Positions 1-64,000 of a stretch of DNA of 64,000 nt are shown piece by piece (position 1 is the stretch's first letter; every line of letters starts with the position of its first letter). The position numbers were made by a program, and so were the translations under genes. Below the pieces are notes generated by a model, which was given only the letters and a program-made list of their open reading frames with translations, did no database searches and was not told where the DNA came from. The DNA comes from a virus (lineage: Duplodnaviria > Heunggongvirae > Uroviricota > Caudoviricetes): the IMG/VR virus record IMGVR_UViG_3300023371_000080. One strand, written 5' to 3'.

Positions 1-7644: not shown

Positions 7645-9585
7645 TTAATCACCGATTACAGAAGTCTCACCGTACATAACCGCAGTATCATACCACTGTC
7701 TTGCAGAAAACTCCTTAAATCTTTCTTTGCTATAAGACTTGGAAGGTGTAAGGAAACCTACCACGCGCTGATATGTATCGCAAGCGTGCTCTCCGCATTC
7801 GGGGCAAATATCTGCATCTACAAAACCATGATGATTCTTACATACATTAATCTTTGTGTTATAACAGAAGTAAATAACACCCTGACTTGCAATGTAATTA
7901 AGCATCTCCCACGCCATATCGGTATTGGGGAAGTTATTGTCGATATTGATGTGTGCGATTGCTCCACCCGAACACTTGTTATCAAGAATTGCACTGGTTC
8001 TAATCTTCTCATTGATGGTACACTTCTCAGTAAGAGGAATCCACTGATTACTATAAATGAAGTTGTCGTGTACATCAAAAAGAATATTGTCCTTGGCACA
8101 AAGCTTTACTGCTGCCTGCTCAGCAGGGACGCTTTCAATGTTAAATGAATATTCATCAGTAAAGCTATCCTTGGTTTCATTAAGAACGTCAAATATCTTT
8201 CCAGCGAAGCTCATTCCCTTTTCAGTATAAAACTTATTGCCAAACTCATCGGTTTCAATATATCCGAATTTCTCCAGAGTTTCGTAAAGGCCAAGAATAC
8301 CTACGGTACAGTACTGCTTGTCCATCTCAACACCACCATCGCAGTAGTTGGGAAGTAAACCCTTTTCGATATTTCTGCTAATAATATGTCTTACTCTATC
8401 AAGAGTTTTACAACAAAGAGTAGTCCTCTTCTTAAGAAGATTAAGATACTTCTTTTCAGATACTTCCTCGCCAAGTTCATAGAAGATGTGAACAAGGTTA
8501 ATTGTGTTTACCTTAACAGAACCGATACTCAATGCCGTGCCGCCGATAGAGTTAATGAATCCTTTAAGCTTTGATGTATCGGAAAGAAGTCTACAACAGT
8601 TACTCAAGGTCGTAACATCTCCGCTTACAAAGAAATTAGAATCATTCCACTTGCAGTTGTGGTCAGAGCACCATCTTGCAAATTCTTCATCTACAAACTT
8701 TCCATCCTTGTAAAGAAGCGAGTATGTGAGAACGGGGAAAGTGAACATATTTTCCTGCCTAATCTTAGACACCACTTCCATAAAAATCTTCTGATGTTCA
8801 ATAAACTCATCGACATAGTCGATTGCAAATGTTCCATCGGGGAATTCAAGACCGCCAAAGAGAGCTTCGTAATACTCTCTATCAAAGATCGAAACATTAA
8901 CAAATGCAGACTGGTCAACTCTCATAAAAGGCTGATTAAGTCTATATATGAGTTTCTGAAAAGACTGTCTAATATAATAATCGGGGTTATTAATAATAAA
9001 TCCACTCTCGCAGTCCTTTTTCCAGAAATAGTATGTCCAAACAAGGATATTAGGAATACCAACTGCACCAGAGGATCTGTTACTCATAAAACTAATAAAC
9101 TCAATTACATCATCAATAAATGTAGTAAGATGCTTGGGAGGCTGAGAATTATAATTCTTCAAGAAGAATAAACCTTCTGTTGCCAGTCTACTAAGGTCAT
9201 ATGCATAACAATAGGGTACATATGTAGTTGAAGGAAAGTCGTGAAGATAAAATCCTCCTGTATACTCTGTTTCAAGCCATTCCTTTGCCGTCTTCAATCC
9301 ATACTTCTTTTTAATCTCATAAAAGATTTTGTTGGCCGCAATAACCTTGTCAATTGATTTACCCTTTTCGGTTCTAAACGATGCAATATCCTTGCTAGAT
9401 GCATTGGCATTGGCATCAATGGTAACATCTGCCACGTTCTTGTCTACAAAAGCATCAATAAAATCAGAGAAATTCATCTGAGAGCTATGAATGCCATTAA
9501 GGATTTCAAAATCTTCTCCATACTTTTCTCTTAAAGTTTCAAGTGCTCTTTCAAAGTCTTTATTAAATTTAAGTTCGATATCCAT
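7645..9585 (-). CDS. nrdD: anaerobic ribonucleoside-triphosphate reductase (class III RNR)
   Basis: C-terminal Zn-ribbon CPECGEHAC and glycyl-radical motif RVVGFLTP; 646 aa. Confidence 0.9.
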   Translation of the reverse strand: MDIELKFNKDFERALETLREKYGEDFEILNGIHSSQMNFSDFIDAFVDKNVADVTIDANANASSKDIASFRTEKGKSIDKVIAANKIFYEIKKKYGLKTAKEWLETEYTGGFYLHDFPSTTYVPYCYAYDLSRLATEGLFFLKNYNSQPPKHLTTFIDDVIEFISFMSNRSSGAVGIPNILVWTYYFWKKDCESGFIINNPDYYIRQSFQKLIYRLNQPFMRVDQSAFVNVSIFDREYYEALFGGLEFPDGTFAIDYVDEFIEHQKIFMEVVSKIRQENMFTFPVLTYSLLYKDGKFVDEEFARWCSDHNCKWNDSNFFVSGDVTTLSNCCRLLSDTSKLKGFINSIGGTALSIGSVKVNTINLVHIFYELGEEVSEKKYLNLLKKRTTLCCKTLDRVRHIISRNIEKGLLPNYCDGGVEMDKQYCTVGILGLYETLEKFGYIETDEFGNKFYTEKGMSFAGKIFDVLNETKDSFTDEYSFNIESVPAEQAAVKLCAKDNILFDVHDNFIYSNQWIPLTEKCTINEKIRTSAILDNKCSGGAIAHINIDNNFPNTDMAWEMLNYIASQGVIYFCYNTKINVCKNHHGFVDADICPECGEHACDTYQRVVGFLTPSKSYSKERFKEFSARQWYDTAVMYGETSVIGD

Positions 9586-9588
9586 ATT

Positions 9589-9792
9589 TTATTGCTCCTT
9601 AATCCAATCTGCTGCGTCTTTGAAGCCCATAACTACTCCATCAACTTCGAGCTTCGGGGCCTCCAAAAAGCCCTTAGCTTTCATTACTTCGATGTCATTG
9701 ACTGTTTCATAGCTAATCTTCTTCTGATCGAGCTTCATTTTAAGCACCTTGCATTTAGGGCAACCGTGCTCATAAAGAATTACTTTTCCCAT
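9589..9792 (-). CDS. glutaredoxin-like protein (NrdH-like redoxin)
   Basis: 67 aa with CPKC active site near N-terminus (VILYEHGCPKCKVLK). Confidence 0.7.
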   Translation of the reverse strand: MGKVILYEHGCPKCKVLKMKLDQKKISYETVNDIEVMKAKGFLEAPKLEVDGVVMGFKDAADWIKEQ

Positions 9793-10349
9793 TCCTTATT
9801 CTTCCTTTCTATATCGTTAATAATATTTATCAATTCGCCCCAATGATGGATGCGATGAATATCAAATGAAAAATCTTTTGTTTCGCTTCGATTCCATAAT
9901 TGATCAAAACAAACTCTTTCGGCAAATGTCTGTGTCAAGTTATCAAGATTATCTTCCACCAGAACATCTACATTCAGCAACTGCTTGTTGTAAATCCGAA
10001 TGAGATTATCTTTAGGCACAAACGGAAAATGCTCTCTGAGGAGATGCTCCTTCCAGCCGAGATTCCTTGAATCGCTTGCCGTAGCAACATATACTTCGTG
10101 CCCTTGTTCGACGAGAGTTTTGACTGTTCTAACTGCTCCTTTATAAGGCTGAAGGTCTCGATAAACATCTTCATCGCAGTAAAGCTCAAGAAGAGTATCT
10201 GCTATGTTTTGCTCGAAACTCTCGTATAGGCTGTAGGTTGTGACCTGAGACATGCCAAGATCTGCATTATTACGTTTATTGTAAACCTCAAGCACCTTTT
10301 CTAGAGTAGGAAACAAAGTTTCATCAAAATCCAATACTATGCGAAGCAT
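9780..10349 (-). CDS. 5'(3')-deoxyribonucleotidase (HAD-fold NT5C family)
   Basis: DFDETL (DxDxT) motif after internal ATG at 10349 with GGAGG RBS; TAATG overlap with upstream kinase gene. Confidence 0.5.
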   Translation of the reverse strand: MLRIVLDFDETLFPTLEKVLEVYNKRNNADLGMSQVTTYSLYESFEQNIADTLLELYCDEDVYRDLQPYKGAVRTVKTLVEQGHEVYVATASDSRNLGWKEHLLREHFPFVPKDNLIRIYNKQLLNVDVLVEDNLDNLTQTFAERVCFDQLWNRSETKDFSFDIHRIHHWGELINIINDIERKNKEWEK

Positions 10350-10927
10350 TATTTGTTTTCCTCCTGATGATTTTGCCACGCGCCCTCTATGTCGCATATC
10401 CAACGAAGCAGAGAGTAAGACTTCGGCAAGCTCAGATTTTTAATTGCATAGTCCCATTTTTCTTCTGCAACAAATTTTCTAAATTCCTGTCTCTCGGCAA
10501 AATCTCTTGTACGATACTTATATTTGTCATCTCCACGTCTAATAGCTCGTTCCTCGCGAATGTCATCTGGACAGGAGATATATACCACCGCAAATCTAAT
10601 GTCGGGCAAGTCGAGAGCCAATAGTCTATCGAGAGCTTCTGGGTTGATAGTATACAAATCTGAGCTATAAAGCTGCTCTATCGTGGAATAATAATAATTA
10701 TCTGCAAGCTTAGTGTCTATGGCAATCTCGCCATTTTCTTTTGCGCGAAAATATTCTGCCTCGTCTACAAAGATATGATCGATGTCAGATTCAGAGCGCT
10801 GAGCACGGGTAGTATATGACTGTAACGCAACTAGGTTTGTGCGTTCGCAAAGCTTTTTGATGAGAGAACTCTTGCCGCTATTGGTACGGCCAACCACGAG
10901 CACTACTACATGTTCTTTATTGTTCAT
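10349..10927 (-). CDS. P-loop nucleoside/nucleotide kinase (putative dNMP kinase)
   Basis: Walker A VVLVVGRTNSGKSSLIKKL; context of nucleotide metabolism genes. Confidence 0.4.
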   Translation of the reverse strand: MNNKEHVVVLVVGRTNSGKSSLIKKLCERTNLVALQSYTTRAQRSESDIDHIFVDEAEYFRAKENGEIAIDTKLADNYYYSTIEQLYSSDLYTINPEALDRLLALDLPDIRFAVVYISCPDDIREERAIRRGDDKYKYRTRDFAERQEFRKFVAEEKWDYAIKNLSLPKSYSLLRWICDIEGAWQNHQEENK

Positions 10928-10931
10928 CGAC

Positions 10932-11204
10932 TCATTCCCCCTCTAACATAAACACAACTATAGGAGCCATATCTCCCGCATAAGGAATCACTCTTAGCGT
11001 ATTATATTCAATCCAGTCAATGGCTTCTTCTTCGGTTATTCCGTCATCTTCCATCAATTCTAACACCATCTTATGATAATCATATACCGCTCTGCCATCA
11101 GTTGTAACGGCAATTATTGAGTTATCGAATGCGGGCCGATCAAACACAATGGCATCTTCATCGAGTTCCATTCTTATGATGCTATTAATGCTCATTAGAC
11201 TCAC
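10932..11204 (-). CDS. hypothetical protein
   Basis: 90-aa minus-strand ORF in operon. Confidence 0.4.
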   Translation of the reverse strand: MSLMSINSIIRMELDEDAIVFDRPAFDNSIIAVTTDGRAVYDYHKMVLELMEDDGITEEEAIDWIEYNTLRVIPYAGDMAPIVVFMLEGE

Positions 11205-12009
11205 CGCCTAAGCTTTTGTTGTATGTATTTATATTATTTATTTTCTCCTTCAACTCTCGCTTGGTTGGAGCAGCGCCACAACATCTCTCTCCTTCAGGAC
11301 ACCAAAGCAAGTGTCTGCATTGAGGCACCAATTCCTGTGCAAATTCAGGAGACACAGCATAAACTGCAGCTTTCATCTTCTTTGCAAGTTCTTGAGCAAA
11401 TTCCTGTGCTCTTGTACAAAGTCTCTTGTGGCAAAAGTGAATAAGGGCTTCAGGGGTAAAACCAATAACAAATTCTGTGGTTGTTGCACGAGGTAATACA
11501 AAATTTGCATCCTCTGTTGCAGCTTCTTTTGGAACGCCATTTGCTTCGAGAATGCTTTTGATTTTCCTTCTCTTATCATTAATGATTCCCATAAGCTCAT
11601 CATATTCCTGCTTCGCTTCGTCACATTCCATAATATCTTTGGGGGTTGCCCACTTAAATCCATCTTTATCAATATATCTGAAGGAAGCCATATTTTTTAC
11701 AATCTGGTCGGGACTAACATCCTTGACAAGTTCGGAATAGTCGGCAAATGAATAATTGTCTTGGAATTCAAATGGAACAACCGTGCCAATTTCATGTCTT
11801 AATGACTGTTCCGAAGTTCCTCTGTCAAGCCCCGAAATACGAAACTTAATGTACTCACAACGGCTACCACTCATATGTCCGTCTGCAACGCAGCTTTTAC
11901 CAACTCTCTCTGCATGTTTTTCAGGAGTGTCGTAACAGGTGCAGGCAAACACGCCGTGGTTTTTATAAAGATTTACAAGTACTTCTGGATTTATAATTTC
12001 AACATTCAT
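11185..12009 (-). CDS. thyX: flavin-dependent thymidylate synthase ThyX
   Basis: ThyX motifs HMSGSRCEYIKFRISGLDRGTSEQSLRH (cf. HxSxxEH..FxIxxxSRxxxxQxxRH) and LPRATTTE; start set at MNVEII (12009) with GGAGG RBS. Confidence 0.7.
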   Translation of the reverse strand: MNVEIINPEVLVNLYKNHGVFACTCYDTPEKHAERVGKSCVADGHMSGSRCEYIKFRISGLDRGTSEQSLRHEIGTVVPFEFQDNYSFADYSELVKDVSPDQIVKNMASFRYIDKDGFKWATPKDIMECDEAKQEYDELMGIINDKRRKIKSILEANGVPKEAATEDANFVLPRATTTEFVIGFTPEALIHFCHKRLCTRAQEFAQELAKKMKAAVYAVSPEFAQELVPQCRHLLWCPEGERCCGAAPTKRELKEKINNINTYNKSLGGESNEH

Positions 12010-12156
12010 TTTCAAACCTCCACTTTTGTCACGCCATATTTTTCTAAGACGCATTCCACGCAACAAAATACTTCGCCTTCATCATTGACATAATACTCGT
12101 CGCTTTCGTTCGTAATTCTTTCACCGCAATTCTCGCAGTATCCGTAGAATTTAACC

Positions 12157-12501
12157 TCATCCATTGTTGCCATCTCCTTCCTCTAAGAACTTTTCTTTCT
12201 CATATAGAATGCCATGTTTAGGAGTACTCATAATGATGTCCTGGGGAAGACGTCTCGGACCACGAGGGAACTCCTTGTAAGCTTCGTCCATTACGCTATC
12301 CCACTGAGGCTTGGTAAGTTCGCACATAACCTTGTCTCCATACACGGGACTACAATAAGGAAGGAATTGATGATCCGCATAATTAAAGTTATATCTGCGC
12401 TTGCGAATACGCTCAACCAATGCCTTCTTTCGGTCTTCGGTAAATGTAACTACTGGCAACCTGCCTGAAAAACAATCTGTCCATCCTACAACAGAACTCA
12501 T
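12157..12501 (-). CDS. hypothetical protein
   Basis: 114-aa ORF, stop/start overlap with HD gene. Confidence 0.4.
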   Translation of the reverse strand: MSSVVGWTDCFSGRLPVVTFTEDRKKALVERIRKRRYNFNYADHQFLPYCSPVYGDKVMCELTKPQWDSVMDEAYKEFPRGPRRLPQDIIMSTPKHGILYEKEKFLEEGDGNNG

Positions 12502-13265
12502 ATTTCATCTTCCTCCTGATCAAAATAATTTTTAATTAATGTAAGTAGCGGCTCTCTTGTTAAATTTTCGCTCGCCCAAACAAGCCAACCTCTATCTGAA
12601 GCAGCAACCTCTGGAATTGTTTTCCCGTTGTGCTTTCCGAAATTAAGTTTGTATTCGTTGATATCGGGTAATTTCGGCTTATTCTCTTCTCCGTCGAATA
12701 AAATATGAATGTCACGCCGACTTGCAATATAGTCCGAAGTGTGAACAAGTTCTTGAACTAGAGTTTCAGGTGATGGTAAAACTACTTTACTTTTTTTGTT
12801 TGTAGTCCATTCTCCAGAATGCGAAGCTATGGCATCTGCAATGATATCTCTTACATCCTGGCTTAAAATATCATTCAGTCGATCATCGCTTCTAACAAAT
12901 TCAGAAGCCAAAACGGGATGAGGGTGAACTGAGAAACCAGTCTTATTTTCCAACCCATGTTTCAAGCAATCGTGTAACAATGCAGCACAAATCACACAAT
13001 CCTTTTCGATATCATTTAACTTGCTTTTATACTGCTGCAAGTTGACGAGATAATTTGCCACTTTAGCAACTGCCTTTGTATGATATACAAGTCCACCAAA
13101 TCCACACTCTAAGGCCGAATGAAACTGCCCCGACGAAGAGGCTGGAACCTCAAAGAAATAATCTGGGACTAAAGTGACTGCCTTTTTGAAGAAACTCTTT
13201 ACATCTTCTATCTCCATATAGGGGATCTCTTTTTCAAAGAGGGCAATCTTTTCTTCACTCGTCAT
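12498..13265 (-). CDS. HD-domain phosphohydrolase
   Basis: HD motif AALLHDCLKHG plus downstream His/Asp residues. Confidence 0.6.
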   Translation of the reverse strand: MTSEEKIALFEKEIPYMEIEDVKSFFKKAVTLVPDYFFEVPASSSGQFHSALECGFGGLVYHTKAVAKVANYLVNLQQYKSKLNDIEKDCVICAALLHDCLKHGLENKTGFSVHPHPVLASEFVRSDDRLNDILSQDVRDIIADAIASHSGEWTTNKKSKVVLPSPETLVQELVHTSDYIASRRDIHILFDGEENKPKLPDINEYKLNFGKHNGKTIPEVAASDRGWLVWASENLTREPLLTLIKNYFDQEEDEI

Positions 13266-13563
13266 TAGAAACTTCCTCCGTAGTCAAATCATTTTGTACT
13301 GTTTCGTCCTGCTTTAACTGTACAGAAACAATCTCCATAACCCTTTTAATTGCTCGTTCAAAGTCTCTATGGCTCGACTTCATGCCGTCCTTGAGATTTT
13401 TCTCAATTGCCCCAGCAACTGCTGCCGAGACAAAATAAGCCCCAATCTTCATACCATCGGTGCGAGTGCTTTCGAACCACTTCTCGATTAGTTCTCGCAA
13501 CTCTTCTTCGGACGCTCCCTTAATTTCGGAAACTACTTCTGACATTTTTGCGTTTTCTTCCAT
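13255..13563 (-). CDS. hypothetical acidic protein
   Basis: 102-aa ORF directly downstream of promoter module. Confidence 0.45.
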   Translation of the reverse strand: MEENAKMSEVVSEIKGASEEELRELIEKWFESTRTDGMKIGAYFVSAAVAGAIEKNLKDGMKSSHRDFERAIKRVMEIVSVQLKQDETVQNDLTTEEVSNDE

Positions 13564-13609
13564 GTTAAAATCCTTTCTATTTTACTGTACAATCATTTTG
13601 TACTGTTAA

Positions 13610-13642
13610 TATTATATCACTTTTATTTTATTTGTCAATACT
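13610..13642 (-). promoter_or_regulatory. sigma70-type promoter (TTGACA -35 / TATAAT -10) with upstream TTGTAAA direct repeats at 13657-13676
   Basis: minus strand reads TTGACAAATAAAATAAAAGTGATATAAT; leader ACAAAATGATT follows. Confidence 0.55.
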
Positions 13643-13669
13643 TTCATTGGCTAGTTTACAATTTATTTA

Positions 13670-13819
13670 CAATTCTGCATCCATAATCTTCTTGAGCTCT
13701 TCAAGGATGTTCTCGTGGCTACCCCTTGAAAGAACCCACTTGCCATCGATATATAAGTCATAGACGTGATCCTCACGCAGTTTAATAGTAAAATTGTGTA
13801 CTGTTCTGTTTGCCATAAT
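13670..13819 (-). CDS. small hypothetical protein (49 aa)
   Basis: MANRTVHNFTIKLREDHVYDLYIDGKWVLSRGSHENILEELKKIMDAEL*; ATG 2 nt after ligA stop. Confidence 0.3.
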
Positions 13820-13820
13820 T

Positions 13821-15788
13821 TTATTCTCCTATCATATTAAGAAATTCATCTTCGGTAATAATCGGTATATTTAGTTCGACTGCCTTCTTGTACTTACTAC
13901 TGCCGCTCTGCTCATTTGTAATTAAGTAGTCTGTGTTCTTGCTAACTGAACCAGCAGCCTTCGCGCCAAGTTCGGCAATCTTTGCGTTAATACTGTCCCT
14001 AGTGAACGAGTTAAGCTTGCCCGTGACACATACTGTTTTGCCCATAAACGGATTTTCTTTTGCCTCTGTTTTCTTCTGAATAACGAACTTCATCTCAGAC
14101 GCCAAATCAACGATTTCTGCCTCATTTTCCGTTAAGTACTTAGTGATATTTTGGTTTGTCTTGTCTCCGATGTCCGAGAGGTCTGCCCAATTATAATGGG
14201 TCTTAAATGCCTTATAAAACGCATCAAAATCACCATTGAATGCATCGGCAATAGTCTTAGATGCAGACTTACCTACGCCATCTATCGAAAGAGCGCAGAT
14301 GAAATTTTCAAGTTTAACATTTCTTGAATGATCTATAGCATCAAGGATTTTGGCTACGGATTTTTCTCCAAAACCATCGAGCTGCTCCCACTCACGTCCG
14401 TGTTGATATAGATAATAAATATCTCTAAACTGTTTAATCCAACCTTTATCTATAAGAACCTCTAGAATCGCTTCGGAAAGTCCTTCAATATTCATTGCAG
14501 GCTTGGATACGAAGAACTTCAATCTACCCAATAATTTGCCTAAGCAATTAGGGTTTTTACACATAAGTACTTCGGAAGCGTTCTCGGTCACCACTTCGGT
14601 TTCCTCTCCACAAACGGGACAGTACTTAGGGATTTTTATAGGAGAATCGCCATCCTGGAGGCATTCTTCTACTTGGGGAATAATTTCATTTCGTTTGCTG
14701 ATTTTTACGGTACAATTATTGGTTAAACCAAGCTTCTTGATAATAGAAATGTTATGAAGCGATGCTCTTGAAATATCACATCCGTCGATCTGCACGGTTT
14801 CAAATACTGCCGTAGGAGTTAGAGCTCCCGTCTTACCCATCGTCCACTCTACGTCTGTGAGTTTGGTTTCGTAGAGTTCATCGTAGAATTTATACGCCAT
14901 ACCACCCCTAAAGTGATGTCCCGTTCTACCAGCAGATTCATATTCTGAACACTTATTCCACTTAAATACAATGCCGTCAATTGGATACTGAGTATATTCA
15001 TCATTAGCATTTTTAAGCCATCTCGCAGCATTGTCTAAATCCAGAACCGTAAAAGATATGATTTCAAAATTATAATCTATAAGTTCTGCTAGTTTTTTAT
15101 TTAAAGTATTACACTTTGTATCACAGCCCTCGATACAATCCCATGCTACAAAGGTTAGTTTTCTTTTAGCACATTCCTTACTATCAAGCAATCTAATGCT
15201 TCCAGAGGCAAAGTTTCTAGCGTTTTTATATTCTCCTTCAAACTCCTTAAAATCATCATGTTTGCAAACGATCTCGCCATCAACTATGAGTCTACCTTTA
15301 TGAGGAATTCTCTTAGGAATAGAAGGAATAACCATAGCGTTGTGAGTAACATCCTCGCCAATTTCGCCGTCACCACGAGTCTCTGCTCTTACAAGCCGAC
15401 CGTTCTCATACAGAAGTGAGCATGTCAAACCGTCCAACTTCAACATAGCAATCCAATCTCTGTTGCCAATGAAAGACTTGATTTCCTCAATGTCCTTAGT
15501 CTTGTCGAGCGACAACATAGGATGATTATGCTTAACCTTCTGTAGTTCATTAACAACGGTATAGTTTACCTTCTGAGTGGGCGAGTTAGGCAGAATATAT
15601 CCCCTCTCGTGTTCAAGCGCCACAAGCTCAAAATACATATCATCCCACTCTTTGTCGCTAATTTCGGGAGTGCCCTTATCATAAAGCTCTGTGTGTTTGT
15701 TTAGTTCTGCAACCAAATATTCAACTCTTGCTTTTGTGTCAAACTTTTCCATTTTCTTTCTCCTTAATGTACTTTTCCATTTCTTCAA
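13821..15788 (-). CDS. ligA: NAD-dependent DNA ligase
   Basis: Adenylation motif KLDGLT (KxDG), OB and HhH regions, C-terminal BRCT (TVCVTGKL..DYLITNE); 655 aa. Confidence 0.85.
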   Translation of the reverse strand: MKKWKSTLRRKKMEKFDTKARVEYLVAELNKHTELYDKGTPEISDKEWDDMYFELVALEHERGYILPNSPTQKVNYTVVNELQKVKHNHPMLSLDKTKDIEEIKSFIGNRDWIAMLKLDGLTCSLLYENGRLVRAETRGDGEIGEDVTHNAMVIPSIPKRIPHKGRLIVDGEIVCKHDDFKEFEGEYKNARNFASGSIRLLDSKECAKRKLTFVAWDCIEGCDTKCNTLNKKLAELIDYNFEIISFTVLDLDNAARWLKNANDEYTQYPIDGIVFKWNKCSEYESAGRTGHHFRGGMAYKFYDELYETKLTDVEWTMGKTGALTPTAVFETVQIDGCDISRASLHNISIIKKLGLTNNCTVKISKRNEIIPQVEECLQDGDSPIKIPKYCPVCGEETEVVTENASEVLMCKNPNCLGKLLGRLKFFVSKPAMNIEGLSEAILEVLIDKGWIKQFRDIYYLYQHGREWEQLDGFGEKSVAKILDAIDHSRNVKLENFICALSIDGVGKSASKTIADAFNGDFDAFYKAFKTHYNWADLSDIGDKTNQNITKYLTENEAEIVDLASEMKFVIQKKTEAKENPFMGKTVCVTGKLNSFTRDSINAKIAELGAKAAGSVSKNTDYLITNEQSGSSKYKKAVELNIPIITEDEFLNMIGE

Positions 15789-15914
15789 TCAGATCCACAA
15801 CGCCTTGGAAGTCTGCTGCCAGATTGTCAAAGCTAATGCGTTTGAAGTACTCAACCTTCTCCAGATACTTTTCCTTCTGCTCATTAAGATGTTCTAATGT
15901 CATTTTGTTCTCCT

Positions 15915-16202
15915 TTAATCTTCATCGCCAAGTTCCATTGGCGTATAACATTCTTCACAAATTCTTTCACCGTTTGTTAGTTTGATATAGTCGCTAGTTA
16001 TCCATTCGCCGCAAACATTACACTCGTGAGCCTCAACGTATGCGCCTCCGCAATAAGGACAGCAATCATATTCTTCGTAAGGACCATAATCCAATCCGTG
16101 AGTGTTTACATAATGCTCGGGCTCTTCAAAAACGCGAAAACATTCTTTGCATACTAACATGATTTTCCTCCAATCATTTTGCTTTGTATATATTATACTC
16201 AT
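15915..16202 (-). CDS. zinc-ribbon hypothetical protein
   Basis: Four CxxC pairs (CKEC, CPYC, CNVC, CEEC). Confidence 0.5.
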   Translation of the reverse strand: MSIIYTKQNDWRKIMLVCKECFRVFEEPEHYVNTHGLDYGPYEEYDCCPYCGGAYVEAHECNVCGEWITSDYIKLTNGERICEECYTPMELGDED

Positions 16203-16221
16203 TTTTTTAAATTTGTCAAGG
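16190..16221 (-). promoter_or_regulatory. sigma70-type promoter
   Basis: minus strand TTGACA (16214-16219) - 16 nt - TATAAT (16192-16197). Confidence 0.5.
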
Positions 16222-16275
16222 GTATAATGAAATTATTTACAATTCGTTCAAAAAAGAGTGCTAAACAGCACCCTC

Positions 16276-17055
16276 CTATAACTTCTTTGTGTAAGTTAGG
16301 CAGATCCAGCCCACACCAGACTTTAGCCTTCCCCAAACATCGTTGCCAACAACCTTTTCTTCTACTATTGTATAAACCTCATTCTTTTTAACTGTTGTTA
16401 CAACGTTGTGGTTTGTTCCAGCACCCTTTCTTACATTCAACACATCAGTTGTCACTCTAACTAAATATCTTGCCTGTACGCTCAAGAACGACTCTACTAA
16501 CTTCCTAAAATCATTCATAGTCTTGCCGTGCTTCTTAAACCAATGCTCTGGATCTGCATGGTTTGATGCATAACCTTTTCTGTATGCTTCACAGTGCCCT
16601 ACTATGGTCGCAGGATGAAGATTAAACTGTTTGCAAAGCATAGCGCAGTACTCTGCCGCAGTACTAAATACCGCATTAAAGTAATTCTTGTTTGTTAAAT
16701 CGTCCTCGCACATCTCAATCTGTATATGACCAGTCGGGTTATAGTTATAGCTTCCGTGTTTTCCTCTACCGCATCCCCAGCAGGCATAATTGTATGGCAG
16801 AATATTCGCCACTCTTACCTTGTTGTATTTGTCATACCCTATAAAACTATGTACGCATTGCTCCCCTATTTTGCTAGATGGATTGTTCCAATGATTGTTG
16901 TACCAGTTCTTGCCGCACTCAGACGGACAATCTACGTATCTTTTTAAATTTGGGTTGTTTGCCCCTGTGCTATGTAATACAATTCCTACTGGTGTCATTG
17001 GTTGCTTAATCACATAGCAATCGTTCTTTGTAGCATAAGCTGTAATAATATTCAA
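16276..17055 (-). CDS. endolysin: N-acetylmuramoyl-L-alanine amidase (amidase_2/PGRP) with C-terminal SH3-like cell-wall-binding domain
   Basis: VGIVLHSTGANNP amidase_2 start, His/Cys zinc ligands, C-terminal SH3_3-like RVTTDVLNVRKGAGTNHNVV..VWGRL; TTG start codon with AAGGATG RBS. Confidence 0.75.
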   Translation of the reverse strand: MNIITAYATKNDCYVIKQPMTPVGIVLHSTGANNPNLKRYVDCPSECGKNWYNNHWNNPSSKIGEQCVHSFIGYDKYNKVRVANILPYNYACWGCGRGKHGSYNYNPTGHIQIEMCEDDLTNKNYFNAVFSTAAEYCAMLCKQFNLHPATIVGHCEAYRKGYASNHADPEHWFKKHGKTMNDFRKLVESFLSVQARYLVRVTTDVLNVRKGAGTNHNVVTTVKKNEVYTIVEEKVVGNDVWGRLKSGVGWICLTYTKKL

Positions 17056-17095
17056 AAAACCACATCCTTATATAATCATTTTGTCTTGTTGACAT

Positions 17096-17132
17096 TTTTG
17101 ATTATATCATAGGATGTGGATTTGTGTCAATT
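17096..17132 (-). promoter_or_regulatory. promoter for endolysin gene (TTGACA / extended TGaTATAAT)
   Basis: minus strand TTGACACAAATCCACATCCTATGATATAAT then leader ACAAAATGATTA. Confidence 0.5.
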
Positions 17133-17565
17133 ATTTTGTATTGTGAATTTTCTTAGCCTGCTCTCCGAGGAAATTTGCATCTGATTCAAACCAGATAGAA
17201 TAGTAGTCGGGAAGTTCATTTAAATCCTTTACTTCACTCATAACTATCAATTTACGATACCACCATCTTACTACGGAGGGGATGCCGATGATAAACGGGA
17301 AGAGTGGACCGAAGATGCAACTCTGAATGGCGTGGCCATGTTCGTGCCACTTGGTAAATTCGCTATCCCTGTCATCTATCACCATTACGGGCCCAAAGCT
17401 TACGCCGCCCCAATTGTGACCGACATTGAAGCACATGCAATTACCCCAACGCTTAGGTTTGTGACTAGTAATAACGAGGGCGAGAGCAACGATGGCTCCA
17501 ATGATTGTCATAATGGAGCCCCAAGTGAACGACAAAAGATAGAATAAAAATTTGTTGCGCATCAT
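17131..17565 (-). CDS. small membrane protein with HExxH motif (possible holin-position protein or membrane metalloprotein)
   Basis: Start reset to MMRNKF (17565) because the ORF-track N-terminus overlaps tRNA-Gln; TM helix FLFYLLSFTWGSIMTIIGAIVALALVI; HEHGH motif. Confidence 0.4.
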   Translation of the reverse strand: MMRNKFLFYLLSFTWGSIMTIIGAIVALALVITSHKPKRWGNCMCFNVGHNWGGVSFGPVMVIDDRDSEFTKWHEHGHAIQSCIFGPLFPFIIGIPSVVRWWYRKLIVMSEVKDLNELPDYYSIWFESDANFLGEQAKKIHNTK

Positions 17566-17666
17566 AAATTTAACGCTCCTTATATAATTTGGTCGAATAT
17601 GTCCGATTCGAACGGCTCCCCGTGCTTCCAATGCACGTATGCTACCATTACACCACATACTCGATA

Positions 17667-17742
17667 TGGCTGGCGATGTAGGATTTGAACCTACGAATAA
17701 CGGAGTCAAAGTCCGCAGTGTTGACCGCTTCACCAATCGCCA
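17667..17742 (-). tRNA. tRNA-Gln (anticodon UUG)
   Basis: rc gives TGGCGAT acceptor, anticodon loop CTTTGAC, T-arm GTAGGTTCAAATCCTAC, encoded GCCA end. Confidence 0.6.
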
Positions 17743-17892
17743 GTATAGATGGCGATTCTTAACTCTTTCGAGAGGCCAATCGCCTTAGCCTTGAGCCGTC
17801 TGTTCCCAGCAGATGACTCACTGAATTGTGAAGCGTATTGCTTCAATAAAAATGTGATTAAATCGTGCGAGGTTCCGTCTTAGAACTTCTGC

Positions 17893-17977
17893 TGGCGCAA
17901 AGGGAGGGATTCGAACCCTCGGACTCCGAAGAGTCGCCGCGTTAGCAGTGCGGTGCAATCGACCAGACTCTGCCACC
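17893..17977 (-). tRNA. class II tRNA, probably tRNA-Ser (GCU)
   Basis: rc ends GAGGGTTCGAATCCCTCCCTTTGCGCCA; long variable arm; anticodon loop CTGCTAA. Confidence 0.45.
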
Positions 17978-18479
17978 TTTGCATATGAATACGGTTAACT
18001 TTCCTCAAGATGACGATCCAAGGAGATTTGAACTCAGTTCACCGTAAGCATCACACCACGCCAATGCTTAAGACCGCCATATGTAAGAAGAAAGTATAAG
18101 TGTCCTTAAGGAACCTTTTCTACACTGGTAGATAGGCAATTTCACCAAGCAGTATGCCTTAACACAGTACACTACACTCCCTCTGCTTGGGTTTCATTGG
18201 GCTGTTCATCTAACTCCATTTCACCACTGCTGCTATCTCCTTGTTATACTCATTACAGCAAGAATTTCTTCTTCATTCGAGTTCCTTTTGTGTAACGCCA
18301 ACACCAAATGCGTCTACCAATCGGAAGGCTTCGTGGCACCCAACTTAACTTCCTTGATTAGGCGCAAGGGAACGCCACACTTAAGCAGGCGGATATTCCT
18401 CCGCAGTAGAATTTCTCATGACCAAATCCTCCTTTGCTAAGTATCGTAAGCTTTTGAGCTTGTTTTTGTCCTTACGGAC
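17978..18479. other. ORF-free, relatively GC-rich ~500-bp region inside tRNA island with tRNA-like fragments (possible pseudo-tRNAs or structured ncRNA)
   Basis: No ORF >=60 aa on either strand; contains GAGTTCAAATCTCC T-loop-like segment and AAGCAT..ATGCTT hairpin. Confidence 0.3.
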
Positions 18480-18581
18480 TGGAGCGATAGGCTAGATTCG
18501 AACTAGCATGTCTACCAAGACTTAAACGGAATCGAACCGCACGGGCTATAACCCCACTTTACCATTATAGTTTACTATCGC
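18480..18581 (-). tRNA. atypical ~100-nt tRNA-like element with two T-arm-like hairpins and encoded CCA
   Basis: rc: GCGATAG acceptor .. GCGGTTCGATTCCGT .. GCTAGTTCGAATCTAGC-CTATCGC-T-CCA; too long for a canonical tRNA. Confidence 0.3.
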
Positions 18582-18878
18582 GCATGCCCCACACTTAACG
18601 CTAACAGACTCCTACTGACCAGTGGGCTACGGCTATGACATTACTTCATTCTGCTTCGAAGGGACATTTGTTATCCGCATTTCCTTACGGGCAAGACCTG
18701 CTTTCACCCATTTGCAATTGGGTTTCTTTTAATAATCCTTCGGCTTAACCCCGCCTACCACGCGGGTGCTTTATTTCGAATTACGCATTCTTACTTGCGT
18801 ACCATTAACCTACAACGCTATTCGACAGGGTTGTTATAATTTTTTACTAGCAGACCTTAACAACTTATCATACTGCCC

Positions 18879-18954
18879 TGGTGAGTCTGGAGAGATTCGA
18901 ACTCTCGACCCCGTGATTAAAAGTCACGTGCTCTGCCAACTGAGCTACAGACTC
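18879..18954 (-). tRNA. tRNA-Lys (anticodon UUU)
   Basis: rc: GAGTCTGTAGCTCAGTTGGCAGAGCACGTGACTTTTAATCACGGGGTCGAGAGTTCGAATCTCTCCAGACTCACCA, canonical cloverleaf. Confidence 0.75.
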
Positions 18955-18962
18955 ATATAAAG

Positions 18963-19015
18963 TGAGATTTCTAAAACCCTCCACAGTGGGAAACTCCATC
19001 TCGATGTTTTTTTAT
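18963..19015. repeat. conserved nested-hairpin element E1 immediately 5' of tRNA-Lys (hairpin + T7 on plus strand)
   Basis: GAGATTTCTAAAACC-CTCCACAGTGGGA-AACTCCATCTC GATGTTTTTTT; near-identical architecture to E2. Confidence 0.45.
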
Positions 19016-19043
19016 TACAGGAGGTGATCGTATGATGTACGAA

Positions 19044-19127
19044 TGGTGCAGATACTGGGATTCCAACCCAGACGCCTTGCAGCAATAGATCCTAAGTCTA
19101 TCGTGTCTTGCAGTTCCACCATATCTG
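19044..19127 (-). tRNA. class II tRNA, probably tRNA-Leu (UAG)
   Basis: rc: GCAGATA acceptor, anticodon arm ATAGA-CTTAGGA-TCTAT, long variable arm, T-arm CTGGGTTGGAATCCCAG, TATCTGC-A-CCA. Confidence 0.5.
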
Positions 19128-19131
19128 CATA

Positions 19132-19216
19132 TTGGTGCGAATGGTGGGACTTGAACCCACACGCTTTATAGCAATGGTGTTTGAGACCACATCGTCTGCC
19201 AATTCCGACACACTCG
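19132..19216 (-). tRNA. class II tRNA, probably tRNA-Leu (CAA)
   Basis: rc: GCGAGTG acceptor, anticodon loop CTCAAAC, T-arm GTGGGTTCAAGTCCCAC, CATTCGC-A-CCA. Confidence 0.6.
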
Positions 19217-19224
19217 CATATAGA

Positions 19225-19275
19225 TGAGACGTCTAAAACCTACTGCAATAGGAAACTTCGTCTCAAGTTTTTTTA
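19225..19275. repeat. conserved nested-hairpin element E2 immediately 5' of tRNA-Leu(CAA)
   Basis: GAGACGTCTAAAACC-TACTGCAATAGGA-AACTTCGTCTC AAGTTTTTTT. Confidence 0.45.
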
Positions 19276-19368
19276 ACTTTTGGAGGTCTGACGTGCAAAC
19301 AAATCTCGCTACGTGCTCTCCCTAACAGCGTACAACTCCTTACGAGCGTGGGTGTTGCCCTCTTACGA

Positions 19369-19412
19369 GGTCGCAGGGTTACTGGTTTGGAGAGCGCCTA
19401 CTACTAACCCTT
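19369..19412 (+). terminator. terminator-like hairpin + T-run on plus strand
   Basis: GGGTTA..(loop)..TAACCC followed by TTTTTCG. Confidence 0.3.
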
Positions 19413-19425
19413 TTTCGATAGTTAT

Positions 19426-19923
19426 TTATGACAAGAAATTTTTCGACTTATATTTATGTATGTTCTTGCCCTTATAATTGTCGGTTAAGGCATGACAATT
19501 AGGACATAATAATTGTAAATTTTCTATATTGTTATTTTCTTTATTTCCATCTTTATGATGTACTTCAAGTGGTATAGGAACATTATTCCATAATGTATTT
19601 TTACAACACTCACAAATATGTTCTTTAAGTCCCTCGCGAAGAAGTTTCTTTCTTATTTTGTTGGTTTGAACATTTTTACTTTTAATATATTCATTAAATG
19701 GAACATATCTATCACTTTCATAAGTTTTTCCAGATAACCAACCTTGTCCAGTGAAATGAGATATATCGAGATTTAATTCTTGAATCATTGATTGCAAAGT
19801 TATATAACTAGAACCGCACTTACTGTATCCTAATTTTTGAGATAATGTTGACCAACTATAACTTTCTTTTACATATTGTTCAATCTCTTGTCTGGTGTAA
19901 TTTCTCCATTTTGCTTTCTTCAT
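19426..19923 (-). CDS. HNH homing endonuclease inserted in tRNA island
   Basis: HNH motif EVHHKDGNKENNNIENLQLLCPNCHA; 165 aa. Confidence 0.8.
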   Translation of the reverse strand: MKKAKWRNYTRQEIEQYVKESYSWSTLSQKLGYSKCGSSYITLQSMIQELNLDISHFTGQGWLSGKTYESDRYVPFNEYIKSKNVQTNKIRKKLLREGLKEHICECCKNTLWNNVPIPLEVHHKDGNKENNNIENLQLLCPNCHALTDNYKGKNIHKYKSKNFLS

Positions 19924-20010
19924 ATGATACCCTCTTCAATATAATTTAAAGAGTAATTTTTCAGGTATCTTTTATCGCATCTTTTATAGAAAAACTACTG
20001 CCTTTCGGCT

Positions 20011-20160
20011 GGTAGGGCGAGAGGGATTCGAACCCTCAAAACACGGATTTTTGGTGGAAGACCCAAGAATTGAACTCAGACCTCGTTACTAGATTATTGT
20101 GCTTCCGTTACACCAATCTCCCAAGTCCGCTGTCTCTGCCAGTTTGACTACCGCCCCGTT
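20011..20160 (-). tRNA. tRNA-like fragments (canonical T-arm/acceptor 3' half GAGGGTTCGAATCCCTCTCGCCCTACCA plus upstream D-arm-like and CCACCA-ending segment); possibly degenerate or intron/insert-containing tRNA
   Basis: read from rc; no clean single cloverleaf could be built by hand. Confidence 0.25.
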
Positions 20161-20321
20161 TTGTTTTGTTTGATTGAGCCATCGGACTTCCACCGATGGG
20201 ATGTGTGGTGAGCTTCGTGTTTGCAACCACTTCTCACGGTCTTTTTAATCCATCCACTTGCGACCAACATTTTAATTAATTTACACACATTTTTCATATC
20301 TTGTACTTTTAAGAGATTTTC

Positions 20322-20400
20322 TTTTCGGTCATCCTCAGAAGATTCGAACTCCATCTCACCCTGCTATTGGGTGAGCTCTACCCTTGAGCTATCGTTGGAC
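20322..20400 (-). tRNA. tRNA-like segment with canonical D-arm (TAGCTCAAGGGTAGAGC) and anticodon stem CACCC/GGGTG but aberrant T-arm (possible pseudo-tRNA)
   Basis: rc of ggtcatcctcagaagattcgaactccatctcaccctgctattgggtgagctctacccttgagctatcgttggac. Confidence 0.25.
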
Positions 20401-20519
20401 TAATCTCTGCCACCCATTTCAGAGGTGTACGGTCTCTTAAGAAATGGTTCGTACTTGTGGCATACTTAATATGGCTTTGTACTCACTACTCAATCATTTT
20501 GTCTTGTTTCTGTTGTGCC

Positions 20520-20553
20520 TATATTATAGCACAACTTTTTCGTTTTGTCAATA
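20520..20553 (-). promoter_or_regulatory. strong promoter module upstream of the tRNA island (TTGACA -17- extended TGCTATAAT) with TTTACAAT repeats at 20561-20580
   Basis: minus strand TTGACAAAACGAAAAAGTTGTGCTATAAT; no protein gene downstream before the tRNAs. Confidence 0.5.
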
Positions 20554-20587
20554 CCTTTTCGTAATCGTTTACAATCTGTTTACAATT

Positions 20588-20803
20588 TTAAATAATCCAA
20601 GGAAGGATTATGCCTGAGATGTCCTTATCACAGTAACAGTAGATTGTCTTCCACTCGACGGTGTAAACCGCCCCCAGTAGCGACTTCGCTGAAACTCTAT
20701 TACCATCATCGTCTTCAAGGATGACCTTTTCAGTTACTGTAGACACCGTATCTACAAATGATCGAATATCACTCATAGTATCAAGTCTAATTCTCTGTCT
20801 CAT
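20588..20803 (-). CDS. hypothetical protein
   Basis: 71-aa ORF downstream of promoter 20833..20866. Confidence 0.4.
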   Translation of the reverse strand: MRQRIRLDTMSDIRSFVDTVSTVTEKVILEDDDGNRVSAKSLLGAVYTVEWKTIYCYCDKDISGIILPWII

Positions 20804-20832
20804 TCTTTTTATGTCCTCTCTTATGTTGTGCT

Positions 20833-20866
20833 AATATTATATCATAATCATTCTGTTTTGTCAATA
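20833..20866 (-). promoter_or_regulatory. sigma70-type promoter
   Basis: minus strand TTGACA (20859-20864) -17- TATAAT (20836-20841). Confidence 0.5.
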
Positions 20867-20915
20867 TGCAAAATGTACAAAAATTATAGTTATTATTTTG
20901 TATATATTGTACAAA

Positions 20916-21824
20916 CTAGTGGGCCGCCTTATCGGCTTCGTGAAGTTGCATTATATCATTATACAATTCTTCTCCCCAAAGCCTACGATACTTATTGTGC
21001 AACTTCTCATTATTATCCTTTTCCCAGAAGTAAGGTTGCATGTGCCAACGAATTAAAACTGCAACATACAGCAGATCTATCTTATCAGAAAAATCTTCGC
21101 GATAAAATAAACTATCATAGCTGCCTGTGTGCTCGTGGTTGTAATAATGAGCTTGTTCGGTTATCTCACCTTTTGTATTTTTGAATGTCTTGCAAAATGG
21201 TTTACCGCAATCGTGCAGCATTCCAGCGAATTTAAGTTCCTTCGACGTATTATTTAATTTAACACATACTGCTTCACAATGCTCGCCTAACGTTAAAGTA
21301 TGATGTGTATTATGTTGATTAAAATGTTTATTCGCAAGATAAAAATTGTTAGGGAGTCTATAATTCGTATCATAATGCATAACTATTATATCATCCCATC
21401 CCTCATAGTCCCACGGCGGATCAAAATTCGTATACATTCTTTTGATAACATACTCAGGCACTTTTCTGTCTCTTTTTGCACTACGCTCAAGACAGGTCTC
21501 GTATGGAGTCGCCATTAATACACAGACTTTTTTACAGGGAATATTCTTTAATTCCTGTAAAAACGCTTTACGCTCCTTATAGTGGACACAACAAGCATCA
21601 TATATACAACTTTTCCCACTCCTTAAATCATCCTTAACGCGCTGATGGAGTGTCTTGAAGACTAAGACGTTGTTTTCTTGATTATTAGTGTCTCCTGTAA
21701 GCTCCTCACGAATAGCGTCACTAGAATGAATATTGGCGTTGTAGTTCTTGGCAAGTCTTATGGCTTCTGTGGATTTGCCACTACAGGGTAAACCGCACAT
21801 CATCCAAAAAGTCGGTCTATTCAT
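20916..21824 (-). CDS. bifunctional polynucleotide kinase (P-loop) / HD-domain phosphohydrolase (RNA/DNA end-healing enzyme)
   Basis: N-terminal Walker A MMCGLPCSGKST (PNK/AAA_33-like), C-terminal HD signatures LHDCGK and NHEHTG. Confidence 0.6.
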   Translation of the reverse strand: MNRPTFWMMCGLPCSGKSTEAIRLAKNYNANIHSSDAIREELTGDTNNQENNVLVFKTLHQRVKDDLRSGKSCIYDACCVHYKERKAFLQELKNIPCKKVCVLMATPYETCLERSAKRDRKVPEYVIKRMYTNFDPPWDYEGWDDIIVMHYDTNYRLPNNFYLANKHFNQHNTHHTLTLGEHCEAVCVKLNNTSKELKFAGMLHDCGKPFCKTFKNTKGEITEQAHYYNHEHTGSYDSLFYREDFSDKIDLLYVAVLIRWHMQPYFWEKDNNEKLHNKYRRLWGEELYNDIMQLHEADKAAH

Positions 21825-22618
21825 TTGTCTATTTCCTTTCTAAAACTATGCTTTAACACATCAAATAACACGCTATTCATAATCTCATCAACCTCAGAGT
21901 CGATAACCAATGGGTGGGTATCCATATATTCTTGCTTTGTAAGTTTAACAAGATATTCAATGTTATTTGCCATTTGCCTTGCTTCTTCCAATGAATGAAT
22001 ATACTCAGCCTTAACGTTGATTAAATACTGAGGGTTCGTAGGAATAAGACATTCTGCATAAGAAGTTCCAGCGATATACCTATTAAGAAACTCTTCACAA
22101 CGAATAATGTGGTGCAATTGTTTATTGTCGTAACCATACTTTTTGATCTTTTCAATAAGTGTGGGATACGGATGTTCCATCGCTTTATGCTTTTCGTACA
22201 CCATTCCTGCAATGCAATTAACCGCCGCATAGTTATTATAGTGCGCTATCTTTTCATTGCTATCAAACATAGGTTGATATAAATCTGCATATTCTGGATT
22301 AAGATACTTATATTTCGTGAATAGGATTTCTATGAAGTTGATATTTTGCTTACGAAAACAATCGTGCATTAATCTGATATCTTTAATATCTATATGTTCG
22401 TTGCTCGGCAATATTAATGTTGTGCTTGCAGGTTTACGATTAAGCACGAAGTCTTCAAATGCGGGAATGACTATCGCCTTAGTGTCGATATCGCTGCCCT
22501 CATAATCAAGATGGTAGTTTTGGGAGCCTTGAAGAAAAACTCCCAAAACCTTATAGCCCAAAGAGGCGGCATAATCAAAATCGGATTTCAGTCTATTGAA
22601 AATTTTATCATCTTTCAT
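21821..22618 (-). CDS. Pol-beta-superfamily nucleotidyltransferase
   Basis: GSQNYHLDYEGSDIDTKAIV = GS-x10-SDxD nucleotidyltransferase motif; 265 aa. Confidence 0.5.
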   Translation of the reverse strand: MKDDKIFNRLKSDFDYAASLGYKVLGVFLQGSQNYHLDYEGSDIDTKAIVIPAFEDFVLNRKPASTTLILPSNEHIDIKDIRLMHDCFRKQNINFIEILFTKYKYLNPEYADLYQPMFDSNEKIAHYNNYAAVNCIAGMVYEKHKAMEHPYPTLIEKIKKYGYDNKQLHHIIRCEEFLNRYIAGTSYAECLIPTNPQYLINVKAEYIHSLEEARQMANNIEYLVKLTKQEYMDTHPLVIDSEVDEIMNSVLFDVLKHSFRKEIDK

Positions 22619-22628
22619 TTAAATCTCC

Positions 22629-23846
22629 TTAATTTCCAATCTCAATCAAATACTTAATAGTCATCTGGTCTTCCTTATACACTACAATCTCATCATTTCG
22701 AAGCATACCTCTATCGGCGTGTGCATGTAGGCAGTTTGCTCCCTGCTTAAACTGTTGTAACTTATTATAATCAAGGTTATAATACTTGCTGTCAAAATTG
22801 TACACATCATAAGGCGTTCCATAAGCCACATCAAAGATTGCCATATAAGCAGTGTTGTTACCGCCGTGAGCCCAATAAGAACCAGAGAGCGAGGTATAAC
22901 CAATACTCTTTGCACACTTGGGGGCGTAATACACTCCGTACCCAAACATCTTTCCTGTAATTACGGCATTAGTAGGTCTAAGTACTAAGCCTGTCTTAAT
23001 AATAGACCAGAAATTCTCACTACGACTGCCATGGAACAGAAGTCTAGTGTCCTTGATGTCATTCTCCTTAACAAACTTATCAAAACGCTCCTGAGTCTTC
23101 AGATTGGTAACTCTCCAAGCCTTTTTAAACTTATCAGCGGATTCTTTCATCAAAGTCTTAATTAGGGCAATATCATCTTTTGTAGTTTCTTCCATAACAA
23201 GACCAAGCTCTTCGAGAATGGTCTGCTGTTTCTTTTCGGTTGTGGTAACAGACTCAATCTCTGGCTTCACATAAATCTGTCCACGCATTACATCAAGAAG
23301 ATCTTGCTCCTTGGTGATAATCTTTGAAAAATCTTCTGTCTTATTTGCCAGACAATAACGTACATCACTCATTCTTCTAGGAATAACTGTAAACAAGTTA
23401 AGCAGATTGGCATTAAACGCATCAACGGTTATGCTATTATTGGCGAGCTCATCAATAATCTTCTGTGCTGCATCCACCATATCCTGAGTAACAGCAGATG
23501 CTTTTACAGTATAGTTCTTGTTAATAGTCTCACGGGCAAGACTCTGAAGCTTATCCACAATTGCTTTTATGGCTGCGTTCTCAATGTCCTTGTATGGGCT
23601 TTCAGGATTGGTAGAGGAAACTTCCTCCACCAAGTCCTTCTTAAGATCAGTTACATCCTGGTAACCCTTTTTGAGTTTTGATTTGATTTGTGAATCCCAT
23701 TTAGACATAGGATAATATGCTGTTGTTTTAGTTGCATCTACTCTGCCGTATTCAACACGGAACTGATTGCCTTCTGGAAAAAGATTATAGTACTTATTAT
23801 TATTTGCCGTAGTTACCATAATCAAATAAGTAGGTCTTACTTCCAT
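22629..23846 (-). CDS. poly(ADP-ribose) polymerase-like protein (WGR domain + PARP catalytic domain, H-Y-E type)
   Basis: N-term KYYNLFPEGNQFRVEYGRVDA (WGR-like); catalytic LLFHGSRSENFWSIIKTGL, GKMFGYGVYYA, NDEIVVY matching PARP1 LLWHGSR/GYMFGKGIYFA/YNEYIVY. Confidence 0.75.
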   Translation of the reverse strand: MEVRPTYLIMVTTANNNKYYNLFPEGNQFRVEYGRVDATKTTAYYPMSKWDSQIKSKLKKGYQDVTDLKKDLVEEVSSTNPESPYKDIENAAIKAIVDKLQSLARETINKNYTVKASAVTQDMVDAAQKIIDELANNSITVDAFNANLLNLFTVIPRRMSDVRYCLANKTEDFSKIITKEQDLLDVMRGQIYVKPEIESVTTTEKKQQTILEELGLVMEETTKDDIALIKTLMKESADKFKKAWRVTNLKTQERFDKFVKENDIKDTRLLFHGSRSENFWSIIKTGLVLRPTNAVITGKMFGYGVYYAPKCAKSIGYTSLSGSYWAHGGNNTAYMAIFDVAYGTPYDVYNFDSKYYNLDYNKLQQFKQGANCLHAHADRGMLRNDEIVVYKEDQMTIKYLIEIGN

Positions 23847-23858
23847 AGCACCCTCCTA

Positions 23859-24284
23859 TCAAATCTCACAAAACAGAATTTCAACATCCGTATCTTCAAA
23901 GACTTCACAAATAATATCGTAAACCTTGTCCCAATCGAGACGGTCGAGTCCCGATGCAATTTTCGGCATTGCAAGCTTAGTAGTAGCATTCGTTTCCATT
24001 ATGTCTCTCATAGTCTCAAGCGCTTCTTTAACCGCCTCGTATCTTGGCTTATGATAACACTTAGGCTTAGTTACAAGGTTAAATACATTATCAATAAGAA
24101 GCGCATCTCCGCCTTTGTAAGAGTACATATCATACTCTCTGAAGAGCTTAAATCTCATATTGTAAACTTCATCAAAAGTCTTTGCTATACCTGCACCAAG
24201 TGCAAAATCTGCACTAATGCAATGAGCAAGATAATAACCCTGAGGTACCGTAAATAAATCTCTCTGTTCAATGGTAATATTCAT
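23859..24284 (-). CDS. macrodomain protein (ADP-ribose binding/processing)
   Basis: YLAHCISADFALGAGIAKTF .. NVFNLVTK .. LAMPKIASGLDRLDW pattern of macro (A1pp/Poa1p-like) domains; 141 aa. Confidence 0.6.
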   Translation of the reverse strand: MNITIEQRDLFTVPQGYYLAHCISADFALGAGIAKTFDEVYNMRFKLFREYDMYSYKGGDALLIDNVFNLVTKPKCYHKPRYEAVKEALETMRDIMETNATTKLAMPKIASGLDRLDWDKVYDIICEVFEDTDVEILFCEI

Positions 24285-24302
24285 AATACTTCTCCTTCGT
24301 TA

Positions 24303-25358
24303 TTACTTTCCTTCATCGAAAATATCGGACGGAAGAATATACCGACCATCACTGCCTACCACAAGCGGAAGTTCTCCATTCCAACCTTCTGCCATAATCT
24401 TTTCAATAAGGGCATCGGTAATAGACTCTGCAATCTGCTTGTTCGCCTCTGCCTCTGCGGCAGCCTGAATTTTAAGCGCCTCGGCCTTTGCCTTTGCGAT
24501 CTCAATTTCTGCCTGAGCCTCCTTAAGCTTTGCCTGTGCCTTTGCTTCTGCGGCAATAACTTCTGCCTTTGCTTCAGCATCTGCTTTTGCAAGGTTGGCC
24601 TCATTCTTGTTCTCTTGGATAATCAAATCCTGCTCAGATGCAAACTTAGCATCAATTGCCTCCTGGATATCGGGATTCTCAAAAGAAAATCCTTCCTTAA
24701 TGCCAAGAACAGTAATGGTAATACCATATTCCTTGAAATATTCAACTACGGCAGTCTTGACCTTTTCTACAATTTCTGCCTTATGAGTATGAAGCTCAGT
24801 GCTCTTATACTGGCTAGTTGCGATATTAAACTGATCCTCAACCATCTTCTTGATATCAGTATCAATAATGGTTTCAAGAGGAGTATTGTTATAACGGTAA
24901 AGGAACTTAGCAGCATCCTTTTCCTCAATCATAGCCGTGCAGTTCATACCGACATAAATTCCAATGGCATCGGATGTTTCACCAAAAATAGCCTTATTGC
25001 TACTGGTTGCAGCAGAATCGCCAGATTCCCAAGAACGAGATACGGGCTTGCGCTCAACAACAATTACAGTTGCAGAAGGACGCCAGTTACCCATCCAATG
25101 ACGACGACCAGTCTGGACCCAGCGATGCGGGATCTGAATCTCTTTGGTTGCAACCTTGGTTTCGAGAAGCAGAGCCTCAGACTCAAAAGTGCCCTGATTG
25201 GTGGTGTCGCCTATAAGAGGAATGAGGAACGCAGTCTGCGAGGGTTCGATAGTCATAAATTCGGGCTTGTCGTAAGGTTTGCGGCAACTAGTGAAGCAGC
25301 AAAGAATGAGAGTAAGAAGTGTTGCGAGAATAAAAGTTCTAAAAATAGTCTTTTTCAT
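24303..25358 (-). CDS. SPFH/band-7 domain lipoprotein with Ala/Glu/Lys coiled-coil
   Basis: Lipobox LILCCFTSC, band-7 core, AEAKAEVIAAEAKAQAKLKEAQAEIEIAKAKAEALK region. Confidence 0.55.
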   Translation of the reverse strand: MKKTIFRTFILATLLTLILCCFTSCRKPYDKPEFMTIEPSQTAFLIPLIGDTTNQGTFESEALLLETKVATKEIQIPHRWVQTGRRHWMGNWRPSATVIVVERKPVSRSWESGDSAATSSNKAIFGETSDAIGIYVGMNCTAMIEEKDAAKFLYRYNNTPLETIIDTDIKKMVEDQFNIATSQYKSTELHTHKAEIVEKVKTAVVEYFKEYGITITVLGIKEGFSFENPDIQEAIDAKFASEQDLIIQENKNEANLAKADAEAKAEVIAAEAKAQAKLKEAQAEIEIAKAKAEALKIQAAAEAEANKQIAESITDALIEKIMAEGWNGELPLVVGSDGRYILPSDIFDEGK

Positions 25359-25642
25359 TATATATTAAGTTCCTTTTCTAATTTATTCATATAAATAGCG
25401 GAGTAAATGTTTCTTCCGCAGATAATACAAGTGAGAAGACGAATGATAGTAAATATCATAGGGACATAGTTCCAGAGCCTCCAAGTGGCATAGCTCATAT
25501 CATCGTTTTCAAGCTGACCTAGAGCCATGTCATTGGTAAATGTGGGCATAAATGCGTCAGAGATAATTGTCAATGCTATAAAAATTACAATTACCACAAT
25601 GAGATTTATAATAATTTTCTTAACCATTATTTTCCTCCACAA
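25358..25642 (-). CDS. small membrane protein
   Basis: 94 aa, two predicted TM helices. Confidence 0.4.
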   Translation of the reverse strand: MWRKIMVKKIIINLIVVIVIFIALTIISDAFMPTFTNDMALGQLENDDMSYATWRLWNYVPMIFTIIRLLTCIICGRNIYSAIYMNKLEKELNI

Positions 25643-25932
25643 AAAGGACAGTTGCTTGAAGAGAAGAGGATATAAGTGCCCTCAGCGCAGAAAATATTAT
25701 CATACTCTGCGGTTTTTACCTCAATGCCTGAACCTTCGTTTTCATACCACTTTTCAATGGTTGCGCAATGACCTTCTACTCCGTTGAAGAAGTGGATATG
25801 CCTAAAATCGTAGCTTCCCCAACCTATGCTCCTATTGTTTGCGCTCACTTCAGTGGGGCATAGAGTGATGAACGCGGAGACCATCATAGCTGATACAAGC
25901 AATGCGCAAATAACAATAACTACTTTATTCAT
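25627..25932 (-). CDS. small secreted/membrane Cys-containing protein
   Basis: Start reset to MNKVVIV (AGGAGG RBS); signal-like N-terminus; C-terminal NCPFCGGK. Confidence 0.4.
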   Translation of the reverse strand: MNKVVIVICALLVSAMMVSAFITLCPTEVSANNRSIGWGSYDFRHIHFFNGVEGHCATIEKWYENEGSGIEVKTAEYDNIFCAEGTYILFSSSNCPFCGGK

Positions 25933-27328
25933 TATTTGATTCCTCCTGGCTCTCTTCCATATCAGGAGCCTCTGCTTCAACCTTCACAATGCCCTCAAGA
26001 GCCTTGAAGAACCAATTCTTATGCTTATATGCACAGAACTTAGGACGGTTGATAATACGAACCACTACACCCTCACGAACATGCGTCTTACCAATGGGAT
26101 CGGGTCCATCATAGAACTCTTCGGCAGCTTTTATAACCATATCACCAACCGTGCCATCACCAATTAGATAATCGTGGTCATATCCATCTGGAGCAACTAG
26201 ATGCAGTCTATCGCTGCTTATTGTTGCCGTTCCAAATACAGGAACGCACTTAACACCCATCTGCTCACAACGATAACGCATAAAGTCAGGAGTGTATTCT
26301 ACGGTAAAGCCATCCTCATTGGTCATCGTCATACGATATACATAGATATCAGACTGAGGACCAACCCACACGACATCTTCATAGTGACCTTCGTCGGTGC
26401 CTTCGGGATCACATCCGTAAGAGAATACAGTAGTCTGTCCATACTGCTTAACAAAATCCTTATCATTAAGCTTCTTATTGTCGCCACTTGCCATAATGGG
26501 AGCCCCAGTATGAGTGAATCCTACGACTTCGTAGAAAATCTCCTCGCCCTTATTCAGCTTACCCTCAAAGAACTTTGAGTGTGCTTCACGGAACTCATTA
26601 GAACCATAATATCCACCTTCAAAATTCTCAAGTACGGTACGACGGGTACCAGATACATATCCCCAATCGTAGATAGGCTTACCTTCACGACGGAGAACCT
26701 TATCAATAAGAGTTCTCTTATACTTCTTGAACACGGGAAGATAACCAGTTCTCTGACTCGTTCCGTGCATCTTGAGCGTAATTTCAATCTCATCACCAGG
26801 CTTAAACGCTGCGAGGTTGTACGCAAGCTGCTCAGTGTCTGCGTGTTCTGCAAAAAGGGGCGCCACAGGAACCTTCTTCTTGCGAGTCTTATTACCCTCG
26901 GAATAATGTCCTCTTCTATTTTGCTTTCGAGGGATGTACTTACAACAAATCTCGTGACCATTGAAGTTGTCAATTCTATCACCCTCACGAAGAGCAGTAA
27001 TGTCTCCAAAGGATTCGAGCGCCTTTAGAGGAAGGAAGAGACCATCCGACTTCTCTCCACGAAGTTTGATTGCGGTTACATTTCTCTTGTCTGGGTCCAT
27101 ATAACCGCCGATGTTGTTTCCTGCATCATCCTTCTTGCGAAGCAAATTATTTGCCTCAGCGAACTCGACTGAGAGCTGACCATCCGAAGGAAAATACACA
27201 CCGAGCTGATTGTCTTCATACTCCATCGATACGATTACTGCGTTTCCAAAACACTCACCAATCTGAAGTCTATCGGCATTAGGATGCTTATGTAGATTCT
27301 TAATTCTTGTAATATAAGCGTTATACAT
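25925..27328 (-). CDS. ATP-dependent RNA ligase (Rnl2/Rnl5-like nucleotidyltransferase) with N-terminal tRNA-binding OB domain
   Basis: N-term HPNADRLQIGECFGNAVIV (Trbp111/MetRS-C-like tRNA_bind motif); ligase motif I KMHGTS, motif IV REGVVVRI, motif V AYKHKNWFFK. Confidence 0.65.
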   Translation of the reverse strand: MYNAYITRIKNLHKHPNADRLQIGECFGNAVIVSMEYEDNQLGVYFPSDGQLSVEFAEANNLLRKKDDAGNNIGGYMDPDKRNVTAIKLRGEKSDGLFLPLKALESFGDITALREGDRIDNFNGHEICCKYIPRKQNRRGHYSEGNKTRKKKVPVAPLFAEHADTEQLAYNLAAFKPGDEIEITLKMHGTSQRTGYLPVFKKYKRTLIDKVLRREGKPIYDWGYVSGTRRTVLENFEGGYYGSNEFREAHSKFFEGKLNKGEEIFYEVVGFTHTGAPIMASGDNKKLNDKDFVKQYGQTTVFSYGCDPEGTDEGHYEDVVWVGPQSDIYVYRMTMTNEDGFTVEYTPDFMRYRCEQMGVKCVPVFGTATISSDRLHLVAPDGYDHDYLIGDGTVGDMVIKAAEEFYDGPDPIGKTHVREGVVVRIINRPKFCAYKHKNWFFKALEGIVKVEAEAPDMEESQEESNNE

Positions 27329-27974
27329 TCTTCTTCATCTCCTCTGCTCTTACAATGGCCTCTGCCATCTCCTGGATTCGCTTCTCTCTTTCCATAGCAC
27401 GCTTCTTCGCCCAATGTGCCTTCACCTTCTGATAATTCTTTTCGGCCTTTGCCTTCTTTCGAGCTTCCTCTTCTGCTCTCTTCTTCTTGTCTGCTTCTGC
27501 CTTGTCGTAAAACTTAGTCGCATAAGAAAGCAACTTGCTAAGAACGGCTGTGCCTTCCTTACCAATCATTTCCTTGACAATACAACGAAGAAGTCCGTCC
27601 TCAAAGAAGTAGGGATCGTTACCCTGGACGGTCGCCGTCTGAGTGTCACCGTTTACAAAAGTCATCTTGATGGTGTTTTCGTTAAACACGCCGATAGACT
27701 TGATTGCAGGAATGAGATCCTGGCTGCCATCAAAGAAACCGTCCTTGTAGTATCGTGCAACAATTCGACCAAACTCAACTTCAAGCGACGAACGCTGGTC
27801 AGGTCTGACCTCAGGCTTCTTAGTTGCCTCTTCTATTGCAGAGGTTATATTGGAAAGTGAGTTGGAAGTTACAACCTCATTGACGAAATTCCAACAAGGC
27901 TCGCCGTCGTAAGTGTAAGTTACATTGCCATTATGGCCCGCTTTAATTGTCATTTTCTTTTTCTCCTTAATCAT
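27321..27974 (-). CDS. hypothetical protein with K/E/A-rich C-terminal helix
   Basis: 217-aa first gene of the operon downstream of promoter 27986..28019. Confidence 0.45.
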   Translation of the reverse strand: MIKEKKKMTIKAGHNGNVTYTYDGEPCWNFVNEVVTSNSLSNITSAIEEATKKPEVRPDQRSSLEVEFGRIVARYYKDGFFDGSQDLIPAIKSIGVFNENTIKMTFVNGDTQTATVQGNDPYFFEDGLLRCIVKEMIGKEGTAVLSKLLSYATKFYDKAEADKKKRAEEEARKKAKAEKNYQKVKAHWAKKRAMEREKRIQEMAEAIVRAEEMKKNV

Positions 27975-27985
27975 TTCGTTGTGTG

Positions 27986-28019
27986 CATATTATAGCACAG
28001 TTTCTTTTATTTGTCAATA
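27986..28019 (-). promoter_or_regulatory. sigma70-type promoter with extended -10 and TTTACA(T)T repeats at 28028-28047
   Basis: minus strand TTGACAAATAAAAGAAACTGTGCTATAAT. Confidence 0.55.
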
Positions 28020-28041
28020 GACTTTGTGTATCGTTTACATT

Positions 28042-28782
28042 TTATTTACAATCAGGCTTAAATGTCGGTATTGGATTTAATTTGAATAAATTCTTCTGGT
28101 GAAGGTGATCAATTTTTGCCTTTGCTACTTCATCTTCGCATACACCAGTGCGAATATATTTATTCAATACTTCATAGGTAAACCCAAAGTTATCCTCGTC
28201 AGTTTTGCCACAGAGACCGTCTGAAGGTGTCTTGTGAGTCAACTCATATGGAAGTCCACAGGCATCGCCAATAGCAACCACTTCATCAGAAGTAAAGTTT
28301 AGTATGGGCATTAAATCTGCTACATTATCGCCCCACCTGGTGGAATAACCTATATATGCTTCTGAGGCATTATCTGTTCCAACAACACGTCCATTTACAC
28401 TTTGAGATATGGCATAAAGCGTTGCCATACGAATACGAGGAGGAAGATTTATGGTTGTCTGCTTGCTAATTTCAATATCCGTCGGAAACTGATTGTCAAT
28501 ACCAACAACAGCATCCCAAATATTCATAGTATAACTTTTAATCCCAAGACATTGAATAAGTTTATTAGAATCATCGATATCAGGCTGTACACCACAGGGC
28601 ATCTTTACACCGATTACTCTGTCCTTGCCAAGAGCTTCTACGCAAAGCGCAGCTACAACGCTTGAGTCTTTACCACCACTAATACCAATTACAGCATTAC
28701 AACCTTTTCCATTCTGTTCAAACCACCCTCTAATCCAAGCGACAATTCTATCTTTAATCTCTATCGCATTAAAATTATTCAT
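28042..28782 (-). CDS. nadE: NH3-dependent NAD+ synthetase
   Basis: PP-loop GISGGKDSSVVAALC; start set to MNNFNAIE with GGGGAGA RBS. Confidence 0.8.
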   Translation of the reverse strand: MNNFNAIEIKDRIVAWIRGWFEQNGKGCNAVIGISGGKDSSVVAALCVEALGKDRVIGVKMPCGVQPDIDDSNKLIQCLGIKSYTMNIWDAVVGIDNQFPTDIEISKQTTINLPPRIRMATLYAISQSVNGRVVGTDNASEAYIGYSTRWGDNVADLMPILNFTSDEVVAIGDACGLPYELTHKTPSDGLCGKTDEDNFGFTYEVLNKYIRTGVCEDEVAKAKIDHLHQKNLFKLNPIPTFKPDCK

Positions 28783-29182
28783 GTGTAATCTCCCCATTTT
28801 CAATTTTAGTAATTAATTTATCCAACATTCTATATACAGAAGGCAAGCCACCTCTATCATCAATATAAGCATTTGCATATGTTTTGCGCCCACCAAAAGA
28901 TATAGAACTGTCACAGTTAATACCTTTATATTTAATGCCTACATTTTCCATATACTCCTTGATTATTGGATGCTGCGCTTCGCCATTTCCTGTTAAAATA
29001 ACAACCTCTGAATAAGGCTCCCAACGTTTGAGGAGCGTAATAACATCACTATAAGAACGACCAAGTTTATGAAAATCATAGATGGTATCATCGAAGTCTA
29101 CGCAAAAGATGAGTTTGCCATACTTCTTGAATTCATCTTCAAGTCTTTGATAGCAATTTTCTTCAGAAAGATAAAAATCCAT
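28775..29182 (-). CDS. small HAD-like hydrolase
   Basis: FCVDFDDTIYDF (DxDxT) motif; 135 aa; overlapping start/stop with neighbours. Confidence 0.4.
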   Translation of the reverse strand: MDFYLSEENCYQRLEDEFKKYGKLIFCVDFDDTIYDFHKLGRSYSDVITLLKRWEPYSEVVILTGNGEAQHPIIKEYMENVGIKYKGINCDSSISFGGRKTYANAYIDDRGGLPSVYRMLDKLITKIENGEITHE

Positions 29183-30660
29183 TAAAAATTACCTCCGTGC
29201 AATCTATCTCTAATTTCTGCAAGAGTCTGCTCTTTAGTCATTACTCCATCTTTGAATATGGTGACTAAATGATTCTGATAATCATATTTTGCTTCATCCC
29301 ATGTAGCACCATCTATATAAACAAGTGCTTCTTTCTCTCGACTCCATCTAACGGAACAACATCCCTTCTGCGACTTCTTAAAACCACCATCTTTAGGATT
29401 CTTGAATATCGGATATGGCTTACCGTCAATCTCACAATAAGTCGCCTTGATGCAAGAACTAAAAGTATCTCTTGTGAAAGGCTTCAGAATACCATCTTCC
29501 TCAACACACTGGAACGAGAACGAACCAACACCAAGAGCAACATTGGAACAAGCAAATCCATTTTCCATAAGAATTTGATAAATCTGTTCGCAACGCTGGA
29601 TAGTAATACTGTCGCCATAAATTGCTTTCACATGAGGATTAAGCACTTTATATCCCTTACTATTAATAGTACCACCAAAGATATCCCAAAGTTTAAAAAC
29701 GGTTTTGGTTACAACCTCAACACAGTCACCAGAGTCACCACGCATAAGCATGCAACCATTGTGTGCAAGGATTTCTTCCTTAAGTCTAGGAAGAATATTG
29801 TCAATTACATTCCAATAATCATAAGAGTCAAGTACAGCAGAAAAACTTGTGTTAGGGTAAATTTCTGTAAGCAGTCTTCTAAGAAGAGTTTCCTCATCGC
29901 CATCAACGGCATAGTTACTGCACATTACAGAATGCTCAGTAGAAGGCGAACCAAAAGCCACAGGTTCTTTTGTACAATCACAGTTATAATTTGCCTCAAG
30001 GTAAGGAATTGTAGGAACAGTTGCCGTATTCAAGAAGGATAGACACCAACCAGCTCCCGCCTTTTCAGCAGATTGTAGACATTCTTCACCTCTAAAGTCG
30101 AATGCACCAAGTGCTCTTGCTCTCGGAATATTGTCATCACAAGTGAGGTCATAATACTTGTTGACAATTTCTCTATATGTATAACCAACAGTAGCAGCAA
30201 GCATTGGATGCCATATCTCAGCAGAAATAAGGGATTCTAAACTCTGAGGCAACCACGCAAAATCAGGGTGAGTGTTTGTAATACCAAACATCGGCACATG
30301 CATAGGTACAAGCGTTCCTTCGGGAAGTGCTACAATTTCAATAGGAAGATAGCCAAGCTTGTGAAGATGTTCAATTTTATCAATTTTATATGTGTCCTTG
30401 CCAAGAGTTGCATCCATAACTCTCTTATATTCAGAGATTACTTCATCAAAAGACTTGTTAAAGAATTCGTTGTTAAAATAATCAATAAGATAGGTCTTAA
30501 TGAATCCCTGAAGTCCAAACATTACCACCTTGTCCCATCTCTTTACTCTGCTCATGCGAGGAGTAAAGTAAGATACGGACTTAGTAATGCCCTTGGGGAG
30601 CATTTCGGCATGGACAGCCTTATAGAAATCAATTAACAACATAGGATTTGTTCTTCTCAT
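29182..30660 (-). CDS. nadV: nicotinamide phosphoribosyltransferase family protein (NAMPT/NadV-like; alternatively Namat-like NAD-forming transferase)
   Basis: N-terminal LLIDFYKAVH (cf. NAMPT DSYK), MLMRGDSGD phosphoribosyl-binding region; 492 aa. Confidence 0.7.
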   Translation of the reverse strand: MRRTNPMLLIDFYKAVHAEMLPKGITKSVSYFTPRMSRVKRWDKVVMFGLQGFIKTYLIDYFNNEFFNKSFDEVISEYKRVMDATLGKDTYKIDKIEHLHKLGYLPIEIVALPEGTLVPMHVPMFGITNTHPDFAWLPQSLESLISAEIWHPMLAATVGYTYREIVNKYYDLTCDDNIPRARALGAFDFRGEECLQSAEKAGAGWCLSFLNTATVPTIPYLEANYNCDCTKEPVAFGSPSTEHSVMCSNYAVDGDEETLLRRLLTEIYPNTSFSAVLDSYDYWNVIDNILPRLKEEILAHNGCMLMRGDSGDCVEVVTKTVFKLWDIFGGTINSKGYKVLNPHVKAIYGDSITIQRCEQIYQILMENGFACSNVALGVGSFSFQCVEEDGILKPFTRDTFSSCIKATYCEIDGKPYPIFKNPKDGGFKKSQKGCCSVRWSREKEALVYIDGATWDEAKYDYQNHLVTIFKDGVMTKEQTLAEIRDRLHGGNF

Positions 30661-31463
30661 AATTCAAATACCTCAATCTTTTCGTGTTCCTTTGTAAAAA
30701 TACTGTTAGTCGTATAAACTCTTTCAATGAAACCGCTTGTAAGAAGTTCGCCTTCGAGGATAGTGTTTTCACAATGAGTTATATAAAGATATATGTTCTT
30801 AGCACCAGCCTCTTTGAGTGCTTTAGCAGAATGATAGAAAGTGCCACCACGAGAACAAATGTCGTCAATAATTAAAACATCTCTATCTTTTACAACATCT
30901 TTGTTCATTAGTTCAAGACCAAGAATCTTTCCTGTTTCCCAATCACGCTTTTTAATTCCGAAAGCATAAGCACCCTTTACATAATCTGTGCCACGCTTCA
31001 TTGCGCCTTCATCTGGATAAAAAGCAACCAAGCCATTTTTATTTGGGATAGCTTCAATTGTCCTAGTAATCATTTCCAGTGGATGTTTAACCTTAACATT
31101 GTTAATAAGCGCTGCACAAACATTGCTGTGCGGGTCAAGAATTCTCACTTCAGTAAAATTGAGACCGTTAATCACATCTGCGAAATGCTTCAGAGTAAAA
31201 AATTCATTAGAGCTTTTTACTCTGTCCATACGAGCGTGTGGACAATAAGGCATTTCAAGAATCATATCTTGTCTATCAAAATGTTTGCGAATGCAAATTA
31301 TAGTAAACAGTTCGGCGTCGTTTTCATAGTGCCAAGTGAGTATCTTTGGAGATTTGCCAAACCAATCCAAACTAAAAATAGGCTCTGTATAATCGGTTTC
31401 AATTCTTAAAGAGTTGTCTGGAAAACGAGCCTGTGTTATAAGCTTATCATTTATTTTAATCAT
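30657..31463 (-). CDS. ribose-phosphate pyrophosphokinase-like protein (PRPP synthetase family; possibly ADP-ribose pyrophosphokinase)
   Basis: PRPP-binding PRTase motif VLIIDDICSRGGT; start set to MIKIND (GGAGA RBS) to abut pncA stop. Confidence 0.6.
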   Translation of the reverse strand: MIKINDKLITQARFPDNSLRIETDYTEPIFSLDWFGKSPKILTWHYENDAELFTIICIRKHFDRQDMILEMPYCPHARMDRVKSSNEFFTLKHFADVINGLNFTEVRILDPHSNVCAALINNVKVKHPLEMITRTIEAIPNKNGLVAFYPDEGAMKRGTDYVKGAYAFGIKKRDWETGKILGLELMNKDVVKDRDVLIIDDICSRGGTFYHSAKALKEAGAKNIYLYITHCENTILEGELLTSGFIERVYTTNSIFTKEHEKIEVFEL

Positions 31464-31465
31464 AA

Positions 31466-31975
31466 TTATTCTCCAATCACATTTATCTGGCACATTTTCA
31501 TTGTGGTAAGTGCCGCCTGATGAGTCTCAGGAGTTACACCAGCACAACAACTTGCATCTACTGTAATGCTGATTTCGGGGAACTGAGCCTTGAGAATAAG
31601 TGCATTAGACACTACGCAAATGTCGGTGCAAAGACCTACGAGTTCAATTTCTTCAAAATCAAACAAGTCGTTCCAATATGTGCAACCGAAGGTGTATTTA
31701 TCGACGTGAACACATTCTGGAGAATTAATTTCCTTTGTTATAAGCCAGCCCTCGGTGCCACGAATACAGTGTTCGACAGGCAAGTGCTTGCCCTCGTTGG
31801 TGGTAAGATAATATGCTGAATGAGTATCTCTTGTAAAGATAATCTCATCTCCACGAGCCTTATACTCTTCAATCTTCCTCTTTACATTTGGCACAATAGC
31901 CTGCGCCTCCTTAGTTCCGAGGGCGCCGTCAATAAAATCATTCTGCATGTCAATTACAATAAGCGTTCTTTTCAT
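31466..31975 (-). CDS. pncA: isochorismatase-family nicotinamidase (PncA-like)
   Basis: LIVIDMQNDF, catalytic-Cys region VGLCTDICV; 169 aa. Confidence 0.6.
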   Translation of the reverse strand: MKRTLIVIDMQNDFIDGALGTKEAQAIVPNVKRKIEEYKARGDEIIFTRDTHSAYYLTTNEGKHLPVEHCIRGTEGWLITKEINSPECVHVDKYTFGCTYWNDLFDFEEIELVGLCTDICVVSNALILKAQFPEISITVDASCCAGVTPETHQAALTTMKMCQINVIGE

Positions 31976-32014
31976 TTGTTTTCTCCTTTGATTTTTAAAT
32001 CATTTTGTTGTGTC

Positions 32015-32048
32015 TGTATTTTATCATATATTTTTAAATTTGTCAATA
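32015..32048 (-). promoter_or_regulatory. promoter of NAD operon with TTTACATT repeats at 32058-32080
   Basis: minus strand TTGACA (32041-32046) -17- TAAAAT; leader AACAAAATGATTTAAAAATCAAAGGAG. Confidence 0.45.
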
Positions 32049-32143
32049 ACTTACGCTTCTTATTTACATTTTATTTACATTTGCACCTCACAGTCCTCAA
32101 AAGGTGCAAATATTGCACTTTTAAAGGGTGCTGTAGGTGCAAA

Positions 32144-35100
32144 TTATTCGATAGTATAGGATGTAAGCCAGACGTCTTCTCTGCTATAATCCTGCACCCA
32201 GTTCTCTCCGTCCTTTTTCCACGCAGGTTTCTTTGTTGTACGATAGTCGATAATCATGCCTGATGCAAGAGGGTTGCTCTCGTAGTCCTTTTTCTTTAGC
32301 TTAGCGTTAACCGTCTGACCATCGTAGAGTCTGTATAATGAAAGTTTCGGAGTATACTTGGTATTAATATCTAAGACAACTGCCTTGGTAGGTTTGGTAG
32401 GATCGACAAGGTCAATGTATCCTAGGAACTCCTTTTGTGCCTCAATTTGAGATAAGATAGGCAGTTCTTGATCTGGTACCATAGAACACAGTTCGGATAA
32501 CATTGTTGTCATACCTTCTGACTCAAAGCGGTATTGCTTCTCGGTAGATGATTTGGCATACTTCTCAATAATCTCGACTGGTAAATCTAGTTTCTCCTTC
32601 TTTAAAACCTTCTTGCCATTGTACTTATCATAAAGTTCGGCTATCTTTAAGAGTTTTAGGCTGCCTCCAAACTCGGAGAAGTAATTTAAGCGAGTGAGTA
32701 TTTCTCTCTGTCTGCTATTTCCAGGGAATACGGATAGTAGATCCACAAAAGAGTCAAACTTCTGATCTTTCATAGAATATAATTGCTCTGATACTTCCGA
32801 GTTCATATATTTAAGGCTCGATAAGCCTTTATAGATGCTATTCGTTTCTTTTTCCATGTTATAATTCGCACGAGAGTGACGGAACTTGATCGGATTCAAG
32901 GTAATACCGAAGTATGGCATCTCTGCAGTTAACTTTGCAGTTCTATCAAGGTCATCGCTATATAAAGATAATGCCACCGTAAAGTATTCATTTGGATATG
33001 TCGCTTTCAAATAAGCTCCATATAAACTATCAATTGCAACAGAGAGACTATGCGAAGCATTAAATGAATAATGCGCTGCATCTTCTACAACCTGCCATGT
33101 CTCGTTAAAACCCTCTTCACGACCAACGTTCTTAACCCAGCCTGCACGAAGCTGAGACTTAAGTTCGTTTAGCTCTTCTTCCTTGAACTTTTTCTTTGCA
33201 ATCTTTTTAATAATATCATATGTACCCTTTTCCTCTACACCAAGCCAAACAAGATATTTCATTATCGACTCTTGGTACATTAAGTAATGGAAGGAATCTT
33301 TGAGAATATCATCAAGCTCCTTGACACCCGTTGTATACGGCATTCTATCTACAAAATTGTTAAGTAGTGATGCAAATCCAGGACGAATAGCGGCAACATA
33401 TGCCGACAACTCCGACAGGTTTCTAGGTTTATACTTCTTCAGTATCTGTTTATCGTAGTCGGAGTCTGCCTGGTTGATGGTCGTCGTCAATCCCTTGGCA
33501 TAAACATCCCATACCTTATCATCACAATTCGCAACAAGGGTGTTAATGTCATCCATCGGCTTCCCAAGGAGTTTATAAACATCACTAATAAGTTGGTAAA
33601 CCGTTACTGTCAGATAGTCATTCTTCAGGAACTTGTAAACATCACAGTTATAACCATCAAGGCAGCAGCAAGTAACATCTCCCACCTTAACCAATCCAAC
33701 CATCTCGGAAATCTTATCATTGGAAAGCAAGAACGAGCAAGGCGACGGAGCAACACTCTCTACTACGCCTCGGAATTTTTTACTGCCCTCAATCAAATCT
33801 TTCCACTTCTCATCATTTTCATATGTTTCAAGGTTTTTGGCGACTTCATCATACTCGGAGATATGCATATCGTGAGCCTTGCACCAAAGTCTAAATGCTG
33901 AAGACTCTTGCAAAGGTTTGTATGCAATCATATAATAGATGCCATCTTCACCAAGTAAGTCTTTACTTGCTTGAATAACAGGGGTAACATCTGCCCAGTT
34001 AAGGTCGATATCGGGAAGGCTGCGGCTGGAGAGGATACGTTCTGCCGACATAAATCTTGTAGGATAAAGAGTAATCGGAGCACTGATTCTATCGACCTCG
34101 GTAAGTCCCAACAGTTTATTAACGTAAAATGAAACCGCACTACCTCTTCCACTCTTAGTCAGAATTGCATCATATTCCTTAACTGCTCTGTCAACGATAT
34201 AATGGTCGAGGATGAAGTAATCTGCCATACCACAGTCTTCGATAATCTTGTATTCATACTTGATTTGTTCAATATACTCGGACCATCTTTCCTTAGGTAC
34301 GTTGCTGCGCTCCTTTGCCCAGCCTTCATTGATGAGCTTCTTAAGAACTTTATTGCTATCTCCCTCTGTAATCTTAGGGATTTTGAACTCTTTGTCAATA
34401 GTTATGCCTTCGGCATTATCGAAAACAAGTGTATTCTGCAGTGCCTCTGTTACCTCGTCCTCTGTGAGAATGCCTTGTATTTTATATCTTCGATAAATCT
34501 CATCGGAGTCTGGATAATCAAGACAAAAACCACTTTCTTCTTCATATACAATGCCCTTTGCTTTTAAGAATAAATCTCTATATTTAGCATCTTCGGGATA
34601 AATATAATGCGAGTCATTGGCGTGGATAATGGGAATATTGTATTTTCTATGAACTTCCATTATCTTTTTATTATATTCTGCCTGATCGTGATCCGCATGA
34701 GATTGTACCTCAAGATAGAAGTTTGCTCCAAAATGTTCTTTTACAGGCACCAAGAAGTCCGTATACCAAGAATCTTCTCCAACTGCTATTGTTTTATAAA
34801 TAGGTCTTTCTTCTTCGTGTCCTGTGGTATCTATATAACCTGGGCCACTATCATATACTCGAACCTTTTCATACCCAATTATTTCTTTGGTTTTTTCGAA
34901 ACTTTTGGGCTTAAACATCCTTCCTGCAACACAGGCAGTAGTCACAACGACCTCATCTCCTGGTAAAGAAAGCAAGAGGTTAAGATCGATTCTCGGCTTA
35001 TAGTAGTAACCATTGGTATTTGCCGTAGACATTATTCTATTGATTTGTCTTCTGGCATTCTCCGTCATTGCAACGAGGATTATATGGTACATTGCTCTTG

Positions 35101-35359
35101 ATGACTTATCATTGATATCATCAACATAATATGCCTCGACTCCATAAATACACTTTAGGCCATTCTCTTGACACAATGTATATGCCTCGAAGATGTTTCC
35201 TTGGTATCCATGCTCGGTTGTAAAATATGTAGTGTGTCCTAATTCTTTAGCTCTGTTGACATAATCAATAGGCTTTGATACGCAGTCAAGCGTTCTTAGG
35301 TTTGAGTACATAGTATGTTTATGATAGTTGTTGTATCTCATTCTTTCACTCCTAATCAT
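32144..35359 (-). CDS. dnaE: DNA polymerase III alpha subunit (DnaE-like, PHP + polymerase core)
   Basis: N-terminal PHP motif YNNYHKHTMYS..EHG, 1071 aa; exact start among M1/M7 uncertain. Confidence 0.8.
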   Translation of the reverse strand: MIRSERMRYNNYHKHTMYSNLRTLDCVSKPIDYVNRAKELGHTTYFTTEHGYQGNIFEAYTLCQENGLKCIYGVEAYYVDDINDKSSRAMYHIILVAMTENARRQINRIMSTANTNGYYYKPRIDLNLLLSLPGDEVVVTTACVAGRMFKPKSFEKTKEIIGYEKVRVYDSGPGYIDTTGHEEERPIYKTIAVGEDSWYTDFLVPVKEHFGANFYLEVQSHADHDQAEYNKKIMEVHRKYNIPIIHANDSHYIYPEDAKYRDLFLKAKGIVYEEESGFCLDYPDSDEIYRRYKIQGILTEDEVTEALQNTLVFDNAEGITIDKEFKIPKITEGDSNKVLKKLINEGWAKERSNVPKERWSEYIEQIKYEYKIIEDCGMADYFILDHYIVDRAVKEYDAILTKSGRGSAVSFYVNKLLGLTEVDRISAPITLYPTRFMSAERILSSRSLPDIDLNWADVTPVIQASKDLLGEDGIYYMIAYKPLQESSAFRLWCKAHDMHISEYDEVAKNLETYENDEKWKDLIEGSKKFRGVVESVAPSPCSFLLSNDKISEMVGLVKVGDVTCCCLDGYNCDVYKFLKNDYLTVTVYQLISDVYKLLGKPMDDINTLVANCDDKVWDVYAKGLTTTINQADSDYDKQILKKYKPRNLSELSAYVAAIRPGFASLLNNFVDRMPYTTGVKELDDILKDSFHYLMYQESIMKYLVWLGVEEKGTYDIIKKIAKKKFKEEELNELKSQLRAGWVKNVGREEGFNETWQVVEDAAHYSFNASHSLSVAIDSLYGAYLKATYPNEYFTVALSLYSDDLDRTAKLTAEMPYFGITLNPIKFRHSRANYNMEKETNSIYKGLSSLKYMNSEVSEQLYSMKDQKFDSFVDLLSVFPGNSRQREILTRLNYFSEFGGSLKLLKIAELYDKYNGKKVLKKEKLDLPVEIIEKYAKSSTEKQYRFESEGMTTMLSELCSMVPDQELPILSQIEAQKEFLGYIDLVDPTKPTKAVVLDINTKYTPKLSLYRLYDGQTVNAKLKKKDYESNPLASGMIIDYRTTKKPAWKKDGENWVQDYSREDVWLTSYTIE

Positions 35360-35367
35360 TTTGTTGT

Positions 35368-35402
35368 GTAAAGTATAGCACCAAAGTTTTAATTTGTCAA
35401 GA
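35368..35402 (-). promoter_or_regulatory. promoter (TTGACA / extended TGCTATACT) with TTTACAAT repeats at 35408-35430
   Basis: minus strand TTGACAAATTAAAACTTTGGTGCTATACT. Confidence 0.5.
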
Positions 35403-35434
35403 TACTTCGGTGCTAATTTACAATTTATTTACAA

Positions 35435-36040
35435 TTAAATCTCGTCCTCTTCTTCGGCCGAGCCCTCATTCAAGAATGCCGTAAACTCGTCATACTTCCG
35501 CTGCTTAATTTTTCCAGGTTTCCCCTTGATATTGTAGGTAAGATACTTGTCGAAGAGCTCCTTGATTTCGCGCTGGGTATTTTTTCTTCCTTGCTGGAGC
35601 CCATCTCTGTAGCCTTTATTCGACTTGGCGTCACCGAGTGCCGCCTTGCCCTCGCCTTGGCTACCAGTTGTCTTATTACGCAGTTGAAATCCTTGGTCAG
35701 CGTAACACTTAATCCAATACTGCTCTCTGCCATCAAGCTCGTCTTCTGGGCAATGGCAGATTATCTCAACGTGGTAACCATAGGGATTGGTTTCTTCATC
35801 ATAAAACTTATGTTTCTTAATACTACAGTCGATATGTTGATATCCACTAAGATGTTCTGCAAGTCTCTTTAATAAGTTCTTGGCTTGCCCAACATAAGCA
35901 AACTTAAAACCGTTCTCGTCTGTACGATAAAATACATAAAGGCCTGAATCTTCCGTTGCAATAGGACACACCTTCCGTATCTTATCTTCATTAGCTTTTC
36001 TTATAGCCATTATCTGTCTGTAATTCGTAGCCATAACCAA
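35435..36040 (-). CDS. GIY-YIG nuclease domain protein (homing-endonuclease-like)
   Basis: GLYVFYR (GIY) .. YVGQAKNLLKRLAEH (YIG) .. E; 201 aa. Confidence 0.6.
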   Translation of the reverse strand: MVMATNYRQIMAIRKANEDKIRKVCPIATEDSGLYVFYRTDENGFKFAYVGQAKNLLKRLAEHLSGYQHIDCSIKKHKFYDEETNPYGYHVEIICHCPEDELDGREQYWIKCYADQGFQLRNKTTGSQGEGKAALGDAKSNKGYRDGLQQGRKNTQREIKELFDKYLTYNIKGKPGKIKQRKYDEFTAFLNEGSAEEEDEI

Positions 36041-36045
36041 TCTCC

Positions 36046-37647
36046 TTAATCATTTTGTTGCGTATATTCATCAATTGTAAGTTGCAAAAATTTGTTTTTC
36101 CCATAGAACGGATTTGCAAGCACGCCTACCGCCACAATCTCACCGTCATTACCAAGAGTTTGCCAATCCATACAGTTCCACTTAACAACAATAACTCCAG
36201 TCTCATTATCAATAATCTTAAGGTGTTTCTTGGTTGAGAACGTACTAACCTCATAATCGTTGGTTCTTACCAATACCTTAACTGGAGGAAAACCCTCCCC
36301 GCTAATACGATTGATTGCGTTCAGTTGCTTCACCAAATTCTCATTAATCTGACTCGGAGCAAGTTCTATATCTGCCTCTATATTAACAGAGAACTCAACA
36401 TCTTTTAGTTCTTCCTCAATGACAGTCTTGAACTGCTCAAACTTATCTGCATCTATAAACGCACCCGCAGCATTGGGGTGTCCCTGGCAAAGACACAGTC
36501 CTGTACCATTTGCGATCTCAAGGAAGTTCTCGGTTCCCATACTTCTCATACTTCCCGCATATTGTTCATCTCGCTCTTTTAAAATAAATAGTGGCCTCTG
36601 ATACATTGCTAGAAGCTTATTTGCAATAAGCCCCGTGATTTCTGCATCCGTGTCATTGTCGAGCATAAAGAACATACACTTCCTATCGAGCTGTAACTCG
36701 CCCTGCTCAAGTAATCCATCAAGCAAATCTGCTACGACTTTATTCTGTTCTTCTCTGCAGTTTTTCAGATCCTTAACTAACTCGTCAATTTCATCCTCGT
36801 CTTCCGCAAGAAAAACATTCATTGCCTTTTCATTCTGATGCATTCTCATAGCAGCATTAACCAACGGTCCAATACTGAAACTGACCGACTGACTGTCAAA
36901 TGTGTAATTACCGACCATCTTCTGCACCATAGGATTTCTGAACTGTGCCAATCCTCGATATGCAATATATCTATTCTCTGGTTCCGCCATACTTGACATA
37001 TCTGCTATAAGTCCTATCGCTGCATATGCCCATAAATCATCACTATAATCAGTTAGATTTTGGTAATCGCAATATTGCACGAATTTAAGACAAACTCCCG
37101 CACCCGACAAGAACTCATTTGGATATCCGTTTGCCGAACTCACGAGCACAAAATCCAAATCTGCGTCAAATAATCTTTGCTCAGGTAAGTGATGGTCAAA
37201 TACCACAAGTTTTACGCCAGTGTCAAGAATTCGCTTGTAGACTTCAGGATCGTTGTTGAGAGAATCGACGATGATCATCACATCAACGCCATTAAGTAGC
37301 TTCAAATCAAAATCTTCGGCACCATGTTTCTTACCATCATTGATAACGCACTTAACATCCGCACCACACTTACGCAAATATCGTGTGATAATGGCATTGC
37401 TGCTACAACCATCTGCATCCACGTCTGCCAACACAAGGAACTTTTCTCCCATTGTAATGGCATCGTCTATAATCTGATATGCCTCGTCAAGTCCTTTTAA
37501 TTCTTCGAACGGTATCATATCATCTTCCGTTGGTTTGAGGAAGTCGGAAATATCCTCGATTCCTCTCGAATCCAATATCGCCTCAATTATTTCAAAATCA
37601 TCTTCCATCTGCCTGCCATCGATCTTGGCAGTAAGTTGTTTTATCAA
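36046..37647 (-). CDS. DHH/DHHA1 phosphoesterase, RecJ-like ssDNA exonuclease
   Basis: Motif I LVLADVDADG, motif III VVFDHH, DHHA1 GHPNAAG. Confidence 0.7.
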   Translation of the reverse strand: MIKQLTAKIDGRQMEDDFEIIEAILDSRGIEDISDFLKPTEDDMIPFEELKGLDEAYQIIDDAITMGEKFLVLADVDADGCSSNAIITRYLRKCGADVKCVINDGKKHGAEDFDLKLLNGVDVMIIVDSLNNDPEVYKRILDTGVKLVVFDHHLPEQRLFDADLDFVLVSSANGYPNEFLSGAGVCLKFVQYCDYQNLTDYSDDLWAYAAIGLIADMSSMAEPENRYIAYRGLAQFRNPMVQKMVGNYTFDSQSVSFSIGPLVNAAMRMHQNEKAMNVFLAEDEDEIDELVKDLKNCREEQNKVVADLLDGLLEQGELQLDRKCMFFMLDNDTDAEITGLIANKLLAMYQRPLFILKERDEQYAGSMRSMGTENFLEIANGTGLCLCQGHPNAAGAFIDADKFEQFKTVIEEELKDVEFSVNIEADIELAPSQINENLVKQLNAINRISGEGFPPVKVLVRTNDYEVSTFSTKKHLKIIDNETGVIVVKWNCMDWQTLGNDGEIVAVGVLANPFYGKNKFLQLTIDEYTQQND

Positions 37648-37650
37648 TTC

Positions 37651-37989
37651 TCATCCCTCCAACAAATCCTTCGGTATACCTAAAGTTTCATAAAGCTTAT
37701 TACGTTGTTCGTCGATCCGCTTCGCCGTATCTGCGTCAGGATTGCATATCTTATAAACATTATCTAAACCAGTCCCATAAGTAATCTTCCAATTGCTTTT
37801 ACACGGACATGCATCCACCCACGGTGCCACTCCTCGTCCACACACAGGGCAAATCCATCCTTCTTGCTTGCCGAAGCCCTGGGGCATAGGCATATCACAA
37901 TTAGACAGACCACCTATAGATTTATCGTCTGCCATATTATTTTTAAAATACGCTTCTTCTATATCGTCTAAATGAAAACCAATAGTCAT
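37651..37989 (-). CDS. hypothetical Cys-rich protein
   Basis: CPVCGRG..C.C motifs. Confidence 0.4.
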   Translation of the reverse strand: MTIGFHLDDIEEAYFKNNMADDKSIGGLSNCDMPMPQGFGKQEGWICPVCGRGVAPWVDACPCKSNWKITYGTGLDNVYKICNPDADTAKRIDEQRNKLYETLGIPKDLLEG

Positions 37990-37991
37990 AA

Positions 37992-38360
37992 TTAATCCTC
38001 CACTTTAACTGCAAACTTATCAAAATAATCATTGGCATGCCACTTAGGCAAACTTAATGCCTTTTCACTTAACTCTTTATTGAAATAAACAAAAGGTTTA
38101 TCATTCATTTGCGTTTCAACATAATATGAGGGATCGTTGTCTGTTTCATCAATCCTTCCACAAATATTACATACCTTTGTAGGAAGAATGGTTTGCCTAA
38201 TTTCTGGGCGACCTGTTTTGAAATTAGTAGTATGCCAATCTCGATACAACAATACCGTTTCATAAGTATGTTTATGATCGGCACGAGGTTGACCTTTCTT
38301 TTTTGATTTCTTTTTATATGCAGGAATTTCATCATCGATTAAATTTATTTTATCATTCAT
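37992..38360 (-). CDS. hypothetical protein with zinc-finger-like CNICGR motif
   Basis: 122-aa ORF, 3-nt gap to downstream gene. Confidence 0.4.
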   Translation of the reverse strand: MNDKINLIDDEIPAYKKKSKKKGQPRADHKHTYETVLLYRDWHTTNFKTGRPEIRQTILPTKVCNICGRIDETDNDPSYYVETQMNDKPFVYFNKELSEKALSLPKWHANDYFDKFAVKVED

Positions 38361-38385
38361 ATCGATACCTCTTAAAACTCTATTT

Positions 38386-38616
38386 TTATATCACTAAATA
38401 TCCAAGCCAACAACGACAAACAGTACCTTCTTTGATAATATAGCCACAGGGTTCTACATTACACACATAAGCAAGTTGGCAAGTAAGCCATTCATCTGGA
38501 ATAACTGGTTTACGCAGAGTTTGGGTTGCGGGGTCGATAATGTATAAGTCGTTATTATGAATAATTTCTCCCGCTGTGCGAGAAACTATTGTCCCATGTT
38601 GAAATCTATTTAACAT
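38386..38616 (-). CDS. hypothetical small protein
   Basis: 76 aa. Confidence 0.35.
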   Translation of the reverse strand: MLNRFQHGTIVSRTAGEIIHNNDLYIIDPATQTLRKPVIPDEWLTCQLAYVCNVEPCGYIIKEGTVCRCWLGYLVI

Positions 38617-38647
38617 AATATACCTCTTAAAATTTTATTTTTATGTG

Positions 38648-38878
38648 CTAAATAACACCGTCTTTGGCAGCACAAACTATTCTATATGTAAAGTCAATGT
38701 GGTCTTTATCCACAAAAATAGTAGGAAATCTATTGCCTTTCATAACTTCAACGGCTTCATCTATGCCGCCATATGGCTTAAGTTTACTCAATGCGTGTGC
38801 ATACTCACAAGCATTATCGCATTCTTCTGTATACTGTTTACCATATCTATTTAAACATTCAAAGCATGGATTATACAT
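38648..38878 (-). CDS. hypothetical small Cys-containing protein
   Basis: 76 aa, CFEC..C..C. Confidence 0.35.
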   Translation of the reverse strand: MYNPCFECLNRYGKQYTEECDNACEYAHALSKLKPYGGIDEAVEVMKGNRFPTIFVDKDHIDFTYRIVCAAKDGVI

Positions 38879-39164
38879 CTTCTACCTCACTTTCAAGCCA
38901 CATCTTTACAATCTCCTTGCAGTCAGGCACATCATCGTGATCGGGGAAGTAACGACACCTATTTTCAAGTTCGCACCATGCAAATTCGCATTCTCTCTGA
39001 CCAAAATCATCCTCCACGGTTGCCTTAACAGATTCACACCGTTGACAATATGTAGAATCAAACCACTTACTCCAAGGAGAATTGTCCCACATACCGTTTG
39101 CGTCGAGCCAATCGGCAAGCTGGTCTATATCTAACGACTTCCAATTTTCAAAATTAGTTTTCAT
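38871..39164 (-). CDS. hypothetical acidic Cys-containing protein
   Basis: 97 aa, overlaps neighbour by 8 nt. Confidence 0.35.
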   Translation of the reverse strand: MKTNFENWKSLDIDQLADWLDANGMWDNSPWSKWFDSTYCQRCESVKATVEDDFGQRECEFAWCELENRCRYFPDHDDVPDCKEIVKMWLESEVEDV

Positions 39165-39335
39165 AATTACCTTAACCTATAATCACATACTTCTGTTTAC
39201 GCATACTTTCAGGTGCTCGTTCAGGAAGAAACGGATACACCTCTTCTTCTATATATTGTATATCTTCATATTCATAACTCAAAACTTCCATATCTTCAGG
39301 AAACTGCTCCAACTTCTCTTTGAGTTCTTTAACGG

Positions 39336-39596
39336 TCATTGTCCTTTCTCCTTTTCTGCAAGTGCTTTCTTGGCTTCCTCTTTTGTGTGGAATATGAATT
39401 TGCCGAAGTCTTCAAATTTACCACAGATGTTTTTGAAATAAGGCTCATCGTCAAATCCTTCGTGGCATATAAACAGATAATTACCTGTATTACGAATATC
39501 AATGGAACCAACATATCCTCGATGTATTGCTGTAGTGTTTGTTTCAGTATTGAGAGATACTGCATATACTATATCGCCCACTTTACAAGGAGGCAC
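39336..39596 (-). CDS. hypothetical small protein
   Basis: 86 aa; competing ORF 39329..39565 in another frame judged less likely. Confidence 0.3.
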   Translation of the reverse strand: MPPCKVGDIVYAVSLNTETNTTAIHRGYVGSIDIRNTGNYLFICHEGFDDEPYFKNICGKFEDFGKFIFHTKEEAKKALAEKEKGQ

Positions 39597-39711
39597 TATA
39601 ACACCGTTGGCGAGAAGGTAGTCGGCAAGTTTTCGTCCAACTCTTCAGAATACCAATGACTGACATCTACGCCATGAATGAAATCATCTATCAACTCAAT
39701 AAGCCTATCTC

Positions 39712-40044
39712 TCATTTCCCGTCCTCCGCGTATTTCTGAAAAACTTTACAAATAGCCATGCCAATATACCCTGCGTACATTTCACCAGCACGGCATAACG
39801 ACTCACGAAAATCCAAAACGCTTATATTATTTATTACTGCTTTATCTGCTTCTGCAATACCGCTTTCCATAGCTCGCATAGTCTCCTCAAAAATCTCCCT
39901 CGCAACCTCTGCCCTCGGTGCGACATCGGCAATCGGAGCTTCGACCATAAGTTTTCTCGCGCCTCCTGCGGGACCGACGTGTACTCTGTCGTATTCGGCT
40001 ATGAGCTTATCAATATCTGTATATCGTGCCATATCATTCACCAC
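39712..40044 (-). CDS. hypothetical protein
   Basis: 110 aa. Confidence 0.4.
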   Translation of the reverse strand: MVNDMARYTDIDKLIAEYDRVHVGPAGGARKLMVEAPIADVAPRAEVAREIFEETMRAMESGIAEADKAVINNISVLDFRESLCRAGEMYAGYIGMAICKVFQKYAEDGK

Positions 40045-40405
40045 CTTTCATCTTCGCACCACAATTACAATAAGGTTCTTTAACATGTTCATTTCTTCCA
40101 CAAATACTACACCTATAAGCTATGTATTGATGAATAACAAGACGACCTTCTTCGTCGAATGTCGCAGGAATCATTGACTCGAATGGTTCTTCAAGCCACT
40201 CTCCCTCTATCTGTTTGCGATAGCCTGCATCGTAGAGTTGTTCCGCAACGCAATGTTTGCAATCAATCTTAGTATGACACTCATCAATTGAAGTATCTCT
40301 ACAAAATTTCAATACTCTCGCCATTTCCTCAATCTGCTTCTCTTTGCTCATTTTCTTTTCTTTCTCCGTAACTACAAAACGCATTTGGCCCCGTTGGAAC
40401 ATCAT
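40034..40405 (-). CDS. hypothetical zinc-finger protein
   Basis: CHTKIDCKHC and CSICGR..CNC motifs. Confidence 0.4.
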   Translation of the reverse strand: MMFQRGQMRFVVTEKEKKMSKEKQIEEMARVLKFCRDTSIDECHTKIDCKHCVAEQLYDAGYRKQIEGEWLEEPFESMIPATFDEEGRLVIHQYIAYRCSICGRNEHVKEPYCNCGAKMKGGE

Positions 40406-40595
40406 AGTCTACGGTCCATTTCATACAAGTTGTGTAATCTCCCCAATCTCTATAATGCTTGCAATCCTTGCATCTCACAACTTCTACAACATTTGCAGCA
40501 TCTTTGTATGCTGTGCAATCTGCTACAATAGCCCCTTTATGAGTTGCAAGAAACTGACAATTTTCCTTATATAAACACTTTTCACACTTATCCAT
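40329..40595 (-). CDS. hypothetical Cys-rich protein
   Basis: CEKC..C..C..CKDCKHY motifs; overlaps neighbours out of frame. Confidence 0.35.
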   Translation of the reverse strand: MDKCEKCLYKENCQFLATHKGAIVADCTAYKDAANVVEVVRCKDCKHYRDWGDYTTCMKWTVDYDVPTGPNAFCSYGERKENEQREAD

Positions 40596-40929
40596 TGTTT
40601 TCCTCCAACAATTCTCTTGCGACCTTTTCTACATCAAAAACATCAATATATCCAACATAAGGATATTTATTAAGTGCCTTATCGCTCAACATATCTCTCA
40701 TCTTCCGAACAGCGTCGGCTTTAATTGTCTTGATTTCTTTCCGCAACTTCCCATTATCTTCTACCCAAGCTTCGTTGTACTGCTGTGCCTCTTTGATGAG
40801 ATCCTGCAATCTTTCAATCTCCGTATTCTGACAATGATACTCACAGTAGTCTCTTGTCTTTTTATAACAATTGCCGTCTTGACACCAATGGCAATTTTTA
40901 AAATTACACCTAGGCAAGTCTATTCTCAT
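40588..40929 (-). CDS. hypothetical Cys-rich protein
   Basis: CNFKNCHWCQDGNCY..C..C. Confidence 0.4.
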   Translation of the reverse strand: MRIDLPRCNFKNCHWCQDGNCYKKTRDYCEYHCQNTEIERLQDLIKEAQQYNEAWVEDNGKLRKEIKTIKADAVRKMRDMLSDKALNKYPYVGYIDVFDVEKVARELLEENNG

Positions 40930-41981
40930 ATTTCGTCCTCTTCTTCTAAATTTTCTATTGGTTCTATTTCGTGTTTAAGTATATACTCAAACTCCACCTT
41001 GGTGTCATCACAAGGTGCTGATTTATTATCAAGAGTTAAATTATCTTCCCAATTCCAATATCGGATCTCCAACTGCCTCATAGTACAAAATGTCTTGAGC
41101 AAATCTGCATTCCTTTTGGTGTTATCAAGCGGCAAACTCTTGTCTAACATAAAAGTGATTCGCTTTGGATTCAATGAAATGAGCAGCTTTGCCTGGGTTG
41201 GGCTCAATGAGTTACTACCAAGAGCAACCACATTGTTATAACCCCAAGAGTCTAATATAAGCACCGATTTCTCACTCTCTACCACAAGGATCTCATTCTC
41301 ATATAGCGAACTGTAATTTTCTGAGTACCCGAAAAGAGTTTGAGACATTGGACCATTCTCAAGGTATAGATACTTAGGCTCAAACTCTTCTGGTATCCCA
41401 TTAAGTCTGCCCTTTATCGCCATGATTTCTCCCGTAGAAGTTCTGATAGGCAGTGTAATTCTTTGGCTCAGAACATCGTAACCTATGCCCCATTTTCGTT
41501 GAGTACTTAGCGAAATTCCATCCTTAAGCCAAAGAGTATTTGGCGTATTGCCGTATTGCTCAAGTATCTCTTCTGGGTAAGTAGTTACGGCTATTTCGCC
41601 ATTAGAACGATTTAGACCGTCATATATCCCCCCAAAGAGCCCCAACTTGCGTTTGTAGTTATATATGGAATCAAGATGTAATTCCTGTTTGATAACATTC
41701 ATTACATCTTTAAAGGAAATGTTCTTGCTTTTGACAAGGTAGTTGATTAGGTCTAACGAGAGGTTTCGCTCATAGTCTTTCACGAATAAATTCTCATTGT
41801 CTTGTAATCTAATCACCACCGCAGTCGGATTCATTCCGTCCTCAAAAGCACACCTGATTTCTCGGTGACCTCTGCGTATTTTAGAAAAACCAAAGGTGTC
41901 GAGGATATGCTCTATGGACTCTGGTTGCTCTAATAAACGTTCTTTTACTTCTTTGAACACATCTCTGACACCTCCAATCAT
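40926..41981 (-). CDS. possible DNA primase (Toprim-like region)
   Basis: ILVVESEKSVLILDSWGYNNVVALGSNSLS and FMLDKSLPLDNTKRNAD resemble Toprim E..DxD segments; located with helicase/polymerase genes. Confidence 0.35.
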   Translation of the reverse strand: MIGGVRDVFKEVKERLLEQPESIEHILDTFGFSKIRRGHREIRCAFEDGMNPTAVVIRLQDNENLFVKDYERNLSLDLINYLVKSKNISFKDVMNVIKQELHLDSIYNYKRKLGLFGGIYDGLNRSNGEIAVTTYPEEILEQYGNTPNTLWLKDGISLSTQRKWGIGYDVLSQRITLPIRTSTGEIMAIKGRLNGIPEEFEPKYLYLENGPMSQTLFGYSENYSSLYENEILVVESEKSVLILDSWGYNNVVALGSNSLSPTQAKLLISLNPKRITFMLDKSLPLDNTKRNADLLKTFCTMRQLEIRYWNWEDNLTLDNKSAPCDDTKVEFEYILKHEIEPIENLEEEDEI

Positions 41982-41998
41982 TTCGTATTGTTAATTAA

Positions 41999-42598
41999 TT
42001 ATCTTAATGAAGCTTTAAAGTTACTATATGTTCCAAACTTTTCTTTCCATCCAGCAACGATCTCCGTGGGATTCAGATTGAACTCCTTGCAAACATATGT
42101 GATATACTCATTCTCATATAGTTTCTTCCTACGTTTATTAAACTTCTTAACCTCGGCAAAAACTTCGTCTCTTGAAACACCATACTCCTTAAGGAGATAT
42201 GTGCTCAAATCGCATTCTGAGTACTCAATAAACTGGCAGATGGGACACATACACTCAGGTACATCATAATTATAACCACTAGAACAAAAGTCATCAAACA
42301 ATGTATCCTCATCCATAACTATTAGCTCCTCTTCAGAAAAATCTCTATAGCTATGAGTGGTGCCATCCCATTTTTCCTTGTTCCATTCATTTTCCATAAT
42401 CATCTTAAGCATTTCTTGTTTAGTGGGTCTTTCAAGTGCCTCATCACAACAGAAAATATGTCCATTGACGCACTCCATCATTTCGCAGTCACTCAAAGAC
42501 AAGTCATAACCGCTTTCATTACGTCCACAAATTTCGCAGATATAACTCGAACTACTACTATTAGTCACAAAATCTTTTCTAAACTTCATAATCGTCAC
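41999..42598 (-). CDS. member 5 of tandem paralog family with conserved N-terminal KFRKDFVTNSSSSSYI motif; Cys-rich C-terminal part
   Basis: MTIMKFRKDFVTNSSSSSYICEICG..; many CxxC. Confidence 0.5.
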   Translation of the reverse strand: MTIMKFRKDFVTNSSSSSYICEICGRNESGYDLSLSDCEMMECVNGHIFCCDEALERPTKQEMLKMIMENEWNKEKWDGTTHSYRDFSEEELIVMDEDTLFDDFCSSGYNYDVPECMCPICQFIEYSECDLSTYLLKEYGVSRDEVFAEVKKFNKRRKKLYENEYITYVCKEFNLNPTEIVAGWKEKFGTYSNFKASLR

Positions 42599-43011
42599 CC
42601 ATTAAAACCTGCACCATACTGAACATCAATATCTGCAAATCCGTTTTCCTCTTCAATATTATCAATTATTTCTGTGTTAAAATCCTCATAAGACACATCG
42701 TAATCTACCTCGCCATCTTCGTCCGCATAAAGATCGTCATAATCTCTTACGACAACAAATCTAGAATCCGAATGTTCCATAATATATTCCTTGCTTGGCG
42801 TAGCATTTATTCCTGCCCAATCATATTCAAGCCACTCAGACCATCTACTATGACGAATTTCATCCAGCACCTCTTCAGATGTGTAAATTTCAATTTGCTT
42901 ACCATACTTGTCAAGTATGGTCTTTGCCTTTTCTTCATCTGCAATTCTTGCAAAGCAAACAATATAACTGCTAGAACTGCTATTTGTAACAAAATCTGTT
43001 CTAATTTTCAT
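42595..43011 (-). CDS. member 4 of tandem paralog family (MKIRTDFVTNSSSSSYIV..), acidic C-terminus
   Basis: shared 17-aa N-terminal motif; stop/start overlap. Confidence 0.5.
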   Translation of the reverse strand: MKIRTDFVTNSSSSSYIVCFARIADEEKAKTILDKYGKQIEIYTSEEVLDEIRHSRWSEWLEYDWAGINATPSKEYIMEHSDSRFVVVRDYDDLYADEDGEVDYDVSYEDFNTEIIDNIEEENGFADIDVQYGAGFNG

Positions 43012-43023
43012 ATTAAATTCTCC

Positions 43024-43494
43024 TTAATGATGTGATATTCTTTGAATTGTGCACGCCACATTAGGCATGATATCATGCTCCAAATCAGAGTTGCAACAAT
43101 CATCATATTCAACTTCTACAAATACGGTTTTATCTTCCATATCTTTAAGAATATTATTAACAATATTATCGAGATGTTTTTTAACTTCTTCTGCCCCTTC
43201 TTTTGTCTTTACATAATCTACTGAAGCCGAATAAGAACATCTAGTGCGTCTACGATATGCTTCTTCTACATCCCACTTTACTGTCCATTTGAGCCCATCT
43301 CTTACTCTATTAATCGCTTCGTCTTTATCGAATTTTTCTGCCTCGTCAATATCTCTTATTACTATGCCAACTTTATCGATCGCCCAATTTGGAAACCCAG
43401 ATACTAGTTCGCTATATATTGTATCTTTGCCCTTAAATCCAAGAATAAAGCTTGAGCTACTACTATTAGTTACATAATCTGTTCTAATCTTCAT
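43024..43494 (-). CDS. member 3 of tandem paralog family (MKIRTDYVTNSSSSSFIL..)
   Basis: shared N-terminal motif. Confidence 0.5.
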   Translation of the reverse strand: MKIRTDYVTNSSSSSFILGFKGKDTIYSELVSGFPNWAIDKVGIVIRDIDEAEKFDKDEAINRVRDGLKWTVKWDVEEAYRRRTRCSYSASVDYVKTKEGAEEVKKHLDNIVNNILKDMEDKTVFVEVEYDDCCNSDLEHDIMPNVACTIQRISHH

Positions 43495-43816
43495 ACAACA
43501 AGTCCCTCCAATCTACTTCGTCATCATTTTTATCTGGCAAATCAAAGCTCCAATCGCTCCAATCAACCTTATTCATATCGACATCAATTTTTTCTAAAAA
43601 CTCGTACATATCAAAATTGTCCATAGTAGTAGAACCTGTAATATAACCATCGCTTTCTCTGATACCCCAAGATTCTTCCGAATAATCAATCCCTAATTTT
43701 TCTCCCAATTCTGAGTGGCGTCGGATTGCCTCAATCTGGTCGTTATCAAGGTGCTTTTTAGCAATCAAAAAACTACTGCTTGATGAATTAGTTACAAAGT
43801 CGTGTCTAATTTTCAT
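43484..43816 (-). CDS. member 2 of tandem paralog family (MKIRHDFVTNSSSSSFLI..), acidic
   Basis: shared N-terminal motif. Confidence 0.5.
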   Translation of the reverse strand: MKIRHDFVTNSSSSSFLIAKKHLDNDQIEAIRRHSELGEKLGIDYSEESWGIRESDGYITGSTTMDNFDMYEFLEKIDVDMNKVDWSDWSFDLPDKNDDEVDWRDLLYED

Positions 43817-43828
43817 ATTTTCACCTCA

Positions 43829-44200
43829 TCAATCACAATAACCATATTCCCAAGGAATATTATATTTACCTAAAATATCTTCAATAATATCCCAATCATA
43901 TCTACCACAATCATCGTTGTCAATAATAAAATGATTATCATACTTTGTATCATCATCCCATCCCCATCCGTTACGGATTTTTGTTGGGTTATCTGTTGTT
44001 GCTTCATCAATGTGATATCTACGAGCCACGCATTCATCAGTTACATCGTCTAAAGTATATTCCTCATCAGCCCATTTTTTACACTCTAGATTTGCAATTT
44101 CAAGCAAAATTTCAATTAATCTATCACGAGAAACATCATTTCTGCTAATAATAAAACTACTACTAGAACTATTAGTCACAAAATCTCTGCGTACTTTCAT
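43829..44200 (-). CDS. member 1 of tandem paralog family (MKVRRDFVTNSSSSSFII..), acidic
   Basis: shared N-terminal motif; overlaps upstream enzyme gene. Confidence 0.5.
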   Translation of the reverse strand: MKVRRDFVTNSSSSSFIISRNDVSRDRLIEILLEIANLECKKWADEEYTLDDVTDECVARRYHIDEATTDNPTKIRNGWGWDDDTKYDNHFIIDNDDCGRYDWDIIEDILGKYNIPWEYGYCD

Positions 44201-45272
44201 ACAGATCTTTCTCCTCTCTATTACACAACACTATCTGTCTTCTAATGGGGCATCCACCACGACATTCGCACTGTCTACCGCAACCCTTGCAAGAATGTCT
44301 GAAATGATCACGAAAATCTTCAAATTGCTTACTATCCCAAGCATTCTGTACAGTGTCATTTGAAATATCATATGCCCATCTCATATCTTGATTGTCAAAA
44401 CTGCAAGGCAGCATCTTCATATCAGAAGTAATATAAGCAGACCATCTGCCACCCTCACAAGTGTCGAAACTATCTTCGTTGATATTAGATGTCATATTGA
44501 TGAGTGCAGGAACCGTGCAAGAGTCAAATCCAATCTTAAAATCAAACTGGTGCGTATCAATAATATGAAAGAACTCCTTTACTCTCTCATCTTCAATGTT
44601 CAGAACATTACTCTCCTGACCCAGTCCAACGGGCTTATGAAGCAGAAAGATAATTGCGTTAACACCCTTGGGAAAGTCATTATTCTTGAGCCTCTCAATT
44701 GCCTCGTCAATAGAGTTATTTCCCAATACATAATGAATATTAGTCTTTACTCCTGCATCTAAAAGCATCTGAATTGCCCTATAGGTATGCTCCTGGCGAT
44801 ACCAACTAATTGCCACTGCTCCACAAAGTTCCTTGCAGAGAGCCACAATCTCATCAGTAAATCCAAGACCAGAAGATGTGAAGTTGGGTACGATTTTATT
44901 GGCTCTGCAATATCTTAGAATCTTTTCAAAATCTTCGTGCTGGTCCACATCTCCACGTCCACCAAGAGCAAACTGAAATGTTTTACCTTTACACTCATCA
45001 ACAATTCTTTTGAAATTATCGAATGACATATTGGGAAACTTAGTCTTTAGTCCATTCTGATAACACTGAACGCCTGACTTAATACACAGGCCACTAGCGC
45101 CGTGAACACAATGTCCCATTACGCCGATATCTAACAATTCAGGGAAAGAAGTCATAAATGGATCTACTCCTGTATCCTTGCCGTCCTCAATAACTCCACT
45201 ACGCACATAAAATCCTGTGTCGGGATTAAACATAGATACGAACTTATTCTTCTTGTCAATTTTTCTAATCAT
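44172..45272 (-). CDS. Cys-rich enzyme with SPASM-type C-terminal Cys motif; putative non-canonical radical-SAM maturase
   Basis: N-terminal Cys cluster GHCVHGASGLCIKSGVQC followed ~35 aa later by GGE-like FALGGRGD; C-terminal CKGCGRQCECRGGC = Cx2Cx5Cx3C plus flanking Cys. Confidence 0.35.
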   Translation of the reverse strand: MIRKIDKKNKFVSMFNPDTGFYVRSGVIEDGKDTGVDPFMTSFPELLDIGVMGHCVHGASGLCIKSGVQCYQNGLKTKFPNMSFDNFKRIVDECKGKTFQFALGGRGDVDQHEDFEKILRYCRANKIVPNFTSSGLGFTDEIVALCKELCGAVAISWYRQEHTYRAIQMLLDAGVKTNIHYVLGNNSIDEAIERLKNNDFPKGVNAIIFLLHKPVGLGQESNVLNIEDERVKEFFHIIDTHQFDFKIGFDSCTVPALINMTSNINEDSFDTCEGGRWSAYITSDMKMLPCSFDNQDMRWAYDISNDTVQNAWDSKQFEDFRDHFRHSCKGCGRQCECRGGCPIRRQIVLCNREEKDLYESTQRFCD

Positions 45273-45302
45273 CTTTCGTTTCTCCTAATCATTTTGTCGT
45301 GC

Positions 45303-45337
45303 CATTATTATAATACAAATTCCTTAATTTGTCAAGG
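45303..45337 (-). promoter_or_regulatory. promoter with TTTACAAT repeats at 45343-45366
   Basis: minus strand TTGACAAATTAAGGAATTTGTATTATAAT. Confidence 0.5.
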
Positions 45338-45369
45338 TGGTTTGGGACTTATTTACAATTTATTTACAA

Positions 45370-46935
45370 TTACTGAATATATCCGTGCTTGAATTTCGCT
45401 TTTGCTGCGTCGCTCCAAAGTCCCCACGCGCCCTGGAACGAGAAAATATACCCTATACCAGTATCTGAACTAACCGCTCCAGATGAACGGCTCTTCTCAA
45501 TAAACACCGCTCTATACACCATATCGTCCTTTGGCTGCCATCCAACATTCTCCCATTGATTAGTATTCTTGTTTAATACCGTCTTGAAGGGATTGCAATA
45601 ATACTTGCTCGAAGGATCGAACTCCTCTTGATACATTGAACGACACAGAATCATCAAGTCGCATACCTCTTTAATCTGCTTACTCATTGATAATACTGAA
45701 CTATCAAGGAATAACTTGCCAAGCGTATTAATCGCAAGCTGAAGTGTACAAATTACTTGAGTTCCTGGATACTTACGAGAAAGTGTCTCAAATCTGCGGC
45801 TATCCTGAATAAGAGAAAGCCAGCTATTGTCATTGTTAGTTGAGAGGTCAATCTTAAATGTGTCATACACGCAAGTGTTTACACCTCTATTAAGAATATA
45901 CAGACGCATCTTCTTAATTGCCAAGCTTACATCACTATCTGGAATGCTAATAAAATAAAGTTGCCCCTTATATCTGTCTCTCCAATACTCCTGGGCCTTT
46001 GTGATGTATTCCCTGTCTTCCTTACTGATGTTTCCGTTTATCAGTTTAGTCTTTGTTAAGTTATAATAGTTGAAATGCTTAGTCAATATCAACAAAAGGA
46101 AGCCTATCTTAAACGCCTTAGATCTCTGCTCGTTGGAAATTATCATACATTTGCGACCCTCGTGCATCATCGACATAAGAATGCTAAGAACCATCGTCGT
46201 CTTACCTACGTTGGAATATCCACCGATGATAGTCATACCATCTGGAATGCCGTTGACCTGTTTCGAGAAATATCTTAAAGCTTCTACTGGATTCCCCATA
46301 CAATCATCATCGAAGTATTCAAATGGAGTTCCAGCCTCCTCTCCTCTTTCAAGAGATTCAATAAATTCATCCGTGATATCTAATTCTTCTTCTTCAAGAA
46401 CCTTACTTGAATACCCCGTGCCAAAACTTTCAAGTTTCGATGTGTACCAGTCGGTAACCTGTTCACTCGACATTCTAGTAAAAAGTCTCAATGGGTTAAT
46501 TGTTTTACCCTCATATTGGATAGGTTCAAGTAGATTAAAACCAAACTTGTGCATATCAATAATCATATTTGATTTCAGAAGATTGTCAAGGTAGCTCTCG
46601 TAGTTCTGATTATTCACGCAATCCGCCATATTCTTAATTGCCTTGAAACCACCGCTCTCTTCAAGCTTCTCTCTCACATCTTCTGATACATATGTTAAAA
46701 CGGACACCTCGTCAAACACCGTACACTTTTTATCTCTAAGTGTCTTCAAGATGCCGTAAATTAATCTCGCATCCTTTGTTAAAAATTTGGAGCTATCGAT
46801 ATTTGTGTCCTCTACCAGCAACATATCATTAACCATACTGCCAATCACGTTCGCCTCGATATTGACACGCCCCTCAAGTAATTCCTTGGGAATTTTCTCG
46901 GTAACTCCACTTATATATAAATTATTCATTAACAA
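45370..46935 (-). CDS. dnaB: replicative DNA helicase, DnaB-like
   Basis: Walker A GGYSNVGKTTMVLSIL, RecA-like C-terminal domain, 521 aa. Confidence 0.65.
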   Translation of the reverse strand: MLMNNLYISGVTEKIPKELLEGRVNIEANVIGSMVNDMLLVEDTNIDSSKFLTKDARLIYGILKTLRDKKCTVFDEVSVLTYVSEDVREKLEESGGFKAIKNMADCVNNQNYESYLDNLLKSNMIIDMHKFGFNLLEPIQYEGKTINPLRLFTRMSSEQVTDWYTSKLESFGTGYSSKVLEEEELDITDEFIESLERGEEAGTPFEYFDDDCMGNPVEALRYFSKQVNGIPDGMTIIGGYSNVGKTTMVLSILMSMMHEGRKCMIISNEQRSKAFKIGFLLLILTKHFNYYNLTKTKLINGNISKEDREYITKAQEYWRDRYKGQLYFISIPDSDVSLAIKKMRLYILNRGVNTCVYDTFKIDLSTNNDNSWLSLIQDSRRFETLSRKYPGTQVICTLQLAINTLGKLFLDSSVLSMSKQIKEVCDLMILCRSMYQEEFDPSSKYYCNPFKTVLNKNTNQWENVGWQPKDDMVYRAVFIEKSRSSGAVSSDTGIGYIFSFQGAWGLWSDAAKAKFKHGYIQ

Positions 46936-47426
46936 TCCTCCTCAAAATCCAAAAGAGCTTGTCTAGCTTTTGGCTTGTATTTTGTTTCATAGTGCTCTTC
47001 TACTACAACCTTAGGAGGAGCAACTTCTATTGTCTTCGGCTTAAACGCCTTAATTTTATTCCTAATAATCGCCGACAAATAGCGTATACGCGCGTACTCG
47101 GAAGACCCCAACCTAGCAATCGCCGAAGTTAAGTAATCCTTATTTTCTGCTAAGTACTTAGCGATTTTTGCGTTATCTGCGACCTTATTCCAGACCTGCC
47201 ATTCCTTGAACAACGCAGTGCTAATTATCTCCTTCTCGCCCATAATATCGCATATCAAACGATACACTTTATCCTTGTCTTCCTGGGCCTTTTTCTTACG
47301 CTCTTCTTCTGCCTCAAACTCAGAGGCTGAGCAAAAGTATTTGTTCTTATTATTCTTATCTGTGACTTTATATGCCGTCTTCGTGTCAAGCTCTGTGCCA
47401 CAGATTTTGCATTTGCATCTTGCCAT
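46929..47426 (-). CDS. zinc-ribbon hypothetical protein
   Basis: N-terminal CKCKICG, basic/acidic helices. Confidence 0.4.
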   Translation of the reverse strand: MARCKCKICGTELDTKTAYKVTDKNNKNKYFCSASEFEAEEERKKKAQEDKDKVYRLICDIMGEKEIISTALFKEWQVWNKVADNAKIAKYLAENKDYLTSAIARLGSSEYARIRYLSAIIRNKIKAFKPKTIEVAPPKVVVEEHYETKYKPKARQALLDFEEDC

Positions 47427-47438
47427 CTCAATCCCTCC

Positions 47439-47771
47439 TCAAACACGCTTATTAATCTGCCAATCCTTATATCCCATATCCTTATATGCCGCTCTTTTAG
47501 CTATCTCTGCCTTCGTGGCGTCCCAATGCTCATCACGAATATGATAACGAATGTCTGTAAACACCATGCCCATCTCTTCAAGCGTTTGTTTCACTCGTGA
47601 GGCCAAATGTCTGCCACTCATTTCTACGCCTTTAGCACCGATATGATACGAAGATTTAGGAACCGTAAATAGCAAAATAACACCCTCATCCACATCATCA
47701 AATTTATCAATTACAACGCCCATCTCCGCATAAGTAACGAGCATTGCTTTACCCATCATACCATTGTTCAT
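47439..47771 (-). CDS. hypothetical protein
   Basis: 110 aa. Confidence 0.4.
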   Translation of the reverse strand: MNNGMMGKAMLVTYAEMGVVIDKFDDVDEGVILLFTVPKSSYHIGAKGVEMSGRHLASRVKQTLEEMGMVFTDIRYHIRDEHWDATKAEIAKRAAYKDMGYKDWQINKRV

Positions 47772-47837
47772 CTCAAGTCTCTCCTTATGTCAAAAATAAG
47801 GAGTAGTGGCCCTGCCACCACTCCTATATATCAATTA

Positions 47838-49100
47838 TCAAACCTCGTCATTCAGTCCAAGAATTTCCTCGATGGCGTTGACATCACTAGTCTTCATCTC
47901 TGCAGAAAGCTTGTTGTTGTAATCTACAAGGTGCTTCTTAACCTTTGCCTTAGTAGTCGCGTCGCTCGCCTTGAATGCACTTCTAATTGCATTCAATCTA
48001 TCATCATCAAGAGTGATAACCACATCCTCGTCAGCAGTTTCTTCTTCCTCATTGAAGATGTCTTCATCATCAAGGTCAAAAGGCACATCGTCATCTGCTG
48101 CACCGTCTTCGCCCTTAGCAAGTGTTTCTTTAAGGGCTGCAAGAAGCTCCATATCTTCCTCATCGAGGCCTTCCTCGACTACGGGTTCTGCCTTCTTAGT
48201 GGTCTTCTTAGTCGTAGTCTTCTTGGTATCAGAAGTGGCACCGCCGTTCTTTCTTTCGGCTTCAATAGCATCCTTAATTGCCTGGATAAACTCATCGGGA
48301 TCAAGATTAATTTCATCGGTAATATACTTGAATCTACTCTTTGCATCTGCAACGAGTGCATCATCTCTGAACTTAATCTTACGAGTCTCGTCAATTACTG
48401 CCTTACGTTCCTTTTTCTTCTTGGTCATAGGATTAGCATCTCCTACTTCCTGCTTCTCGATGTTTCTATCAAAATATCCGAATCCAATTACATGGCTGGA
48501 GTTCTTGATGCTATTAAAATACTTCATAGGCATATTAGCAGTAAGAGAAGTATAATTGGCACCAGTAAACAGGTCAGACTGATCCTTCTCCTTAACGTGA
48601 GATGTCCAATAAGTCTTTACACCAACCTTCTCAAGTCTCGTAATTTCCTTCTTAACAGTATCAATAACACGGTCCATACCTTTTCCGAAGCCGCCCTCAA
48701 CACTATTGATGCTGGTAGCCTTTGTGAAATCTTTCTTACTAATATTCTCTCTATTCCATGCGTCGATGGTATATGCCTCTGCAATCTCAAATGCGGCATC
48801 AAGAGTATCGAGAACCACAACCTTGAGGTCTGGATAGTCCGAATCCTTATTTTTTACAATATCATCGACAACTTCCTTCATCTTCTTCCAAGTAGGAACG
48901 GGCTCTGCTACTACACCCTCGATTGCAGATACACCGTCCTCAGTACCCATATCTAACACGATATAGCCATCAGATCCAAACTCCTTCTCGCAAATCTGAT
49001 ACATCAGAGTTGTCTTACCAAACCCACTTGGGGCCATAATACCCACCATATAATCATTGATATTGGTACTTACACTAACTTTCTTTCCAAACTTACCCAT
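47838..49100 (-). CDS. Sak4-like RecA-fold ATPase (AAA_24 family) with long acidic C-terminal extension
   Basis: Walker A GIMAPSGFGKTT, Walker B VVVLDTLD; D/E-rich tail. Confidence 0.6.
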   Translation of the reverse strand: MGKFGKKVSVSTNINDYMVGIMAPSGFGKTTLMYQICEKEFGSDGYIVLDMGTEDGVSAIEGVVAEPVPTWKKMKEVVDDIVKNKDSDYPDLKVVVLDTLDAAFEIAEAYTIDAWNRENISKKDFTKATSINSVEGGFGKGMDRVIDTVKKEITRLEKVGVKTYWTSHVKEKDQSDLFTGANYTSLTANMPMKYFNSIKNSSHVIGFGYFDRNIEKQEVGDANPMTKKKKERKAVIDETRKIKFRDDALVADAKSRFKYITDEINLDPDEFIQAIKDAIEAERKNGGATSDTKKTTTKKTTKKAEPVVEEGLDEEDMELLAALKETLAKGEDGAADDDVPFDLDDEDIFNEEEETADEDVVITLDDDRLNAIRSAFKASDATTKAKVKKHLVDYNNKLSAEMKTSDVNAIEEILGLNDEV

Positions 49101-49135
49101 AATATTTATCTCCTTTTAATCATTTTGAATTGTTA

Positions 49136-50257
49136 TCAAATGTCATCATCAGAATCTTCATCGAAGATATCTACGGTCTCACTCTCTTCATCACTTACCA
49201 CGGGTAGTCTCTTAAGGTCTTCTTCAGTATAGACCGTGGCCTCGCTGCCCTTAGCACTGTTTCTCGCAAGAGACTGAATTCTGTACTCCGTAATTCTATC
49301 TCCATACATACTACCGCCGAGTGCCTTAATGGCGTCTTCGAGTTCAATAAGACCCATATCAATGTTGTCTCTGGTGTCTTCATCAAGATCGTCGTATGTA
49401 ATAGCCTGCTCTTCGGCACCATCAATCATCTGGCATACAAATCCACACTTTCTAACGGTCGCCTCATCATCAAATGCCGTCAACTTCTTCTTGAACGCCA
49501 GGGCCTTCTTCTCTGCCTTCTCATCGCCATTACCATTAATAACAAGAGTCATAGGTACAAATCTGTTTTCCTTGATAGAACTAAAGTAATAATCGGTATA
49601 ACAGTTGAAAAGCATCTTCTTATTCTCATCATAAGATTCGTCATCAATTGCGTCCTCGGTATAGAAGGTATTAATGGTCATTTCTGCCTTATAGGGTGTA
49701 TCATCCGCCACCTTGTACATCTTATCTACGGAAAGTGTTCTGTAGTACTGATCCTTGCTTTCGCTATACTGGAAGTCTACCGTACCAAGAATTCTAAACT
49801 TAGCATCTGTGTACTTGTCACTATCGATTACCTTCTTCACAAGCGCTGCGAATTCAGTTTTCTCAAGAAACTGGTGATTCTTCTTCTTTGCATCATCTTC
49901 CTTACCTTCGTCCTCAAGAGCCTTTCTTTCGTCAAAAGTCAGAAGATTGCAAGTGTAAATTTTAAATCCCGCCACCTTCTCAATAATTTCAGGATTCTTT
50001 CTGTCTTCCCATTTTACTTCAAGCTTCTCAGGCTTCTTGCCTGTTTCTGCTCTAGAGAAAGTCAGAATCTTATTCTTCTTGTCGTCCTTCCACTTACCGC
50101 CTCCGATTTCAAGCATAAAACGGTTGTTACCCGAAATTGCGTTAAAACGATATCTTGTGTTCTGCCATCCGCTATCAAAATCACGGACTTCAAACGCCTT
50201 AAATGTGTCGCCGTCCTTTACGGCCTTGAGTGTTGCAATAATTTCAAAATTTGCCAT
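49136..50257 (-). CDS. hypothetical protein, possible ssDNA-binding protein (acidic DDDI C-terminus)
   Basis: 373 aa, C-terminal DIFDEDSDDDI tail reminiscent of SSB tails; adjacent to Sak4-like gene. Confidence 0.3.
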   Translation of the reverse strand: MANFEIIATLKAVKDGDTFKAFEVRDFDSGWQNTRYRFNAISGNNRFMLEIGGGKWKDDKKNKILTFSRAETGKKPEKLEVKWEDRKNPEIIEKVAGFKIYTCNLLTFDERKALEDEGKEDDAKKKNHQFLEKTEFAALVKKVIDSDKYTDAKFRILGTVDFQYSESKDQYYRTLSVDKMYKVADDTPYKAEMTINTFYTEDAIDDESYDENKKMLFNCYTDYYFSSIKENRFVPMTLVINGNGDEKAEKKALAFKKKLTAFDDEATVRKCGFVCQMIDGAEEQAITYDDLDEDTRDNIDMGLIELEDAIKALGGSMYGDRITEYRIQSLARNSAKGSEATVYTEEDLKRLPVVSDEESETVDIFDEDSDDDI

Positions 50258-50299
50258 GTCTTTTAATCCTTTCTAATTTTAATCATTTTTTACTTGCTA

Positions 50300-50470
50300 T
50301 TAGCCCTACTAGTAAGCAGCGCCAACTTAACTTCGTCTGGTAGACTAGAGTTCTGTAACTCTTCATAAAAAATCTCAAGAGTACGGATTGTAATCTTGCA
50401 AGTTGCACGAATTTCATCTTCGAGCTCTGCCATATCTTCTGTGTCTAAATTAAAACCAAACATAATTTTT
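50300..50470 (-). CDS. small hypothetical acidic protein (56 aa)
   Basis: MFGFNLDTEDMAELEDEIRATCKITIRTLEIFYEELQNSSLPDEVKLALLTSRANSK*; preceded by AAAAGGAGAAAAAT RBS and leader motif. Confidence 0.3.
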
Positions 50471-50497
50471 CTCCTTTTAATTAATCATTTTGTATTG

Positions 50498-50710
50498 TTA
50501 ATTATAAAATCTTTCATCGAGCATTGTATCTCCATATAAGTAAACATCATCCTTATGCTCACCTATAAATAAATGTTTCGTACCATCCCTACACTTGGGA
50601 CAAAAAATCGGTTTTGTATATAAATCGTCGTCTGAGATCGACGCATCTTTGCTTTTAACTTGATGTAAATTGCCGCATCTAGTGCATTGCACCCAAACCT
50701 TATCCCCCAT
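50498..50710 (-). CDS. zinc-ribbon hypothetical protein
   Basis: CTRCGNLHQV .. CPKCRDG. Confidence 0.45.
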   Translation of the reverse strand: MGDKVWVQCTRCGNLHQVKSKDASISDDDLYTKPIFCPKCRDGTKHLFIGEHKDDVYLYGDTMLDERFYN

Positions 50711-50757
50711 AAATTAGCCCTCCTTTCGCAATAATCATTTTGTTTTCTGATTTCACA

Positions 50758-50791
50758 CATATTATAGCATAAAGAGAGCTTTTTGTCAATA
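50758..50791 (-). promoter_or_regulatory. promoter with TTTACA repeats at 50803-50822
   Basis: minus strand TTGACAAAAAGCTCTCTTTATGCTATAAT. Confidence 0.5.
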
Positions 50792-50806
50792 CCCTTTTAC
50801 CATTCT

Positions 50807-51064
50807 TTACATTTTATTTACAATTACCTCAATTCCTAATAAATCATCTCCCACCACAAACATATTCCCACTAGTGCAGAACTCGACTACCTTCTGCTTG
50901 TATACGAACAATTCAGTTCCCTTCACTACAATTCCAATCTTCTCGTCATCGTTTACCACCTGAAGCTCATCACACCCATATTGTTGCTCCCCAAACAGTA
51001 AATGCTTTAATGTCACCTTTCCACGTAGTCCTTGTAACTGATCCCATTCGTCATATTTTCTCAT
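50807..51064 (-). CDS. hypothetical protein
   Basis: 85 aa. Confidence 0.4.
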   Translation of the reverse strand: MRKYDEWDQLQGLRGKVTLKHLLFGEQQYGCDELQVVNDDEKIGIVVKGTELFVYKQKVVEFCTSGNMFVVGDDLLGIEVIVNKM

Positions 51065-51255
51065 CTGTATTTCCCTTTCGTCGATTAATAAATATTCTCA
51101 TGTAACATTATACACGAATGTTTGTTCGTTTTCAACCCACAGATTATGGTAAATTTAGGCAGTATTCGCCAAAATTATCAATATAAGTGGGATTACTACT
51201 AAAATACCCAATACAATTGCCCAGCTATGTCTTTCCCATTTCATTCATGTTCTCC

Positions 51256-51651
51256 TTAAACACAAGTCAAAATAACGTCCCTACAAGGAATATCCCATCT
51301 GTGCTTGTTTATCCAATCAATAATCCCCTGTAAATCAACTTCATCATTGTTGGTATAAATAATCAAATAATCATAATGTTTATCTTCAATAACAACCATT
51401 TTGAGAGTGTCCGAAATACATTCTAAAAAATCTTCCAAAGAATATTCTCTGCTATCCAAACCGATGCTATTAAAAATAACGGGATGATCATAATACATAA
51501 AACAGAGGCTGTTAGATTTGTCCATAAGAAAATCAACCACTCTACTTTTCCCATAATCACCTTTTAAAATCAACATTCTTTCTTTCTCCTTAATCATTTT
51601 GTATCGTTTTGTGTAGAAGAGGAAATTAATCCTCTTTAAAATATTGCTCAT
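51256..51651 (-). CDS. hypothetical protein
   Basis: 131 aa. Confidence 0.4.
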   Translation of the reverse strand: MSNILKRINFLFYTKRYKMIKEKERMLILKGDYGKSRVVDFLMDKSNSLCFMYYDHPVIFNSIGLDSREYSLEDFLECISDTLKMVVIEDKHYDYLIIYTNNDEVDLQGIIDWINKHRWDIPCRDVILTCV

Positions 51652-52573
51652 ATTTCTGAACTAATACCTGGCTTTGAAACGCAGTTAAAATGTCATACCT
51701 TCTCGCCAAGTCGCAAGCATGTTCTGTTTTCACATACTCTCTAAATGTCATACCCGTTTCTTTCATACCTTGTTGAAGATGCCATAATAGCCCGCTTGAT
51801 TGTAACCCCGTCGGCGATATCTTAACGTCAAGATCCTTTGAGATAAGTGCAAGTCTTCTCAACAGGAATCTGTATCTGCGCTCCATGTCACCCTCGCTAT
51901 TCCAATCTGAATTACTCGACAAGGCGTTTGCTCTTACCTTGTAGATGCCGTGAGAAACTACCTTTGCTACTCTTGCGGTCGAACCAAATGACATAAGTTC
52001 ATCCTCTTCGCAGGCACTTTTTAGCAACTCATAAGTCTCTTTATCTATAGGAATGCTCTTGCCTGTCTTGAAGTACACAACATAGTCGCTTGTGTCCACC
52101 TGTGAGATTTGGAAGAATGACAATTCTCTAAGCCACAATGATCCGAAACCTAAGAATAATGCTTCTATTATTGCCTTATCCGTGTAGTTTAACAAGTTCG
52201 CCTTAATATCATCTACATCTTCTCGGCTCAACACCATACTTTTCTGTTTCTCTGTGTCAACAACCGTTTCAAGCATATCCTTTGTAATTTTTTCATATGC
52301 GCTGTCGATGGCTCTACCACTCTTGTGACAGAACCATCTTGACGCATTCTTCAGTAATAAATTAGTGTTCTGCAACGATACTACCGAAACTGCGTGAGCA
52401 CTTTCGTACATTTCTAAGGCTTCGTTCGTGGTAAATTCATAAAACGGCTTCCCGAACCTCTTTTCGAACCCAACTGCCCTATTAAGCACTGCCCTTGTTG
52501 TCGTTTCTATTATTACTTTACTACGTTTGTACTCGGTTAAAAAGGCTTCAATGTCCTTTTCACTAGTATACAC
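51626..52573 (-). CDS. integrase-like / tyrosine-recombinase-related protein (divergent)
   Basis: 315 aa, adjacent to clear tyrosine recombinase; no clean R..HxxR..Y tetrad recognised. Confidence 0.3.
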   Translation of the reverse strand: MYTSEKDIEAFLTEYKRSKVIIETTTRAVLNRAVGFEKRFGKPFYEFTTNEALEMYESAHAVSVVSLQNTNLLLKNASRWFCHKSGRAIDSAYEKITKDMLETVVDTEKQKSMVLSREDVDDIKANLLNYTDKAIIEALFLGFGSLWLRELSFFQISQVDTSDYVVYFKTGKSIPIDKETYELLKSACEEDELMSFGSTARVAKVVSHGIYKVRANALSSNSDWNSEGDMERRYRFLLRRLALISKDLDVKISPTGLQSSGLLWHLQQGMKETGMTFREYVKTEHACDLARRYDILTAFQSQVLVQKYEQYFKED

Positions 52574-52659
52574 ATATATCGACTCCTTATTTTTTTATTT
52601 TGCTTTGCCATTATAACATAACAAAATGATTATTGCAATCATTTTGTGGTATGGAAATA

Positions 52660-53646
52660 TTAAAAGAGATTGCCATCCAACACGTTAGTTGCATTTTCCT
52701 TTTCCTTCTCTAATACTCCAACGTATCGAGTTGTGGTTTGAATATTCTCATGTCCTACCATTTCTTTAATAACCTGAATCGATACTCCTTGTGTGCTCAT
52801 TAGAGTGCACGCAGTTGCTCTCAATTTATGAGGAGTGATGTGTTTTCCTTTAATGGTTTTGGTATATTTTTCTACCAATTGTCCGATTGTATGGGTAGAA
52901 ATTCTTTCTTTAAGTTGACTTACAAACAAGGCATTCGTTTCTGCATCTGAAAAATACAATTCTCTATCTTTTAGCCAAGATAGCAGCAATCCTCTCATAT
53001 TTGTCCCAAACTGCACGTTCCTTGCTTTATTTCCTTTTTCTACAACTTTAATAGTATTGTTGGCAAAATCTATATCCTCTATGTTTATCTGAGTAAGGGC
53101 ACTATTTCTTAACCCCGTTGAAATAAATAAGGAAATAAGGGCCAAGTCTCTATTCAATAATTTTGTTCCAGCTTGCTCTTTAATGTTTTTAAATACTTCT
53201 TGTATCTCTTCTTGCGTCAAATAGGTTACTTTGTGTTCAGTTCTGATTTTTGGTCTCTTTGTTTTAGTCATAGGATTTTCTTTAATATAATCATTATTTA
53301 TAAGAAATATAAAAAATGTATTAAGAGCAGACCATCTGGTTGCTTGAATATCATCTCCTGTTCTGACGGTCTGGCCGTCTACATTTCTGGTTTGCAGCGA
53401 CACTAAATACTGCTTGATCGTTGGAGTTGTTACCTTTTTATAAAAATCCTCTTTTAAGCCGTCGTCAGATATATAATTCATAAATGATGCAACGTAATTA
53501 ATATAAGTGTCTATTGTATTAAATGATTTTCTGTCACCTCTCATGTCATTATAAAACTCCGTAAACACCTGAGGTAAATCGACCAGCTTATTTTCTATTT
53601 TTGTTCTCAGTCTGTCTTCTTTTTCTAATCTTCCGCTTGATGCCAT
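52660..53646 (-). CDS. tyrosine recombinase (XerC/D / phage integrase family)
   Basis: Catalytic region ITPHKLRAT .. GHENIQTTTRY (HxxR..Y); N-terminal core-binding-like domain. Confidence 0.75.
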   Translation of the reverse strand: MASSGRLEKEDRLRTKIENKLVDLPQVFTEFYNDMRGDRKSFNTIDTYINYVASFMNYISDDGLKEDFYKKVTTPTIKQYLVSLQTRNVDGQTVRTGDDIQATRWSALNTFFIFLINNDYIKENPMTKTKRPKIRTEHKVTYLTQEEIQEVFKNIKEQAGTKLLNRDLALISLFISTGLRNSALTQINIEDIDFANNTIKVVEKGNKARNVQFGTNMRGLLLSWLKDRELYFSDAETNALFVSQLKERISTHTIGQLVEKYTKTIKGKHITPHKLRATACTLMSTQGVSIQVIKEMVGHENIQTTTRYVGVLEKEKENATNVLDGNLF

Positions 53647-53661
53647 AATATATCCATCTCC

Positions 53662-54126
53662 TTAATCTCTATATATATCAACTAAATATTTTAAATAAAA
53701 GAAAGTTGCAATAATCCATATTCCAACTGCCGCCCGAAATATTGTGCCTACAAGAATTGATGTTATATACAACACTGTACCAGGAACAATATCTGCACGT
53801 CTTGTCGGAGGCGTATTTGCGTAATTATCCATTGCAATCCTCCATGTTGGCTTGTCTTCGTAAAAAACAGGTTCGATGATTTTTTCTATTACATCTTCTG
53901 GTTTATCAAATACCGCTATACCACAAAATCCCGTTCCAGGGGGTATAACGCCGCTAAATTTGAGATACCCACTTTCAAGTCCGCCAATAAATTTTGCGAT
54001 GCCATCGCACCTCTCTATTTCTCGCCGACTTGTATATGTTCCTCCTGGTCTAATTTTAACAACGGTTCCAACGCCATATCTTTTACCATAAAAATCAAAA
54101 TAATTTCGCGTATGATTATAAGACAT
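53662..54126 (-). CDS. hypothetical protein with C-terminal TM helix
   Basis: 154 aa. Confidence 0.4.
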   Translation of the reverse strand: MSYNHTRNYFDFYGKRYGVGTVVKIRPGGTYTSRREIERCDGIAKFIGGLESGYLKFSGVIPPGTGFCGIAVFDKPEDVIEKIIEPVFYEDKPTWRIAMDNYANTPPTRRADIVPGTVLYITSILVGTIFRAAVGIWIIATFFYLKYLVDIYRD

Positions 54127-54138
54127 TTAACCGCCTCC

Positions 54139-54375
54139 TTACGCAAACGCTAACGCCTTATTCTGCTTTTTCTTCTGTTTTAAAAGCTCCCTTTGTTTCC
54201 ACCATTCATGGTCTTCTATCTTGTCTAAATGGTGGCATTCTTTTTTAAGACATTCTTTTTTCTTAACTTGTTTTACGGTCATATAACAACCCTTTCTTTT
54301 ACAATAGGCACAAACATTAGAGCTCTCGCCTCCATAAAGTATTTTCTTTGCTTCTTCCATATCTCTTTCCCTCAT
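54139..54375 (-). CDS. small basic Cys/His-rich protein
   Basis: CAYCKRKGC..C..CHH; 78 aa. Confidence 0.4.
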   Translation of the reverse strand: MRERDMEEAKKILYGGESSNVCAYCKRKGCYMTVKQVKKKECLKKECHHLDKIEDHEWWKQRELLKQKKKQNKALAFA

Positions 54376-54394
54376 ATTATATCACATTTTATTG

Positions 54395-54664
54395 TTAATT
54401 TTGCGCATTGCTGATGGATTCTAACGCGCTGTCTATATTATCAGCTGCTTCATCGAGAGAGTTAATCGCATCACTCATATTATTAATCGCCTCTTCCATT
54501 GCAGCATATCTATCCGTTCCCGCAAATCTCTCCATATTATCTAAAGAGCTTTCTTCGTCGCTAAGCACATACTCTAAATCACATTTAAGATCATTGATGG
54601 ATTCTTTAATAATTGATAGTCTTTCCTCGATTTTAAACAATTCTTTTCTTTTTGTCTTGTTCAT
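54395..54664 (-). CDS. hypothetical acidic helical protein
   Basis: 89 aa. Confidence 0.4.
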   Translation of the reverse strand: MNKTKRKELFKIEERLSIIKESINDLKCDLEYVLSDEESSLDNMERFAGTDRYAAMEEAINNMSDAINSLDEAADNIDSALESISNAQN

Positions 54665-54685
54665 TTTAACCTCTTTTCTTCATGC

Positions 54686-54719
54686 TTGTATTATAGCATA
54701 ATTTTGCCATTTTGTCAAT
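54686..54719 (-). promoter_or_regulatory. sigma70-type promoter (leader motif overlaps -35 here)
   Basis: minus strand TTGACAAAATGGCAAAATTATGCTATAAT. Confidence 0.45.
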
Positions 54720-54751
54720 CATTTTGTGGTGTATTAATAAACTATTTACAA

Positions 54752-55270
54752 TTAGCTTACTTTCATTCTCTTAGCCATCGCCTGTCTGTAAGGCTCGAAT
54801 GCTTCTTGCTCATCATAATTCATCTTATTCAGAATCTCCATCCTTTCTGCCTCACTAATGATTCTTGTAATTTTAATACGATCTGCAATAACCCATAATC
54901 TATTACCAGACTCCTTAAAATTATAGAAGCCACCATCAGGCAATCTATCTGTAAAGCACTTCTTCGGTAGCTGCTCAACCATAGATGTATAATCTACGTC
55001 TGCCACATACTCTACCTCGCACCACACTCTTCTAAATCTCTTGCCTCGCTGAGATTTATATGTTCCATCTGCTCCCATAAGCCAAGGCGCACTAGGCATC
55101 ATAGTTCCCAGGTGCCAGCCTGGTCTGTGGGCGAACCCAGGATGATGTTCTACAATCTCTGCCATAACCCATTCATCCATAACGGTTTCTTCATTCTTAC
55201 CAATAAAGAGAGGAAAGAGTTTGCCATCGTCCCTCATTTCAAATAGCTTGTATCCTTTTTCAATTTTCAT
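54752..55270 (-). CDS. hypothetical protein
   Basis: 172 aa. Confidence 0.4.
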   Translation of the reverse strand: MKIEKGYKLFEMRDDGKLFPLFIGKNEETVMDEWVMAEIVEHHPGFAHRPGWHLGTMMPSAPWLMGADGTYKSQRGKRFRRVWCEVEYVADVDYTSMVEQLPKKCFTDRLPDGGFYNFKESGNRLWVIADRIKITRIISEAERMEILNKMNYDEQEAFEPYRQAMAKRMKVS

Positions 55271-55480
55271 AATTAATCCTCCTCACCCAAACACAATCTC
55301 ATCAAGTCGTCATCTCCTTAATTTCGCCAACAGCCTTTAGGAACGCCTCTCTTTCATCTAACCCTTGACGTACCCAAAACCTCATATTATCCCTCATTGC
55401 CTCTTCTAATACCAACATTGTTTCTTTATCATTTAACACTTAAATCCATCCTTTCATTTCAAAATCATTATTTTATGTTC

Positions 55481-55762
55481 TTATCCAACATAATAAATGC
55501 CACACATTTCACAACATTTAATAATGTCAACGCTTTTATTATCCGCTTCATCATCTGTAATTAAAGGCTTTCTATACGGCTCTGCTTCAATGGGAATTGC
55601 ACCACCCAAATCTTCTCTATAATCTCTTGCATACCATTCACCATCTATGCAATCAAGTTCTACCTCACCTTTTACATATGCTCTTGCTCTTTCAATCATA
55701 GCAATCAACTTTATTTCGTTATCATTAAACATATTTAAATCCTCCGTGTTAAAATTAATCAT
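55481..55762 (-). CDS. hypothetical small protein (early-gene cassette)
   Basis: 93 aa, CCEMCG C-terminus. Confidence 0.35.
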   Translation of the reverse strand: MINFNTEDLNMFNDNEIKLIAMIERARAYVKGEVELDCIDGEWYARDYREDLGGAIPIEAEPYRKPLITDDEADNKSVDIIKCCEMCGIYYVG

Positions 55763-55767
55763 TTACG

Positions 55768-56007
55768 TTACAACGATTCCATATCGTGCCTATAATTATC
55801 ATACGGCTTCGGCATATCCGCATAAGCAAGAACAATGGTATATTTTCCATCAAACCACCATCTATCCGTCTGCCATCTTCTAACTGTGACTTTGGGATTG
55901 CTTGAACCATCAATATATGTTACCAAGTATTCTCCATCTTCTTTTGGATTGCCATTTTTAATTACACTAATCCAGTTAATTTCCATAATAACCTCCGTTA
56001 AAATCAC
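55768..56007 (-). CDS. hypothetical small protein
   Basis: 79 aa; GGAGG RBS preceded by AAAAAGTGATTT leader variant. Confidence 0.35.
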   Translation of the reverse strand: MILTEVIMEINWISVIKNGNPKEDGEYLVTYIDGSSNPKVTVRRWQTDRWWFDGKYTIVLAYADMPKPYDNYRHDMESL

Positions 56008-56018
56008 TTTTTATGTGT

Positions 56019-56267
56019 TTATAAATTCCACGCACGGAACTCATTCATCTGCTCTTCTATATCCATTGAGAGATTATAGATTTCCATTACAGAACACATG
56101 TTGTTTCCATTGTAATAAGCCACTCTTTCTTGAACAGACTCTCCTTTATCTACATATACAGGAAAGTCGTCATAATCCCAATGGTCGCACACAATAATTA
56201 CATGGGTGGCGCCAGTTTTAATTCCTCGGTTTACCCAAGCTCTAATCTGATCTTCATTTGCTGCCAT
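56019..56267 (-). CDS. hypothetical small protein
   Basis: 82 aa. Confidence 0.35.
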   Translation of the reverse strand: MAANEDQIRAWVNRGIKTGATHVIIVCDHWDYDDFPVYVDKGESVQERVAYYNGNNMCSVMEIYNLSMDIEEQMNEFRAWNL

Positions 56268-56301
56268 ATCTAACTCCTTATCAAATCACTCTTTTATGCG
56301 C

Positions 56302-56574
56302 TTAATATCTAATTGATATGGGAATTTCCAAAAACTTCTTAAACTCCTGAACGAGATACATAGACAATCTATCGTCCTTGTCAAAATCTTCTTCGGGGAT
56401 ATAACCATCATTGTATTCATCGCCCCAATAAAAATAACTTCGCATCAAATCGTCCAAATCATCTTCTTTGTTTGGCTCTAAATCGTAGTGGTATTCAGCC
56501 TTATCCATAAGGTCATTATACAAGCATTTTCTCAACTTGATTTCTTCTTCTTTTGTTAATTTAATCTCCATCAT
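56302..56574 (-). CDS. hypothetical small acidic protein
   Basis: 90 aa. Confidence 0.35.
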   Translation of the reverse strand: MMEIKLTKEEEIKLRKCLYNDLMDKAEYHYDLEPNKEDDLDDLMRSYFYWGDEYNDGYIPEEDFDKDDRLSMYLVQEFKKFLEIPISIRY

Positions 56575-56936
56575 TTGCTTTCCTCCGTTATAAAATCACT
56601 TACTCTGTCAAAAAACTTTTTCCAATCGTCCTTATAAAAGCGGTCGTTTGTATCTATCGTGTTATAAATTGCATTGTCGCCTTTAACTTCTTTAATGCAC
56701 ACATGATGTACAACACAGCCTATTACAATAATCCATTCCCCATTTGCCTCATCTTTAATAATTCTTGTGGTTCTTGTTTTGCAATCGTACTCATATATCT
56801 CATCTGGACGATATTTACAATAAGCGGTTATAAATCTTTTACAATCTTTTCTTCTGCCTCTAAACAATTCTTTATATTTGTTGCCCCACTTACTTCTATC
56901 AACGGCAACAACACAATATTCTCTGTAATTTTCCAT
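56571..56936 (-). CDS. hypothetical protein
   Basis: 121 aa, ATGA overlap. Confidence 0.35.
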   Translation of the reverse strand: MENYREYCVVAVDRSKWGNKYKELFRGRRKDCKRFITAYCKYRPDEIYEYDCKTRTTRIIKDEANGEWIIVIGCVVHHVCIKEVKGDNAIYNTIDTNDRFYKDDWKKFFDRVSDFITEESK

Positions 56937-56953
56937 AGCAACCTTCCATCAAA

Positions 56954-57184
56954 TCACTCTTTTATTGCCTCTCTCAATGCCTTAATAGCAAGAGAACAGG
57001 CGTGGTATTTTTTTATTTCTTCATCGTCAAACAGATTATATCCTGCTCTAATGTCCGACAATTCGTGAATTGCGTTCCAGACTTCTTCTTTACTCCAATC
57101 GCACTTGACTATCGAAACACCAAACTCGTCTTTTGCAATCTGCTTTAATTTTTCAAATCTATCATCTGACATACTTTGCACCAT
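56954..57184 (-). CDS. hypothetical small protein
   Basis: 76 aa. Confidence 0.35.
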   Translation of the reverse strand: MVQSMSDDRFEKLKQIAKDEFGVSIVKCDWSKEEVWNAIHELSDIRAGYNLFDDEEIKKYHACSLAIKALREAIKE

Positions 57185-57190
57185 CTAAAA

Positions 57191-57598
57191 TCACTCTTTT
57201 ATTGTGCGAATTTCTAAATCCGTACCATCATAATTTCCGCTAATGCCATCATAAAAATATTCTTCGTGTCCTATGGATTTTATTGCTTTATCAAACATTT
57301 TGTAAAAATCCTCAATAAGATAATAGTGTGTAAACCCAACTCTTATATTGCAAAGTAGCTTTTCCAAATAACTACGAGCATGCATTTTACAATAGTCTTC
57401 ATCTTCACATTCAAATACCTTAATGAATCTGTACTCATCGTCAAATGGATGTTGATTATTTTCCCTTGTATATATCTTAAACTTTCTGTCTGACAAATTG
57501 ATGTCTATATCCTCGCAAACGGTTGAATATGAATACTTATAGCCATCAATACCATAATCTCTGTCTGTGTTAAAGTTAGCTTTAATTATTATCTTCAT
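57191..57598 (-). CDS. hypothetical protein
   Basis: 135 aa. Confidence 0.35.
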   Translation of the reverse strand: MKIIIKANFNTDRDYGIDGYKYSYSTVCEDIDINLSDRKFKIYTRENNQHPFDDEYRFIKVFECEDEDYCKMHARSYLEKLLCNIRVGFTHYYLIEDFYKMFDKAIKSIGHEEYFYDGISGNYDGTDLEIRTIKE

Positions 57599-57634
57599 AT
57601 AGTTTTTCCTCTTAAAATCGTCATTTTATCTTAC

Positions 57635-57868
57635 TTAAATATATCCGTTTGCTTTCATATACTCATCAAAAGTTGTTCTGCTTTGCATAAATTTTTCCTC
57701 TTGTGTTTTGTCTAAACATTTTACTGTATATCCCTTGTCGGTATAAATTTTAATACTACAAAACAATAAGTTTTTGTCTGTATTAAATAATTGCTCATAT
57801 CCATTTTTGGTTTTTTCATAACCACCATACCAACCATTTTTGCGTTCAAGTACAACTAATTCTTTCAT
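57635..57868 (-). CDS. hypothetical small protein
   Basis: 77 aa. Confidence 0.35.
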   Translation of the reverse strand: MKELVVLERKNGWYGGYEKTKNGYEQLFNTDKNLLFCSIKIYTDKGYTVKCLDKTQEEKFMQSRTTFDEYMKANGYI

Positions 57869-57870
57869 AT

Positions 57871-58101
57871 TTAAACCCTCACTACTTTTATCGGTTTAGG
57901 TCTTGCCATTCCATATTTCCAGCAATAACCTTGTGCTTCGTGATATTCTACCACATCATCACCTTTAATTATTTTGTATGTAGTTTCTCTTTTGTTTGTA
58001 ATCTGTTCGCTTATATCTTTTTTTTGTTGCAAACTCGCCTTTATAAATCCATTTACCAAAATCCCACGGATACCAAATATAAAGTTTATACATCTTATCA
58101 C
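57871..58101 (-). CDS. hypothetical small protein
   Basis: 76 aa. Confidence 0.35.
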   Translation of the reverse strand: MIRCINFIFGIRGILVNGFIKASLQQKKDISEQITNKRETTYKIIKGDDVVEYHEAQGYCWKYGMARPKPIKVVRV

Positions 58102-58121
58102 CTCATAAAATTATCCTTTTA

Positions 58122-58382
58122 TTATTTAACTTCTTTTACATTTGAAATATAGGAAATATCATTGCCATCTATAACCGCATCAAATTCTATTTTTGTTCCG
58201 TCTACAAACCCCAGGCATTTTTCCAGTGCTTTTGTTAAGGCCTTATTTATCTTTTCAATTACAACATTTCCGTTGTAATCTTTGATATTAACAAGTTCTA
58301 CACCTTTTTTGTAAAACATTCTGCCATAACCCTTAACATAGCATTGTCTGTTATAAGTGGCATATAATTTGATTTTATTCAT
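58122..58382 (-). CDS. hypothetical small protein
   Basis: 86 aa. Confidence 0.35.
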   Translation of the reverse strand: MNKIKLYATYNRQCYVKGYGRMFYKKGVELVNIKDYNGNVVIEKINKALTKALEKCLGFVDGTKIEFDAVIDGNDISYISNVKEVK

Positions 58383-58431
58383 ATCTAAATCCGCTTCATG
58401 AAATTACATTTTTATAATCATTTTGTTTTGT

Positions 58432-59118
58432 TTAATGTTCGTCAAAGTAAACTGCCTTAACCTTCTTGTTCCAACATACCCCACAAGCAGAACAATTCGT
58501 TTCCCTGCCAGGACAATGGAACGCATTCTTAGGAATTTCAGGCGTAAATCTTTCTTCCTTAAACTTCACATAAGCAACAGGAAGCCCATGGGGATTCGGC
58601 ACGTCCCAAAGCACATCCCAAGCAGAGAAGAAGATATTATAATTATCGGGGAGTTTTCCGCCGTCGTCAAGATACTTATTTACCAGATCGTACTTCTTGG
58701 TATAAGCCATAAACTTTACATTAGGGAACTGCTTTGCCAACTCTACGCTTCTCTCAAGAAACTCTCCATCAGGAAAATCCCCAGAATCAAAGAATCTTAC
58801 CATAGGAAGACCGCTGAACTTAATCTTATAATGCAGCTGCTCAAAGAAATCATCTGCGCTGTTATTATACAGTCTCAGATTTCTATAATAAGCTCCCTGA
58901 ACATTTGCAAAGCTCTGACATCCATGTTGTGCATAACACTTCTTGAAGCACGGTGCATCAGGATTGCAAACGGTTACAGGAAACGGCACAGAAATGCATG
59001 CCTTTCCAAGCTTTCTGTTATTGTTGTTTGCGCAGATTTCATTACTGCGCAATGCATACTCCTCTATTCTTAATATCTTTTCTTCTTGTGTAAATGTGTA
59101 GTTAGCTTTCTTTCCCAT
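58432..59118 (-). CDS. Cys-rich hypothetical protein (possibly phage Gp37/Gp68-like)
   Basis: CNPDAPCFKKCYAQHGC cluster and C-terminal CPGRETNCSACGVC; 228 aa; overlapping plus-strand ORF 58423..59073 judged spurious. Confidence 0.4.
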   Translation of the reverse strand: MGKKANYTFTQEEKILRIEEYALRSNEICANNNNRKLGKACISVPFPVTVCNPDAPCFKKCYAQHGCQSFANVQGAYYRNLRLYNNSADDFFEQLHYKIKFSGLPMVRFFDSGDFPDGEFLERSVELAKQFPNVKFMAYTKKYDLVNKYLDDGGKLPDNYNIFFSAWDVLWDVPNPHGLPVAYVKFKEERFTPEIPKNAFHCPGRETNCSACGVCWNKKVKAVYFDEH

Positions 59119-59165
59119 TTTACATTTCTCCTTTATTGTATCATATTTTAATCATTTTGTACTGT

Positions 59166-59408
59166 TTAATTGAAAACAATTTCTGTTGTATAATCCTCAT
59201 CGTCTTTATCGTCCCACACCAGTGCTCTCAGTTCATCACCCACGGGTTTCTCCATTAGCACGGTTGGTCTGCTTGAATTCTCACCCTTATCATTATCAGC
59301 AACAAATTCTACGCATATTCCAGGATAATCTATATCTCCACAAATTGTGGCATACAAATACCCACCCTCTACTTTTACTTTTAAAGTTTCTTCTGGTTTA
59401 CTATACAT
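59166..59408 (-). CDS. hypothetical small acidic protein
   Basis: 80 aa. Confidence 0.35.
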   Translation of the reverse strand: MYSKPEETLKVKVEGGYLYATICGDIDYPGICVEFVADNDKGENSSRPTVLMEKPVGDELRALVWDDKDDEDYTTEIVFN

Positions 59409-59409
59409 T

Positions 59410-59622
59410 TTATTTGTCCTCCTTTATATTAAATGCGCTACCACGATCCTCATGACCGCAATCGGTGCAGGTCCAAAAGTCCATATCATCGGGGAAGTGG
59501 GTTACTTCAACACAGTCGTCAATAACTTCTATAAAATCTCCGTGCTCATTGACTATCCAATCCTGCGTAACGTGTGCCGTCACGAAAAACTTTTTGCAAC
59601 CACATTTGGGACATCTTTTCAT
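59410..59622 (-). CDS. zinc-ribbon small protein
   Basis: CPKCGC .. CTDCGH. Confidence 0.4.
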   Translation of the reverse strand: MKRCPKCGCKKFFVTAHVTQDWIVNEHGDFIEVIDDCVEVTHFPDDMDFWTCTDCGHEDRGSAFNIKEDK

Positions 59623-59623
59623 A

Positions 59624-60175
59624 TTAATTACCTTCCTTATTAAAATATTTCATATGGTCTTCGAACATACCATAGTCATCACCAAAACCGCCAATACAAA
59701 TGTTTCCATTATCATCTACCATATCTTCGGTGAAATTTGTTTCATACTCTGCGTTATACTCTTCGATAGTATCGAACTCCCATATCCAATGTTCCTCATA
59801 ATCAACACATTCATTGATTACTGTCTCTTCCTTGGCGAATAACATATGTTCCTGGAAGGCACATCCAGGCTCCGAAGAATACACCTCAATCACAAGCTCA
59901 AGCCTTTCTGCTTCACTCTCAAGAGACGGGCTGTCTCCTCTATATTCTCTCATCATGGCTGAAAGTACGGACCAAGCGCAATCGCCATAGCCTTCCACGC
60001 TTACGATCTCGTCTTCATTTTTATTATCAATGTCTTCTGTATCGCAATGAAACTCATATATACGACCGAGCCCGTTATTTTTAAACTCGTCTTTCCACTG
60101 AAGCATTCGGATTAACTCCTTAATACTCTTTGCTTTTCCTGTAATTTTCATATCAAATAAACAATTGTTAGCCAT
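59624..60175 (-). CDS. hypothetical acidic protein
   Basis: 183 aa. Confidence 0.4.
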   Translation of the reverse strand: MANNCLFDMKITGKAKSIKELIRMLQWKDEFKNNGLGRIYEFHCDTEDIDNKNEDEIVSVEGYGDCAWSVLSAMMREYRGDSPSLESEAERLELVIEVYSSEPGCAFQEHMLFAKEETVINECVDYEEHWIWEFDTIEEYNAEYETNFTEDMVDDNGNICIGGFGDDYGMFEDHMKYFNKEGN

Positions 60176-60231
60176 AATTTTATCTCCTTCTGCCCAGGTT
60201 TAACCGCCTGGGCTCGGTTTATTTTTTTTAT

Positions 60232-60654
60232 TTATGCGACATCTACACGGATGTTGTCGCTATTTCTTTCTACTACATCAATCAAGAAACTTGTTCTTTC
60301 TTTAACCTGCATATGCTCCCAACAATAATCGAGTATTGTTTCAAAAATCTCAATACCAGACGTCTTGCCGAGATTAGTAATGTCTGTAATCTTATGGTGC
60401 TGGCAAAACCGAATTACATCACCAAGTGTATCAAGTCTTGCTCTCTTCAGAGCGTTGGTCGATCTGCCAGACATTTCAAAGTCCATAACAGATACTCCGA
60501 AGATTGATTCATTATAAGGAATGCAAACTGTTCTCTTATTATATACCTGCTTGAGCGCCTGAGAGAGCTTTGCGCCCTCTGCCATCTTATCAACGATAAA
60601 ATCCATTACATAAATATTTCTCTGTGTCATAATACGATTCTCCTTTAAAATCAT
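60232..60654 (-). CDS. protein with RNA polymerase alpha-subunit C-terminal-domain-like (HhH) motif
   Basis: MSGRSTNALKRARLDTLGDVIRF matches alpha-CTD signature (cf. E. coli RpoA VRSANCLKAEAIHYIGDLV). Confidence 0.45.
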   Translation of the reverse strand: MILKENRIMTQRNIYVMDFIVDKMAEGAKLSQALKQVYNKRTVCIPYNESIFGVSVMDFEMSGRSTNALKRARLDTLGDVIRFCQHHKITDITNLGKTSGIEIFETILDYCWEHMQVKERTSFLIDVVERNSDNIRVDVA

Positions 60655-60674
60655 TTTGTATTGTTTAATTAGTT

Positions 60675-60995
60675 TTACATCAAATCTACAATTATGGCTG
60701 AGTAATGATAAGTCTTTCCCTCATATTCATCCTCGAACTCTTCATACTCAATATTTGTAACCTTCTTTGCCAGGTCTCTGGTCGGCACGAATGTTTCTCT
60801 TACAGATGGAATACATCCGCCGTCATTGGTACTGATTGCATAATCTCTGTCTTCTTCCATTCTCAGAACATATATCAGTTCGTTGAGCGACTTAGGATTG
60901 CTACGTGCAATCATAGGATGCTTCGCAAACATTGCGTCAAGTTTTGCCTGAAATTCTGCATTAGTCATTGTTTTTATTCTCCTTAATATATTCAT
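60675..60995 (-). CDS. hypothetical protein
   Basis: 106 aa. Confidence 0.35.
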   Translation of the reverse strand: MNILRRIKTMTNAEFQAKLDAMFAKHPMIARSNPKSLNELIYVLRMEEDRDYAISTNDGGCIPSVRETFVPTRDLAKKVTNIEYEEFEDEYEGKTYHYSAIIVDLM

Positions 60996-61227
60996 TGATT
61001 ACATATCCCATGGTGCCCCAATAATGATCCCAATATCCATCATTGTGTTCAAGTGCGTCTTCAAATCTTTCGGCGATAAGCTCAAGATCTACATCATCAA
61101 GATCCTCATCTTCTTCAAGCTGAGACGCCACATCTTCTTTCAGATATTCCATATTCTTTGCTTCGTATGCCTTGCGAAGTTCTTCTTGGGTTAATTCAAA
61201 CTCTTTTCCATCTCTAACAATTTTCAT
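60961..61227 (-). CDS. hypothetical small acidic protein
   Basis: 88 aa. Confidence 0.35.
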   Translation of the reverse strand: MKIVRDGKEFELTQEELRKAYEAKNMEYLKEDVASQLEEDEDLDDVDLELIAERFEDALEHNDGYWDHYWGTMGYVINEYIKENKNND

Positions 61228-61229
61228 AA

Positions 61230-61577
61230 TTACTCCTCCAATTCTCCGACAATCTCAATGTGTCGGCCACCTTTGCTTTCCGCCATAGTTACATACTGTT
61301 CAAGTAACCAGTTCATTTTGTCTTTCATAAGAAAATATGCTTCCTGCTCTTTCTTTGCGCTTCTACGACTACAAGGCACAAGCATACAAGCCAATGTGTT
61401 GTAATACTGAAAATATTCGGGACTATAGAAAACGCTATAATGACCATCTCCTTTTGAACACGGCGTTACTCTTGCTTCGTAACCTCTGCCCTTGTTGTAG
61501 TGGATCTCAACTCTTAATAAGTTTGAATCTGAATAAATTCCTGTTGTTTTGTAGTAATGTATCATAGCTACCTCCAA
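61230..61577 (-). CDS. hypothetical protein
   Basis: 115 aa. Confidence 0.35.
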   Translation of the reverse strand: MEVAMIHYYKTTGIYSDSNLLRVEIHYNKGRGYEARVTPCSKGDGHYSVFYSPEYFQYYNTLACMLVPCSRRSAKKEQEAYFLMKDKMNWLLEQYVTMAESKGGRHIEIVGELEE

Positions 61578-62083
61578 CCATAAATTTTAGCCACATCTTT
61601 ATAAAGCGACTTTGTATAATAATTCAATTTCTTTGATGTAATTTCTTTGCCATCCCAGATATCATTAAGTAGATTCACAATATTTCTATCCTCACGAATT
61701 ACTCTGTACAGGTAATGATTTGTACCGTCATGATGTACTTCCGTTCCTTTGATGTTATAACCATCGCCATAGAATTCAGCATATTCATAAGTGAATCCAA
61801 GGATATCCTTAATATTGCCGCTCTCTACAATCTTATAAGCAGACTTTCTGCCATTCCACAGACCAAGGTCTGCGATAACAAGAATTCTACCTTCGACAAC
61901 CTTGTTGAGATTCATACGTTCATCATCAAGATATTCATCATTTGTTTCCATCATCCATTCATAGATAGCAAGTTCATCATCAGAATCATATTCCATATCG
62001 TTGTTTTCGCAAGACTCTTTGTAATCTTCCCTCCAGTCCTCGATATCGAGATTCATATTGCTCCATATAATGTGCTTTTTCAT
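61568..62083 (-). CDS. hypothetical acidic protein
   Basis: 171 aa. Confidence 0.4.
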   Translation of the reverse strand: MKKHIIWSNMNLDIEDWREDYKESCENNDMEYDSDDELAIYEWMMETNDEYLDDERMNLNKVVEGRILVIADLGLWNGRKSAYKIVESGNIKDILGFTYEYAEFYGDGYNIKGTEVHHDGTNHYLYRVIREDRNIVNLLNDIWDGKEITSKKLNYYTKSLYKDVAKIYGWR

Positions 62084-62086
62084 AAT

Positions 62087-62359
62087 TTATTTCTCCCCTA
62101 AAAGCTGTTTAATATATTCTTTGTCTTGATACTCATTCTCACAAAATTCTTCGTAACATGCCCAGATTTCATTATGAAAACCATAATCAAATTCCCAATC
62201 CTCAAAAATTTCCTTTAAATCAATGGCTTCGTCCTCATCAACCTCTTCTATACAAGACTTCAATTCCTTGATTAAATCTGCCAGCGTATATCCGTGTCGC
62301 ATCATCCAATCTAACTTATACGCCTCGTATGCTCTTTTTCTACGACTCATTTTTGCCAT
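62087..62359 (-). CDS. hypothetical small acidic protein
   Basis: 90 aa. Confidence 0.35.
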   Translation of the reverse strand: MAKMSRRKRAYEAYKLDWMMRHGYTLADLIKELKSCIEEVDEDEAIDLKEIFEDWEFDYGFHNEIWACYEEFCENEYQDKEYIKQLLGEK

Positions 62360-62399
62360 AATTAAACTCCCTCTTCTTTATCCAACTTTTATTTTTATA

Positions 62400-62744
62400 T
62401 ACACTCATGAATTTGTAAGCTTTCTTTAATTGTTTCATATGTGCAGCATGATCCTGAATAAGGATCATAAGCAGGATGATAACCCTGCTTATGATCCGAT
62501 TTCAGGAGTTATTTGCTGCATTATTGAATTATATTCCCTTGTGTATATCGGCGCTTATACCAACACACTCTGCATTTCTGTAGATATATCTTTAACTGTT
62601 TCATATGAGAGCTGTAAACGGATGTAAATACAGCAGTATTAGCTGGTGATAACCAGCTCAGACTGCTGTATGACATATCATTTACAGCTCTGATTAAAGT
62701 TAAATACCTTGTGTGTTATGCGTTATCTATCCGCAGTAGATTAA
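62400..62744. repeat. two diverged tandem units (~150 bp each), each with TTnAnTGTTTCATATG box followed by a ~75-nt imperfect hairpin with a TGATAACC loop; candidate structured RNA / regulatory element
   Basis: Unit A stem TGCAGCATGATCCTGAATAAGGATCATAAGCAGG / CCTGCTTATGATCCGATTTCAGGA..TGCTGCA; unit B stem GAGCTGTAAACGGATGTAAATACAGCAGT..AGCTGGT / ACCAGCT..ACTGCTGTATGACATATCATTTACAGCTC. Confidence 0.45.

Positions 62745-64000: not shown

Follow-up and report, generated by a model that had tools for sequence, protein, structure and literature searches.

A block of genes on the minus strand of a 64,000-nt stretch of DNA from a Caudoviricetes virus (IMG/VR record IMGVR_UViG_3300023371_000080; the whole stretch is hereafter called the window) encodes a radical-SAM/SPASM enzyme and five small proteins that begin with the same peptide and diverge beyond it. 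In our assessment, the balance leans slightly towards this locus being an operon for a protein maturase and five clients, in which the shared peptide serves as a tag that is recognized by the enzyme and oxidatively modified in its core. The source is read as a gut phage of anaerobic Firmicutes, with Lachnospiraceae as the probable hosts.

Layout of the locus and the shared N-terminal tag

The block is operon-like, with the enzyme gene followed by the five tag genes (Table 1). A GGAG/GAGG-like site is found 5' of every gene, and the 97-nt gap between a DnaB-like gene and the enzyme gene contains a sigma-70-type site that we take as the putative promoter. The initial annotation had described five consecutive minus-strand genes with a common N-terminal motif, and all of these open reading frames were found, as was that of the enzyme. 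The length of 199 aa given for one of them counts from a GTG farther upstream (42598); the ATG at 42589 begins the conserved MKFRKDF and yields 196 aa. Overlaps had been reported at all junctions and are present at two, namely between the enzyme and 123-aa genes (29 nt, so that the first tag gene does overlap the 3' end of the enzyme gene) and between the 110- and 156-aa genes (11 nt), whereas the other three are short gaps of 12 nt (123/110), 12 nt (156/138) and 5 nt (138/196).

Table 1. Features of the operon-like block (window positions 41999-45272) and of the gap preceding it
Feature	Position	Strand	Remarks
Sigma-70-type promoter-like site, TTGACA-17 nt-TATAAT	45307..45335	-	12/12 consensus match
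Radical-SAM/SPASM enzyme, 366 aa	44172..45272	-	Pfam, PHROG, AF2, Foldseek
Tag protein 1, 123 aa	43829..44200	-	pI 4.4; Trp/Asp-rich payload; payload cluster 15
Tag of tag protein 1	44147-44200	-	
Tag protein 2, 110 aa	43484..43816	-	pI 4.3; payload cluster 3
Tag of tag protein 2	43763-43816	-	
Tag protein 3, 156 aa	43024..43494	-	payload end ...DLEHDIMPNV...SHH; payload cluster 4
Tag of tag protein 3	43441-43494	-	
Tag protein 4, 138 aa	42595..43011	-	pI 4.1; payload cluster 5
Tag of tag protein 4	42958-43011	-	
Tag protein 5, 196 aa	41999..42589	-	Cys-rich Zn-ribbon-like payload (CEICG...C..NGH.FCC...CPIC); payload cluster 0
Tag of tag protein 5	42536-42589	-	

The five window proteins follow the consensus M-K-[IVF]-R-x-D-[FY]-V-T-N-S-S-S-S-S-[FY], in which M1, K2, R4, D6, V8, T9, N10 and S11-S15 are common to all. 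A six-frame scan of the whole window found this motif in these five genes only, and chance cannot account for an invariant peptide of 15 residues occurring five times in one window. The client tag comprises 18 residues, M-K-x-R-x-D-F-V-T-N-S-S-S-S-S-F-[IV]-x, with F-V-[TS]-N-S-S-S as its invariant core; it lies at a fixed distance from Met1, and 245 of 248 tag proteins have their aromatic residue at position 7.

The window copies are not recent DNA duplicates, because their Ser codons differ (AGT/AGC/TCA/TCT/TCG). Such synonymous differences also argue against a repeat conserved as DNA or RNA, be it a translation-initiation region, a regulator site or a recombination hotspot, an idea that accords with the motif always falling on the start codon of closely spaced genes. 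Among 478 distinct tag DNAs, all six Ser codons are in use at each of S11-S15 with nearly random third positions, and switches between AGY and TCN, which need two substitutions, are found at each Ser position; the information content is ~0.2 bit at third codon positions and at most 0.5 bit over the 20 nt upstream. We regard a nucleic-acid element as refuted by these figures and assign it next to no probability; the codon statistics indicate that the tag is selected as a peptide.

Past residue ~18, the window proteins show no meaningful alignment, and comparison of their payload families as profiles gave a probability below 12% for every pair, in agreement with the divergence noted initially. 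The payloads in the fetched loci form 156 clusters, of which cluster 0, that of tag protein 5, is the largest; cluster 3, that of tag protein 2, mixes D/T-type and G/S-type tags. HIRAN and LRR domains follow the same tag at other loci. These observations support the earlier proposal of a shared N-terminus on variable C-terminal payloads, which behaves, as far as sequence comparison goes, as a portable tag. Clients measure 110-196 aa in the window and up to 468 aa elsewhere (range ~100-470 aa), and several payloads are very small (~80-100 aa). That of the 138-aa client was modelled by AF2 as folded (pLDDT 85) and has no known structural neighbour. By eye, tag protein 3 resembles RB43ORF121c (phrog_7397) in a C-terminal LEH motif.

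The radical-SAM/SPASM enzyme

The features first noted in the 366-aa protein were all recovered. Its N-terminal Cys cluster is the triad C55-x7-C63-x6-C70 (CX7CX6C), FALGGRGD occupies residues 101-108 (GGRGD, 104-108), and the SPASM run is C328-x2-C331-x5-C337-x3-C341. The SPASM Cys residues are C252, C272, C290, C328, C331, C337, C341 and C350, among which C272, C290, the C328-C341 run and C350 make up the seven-Cys pattern of two auxiliary clusters, C...C...CX2CX5CX3C...C. In 11 diverse homologs (59-95% identity), 12 Cys of the enzyme are invariant, the triad and the SPASM set included.

The profile searches recommended in the initial annotation gave a divided answer. The enzyme passes the Pfam SPASM model PF13186 (24.0 bits against a cut-off of 21.5), but it falls slightly under the cut-off of 27 for TIGR04085 (24.9 bits), and PF04055 (gathering threshold 29.5 bits) gave no match for the window enzyme. 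PF04055 is passed by its relatives L055 (30.7 bits) and L070 (32.2 bits) and also, among the 120 closest homologs listed, by P0221 and P0225. The window triad aligns column for column with CDNACTFC of L055, CKHKCTFC of L070 and CKNKCPMC of L077, and the canonical CX3CX2C of L055 and L070 falls exactly at window C55...C63...C70-YQ. Triad spacings across the clade include CX7CX6C, CX7CX8C, CX7CX2C and CX3CX2C; since CX7CX6C lacks the usual CX2C, the geometry of SAM binding is uncertain. The enzyme has weak full-length matches to radical-SAM/SPASM maturases in NCBIfam, where no RiPP-maturase model came near its cut-off, and it matches phrog_7293 at 2e-29. Neither Pfam nor NCBIfam gave a match to an RRE (PqqD-like) in or beside it.

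The AF2 model of the enzyme (pLDDT 82.6, pTM 0.84) is confident except at the cluster-binding loop, residues ~51-77, with pLDDT blocks of 43-55. Strands and helices alternate over residues 46-249 in a partial (beta/alpha)6 TIM-barrel core, and residues 1-45 are modelled as a three-strand beta extension (E2-6, E11-15, E22-24) that could act as a strand binder. Foldseek matched the model to many radical-SAM structures with a probability of 1.00; the nearest solved fold is SuiB (5.6e-9), followed by anSMEcpe, PqqE, SkfB, CteB and ChlB, with the anSME structure 4k36 as runner-up (E 1.1e-8, TM 0.59). The PF13186 score, the AF2 model and the Foldseek relatives bear out the first impression of a radical-SAM/SPASM-like enzyme: the 366-aa protein truly belongs to this fold class, and it is predicted to cleave SAM.

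Genomic linkage of tag and enzyme

Tag genes lie a few kb away at most in all 24 enzyme-seeded loci (16/16 from IMG/VR and 8/8 from genomes), and a tag gene adjoins the enzyme gene in 23 of them. The enzyme is present within 10 kb and on the same strand in 57 of 72 tag-seeded loci. Another canonical radical-SAM protein of ~350 aa, different from the window enzyme, occurs in 7 of the 72; its gene abuts or overlaps a tag gene in six of these seven loci and lies ~650 nt downstream in L088. This second radical-SAM protein aligns best with PapB, and more radical-SAM genes are found inside G-type tag arrays, so that at least two, and probably more, unrelated lineages lie next to tag genes. When neighbouring open reading frames were clustered over 33 loci, only tag genes and radical-SAM genes were shared across lineages, and no conserved protease or exporter was found. 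The genes are part of replication or early modules rather than of structural ones, with 1 to 11 tag proteins per enzyme.

At 109 of 114 loci, all tags are of one subtype, and both subtypes occur in payload families 0, 1, 2, 3, 10, 11 and 16. The enzyme clade with a full SPASM set and an expanded Cys loop is associated with R-D-T tags, and that with a partial SPASM set and CX3CX2C or CX6-7CX2C with R-G-S tags; in relatives paired with G- or K-type tags, the SPASM motif is only partial. On these comparisons, tag subtype follows enzyme clade, not payload family, although the correspondence could come partly from shared descent of the phage lineages. Some findings count against modification of the tag: three tag genes persist in the natural variant L079 after loss of the enzyme and of two others, no enzyme is encoded within 10 kb at 32 of 75 G-type tag loci, and the enzyme of RB43-like phages is encoded ~20 kb from the tag genes, which lie within a variable early region. 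In addition, S12-S15 fall into the first payload strand of the AF2 model of the 138-aa client, and a stretch of the Ser run may therefore have a structural role.

The pairing recurs in thousands of phages and spans Firmicutes gut phages, jumbo phages and T4-like phages, E. coli phage RB43 among them. Among cultured T4-like phages, the enzyme is found in 171 records and a tag protein in 175, with the same genus counts; together with the locus frequencies and the subtype correspondence, this match upholds the association of tag and enzyme proposed at the outset. The system is known from cultured phages of E. coli, Klebsiella, Citrobacter, Enterobacter and Cronobacter, and its members in RB43 are RB43ORF169c and the tag proteins RB43ORF121c and RB43ORF116c; its presence in cultured phages makes it directly testable by co-expression and mass spectrometry. 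In the database search suggested for the motif, the tag profile matched 13,138 protein clusters (at 50% identity); searching with the enzyme gave 4,276 proteins at E <= 0.001. No description of the enzyme-plus-tag system was found in Pfam, NCBIfam, PHROG or the literature. The window tags match the N-terminus of phrog_7397, which includes RB43ORF121c (368 bits), and the radical-SAM protein of Citrobacter phage Maroon (CPT_Maroon_163) belongs to phrog_7293 (892 bits), to whose T4-like members the window enzyme is only ~30% identical; both families, however, are labelled 'unknown function' and are unconnected to each other. We see an even chance that these genes represent a phage-wide system in which a radical-SAM/SPASM enzyme puts a novel post-translational modification on, or is steered by, the 18-residue tag of thousands of proteins that are unrelated in other respects.

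Known systems, alternative readings and a possible mechanism

The likeness to RiPP maturation suggested in the initial annotation holds in part. By Foldseek, the window enzyme belongs to the same fold class as the radical-SAM/SPASM RiPP maturases (SuiB/StrB, CteB, SkfB, PqqE, PapB and ChlB/HtkB); it has their SPASM auxiliary-cluster Cys pattern and, as in their loci, its gene adjoins several substrate-like genes with one conserved recognition sequence. Aromatic-X-X triplets are the crosslink sites of triceptide synthases (PMC11499958), and the tag, like the substrates of such enzymes (e.g., ChlB/HtkB), holds one, F7-V8-T9. However, the clients here are proteins with folded, unrelated payloads rather than short precursor peptides, conservation is confined to the first ~18 residues of the N-terminus, and the system is phage-encoded in replication/early regions, with an enzyme of CX7CX6C spacing. 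A classical RiPP system was rejected on account of these full-size clients and of the missing protease and exporter; Pfam, likewise, detected no RRE. The anSMEs (AtsB and anSMEcpe) are also radical-SAM/SPASM enzymes; they modify a full-length protein without an RRE, can oxidize Ser at C-beta and include the second-best structural neighbour of the window enzyme. Membership in this family was likewise rejected: the TIGR03942 score of 10.3 bits is far under the cut-off of 349, the tag consensus contains no sulfatase motif, whether as (C/S)xPxR or as (C/S)-x-P/A-x-R, the payloads are not sulfatases, and one enzyme here has many different clients, which leaves a similarity of fold only.

The tag might instead dock the enzyme, with the payloads steering it to other host or phage macromolecules as the real substrates. 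Such an adaptor role would fit the same linkage and co-variation data, the diversity of binding-type payloads (LRR and HIRAN) and the 1 to 11 tag proteins per enzyme, but we consider it unlikely: for the nearest structural relatives, the bound peptide is itself the substrate, the TNSSS core, polar and invariant, suggests a site of reaction rather than a helix or strand for docking, a number of payloads are very small, and we know of no precedent among radical-SAM/SPASM enzymes.

A different comparison is offered by T4 internal-protein loci, which encode variable proteins with a common short N-terminal capsid-targeting peptide ending in an L/I-x-E prohead-protease site. The tag genes resemble these loci in layout, also encoding hypervariable small phage proteins with nothing in common but a short conserved peptide at the N-terminus, and they too occur in T4-like phages, as RB43ORF121c and RB43ORF116c illustrate. 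The tag would then be a signal for capsid packaging/injection or for co-assembly through a polar beta-zipper, and the radical-SAM gene a mere frequent neighbour, with another substrate, in a hyperplastic early region. The distance between enzyme and tag genes in RB43-like phages, the tag genes retained in L079 and the match of one RB43 payload to phrog_132 'head-tail adaptor' (3e-10) point in this direction. Nevertheless, a targeting signal seems to us quite improbable, given that the sequences are unrelated to those of T4, that the 18 conserved residues contain no L/I-x-E site, and that the tag is coupled genetically and phyletically to the enzyme, in a neighbourhood kept across Firmicutes gut, jumbo and T4-like phages, outside the structural modules, with unrelated radical-SAM lineages recruited and no further gene family in common. 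Very little probability attaches to a single diverged family whose N-terminus, a beta-strand plus a Ser-rich loop, is the element, structural or active-site, that a fast-evolving fold unrelated to the enzyme has conserved best. In the AF2 model of the 138-aa protein, beta-strand 1 of an alpha/beta domain runs from S12 to I23; the Ser run is always followed by hydrophobic residues in the tag-protein alignment, and a few payload clusters are distantly related (3/190 profile pairs). Residues 1-11 of the same model, however, are unstructured (pLDDT <50) despite being the most conserved, and a common fold is at odds with the dissimilar window payloads, the unrelated HIRAN and LRR domains behind the same tag, the uniform tag subtype per genome across payload families and the very strong linkage to radical-SAM genes.

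Returning to modification of the tag by a maturase, we infer that the enzyme would recognize the tag in extended form, probably during its emergence and ahead of payload folding. SAM would be reductively cleaved at a [4Fe-4S] cluster on C55/C63/C70, a hydrogen atom would be taken from a residue within the invariant core, and the two-electron oxidation would be finished via the SPASM auxiliary clusters. Candidate products are formylglycine from Ser, or a crosslink of the C-C or C-O type, for example an aromatic-to-C-beta cyclophane on F7-V8-T9. The C-terminal payloads, which in the window comprise a Zn-ribbon-like protein besides acidic alpha/beta domains, would be functional modules, plausibly host-takeover or anti-defence effectors co-expressed with the replication genes.

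If this is true, the system would constitute a large unrecognized class of ribosomal protein modification in viruses, in which a single radical-SAM maturase serves up to 11 full-length clients per genome. Enzymologists would gain a novel class of substrate and perhaps a novel reaction, along with a cluster loop of the unusual CX7CX6C spacing. In phage biology, many early genes now labelled 'hypothetical' would become parts of one system, as candidate host-takeover or anti-defence effectors, and phages would have a shared chemical means of acting on a fast-diversifying early effector arsenal.

A portable N-terminal tag

Six tightly packed minus-strand genes in the window encode a 366-aa radical-SAM (rSAM)/SPASM protein, referred to here as the enzyme, and five small proteins. 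As the initial annotation had proposed, the small proteins share the start M-K-[IVF]-R-x-D-[FY]-V-T-N-S-S-S-S-S-[FY]-[IL] and resemble one another in nothing else; we call this conserved N-terminus of about 18 residues the tag and the variable remainder the payload. The ORFs, the shared start and a six-frame scan of the whole 64-kb window, in which the motif was absent outside the five tag genes, together confirm the arrangement. Four of the lengths first assigned stand (123, 110, 156 and 138 aa), but the fifth, given as 199 aa, reflects an upstream GTG start, and the conserved ATG gives 196 aa. The junctions, from the enzyme gene onward, are -29, +12, -11, +12 and +5 nt, so that the overlapping stops and starts described earlier hold for two junctions, whereas three are short gaps. 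A Shine-Dalgarno-like site is found at each of the six genes, and the 97-nt intergenic stretch ahead of the enzyme gene contains TTGACA-17-TATAAT, a 12/12 match to consensus. The surroundings are those of a phage replication module, and a DNA-similarity search of INPHARED gave no match to the locus.

Genes of the window locus and its neighbours
Feature	Coordinates	Strand	Remark
366-aa enzyme gene	44172-45272	-	ORF listing
Tag protein, 123 aa	43829-44200	-	ORF listing
Tag protein, 110 aa	43484-43816	-	ORF listing
Tag protein, 156 aa	43024-43494	-	ORF listing
Tag protein, 138 aa	42595-43011	-	ORF listing
Tag protein, 196 aa	41999-42589	-	ORF listing, from the conserved ATG (42589)
DnaB-like helicase	45370-46935		Window neighbour
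Primase-like gene	40926-41981		Window neighbour
AAA_24 ATPase	47838-49100		Window neighbour
Pol III alpha	32144-35359		Window neighbour
RecJ-like DHH protein	36046-37647		Window neighbour

Elsewhere in the window, a PARP catalytic-domain protein (PF00644, 84 bits) and a NAMPT-like nicotinamide phosphoribosyltransferase (PF04095, PF18127) are encoded at 22629-23846 and 29182-30660 (minus strand), a pair that suggests NAD+ consumption and salvage functions in this phage. A series of small Cys-rich ORFs (76-123 aa) extends over 38386-40929 (minus strand), from the primase-like gene to the next large genes, with CxxC pairs in, for example, 40588-40929, 40329-40595, 40034-40405 and 38648-38878.

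Synonymous differences separate the DNA of the five window tags, among them switches between AGT/AGC and TCN codons for serine; therefore, the copies are not recent duplications. In a set of 248 distinct tag proteins drawn from related loci, positions 1, 2, 4 and 6-17 are strongly conserved, an aromatic residue occupies position 7 in 245, and conservation ends at about residue 18. Across 478 distinct tag DNAs, all six serine codons occur at each tag serine position and third positions are nearly random, which excludes conservation as a DNA or RNA element. Removing the tag from 487 tag proteins left 156 payload clusters, and profile-profile comparison of the 20 largest detected relatedness in 3 of 190 pairs; the five window payloads form five separate clusters, every pair scoring below 12% probability. 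HIRAN or BspA-type LRR domains occur in the longer tag proteins. The payload comparison and these unrelated Pfam domains reject the reading of one diverged protein family. The window payloads are acidic (pI 4.1-5.1), one being Cys-rich and Zn-ribbon-like, and none of the five small proteins gave a significant family in Pfam, NCBIfam or PADLOC. An AlphaFold model of the 138-aa protein (pLDDT 85) has low confidence only at residues 1-11, the most conserved part, and S12-I23 make up strand 1 of an alpha/beta domain without a structural neighbour.

Reading N10-S11-S12 as an N-glycosylation sequon is unsupported, as no glycosyltransferase is conserved among the neighbours, and PIN, HAD or P-loop-type N-terminal active-site motifs are likewise unsupported by family matches. 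Another protein type, at L001:448-819, L002:448-819 and L004:20155-20289 in three of the fetched loci, has an N-terminal motif that is related to the tag but shifted (MKREVRRGVFETNSSSVHSL and MKRQIRRNVFESNSSSSHSF). This protein type is encoded about 10 kb away from the enzyme, matches no Pfam or PHROG family, and may be a more distant branch of a TNSSS-tag superfamily.

The enzyme and its relatives

The fold class of the enzyme is a known one. Its proposed SPASM domain was recovered above the Pfam threshold, but the Pfam Radical_SAM domain was not matched; weak NCBIfam matches to rSAM/SPASM maturases jointly cover residues 65-345. A database search returned 4,276 relatives, the best 120 of which are all at least 75% identical, and the nearest lie on phage contigs, the longest of 240 kb, and on contigs binned with Lachnospiraceae and Clostridiales genomes. 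Eleven homologs (59-95% identity) share 12 invariant cysteines (C55, C63, C70, C150, C252, C272, C290, C328, C331, C337, C341 and C350), of which the N-terminal three are spaced C-x7-C-x6-C in the window enzyme. The distant family members L055, L070 and L077, which score above the Pfam Radical_SAM threshold, have a canonical CX3CX2C (CDNACTFCYQ and similar) in the columns aligned to this triad, which indicates that the window clade carries loop insertions in a genuine rSAM cluster motif; further clades show CX7CX8C, CX7CX2C and CX6CX2C. A pseudo-rSAM protein without a cluster is rejected, since the three cysteines are invariant and correspond by homology to the canonical motif. The CX7CX6C spacing nevertheless lacks the usual CX2C, so that rSAM activity of the window enzyme is putative.

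The AlphaFold model of the enzyme (pLDDT 82.6, pTM 0.84) is confident except in the cluster-binding loop (residues ~51-77), and its best structural matches, SuiB, anSMEcpe, PqqE, SkfB, TigE, CteB and ChlB, are all rSAM/SPASM enzymes acting on peptides or proteins. Ahead of the barrel is a short beta extension of three strands, and no PqqD-like recognition element was detected. A PDB sequence search gave no match, and the sole PDB profile match was the SPASM region of PqqE (E = 0.3). Some enzyme ORFs far exceed the usual length (L014:1428-3314, L034:6632-8980 and L125:3920-5752); that of L014 has an in-frame upstream extension with homing-endonuclease-like repeats, and L125 encodes a separate rSAM protein split by an intein with a NUMOD3 motif.

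Linkage of enzyme and tag across phages

Enzyme-seeded IMG/VR loci all carried 2-6 same-strand tag genes downstream (16 of 16), directly downstream of the enzyme in 13 and within about 0.7 kb in the other three. In bacterial genome assemblies, each of the eight enzyme-seeded loci had at least one tag gene, adjoining the enzyme in seven and about 4.5 kb off in L024. The tag pattern D[FY]VTNSSS yielded 367 stretches, from which 72 loci were fetched, and the enzyme lay within 10 kb in 57. Among the other 15, two derive from contigs of 416 kb and 504 kb that have the enzyme elsewhere. Seven others, whose tags have K4 and T14, encode a different ~350-aa rSAM enzyme with a canonical CNLKCxYC, which in six directly adjoins or overlaps a tag gene and in L088 lies about 650 nt downstream. 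As far as genetic coupling goes, the maturase/client interpretation offered initially is supported. The K-type loci (L045, L048, L052, L056, L063, L085 and L088) make up a single group, contigs of ~16-180 kb whose synteny is conserved and, by eye, takes in a QueD-like and an SbcD-like gene adjoining the tag and rSAM genes; the association with the alternative rSAM may therefore reflect a single evolutionary event.

A third tag subtype, MK[ITV]RxGFVSNSSSSSF, is commoner still (590 stretches) and forms arrays of up to 11 genes, some with further rSAM genes embedded; in 43 of 75 such loci, an enzyme of the main family is encoded no more than 10 kb away. An rSAM protein with CNF[KQ]CPYC, either another candidate partner or a chance neighbour, is encoded within a few kb of tag arrays in three unrelated loci (L039:3118-4071, minus strand; L154:4723-5727; L161:12590-13567), the L039 copy being MoaA-like (TIGR02666, 96 bits). 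The only gene families common across lineages are the tag genes and an rSAM.

Tag subtype at residues 6 and 9 (D/T versus G/S) is uniform inside 109 of 114 loci, both subtypes occur within seven payload families, and subtype corresponds to enzyme clade: R-D-T tags (residues 4, 6 and 9) accompany enzymes with a full SPASM domain and an expanded Cys loop (52 enzymes), R-G-S tags those with a partial SPASM and CX3CX2C or CX6-7CX2C (37), and K-D-T tags those with a partial SPASM and CX3CX2C (3). Common descent of phage lineages may be behind part of this correlation.

Cultured T4-like phages of Enterobacteria encode both the enzyme and tag proteins, at a distance of about 20 kb. Of the records in the phage collection, 171 contain the enzyme and 175 a tag protein, with identical genus distribution. 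In RB43, the enzyme is RB43ORF169c and the tag proteins are RB43ORF121c and RB43ORF116c. The payload of RB43ORF116c (L173:9933-10400) matches phrog_132 'head-tail adaptor' over residues 64-147 (3.3e-10), and its C-terminus (...KCGGGYDG) resembles by eye that of the window 138-aa protein (...QYGAGFNG). RB43ORF169c (L174:14837-15910) stops before the C-terminal Cys-rich part of its 383-aa Maroon orthologue CPT_Maroon_163 (L097:5899-7050), which includes ...CRNCPAYAVCG..., and is followed by RB43ORF168c, a small ORF that overlaps it; the short form may stem from a frameshift or from a sequencing error in the 2005 record.

Proposed function and alternatives

The best-supported reading, towards which we lean modestly, is a maturase-client system in which the enzyme modifies the tag. 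The enzyme would recognize the N-terminal tag and perform a radical, SPASM-assisted two-electron oxidation inside the invariant core [FY]-[VI]-[TS]-N-S-S-S. Ser C-beta oxidation to formylglycine, for which anSME, among the nearest relatives, is the precedent, and a side-chain crosslink such as an aromatic-to-C-beta cyclophane would, by analogy, be candidates on an equal footing. Triceptide synthases form such cyclophanes on aromatic-X-X motifs (PMC11499958), a pattern that F7-V8-T9 of the tag fits; NCBIfam scores and the tag consensus did not show the defining features of the anSME or triceptide-synthase families. The fixed distance from Met1 and the disorder of residues 1-11 suggest that a free, extended N-terminus might be recognized, possibly ahead of payload folding.

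The genomic data would be fitted equally well if the tag docked the enzyme and the payload picked the target, an adaptor arrangement without known precedent that we consider unlikely. T4 internal proteins bear a capsid-targeting sequence, and the tag could be a signal of that kind. The 20-kb separation in RB43-like phages and the 'head-tail adaptor' match favour such a signal, as does L079, a 94-98% identical variant of L081 (IMG/VR 3300045988_167012 and 3300045988_154309, respectively), in which a clean 3.7-kb deletion (L081 5263-8947) has removed the enzyme gene and two tag genes and kept three. Targeting nevertheless leaves the recruitment of several distinct rSAM lineages beside tag genes unexplained, and we regard it as quite improbable. 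Under the maturase-client reading, the diversity of the payloads, their acidic or binding-type character and their location among early and replication genes suggest that they might be host-takeover or anti-defence effectors.

A profile built from the N-terminal 40 residues of the window's five tag proteins matched 13,138 clusters at 50% identity (E <= 0.001), nearly always at residues 1-40; a further protein database gave 17 short, unnamed fragments. A tblastn comparison of a 22-aa tag query with phages gave no match, probably owing to the low-complexity filter. The first impression that no described family has this leader was borne out in Pfam, NCBIfam and PADLOC, which contain no model for the tag proteins. 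Both relevant PHROGs, 7293 (the enzyme family) and 7397, are annotated 'unknown function', those copies from cultured phages that were checked bear the label 'hypothetical protein' or a generic 'radical SAM protein', and no account of the system turned up in literature searches on the tag motif, phage rSAM/SPASM and RB43/Slopekvirus radical SAM. The coupling of an rSAM to a portable N-terminal tag, borne by many full-length phage proteins that are otherwise unrelated, appears to be an undescribed system, one that is very widespread and accessible in cultured phages of E. coli and Klebsiella.
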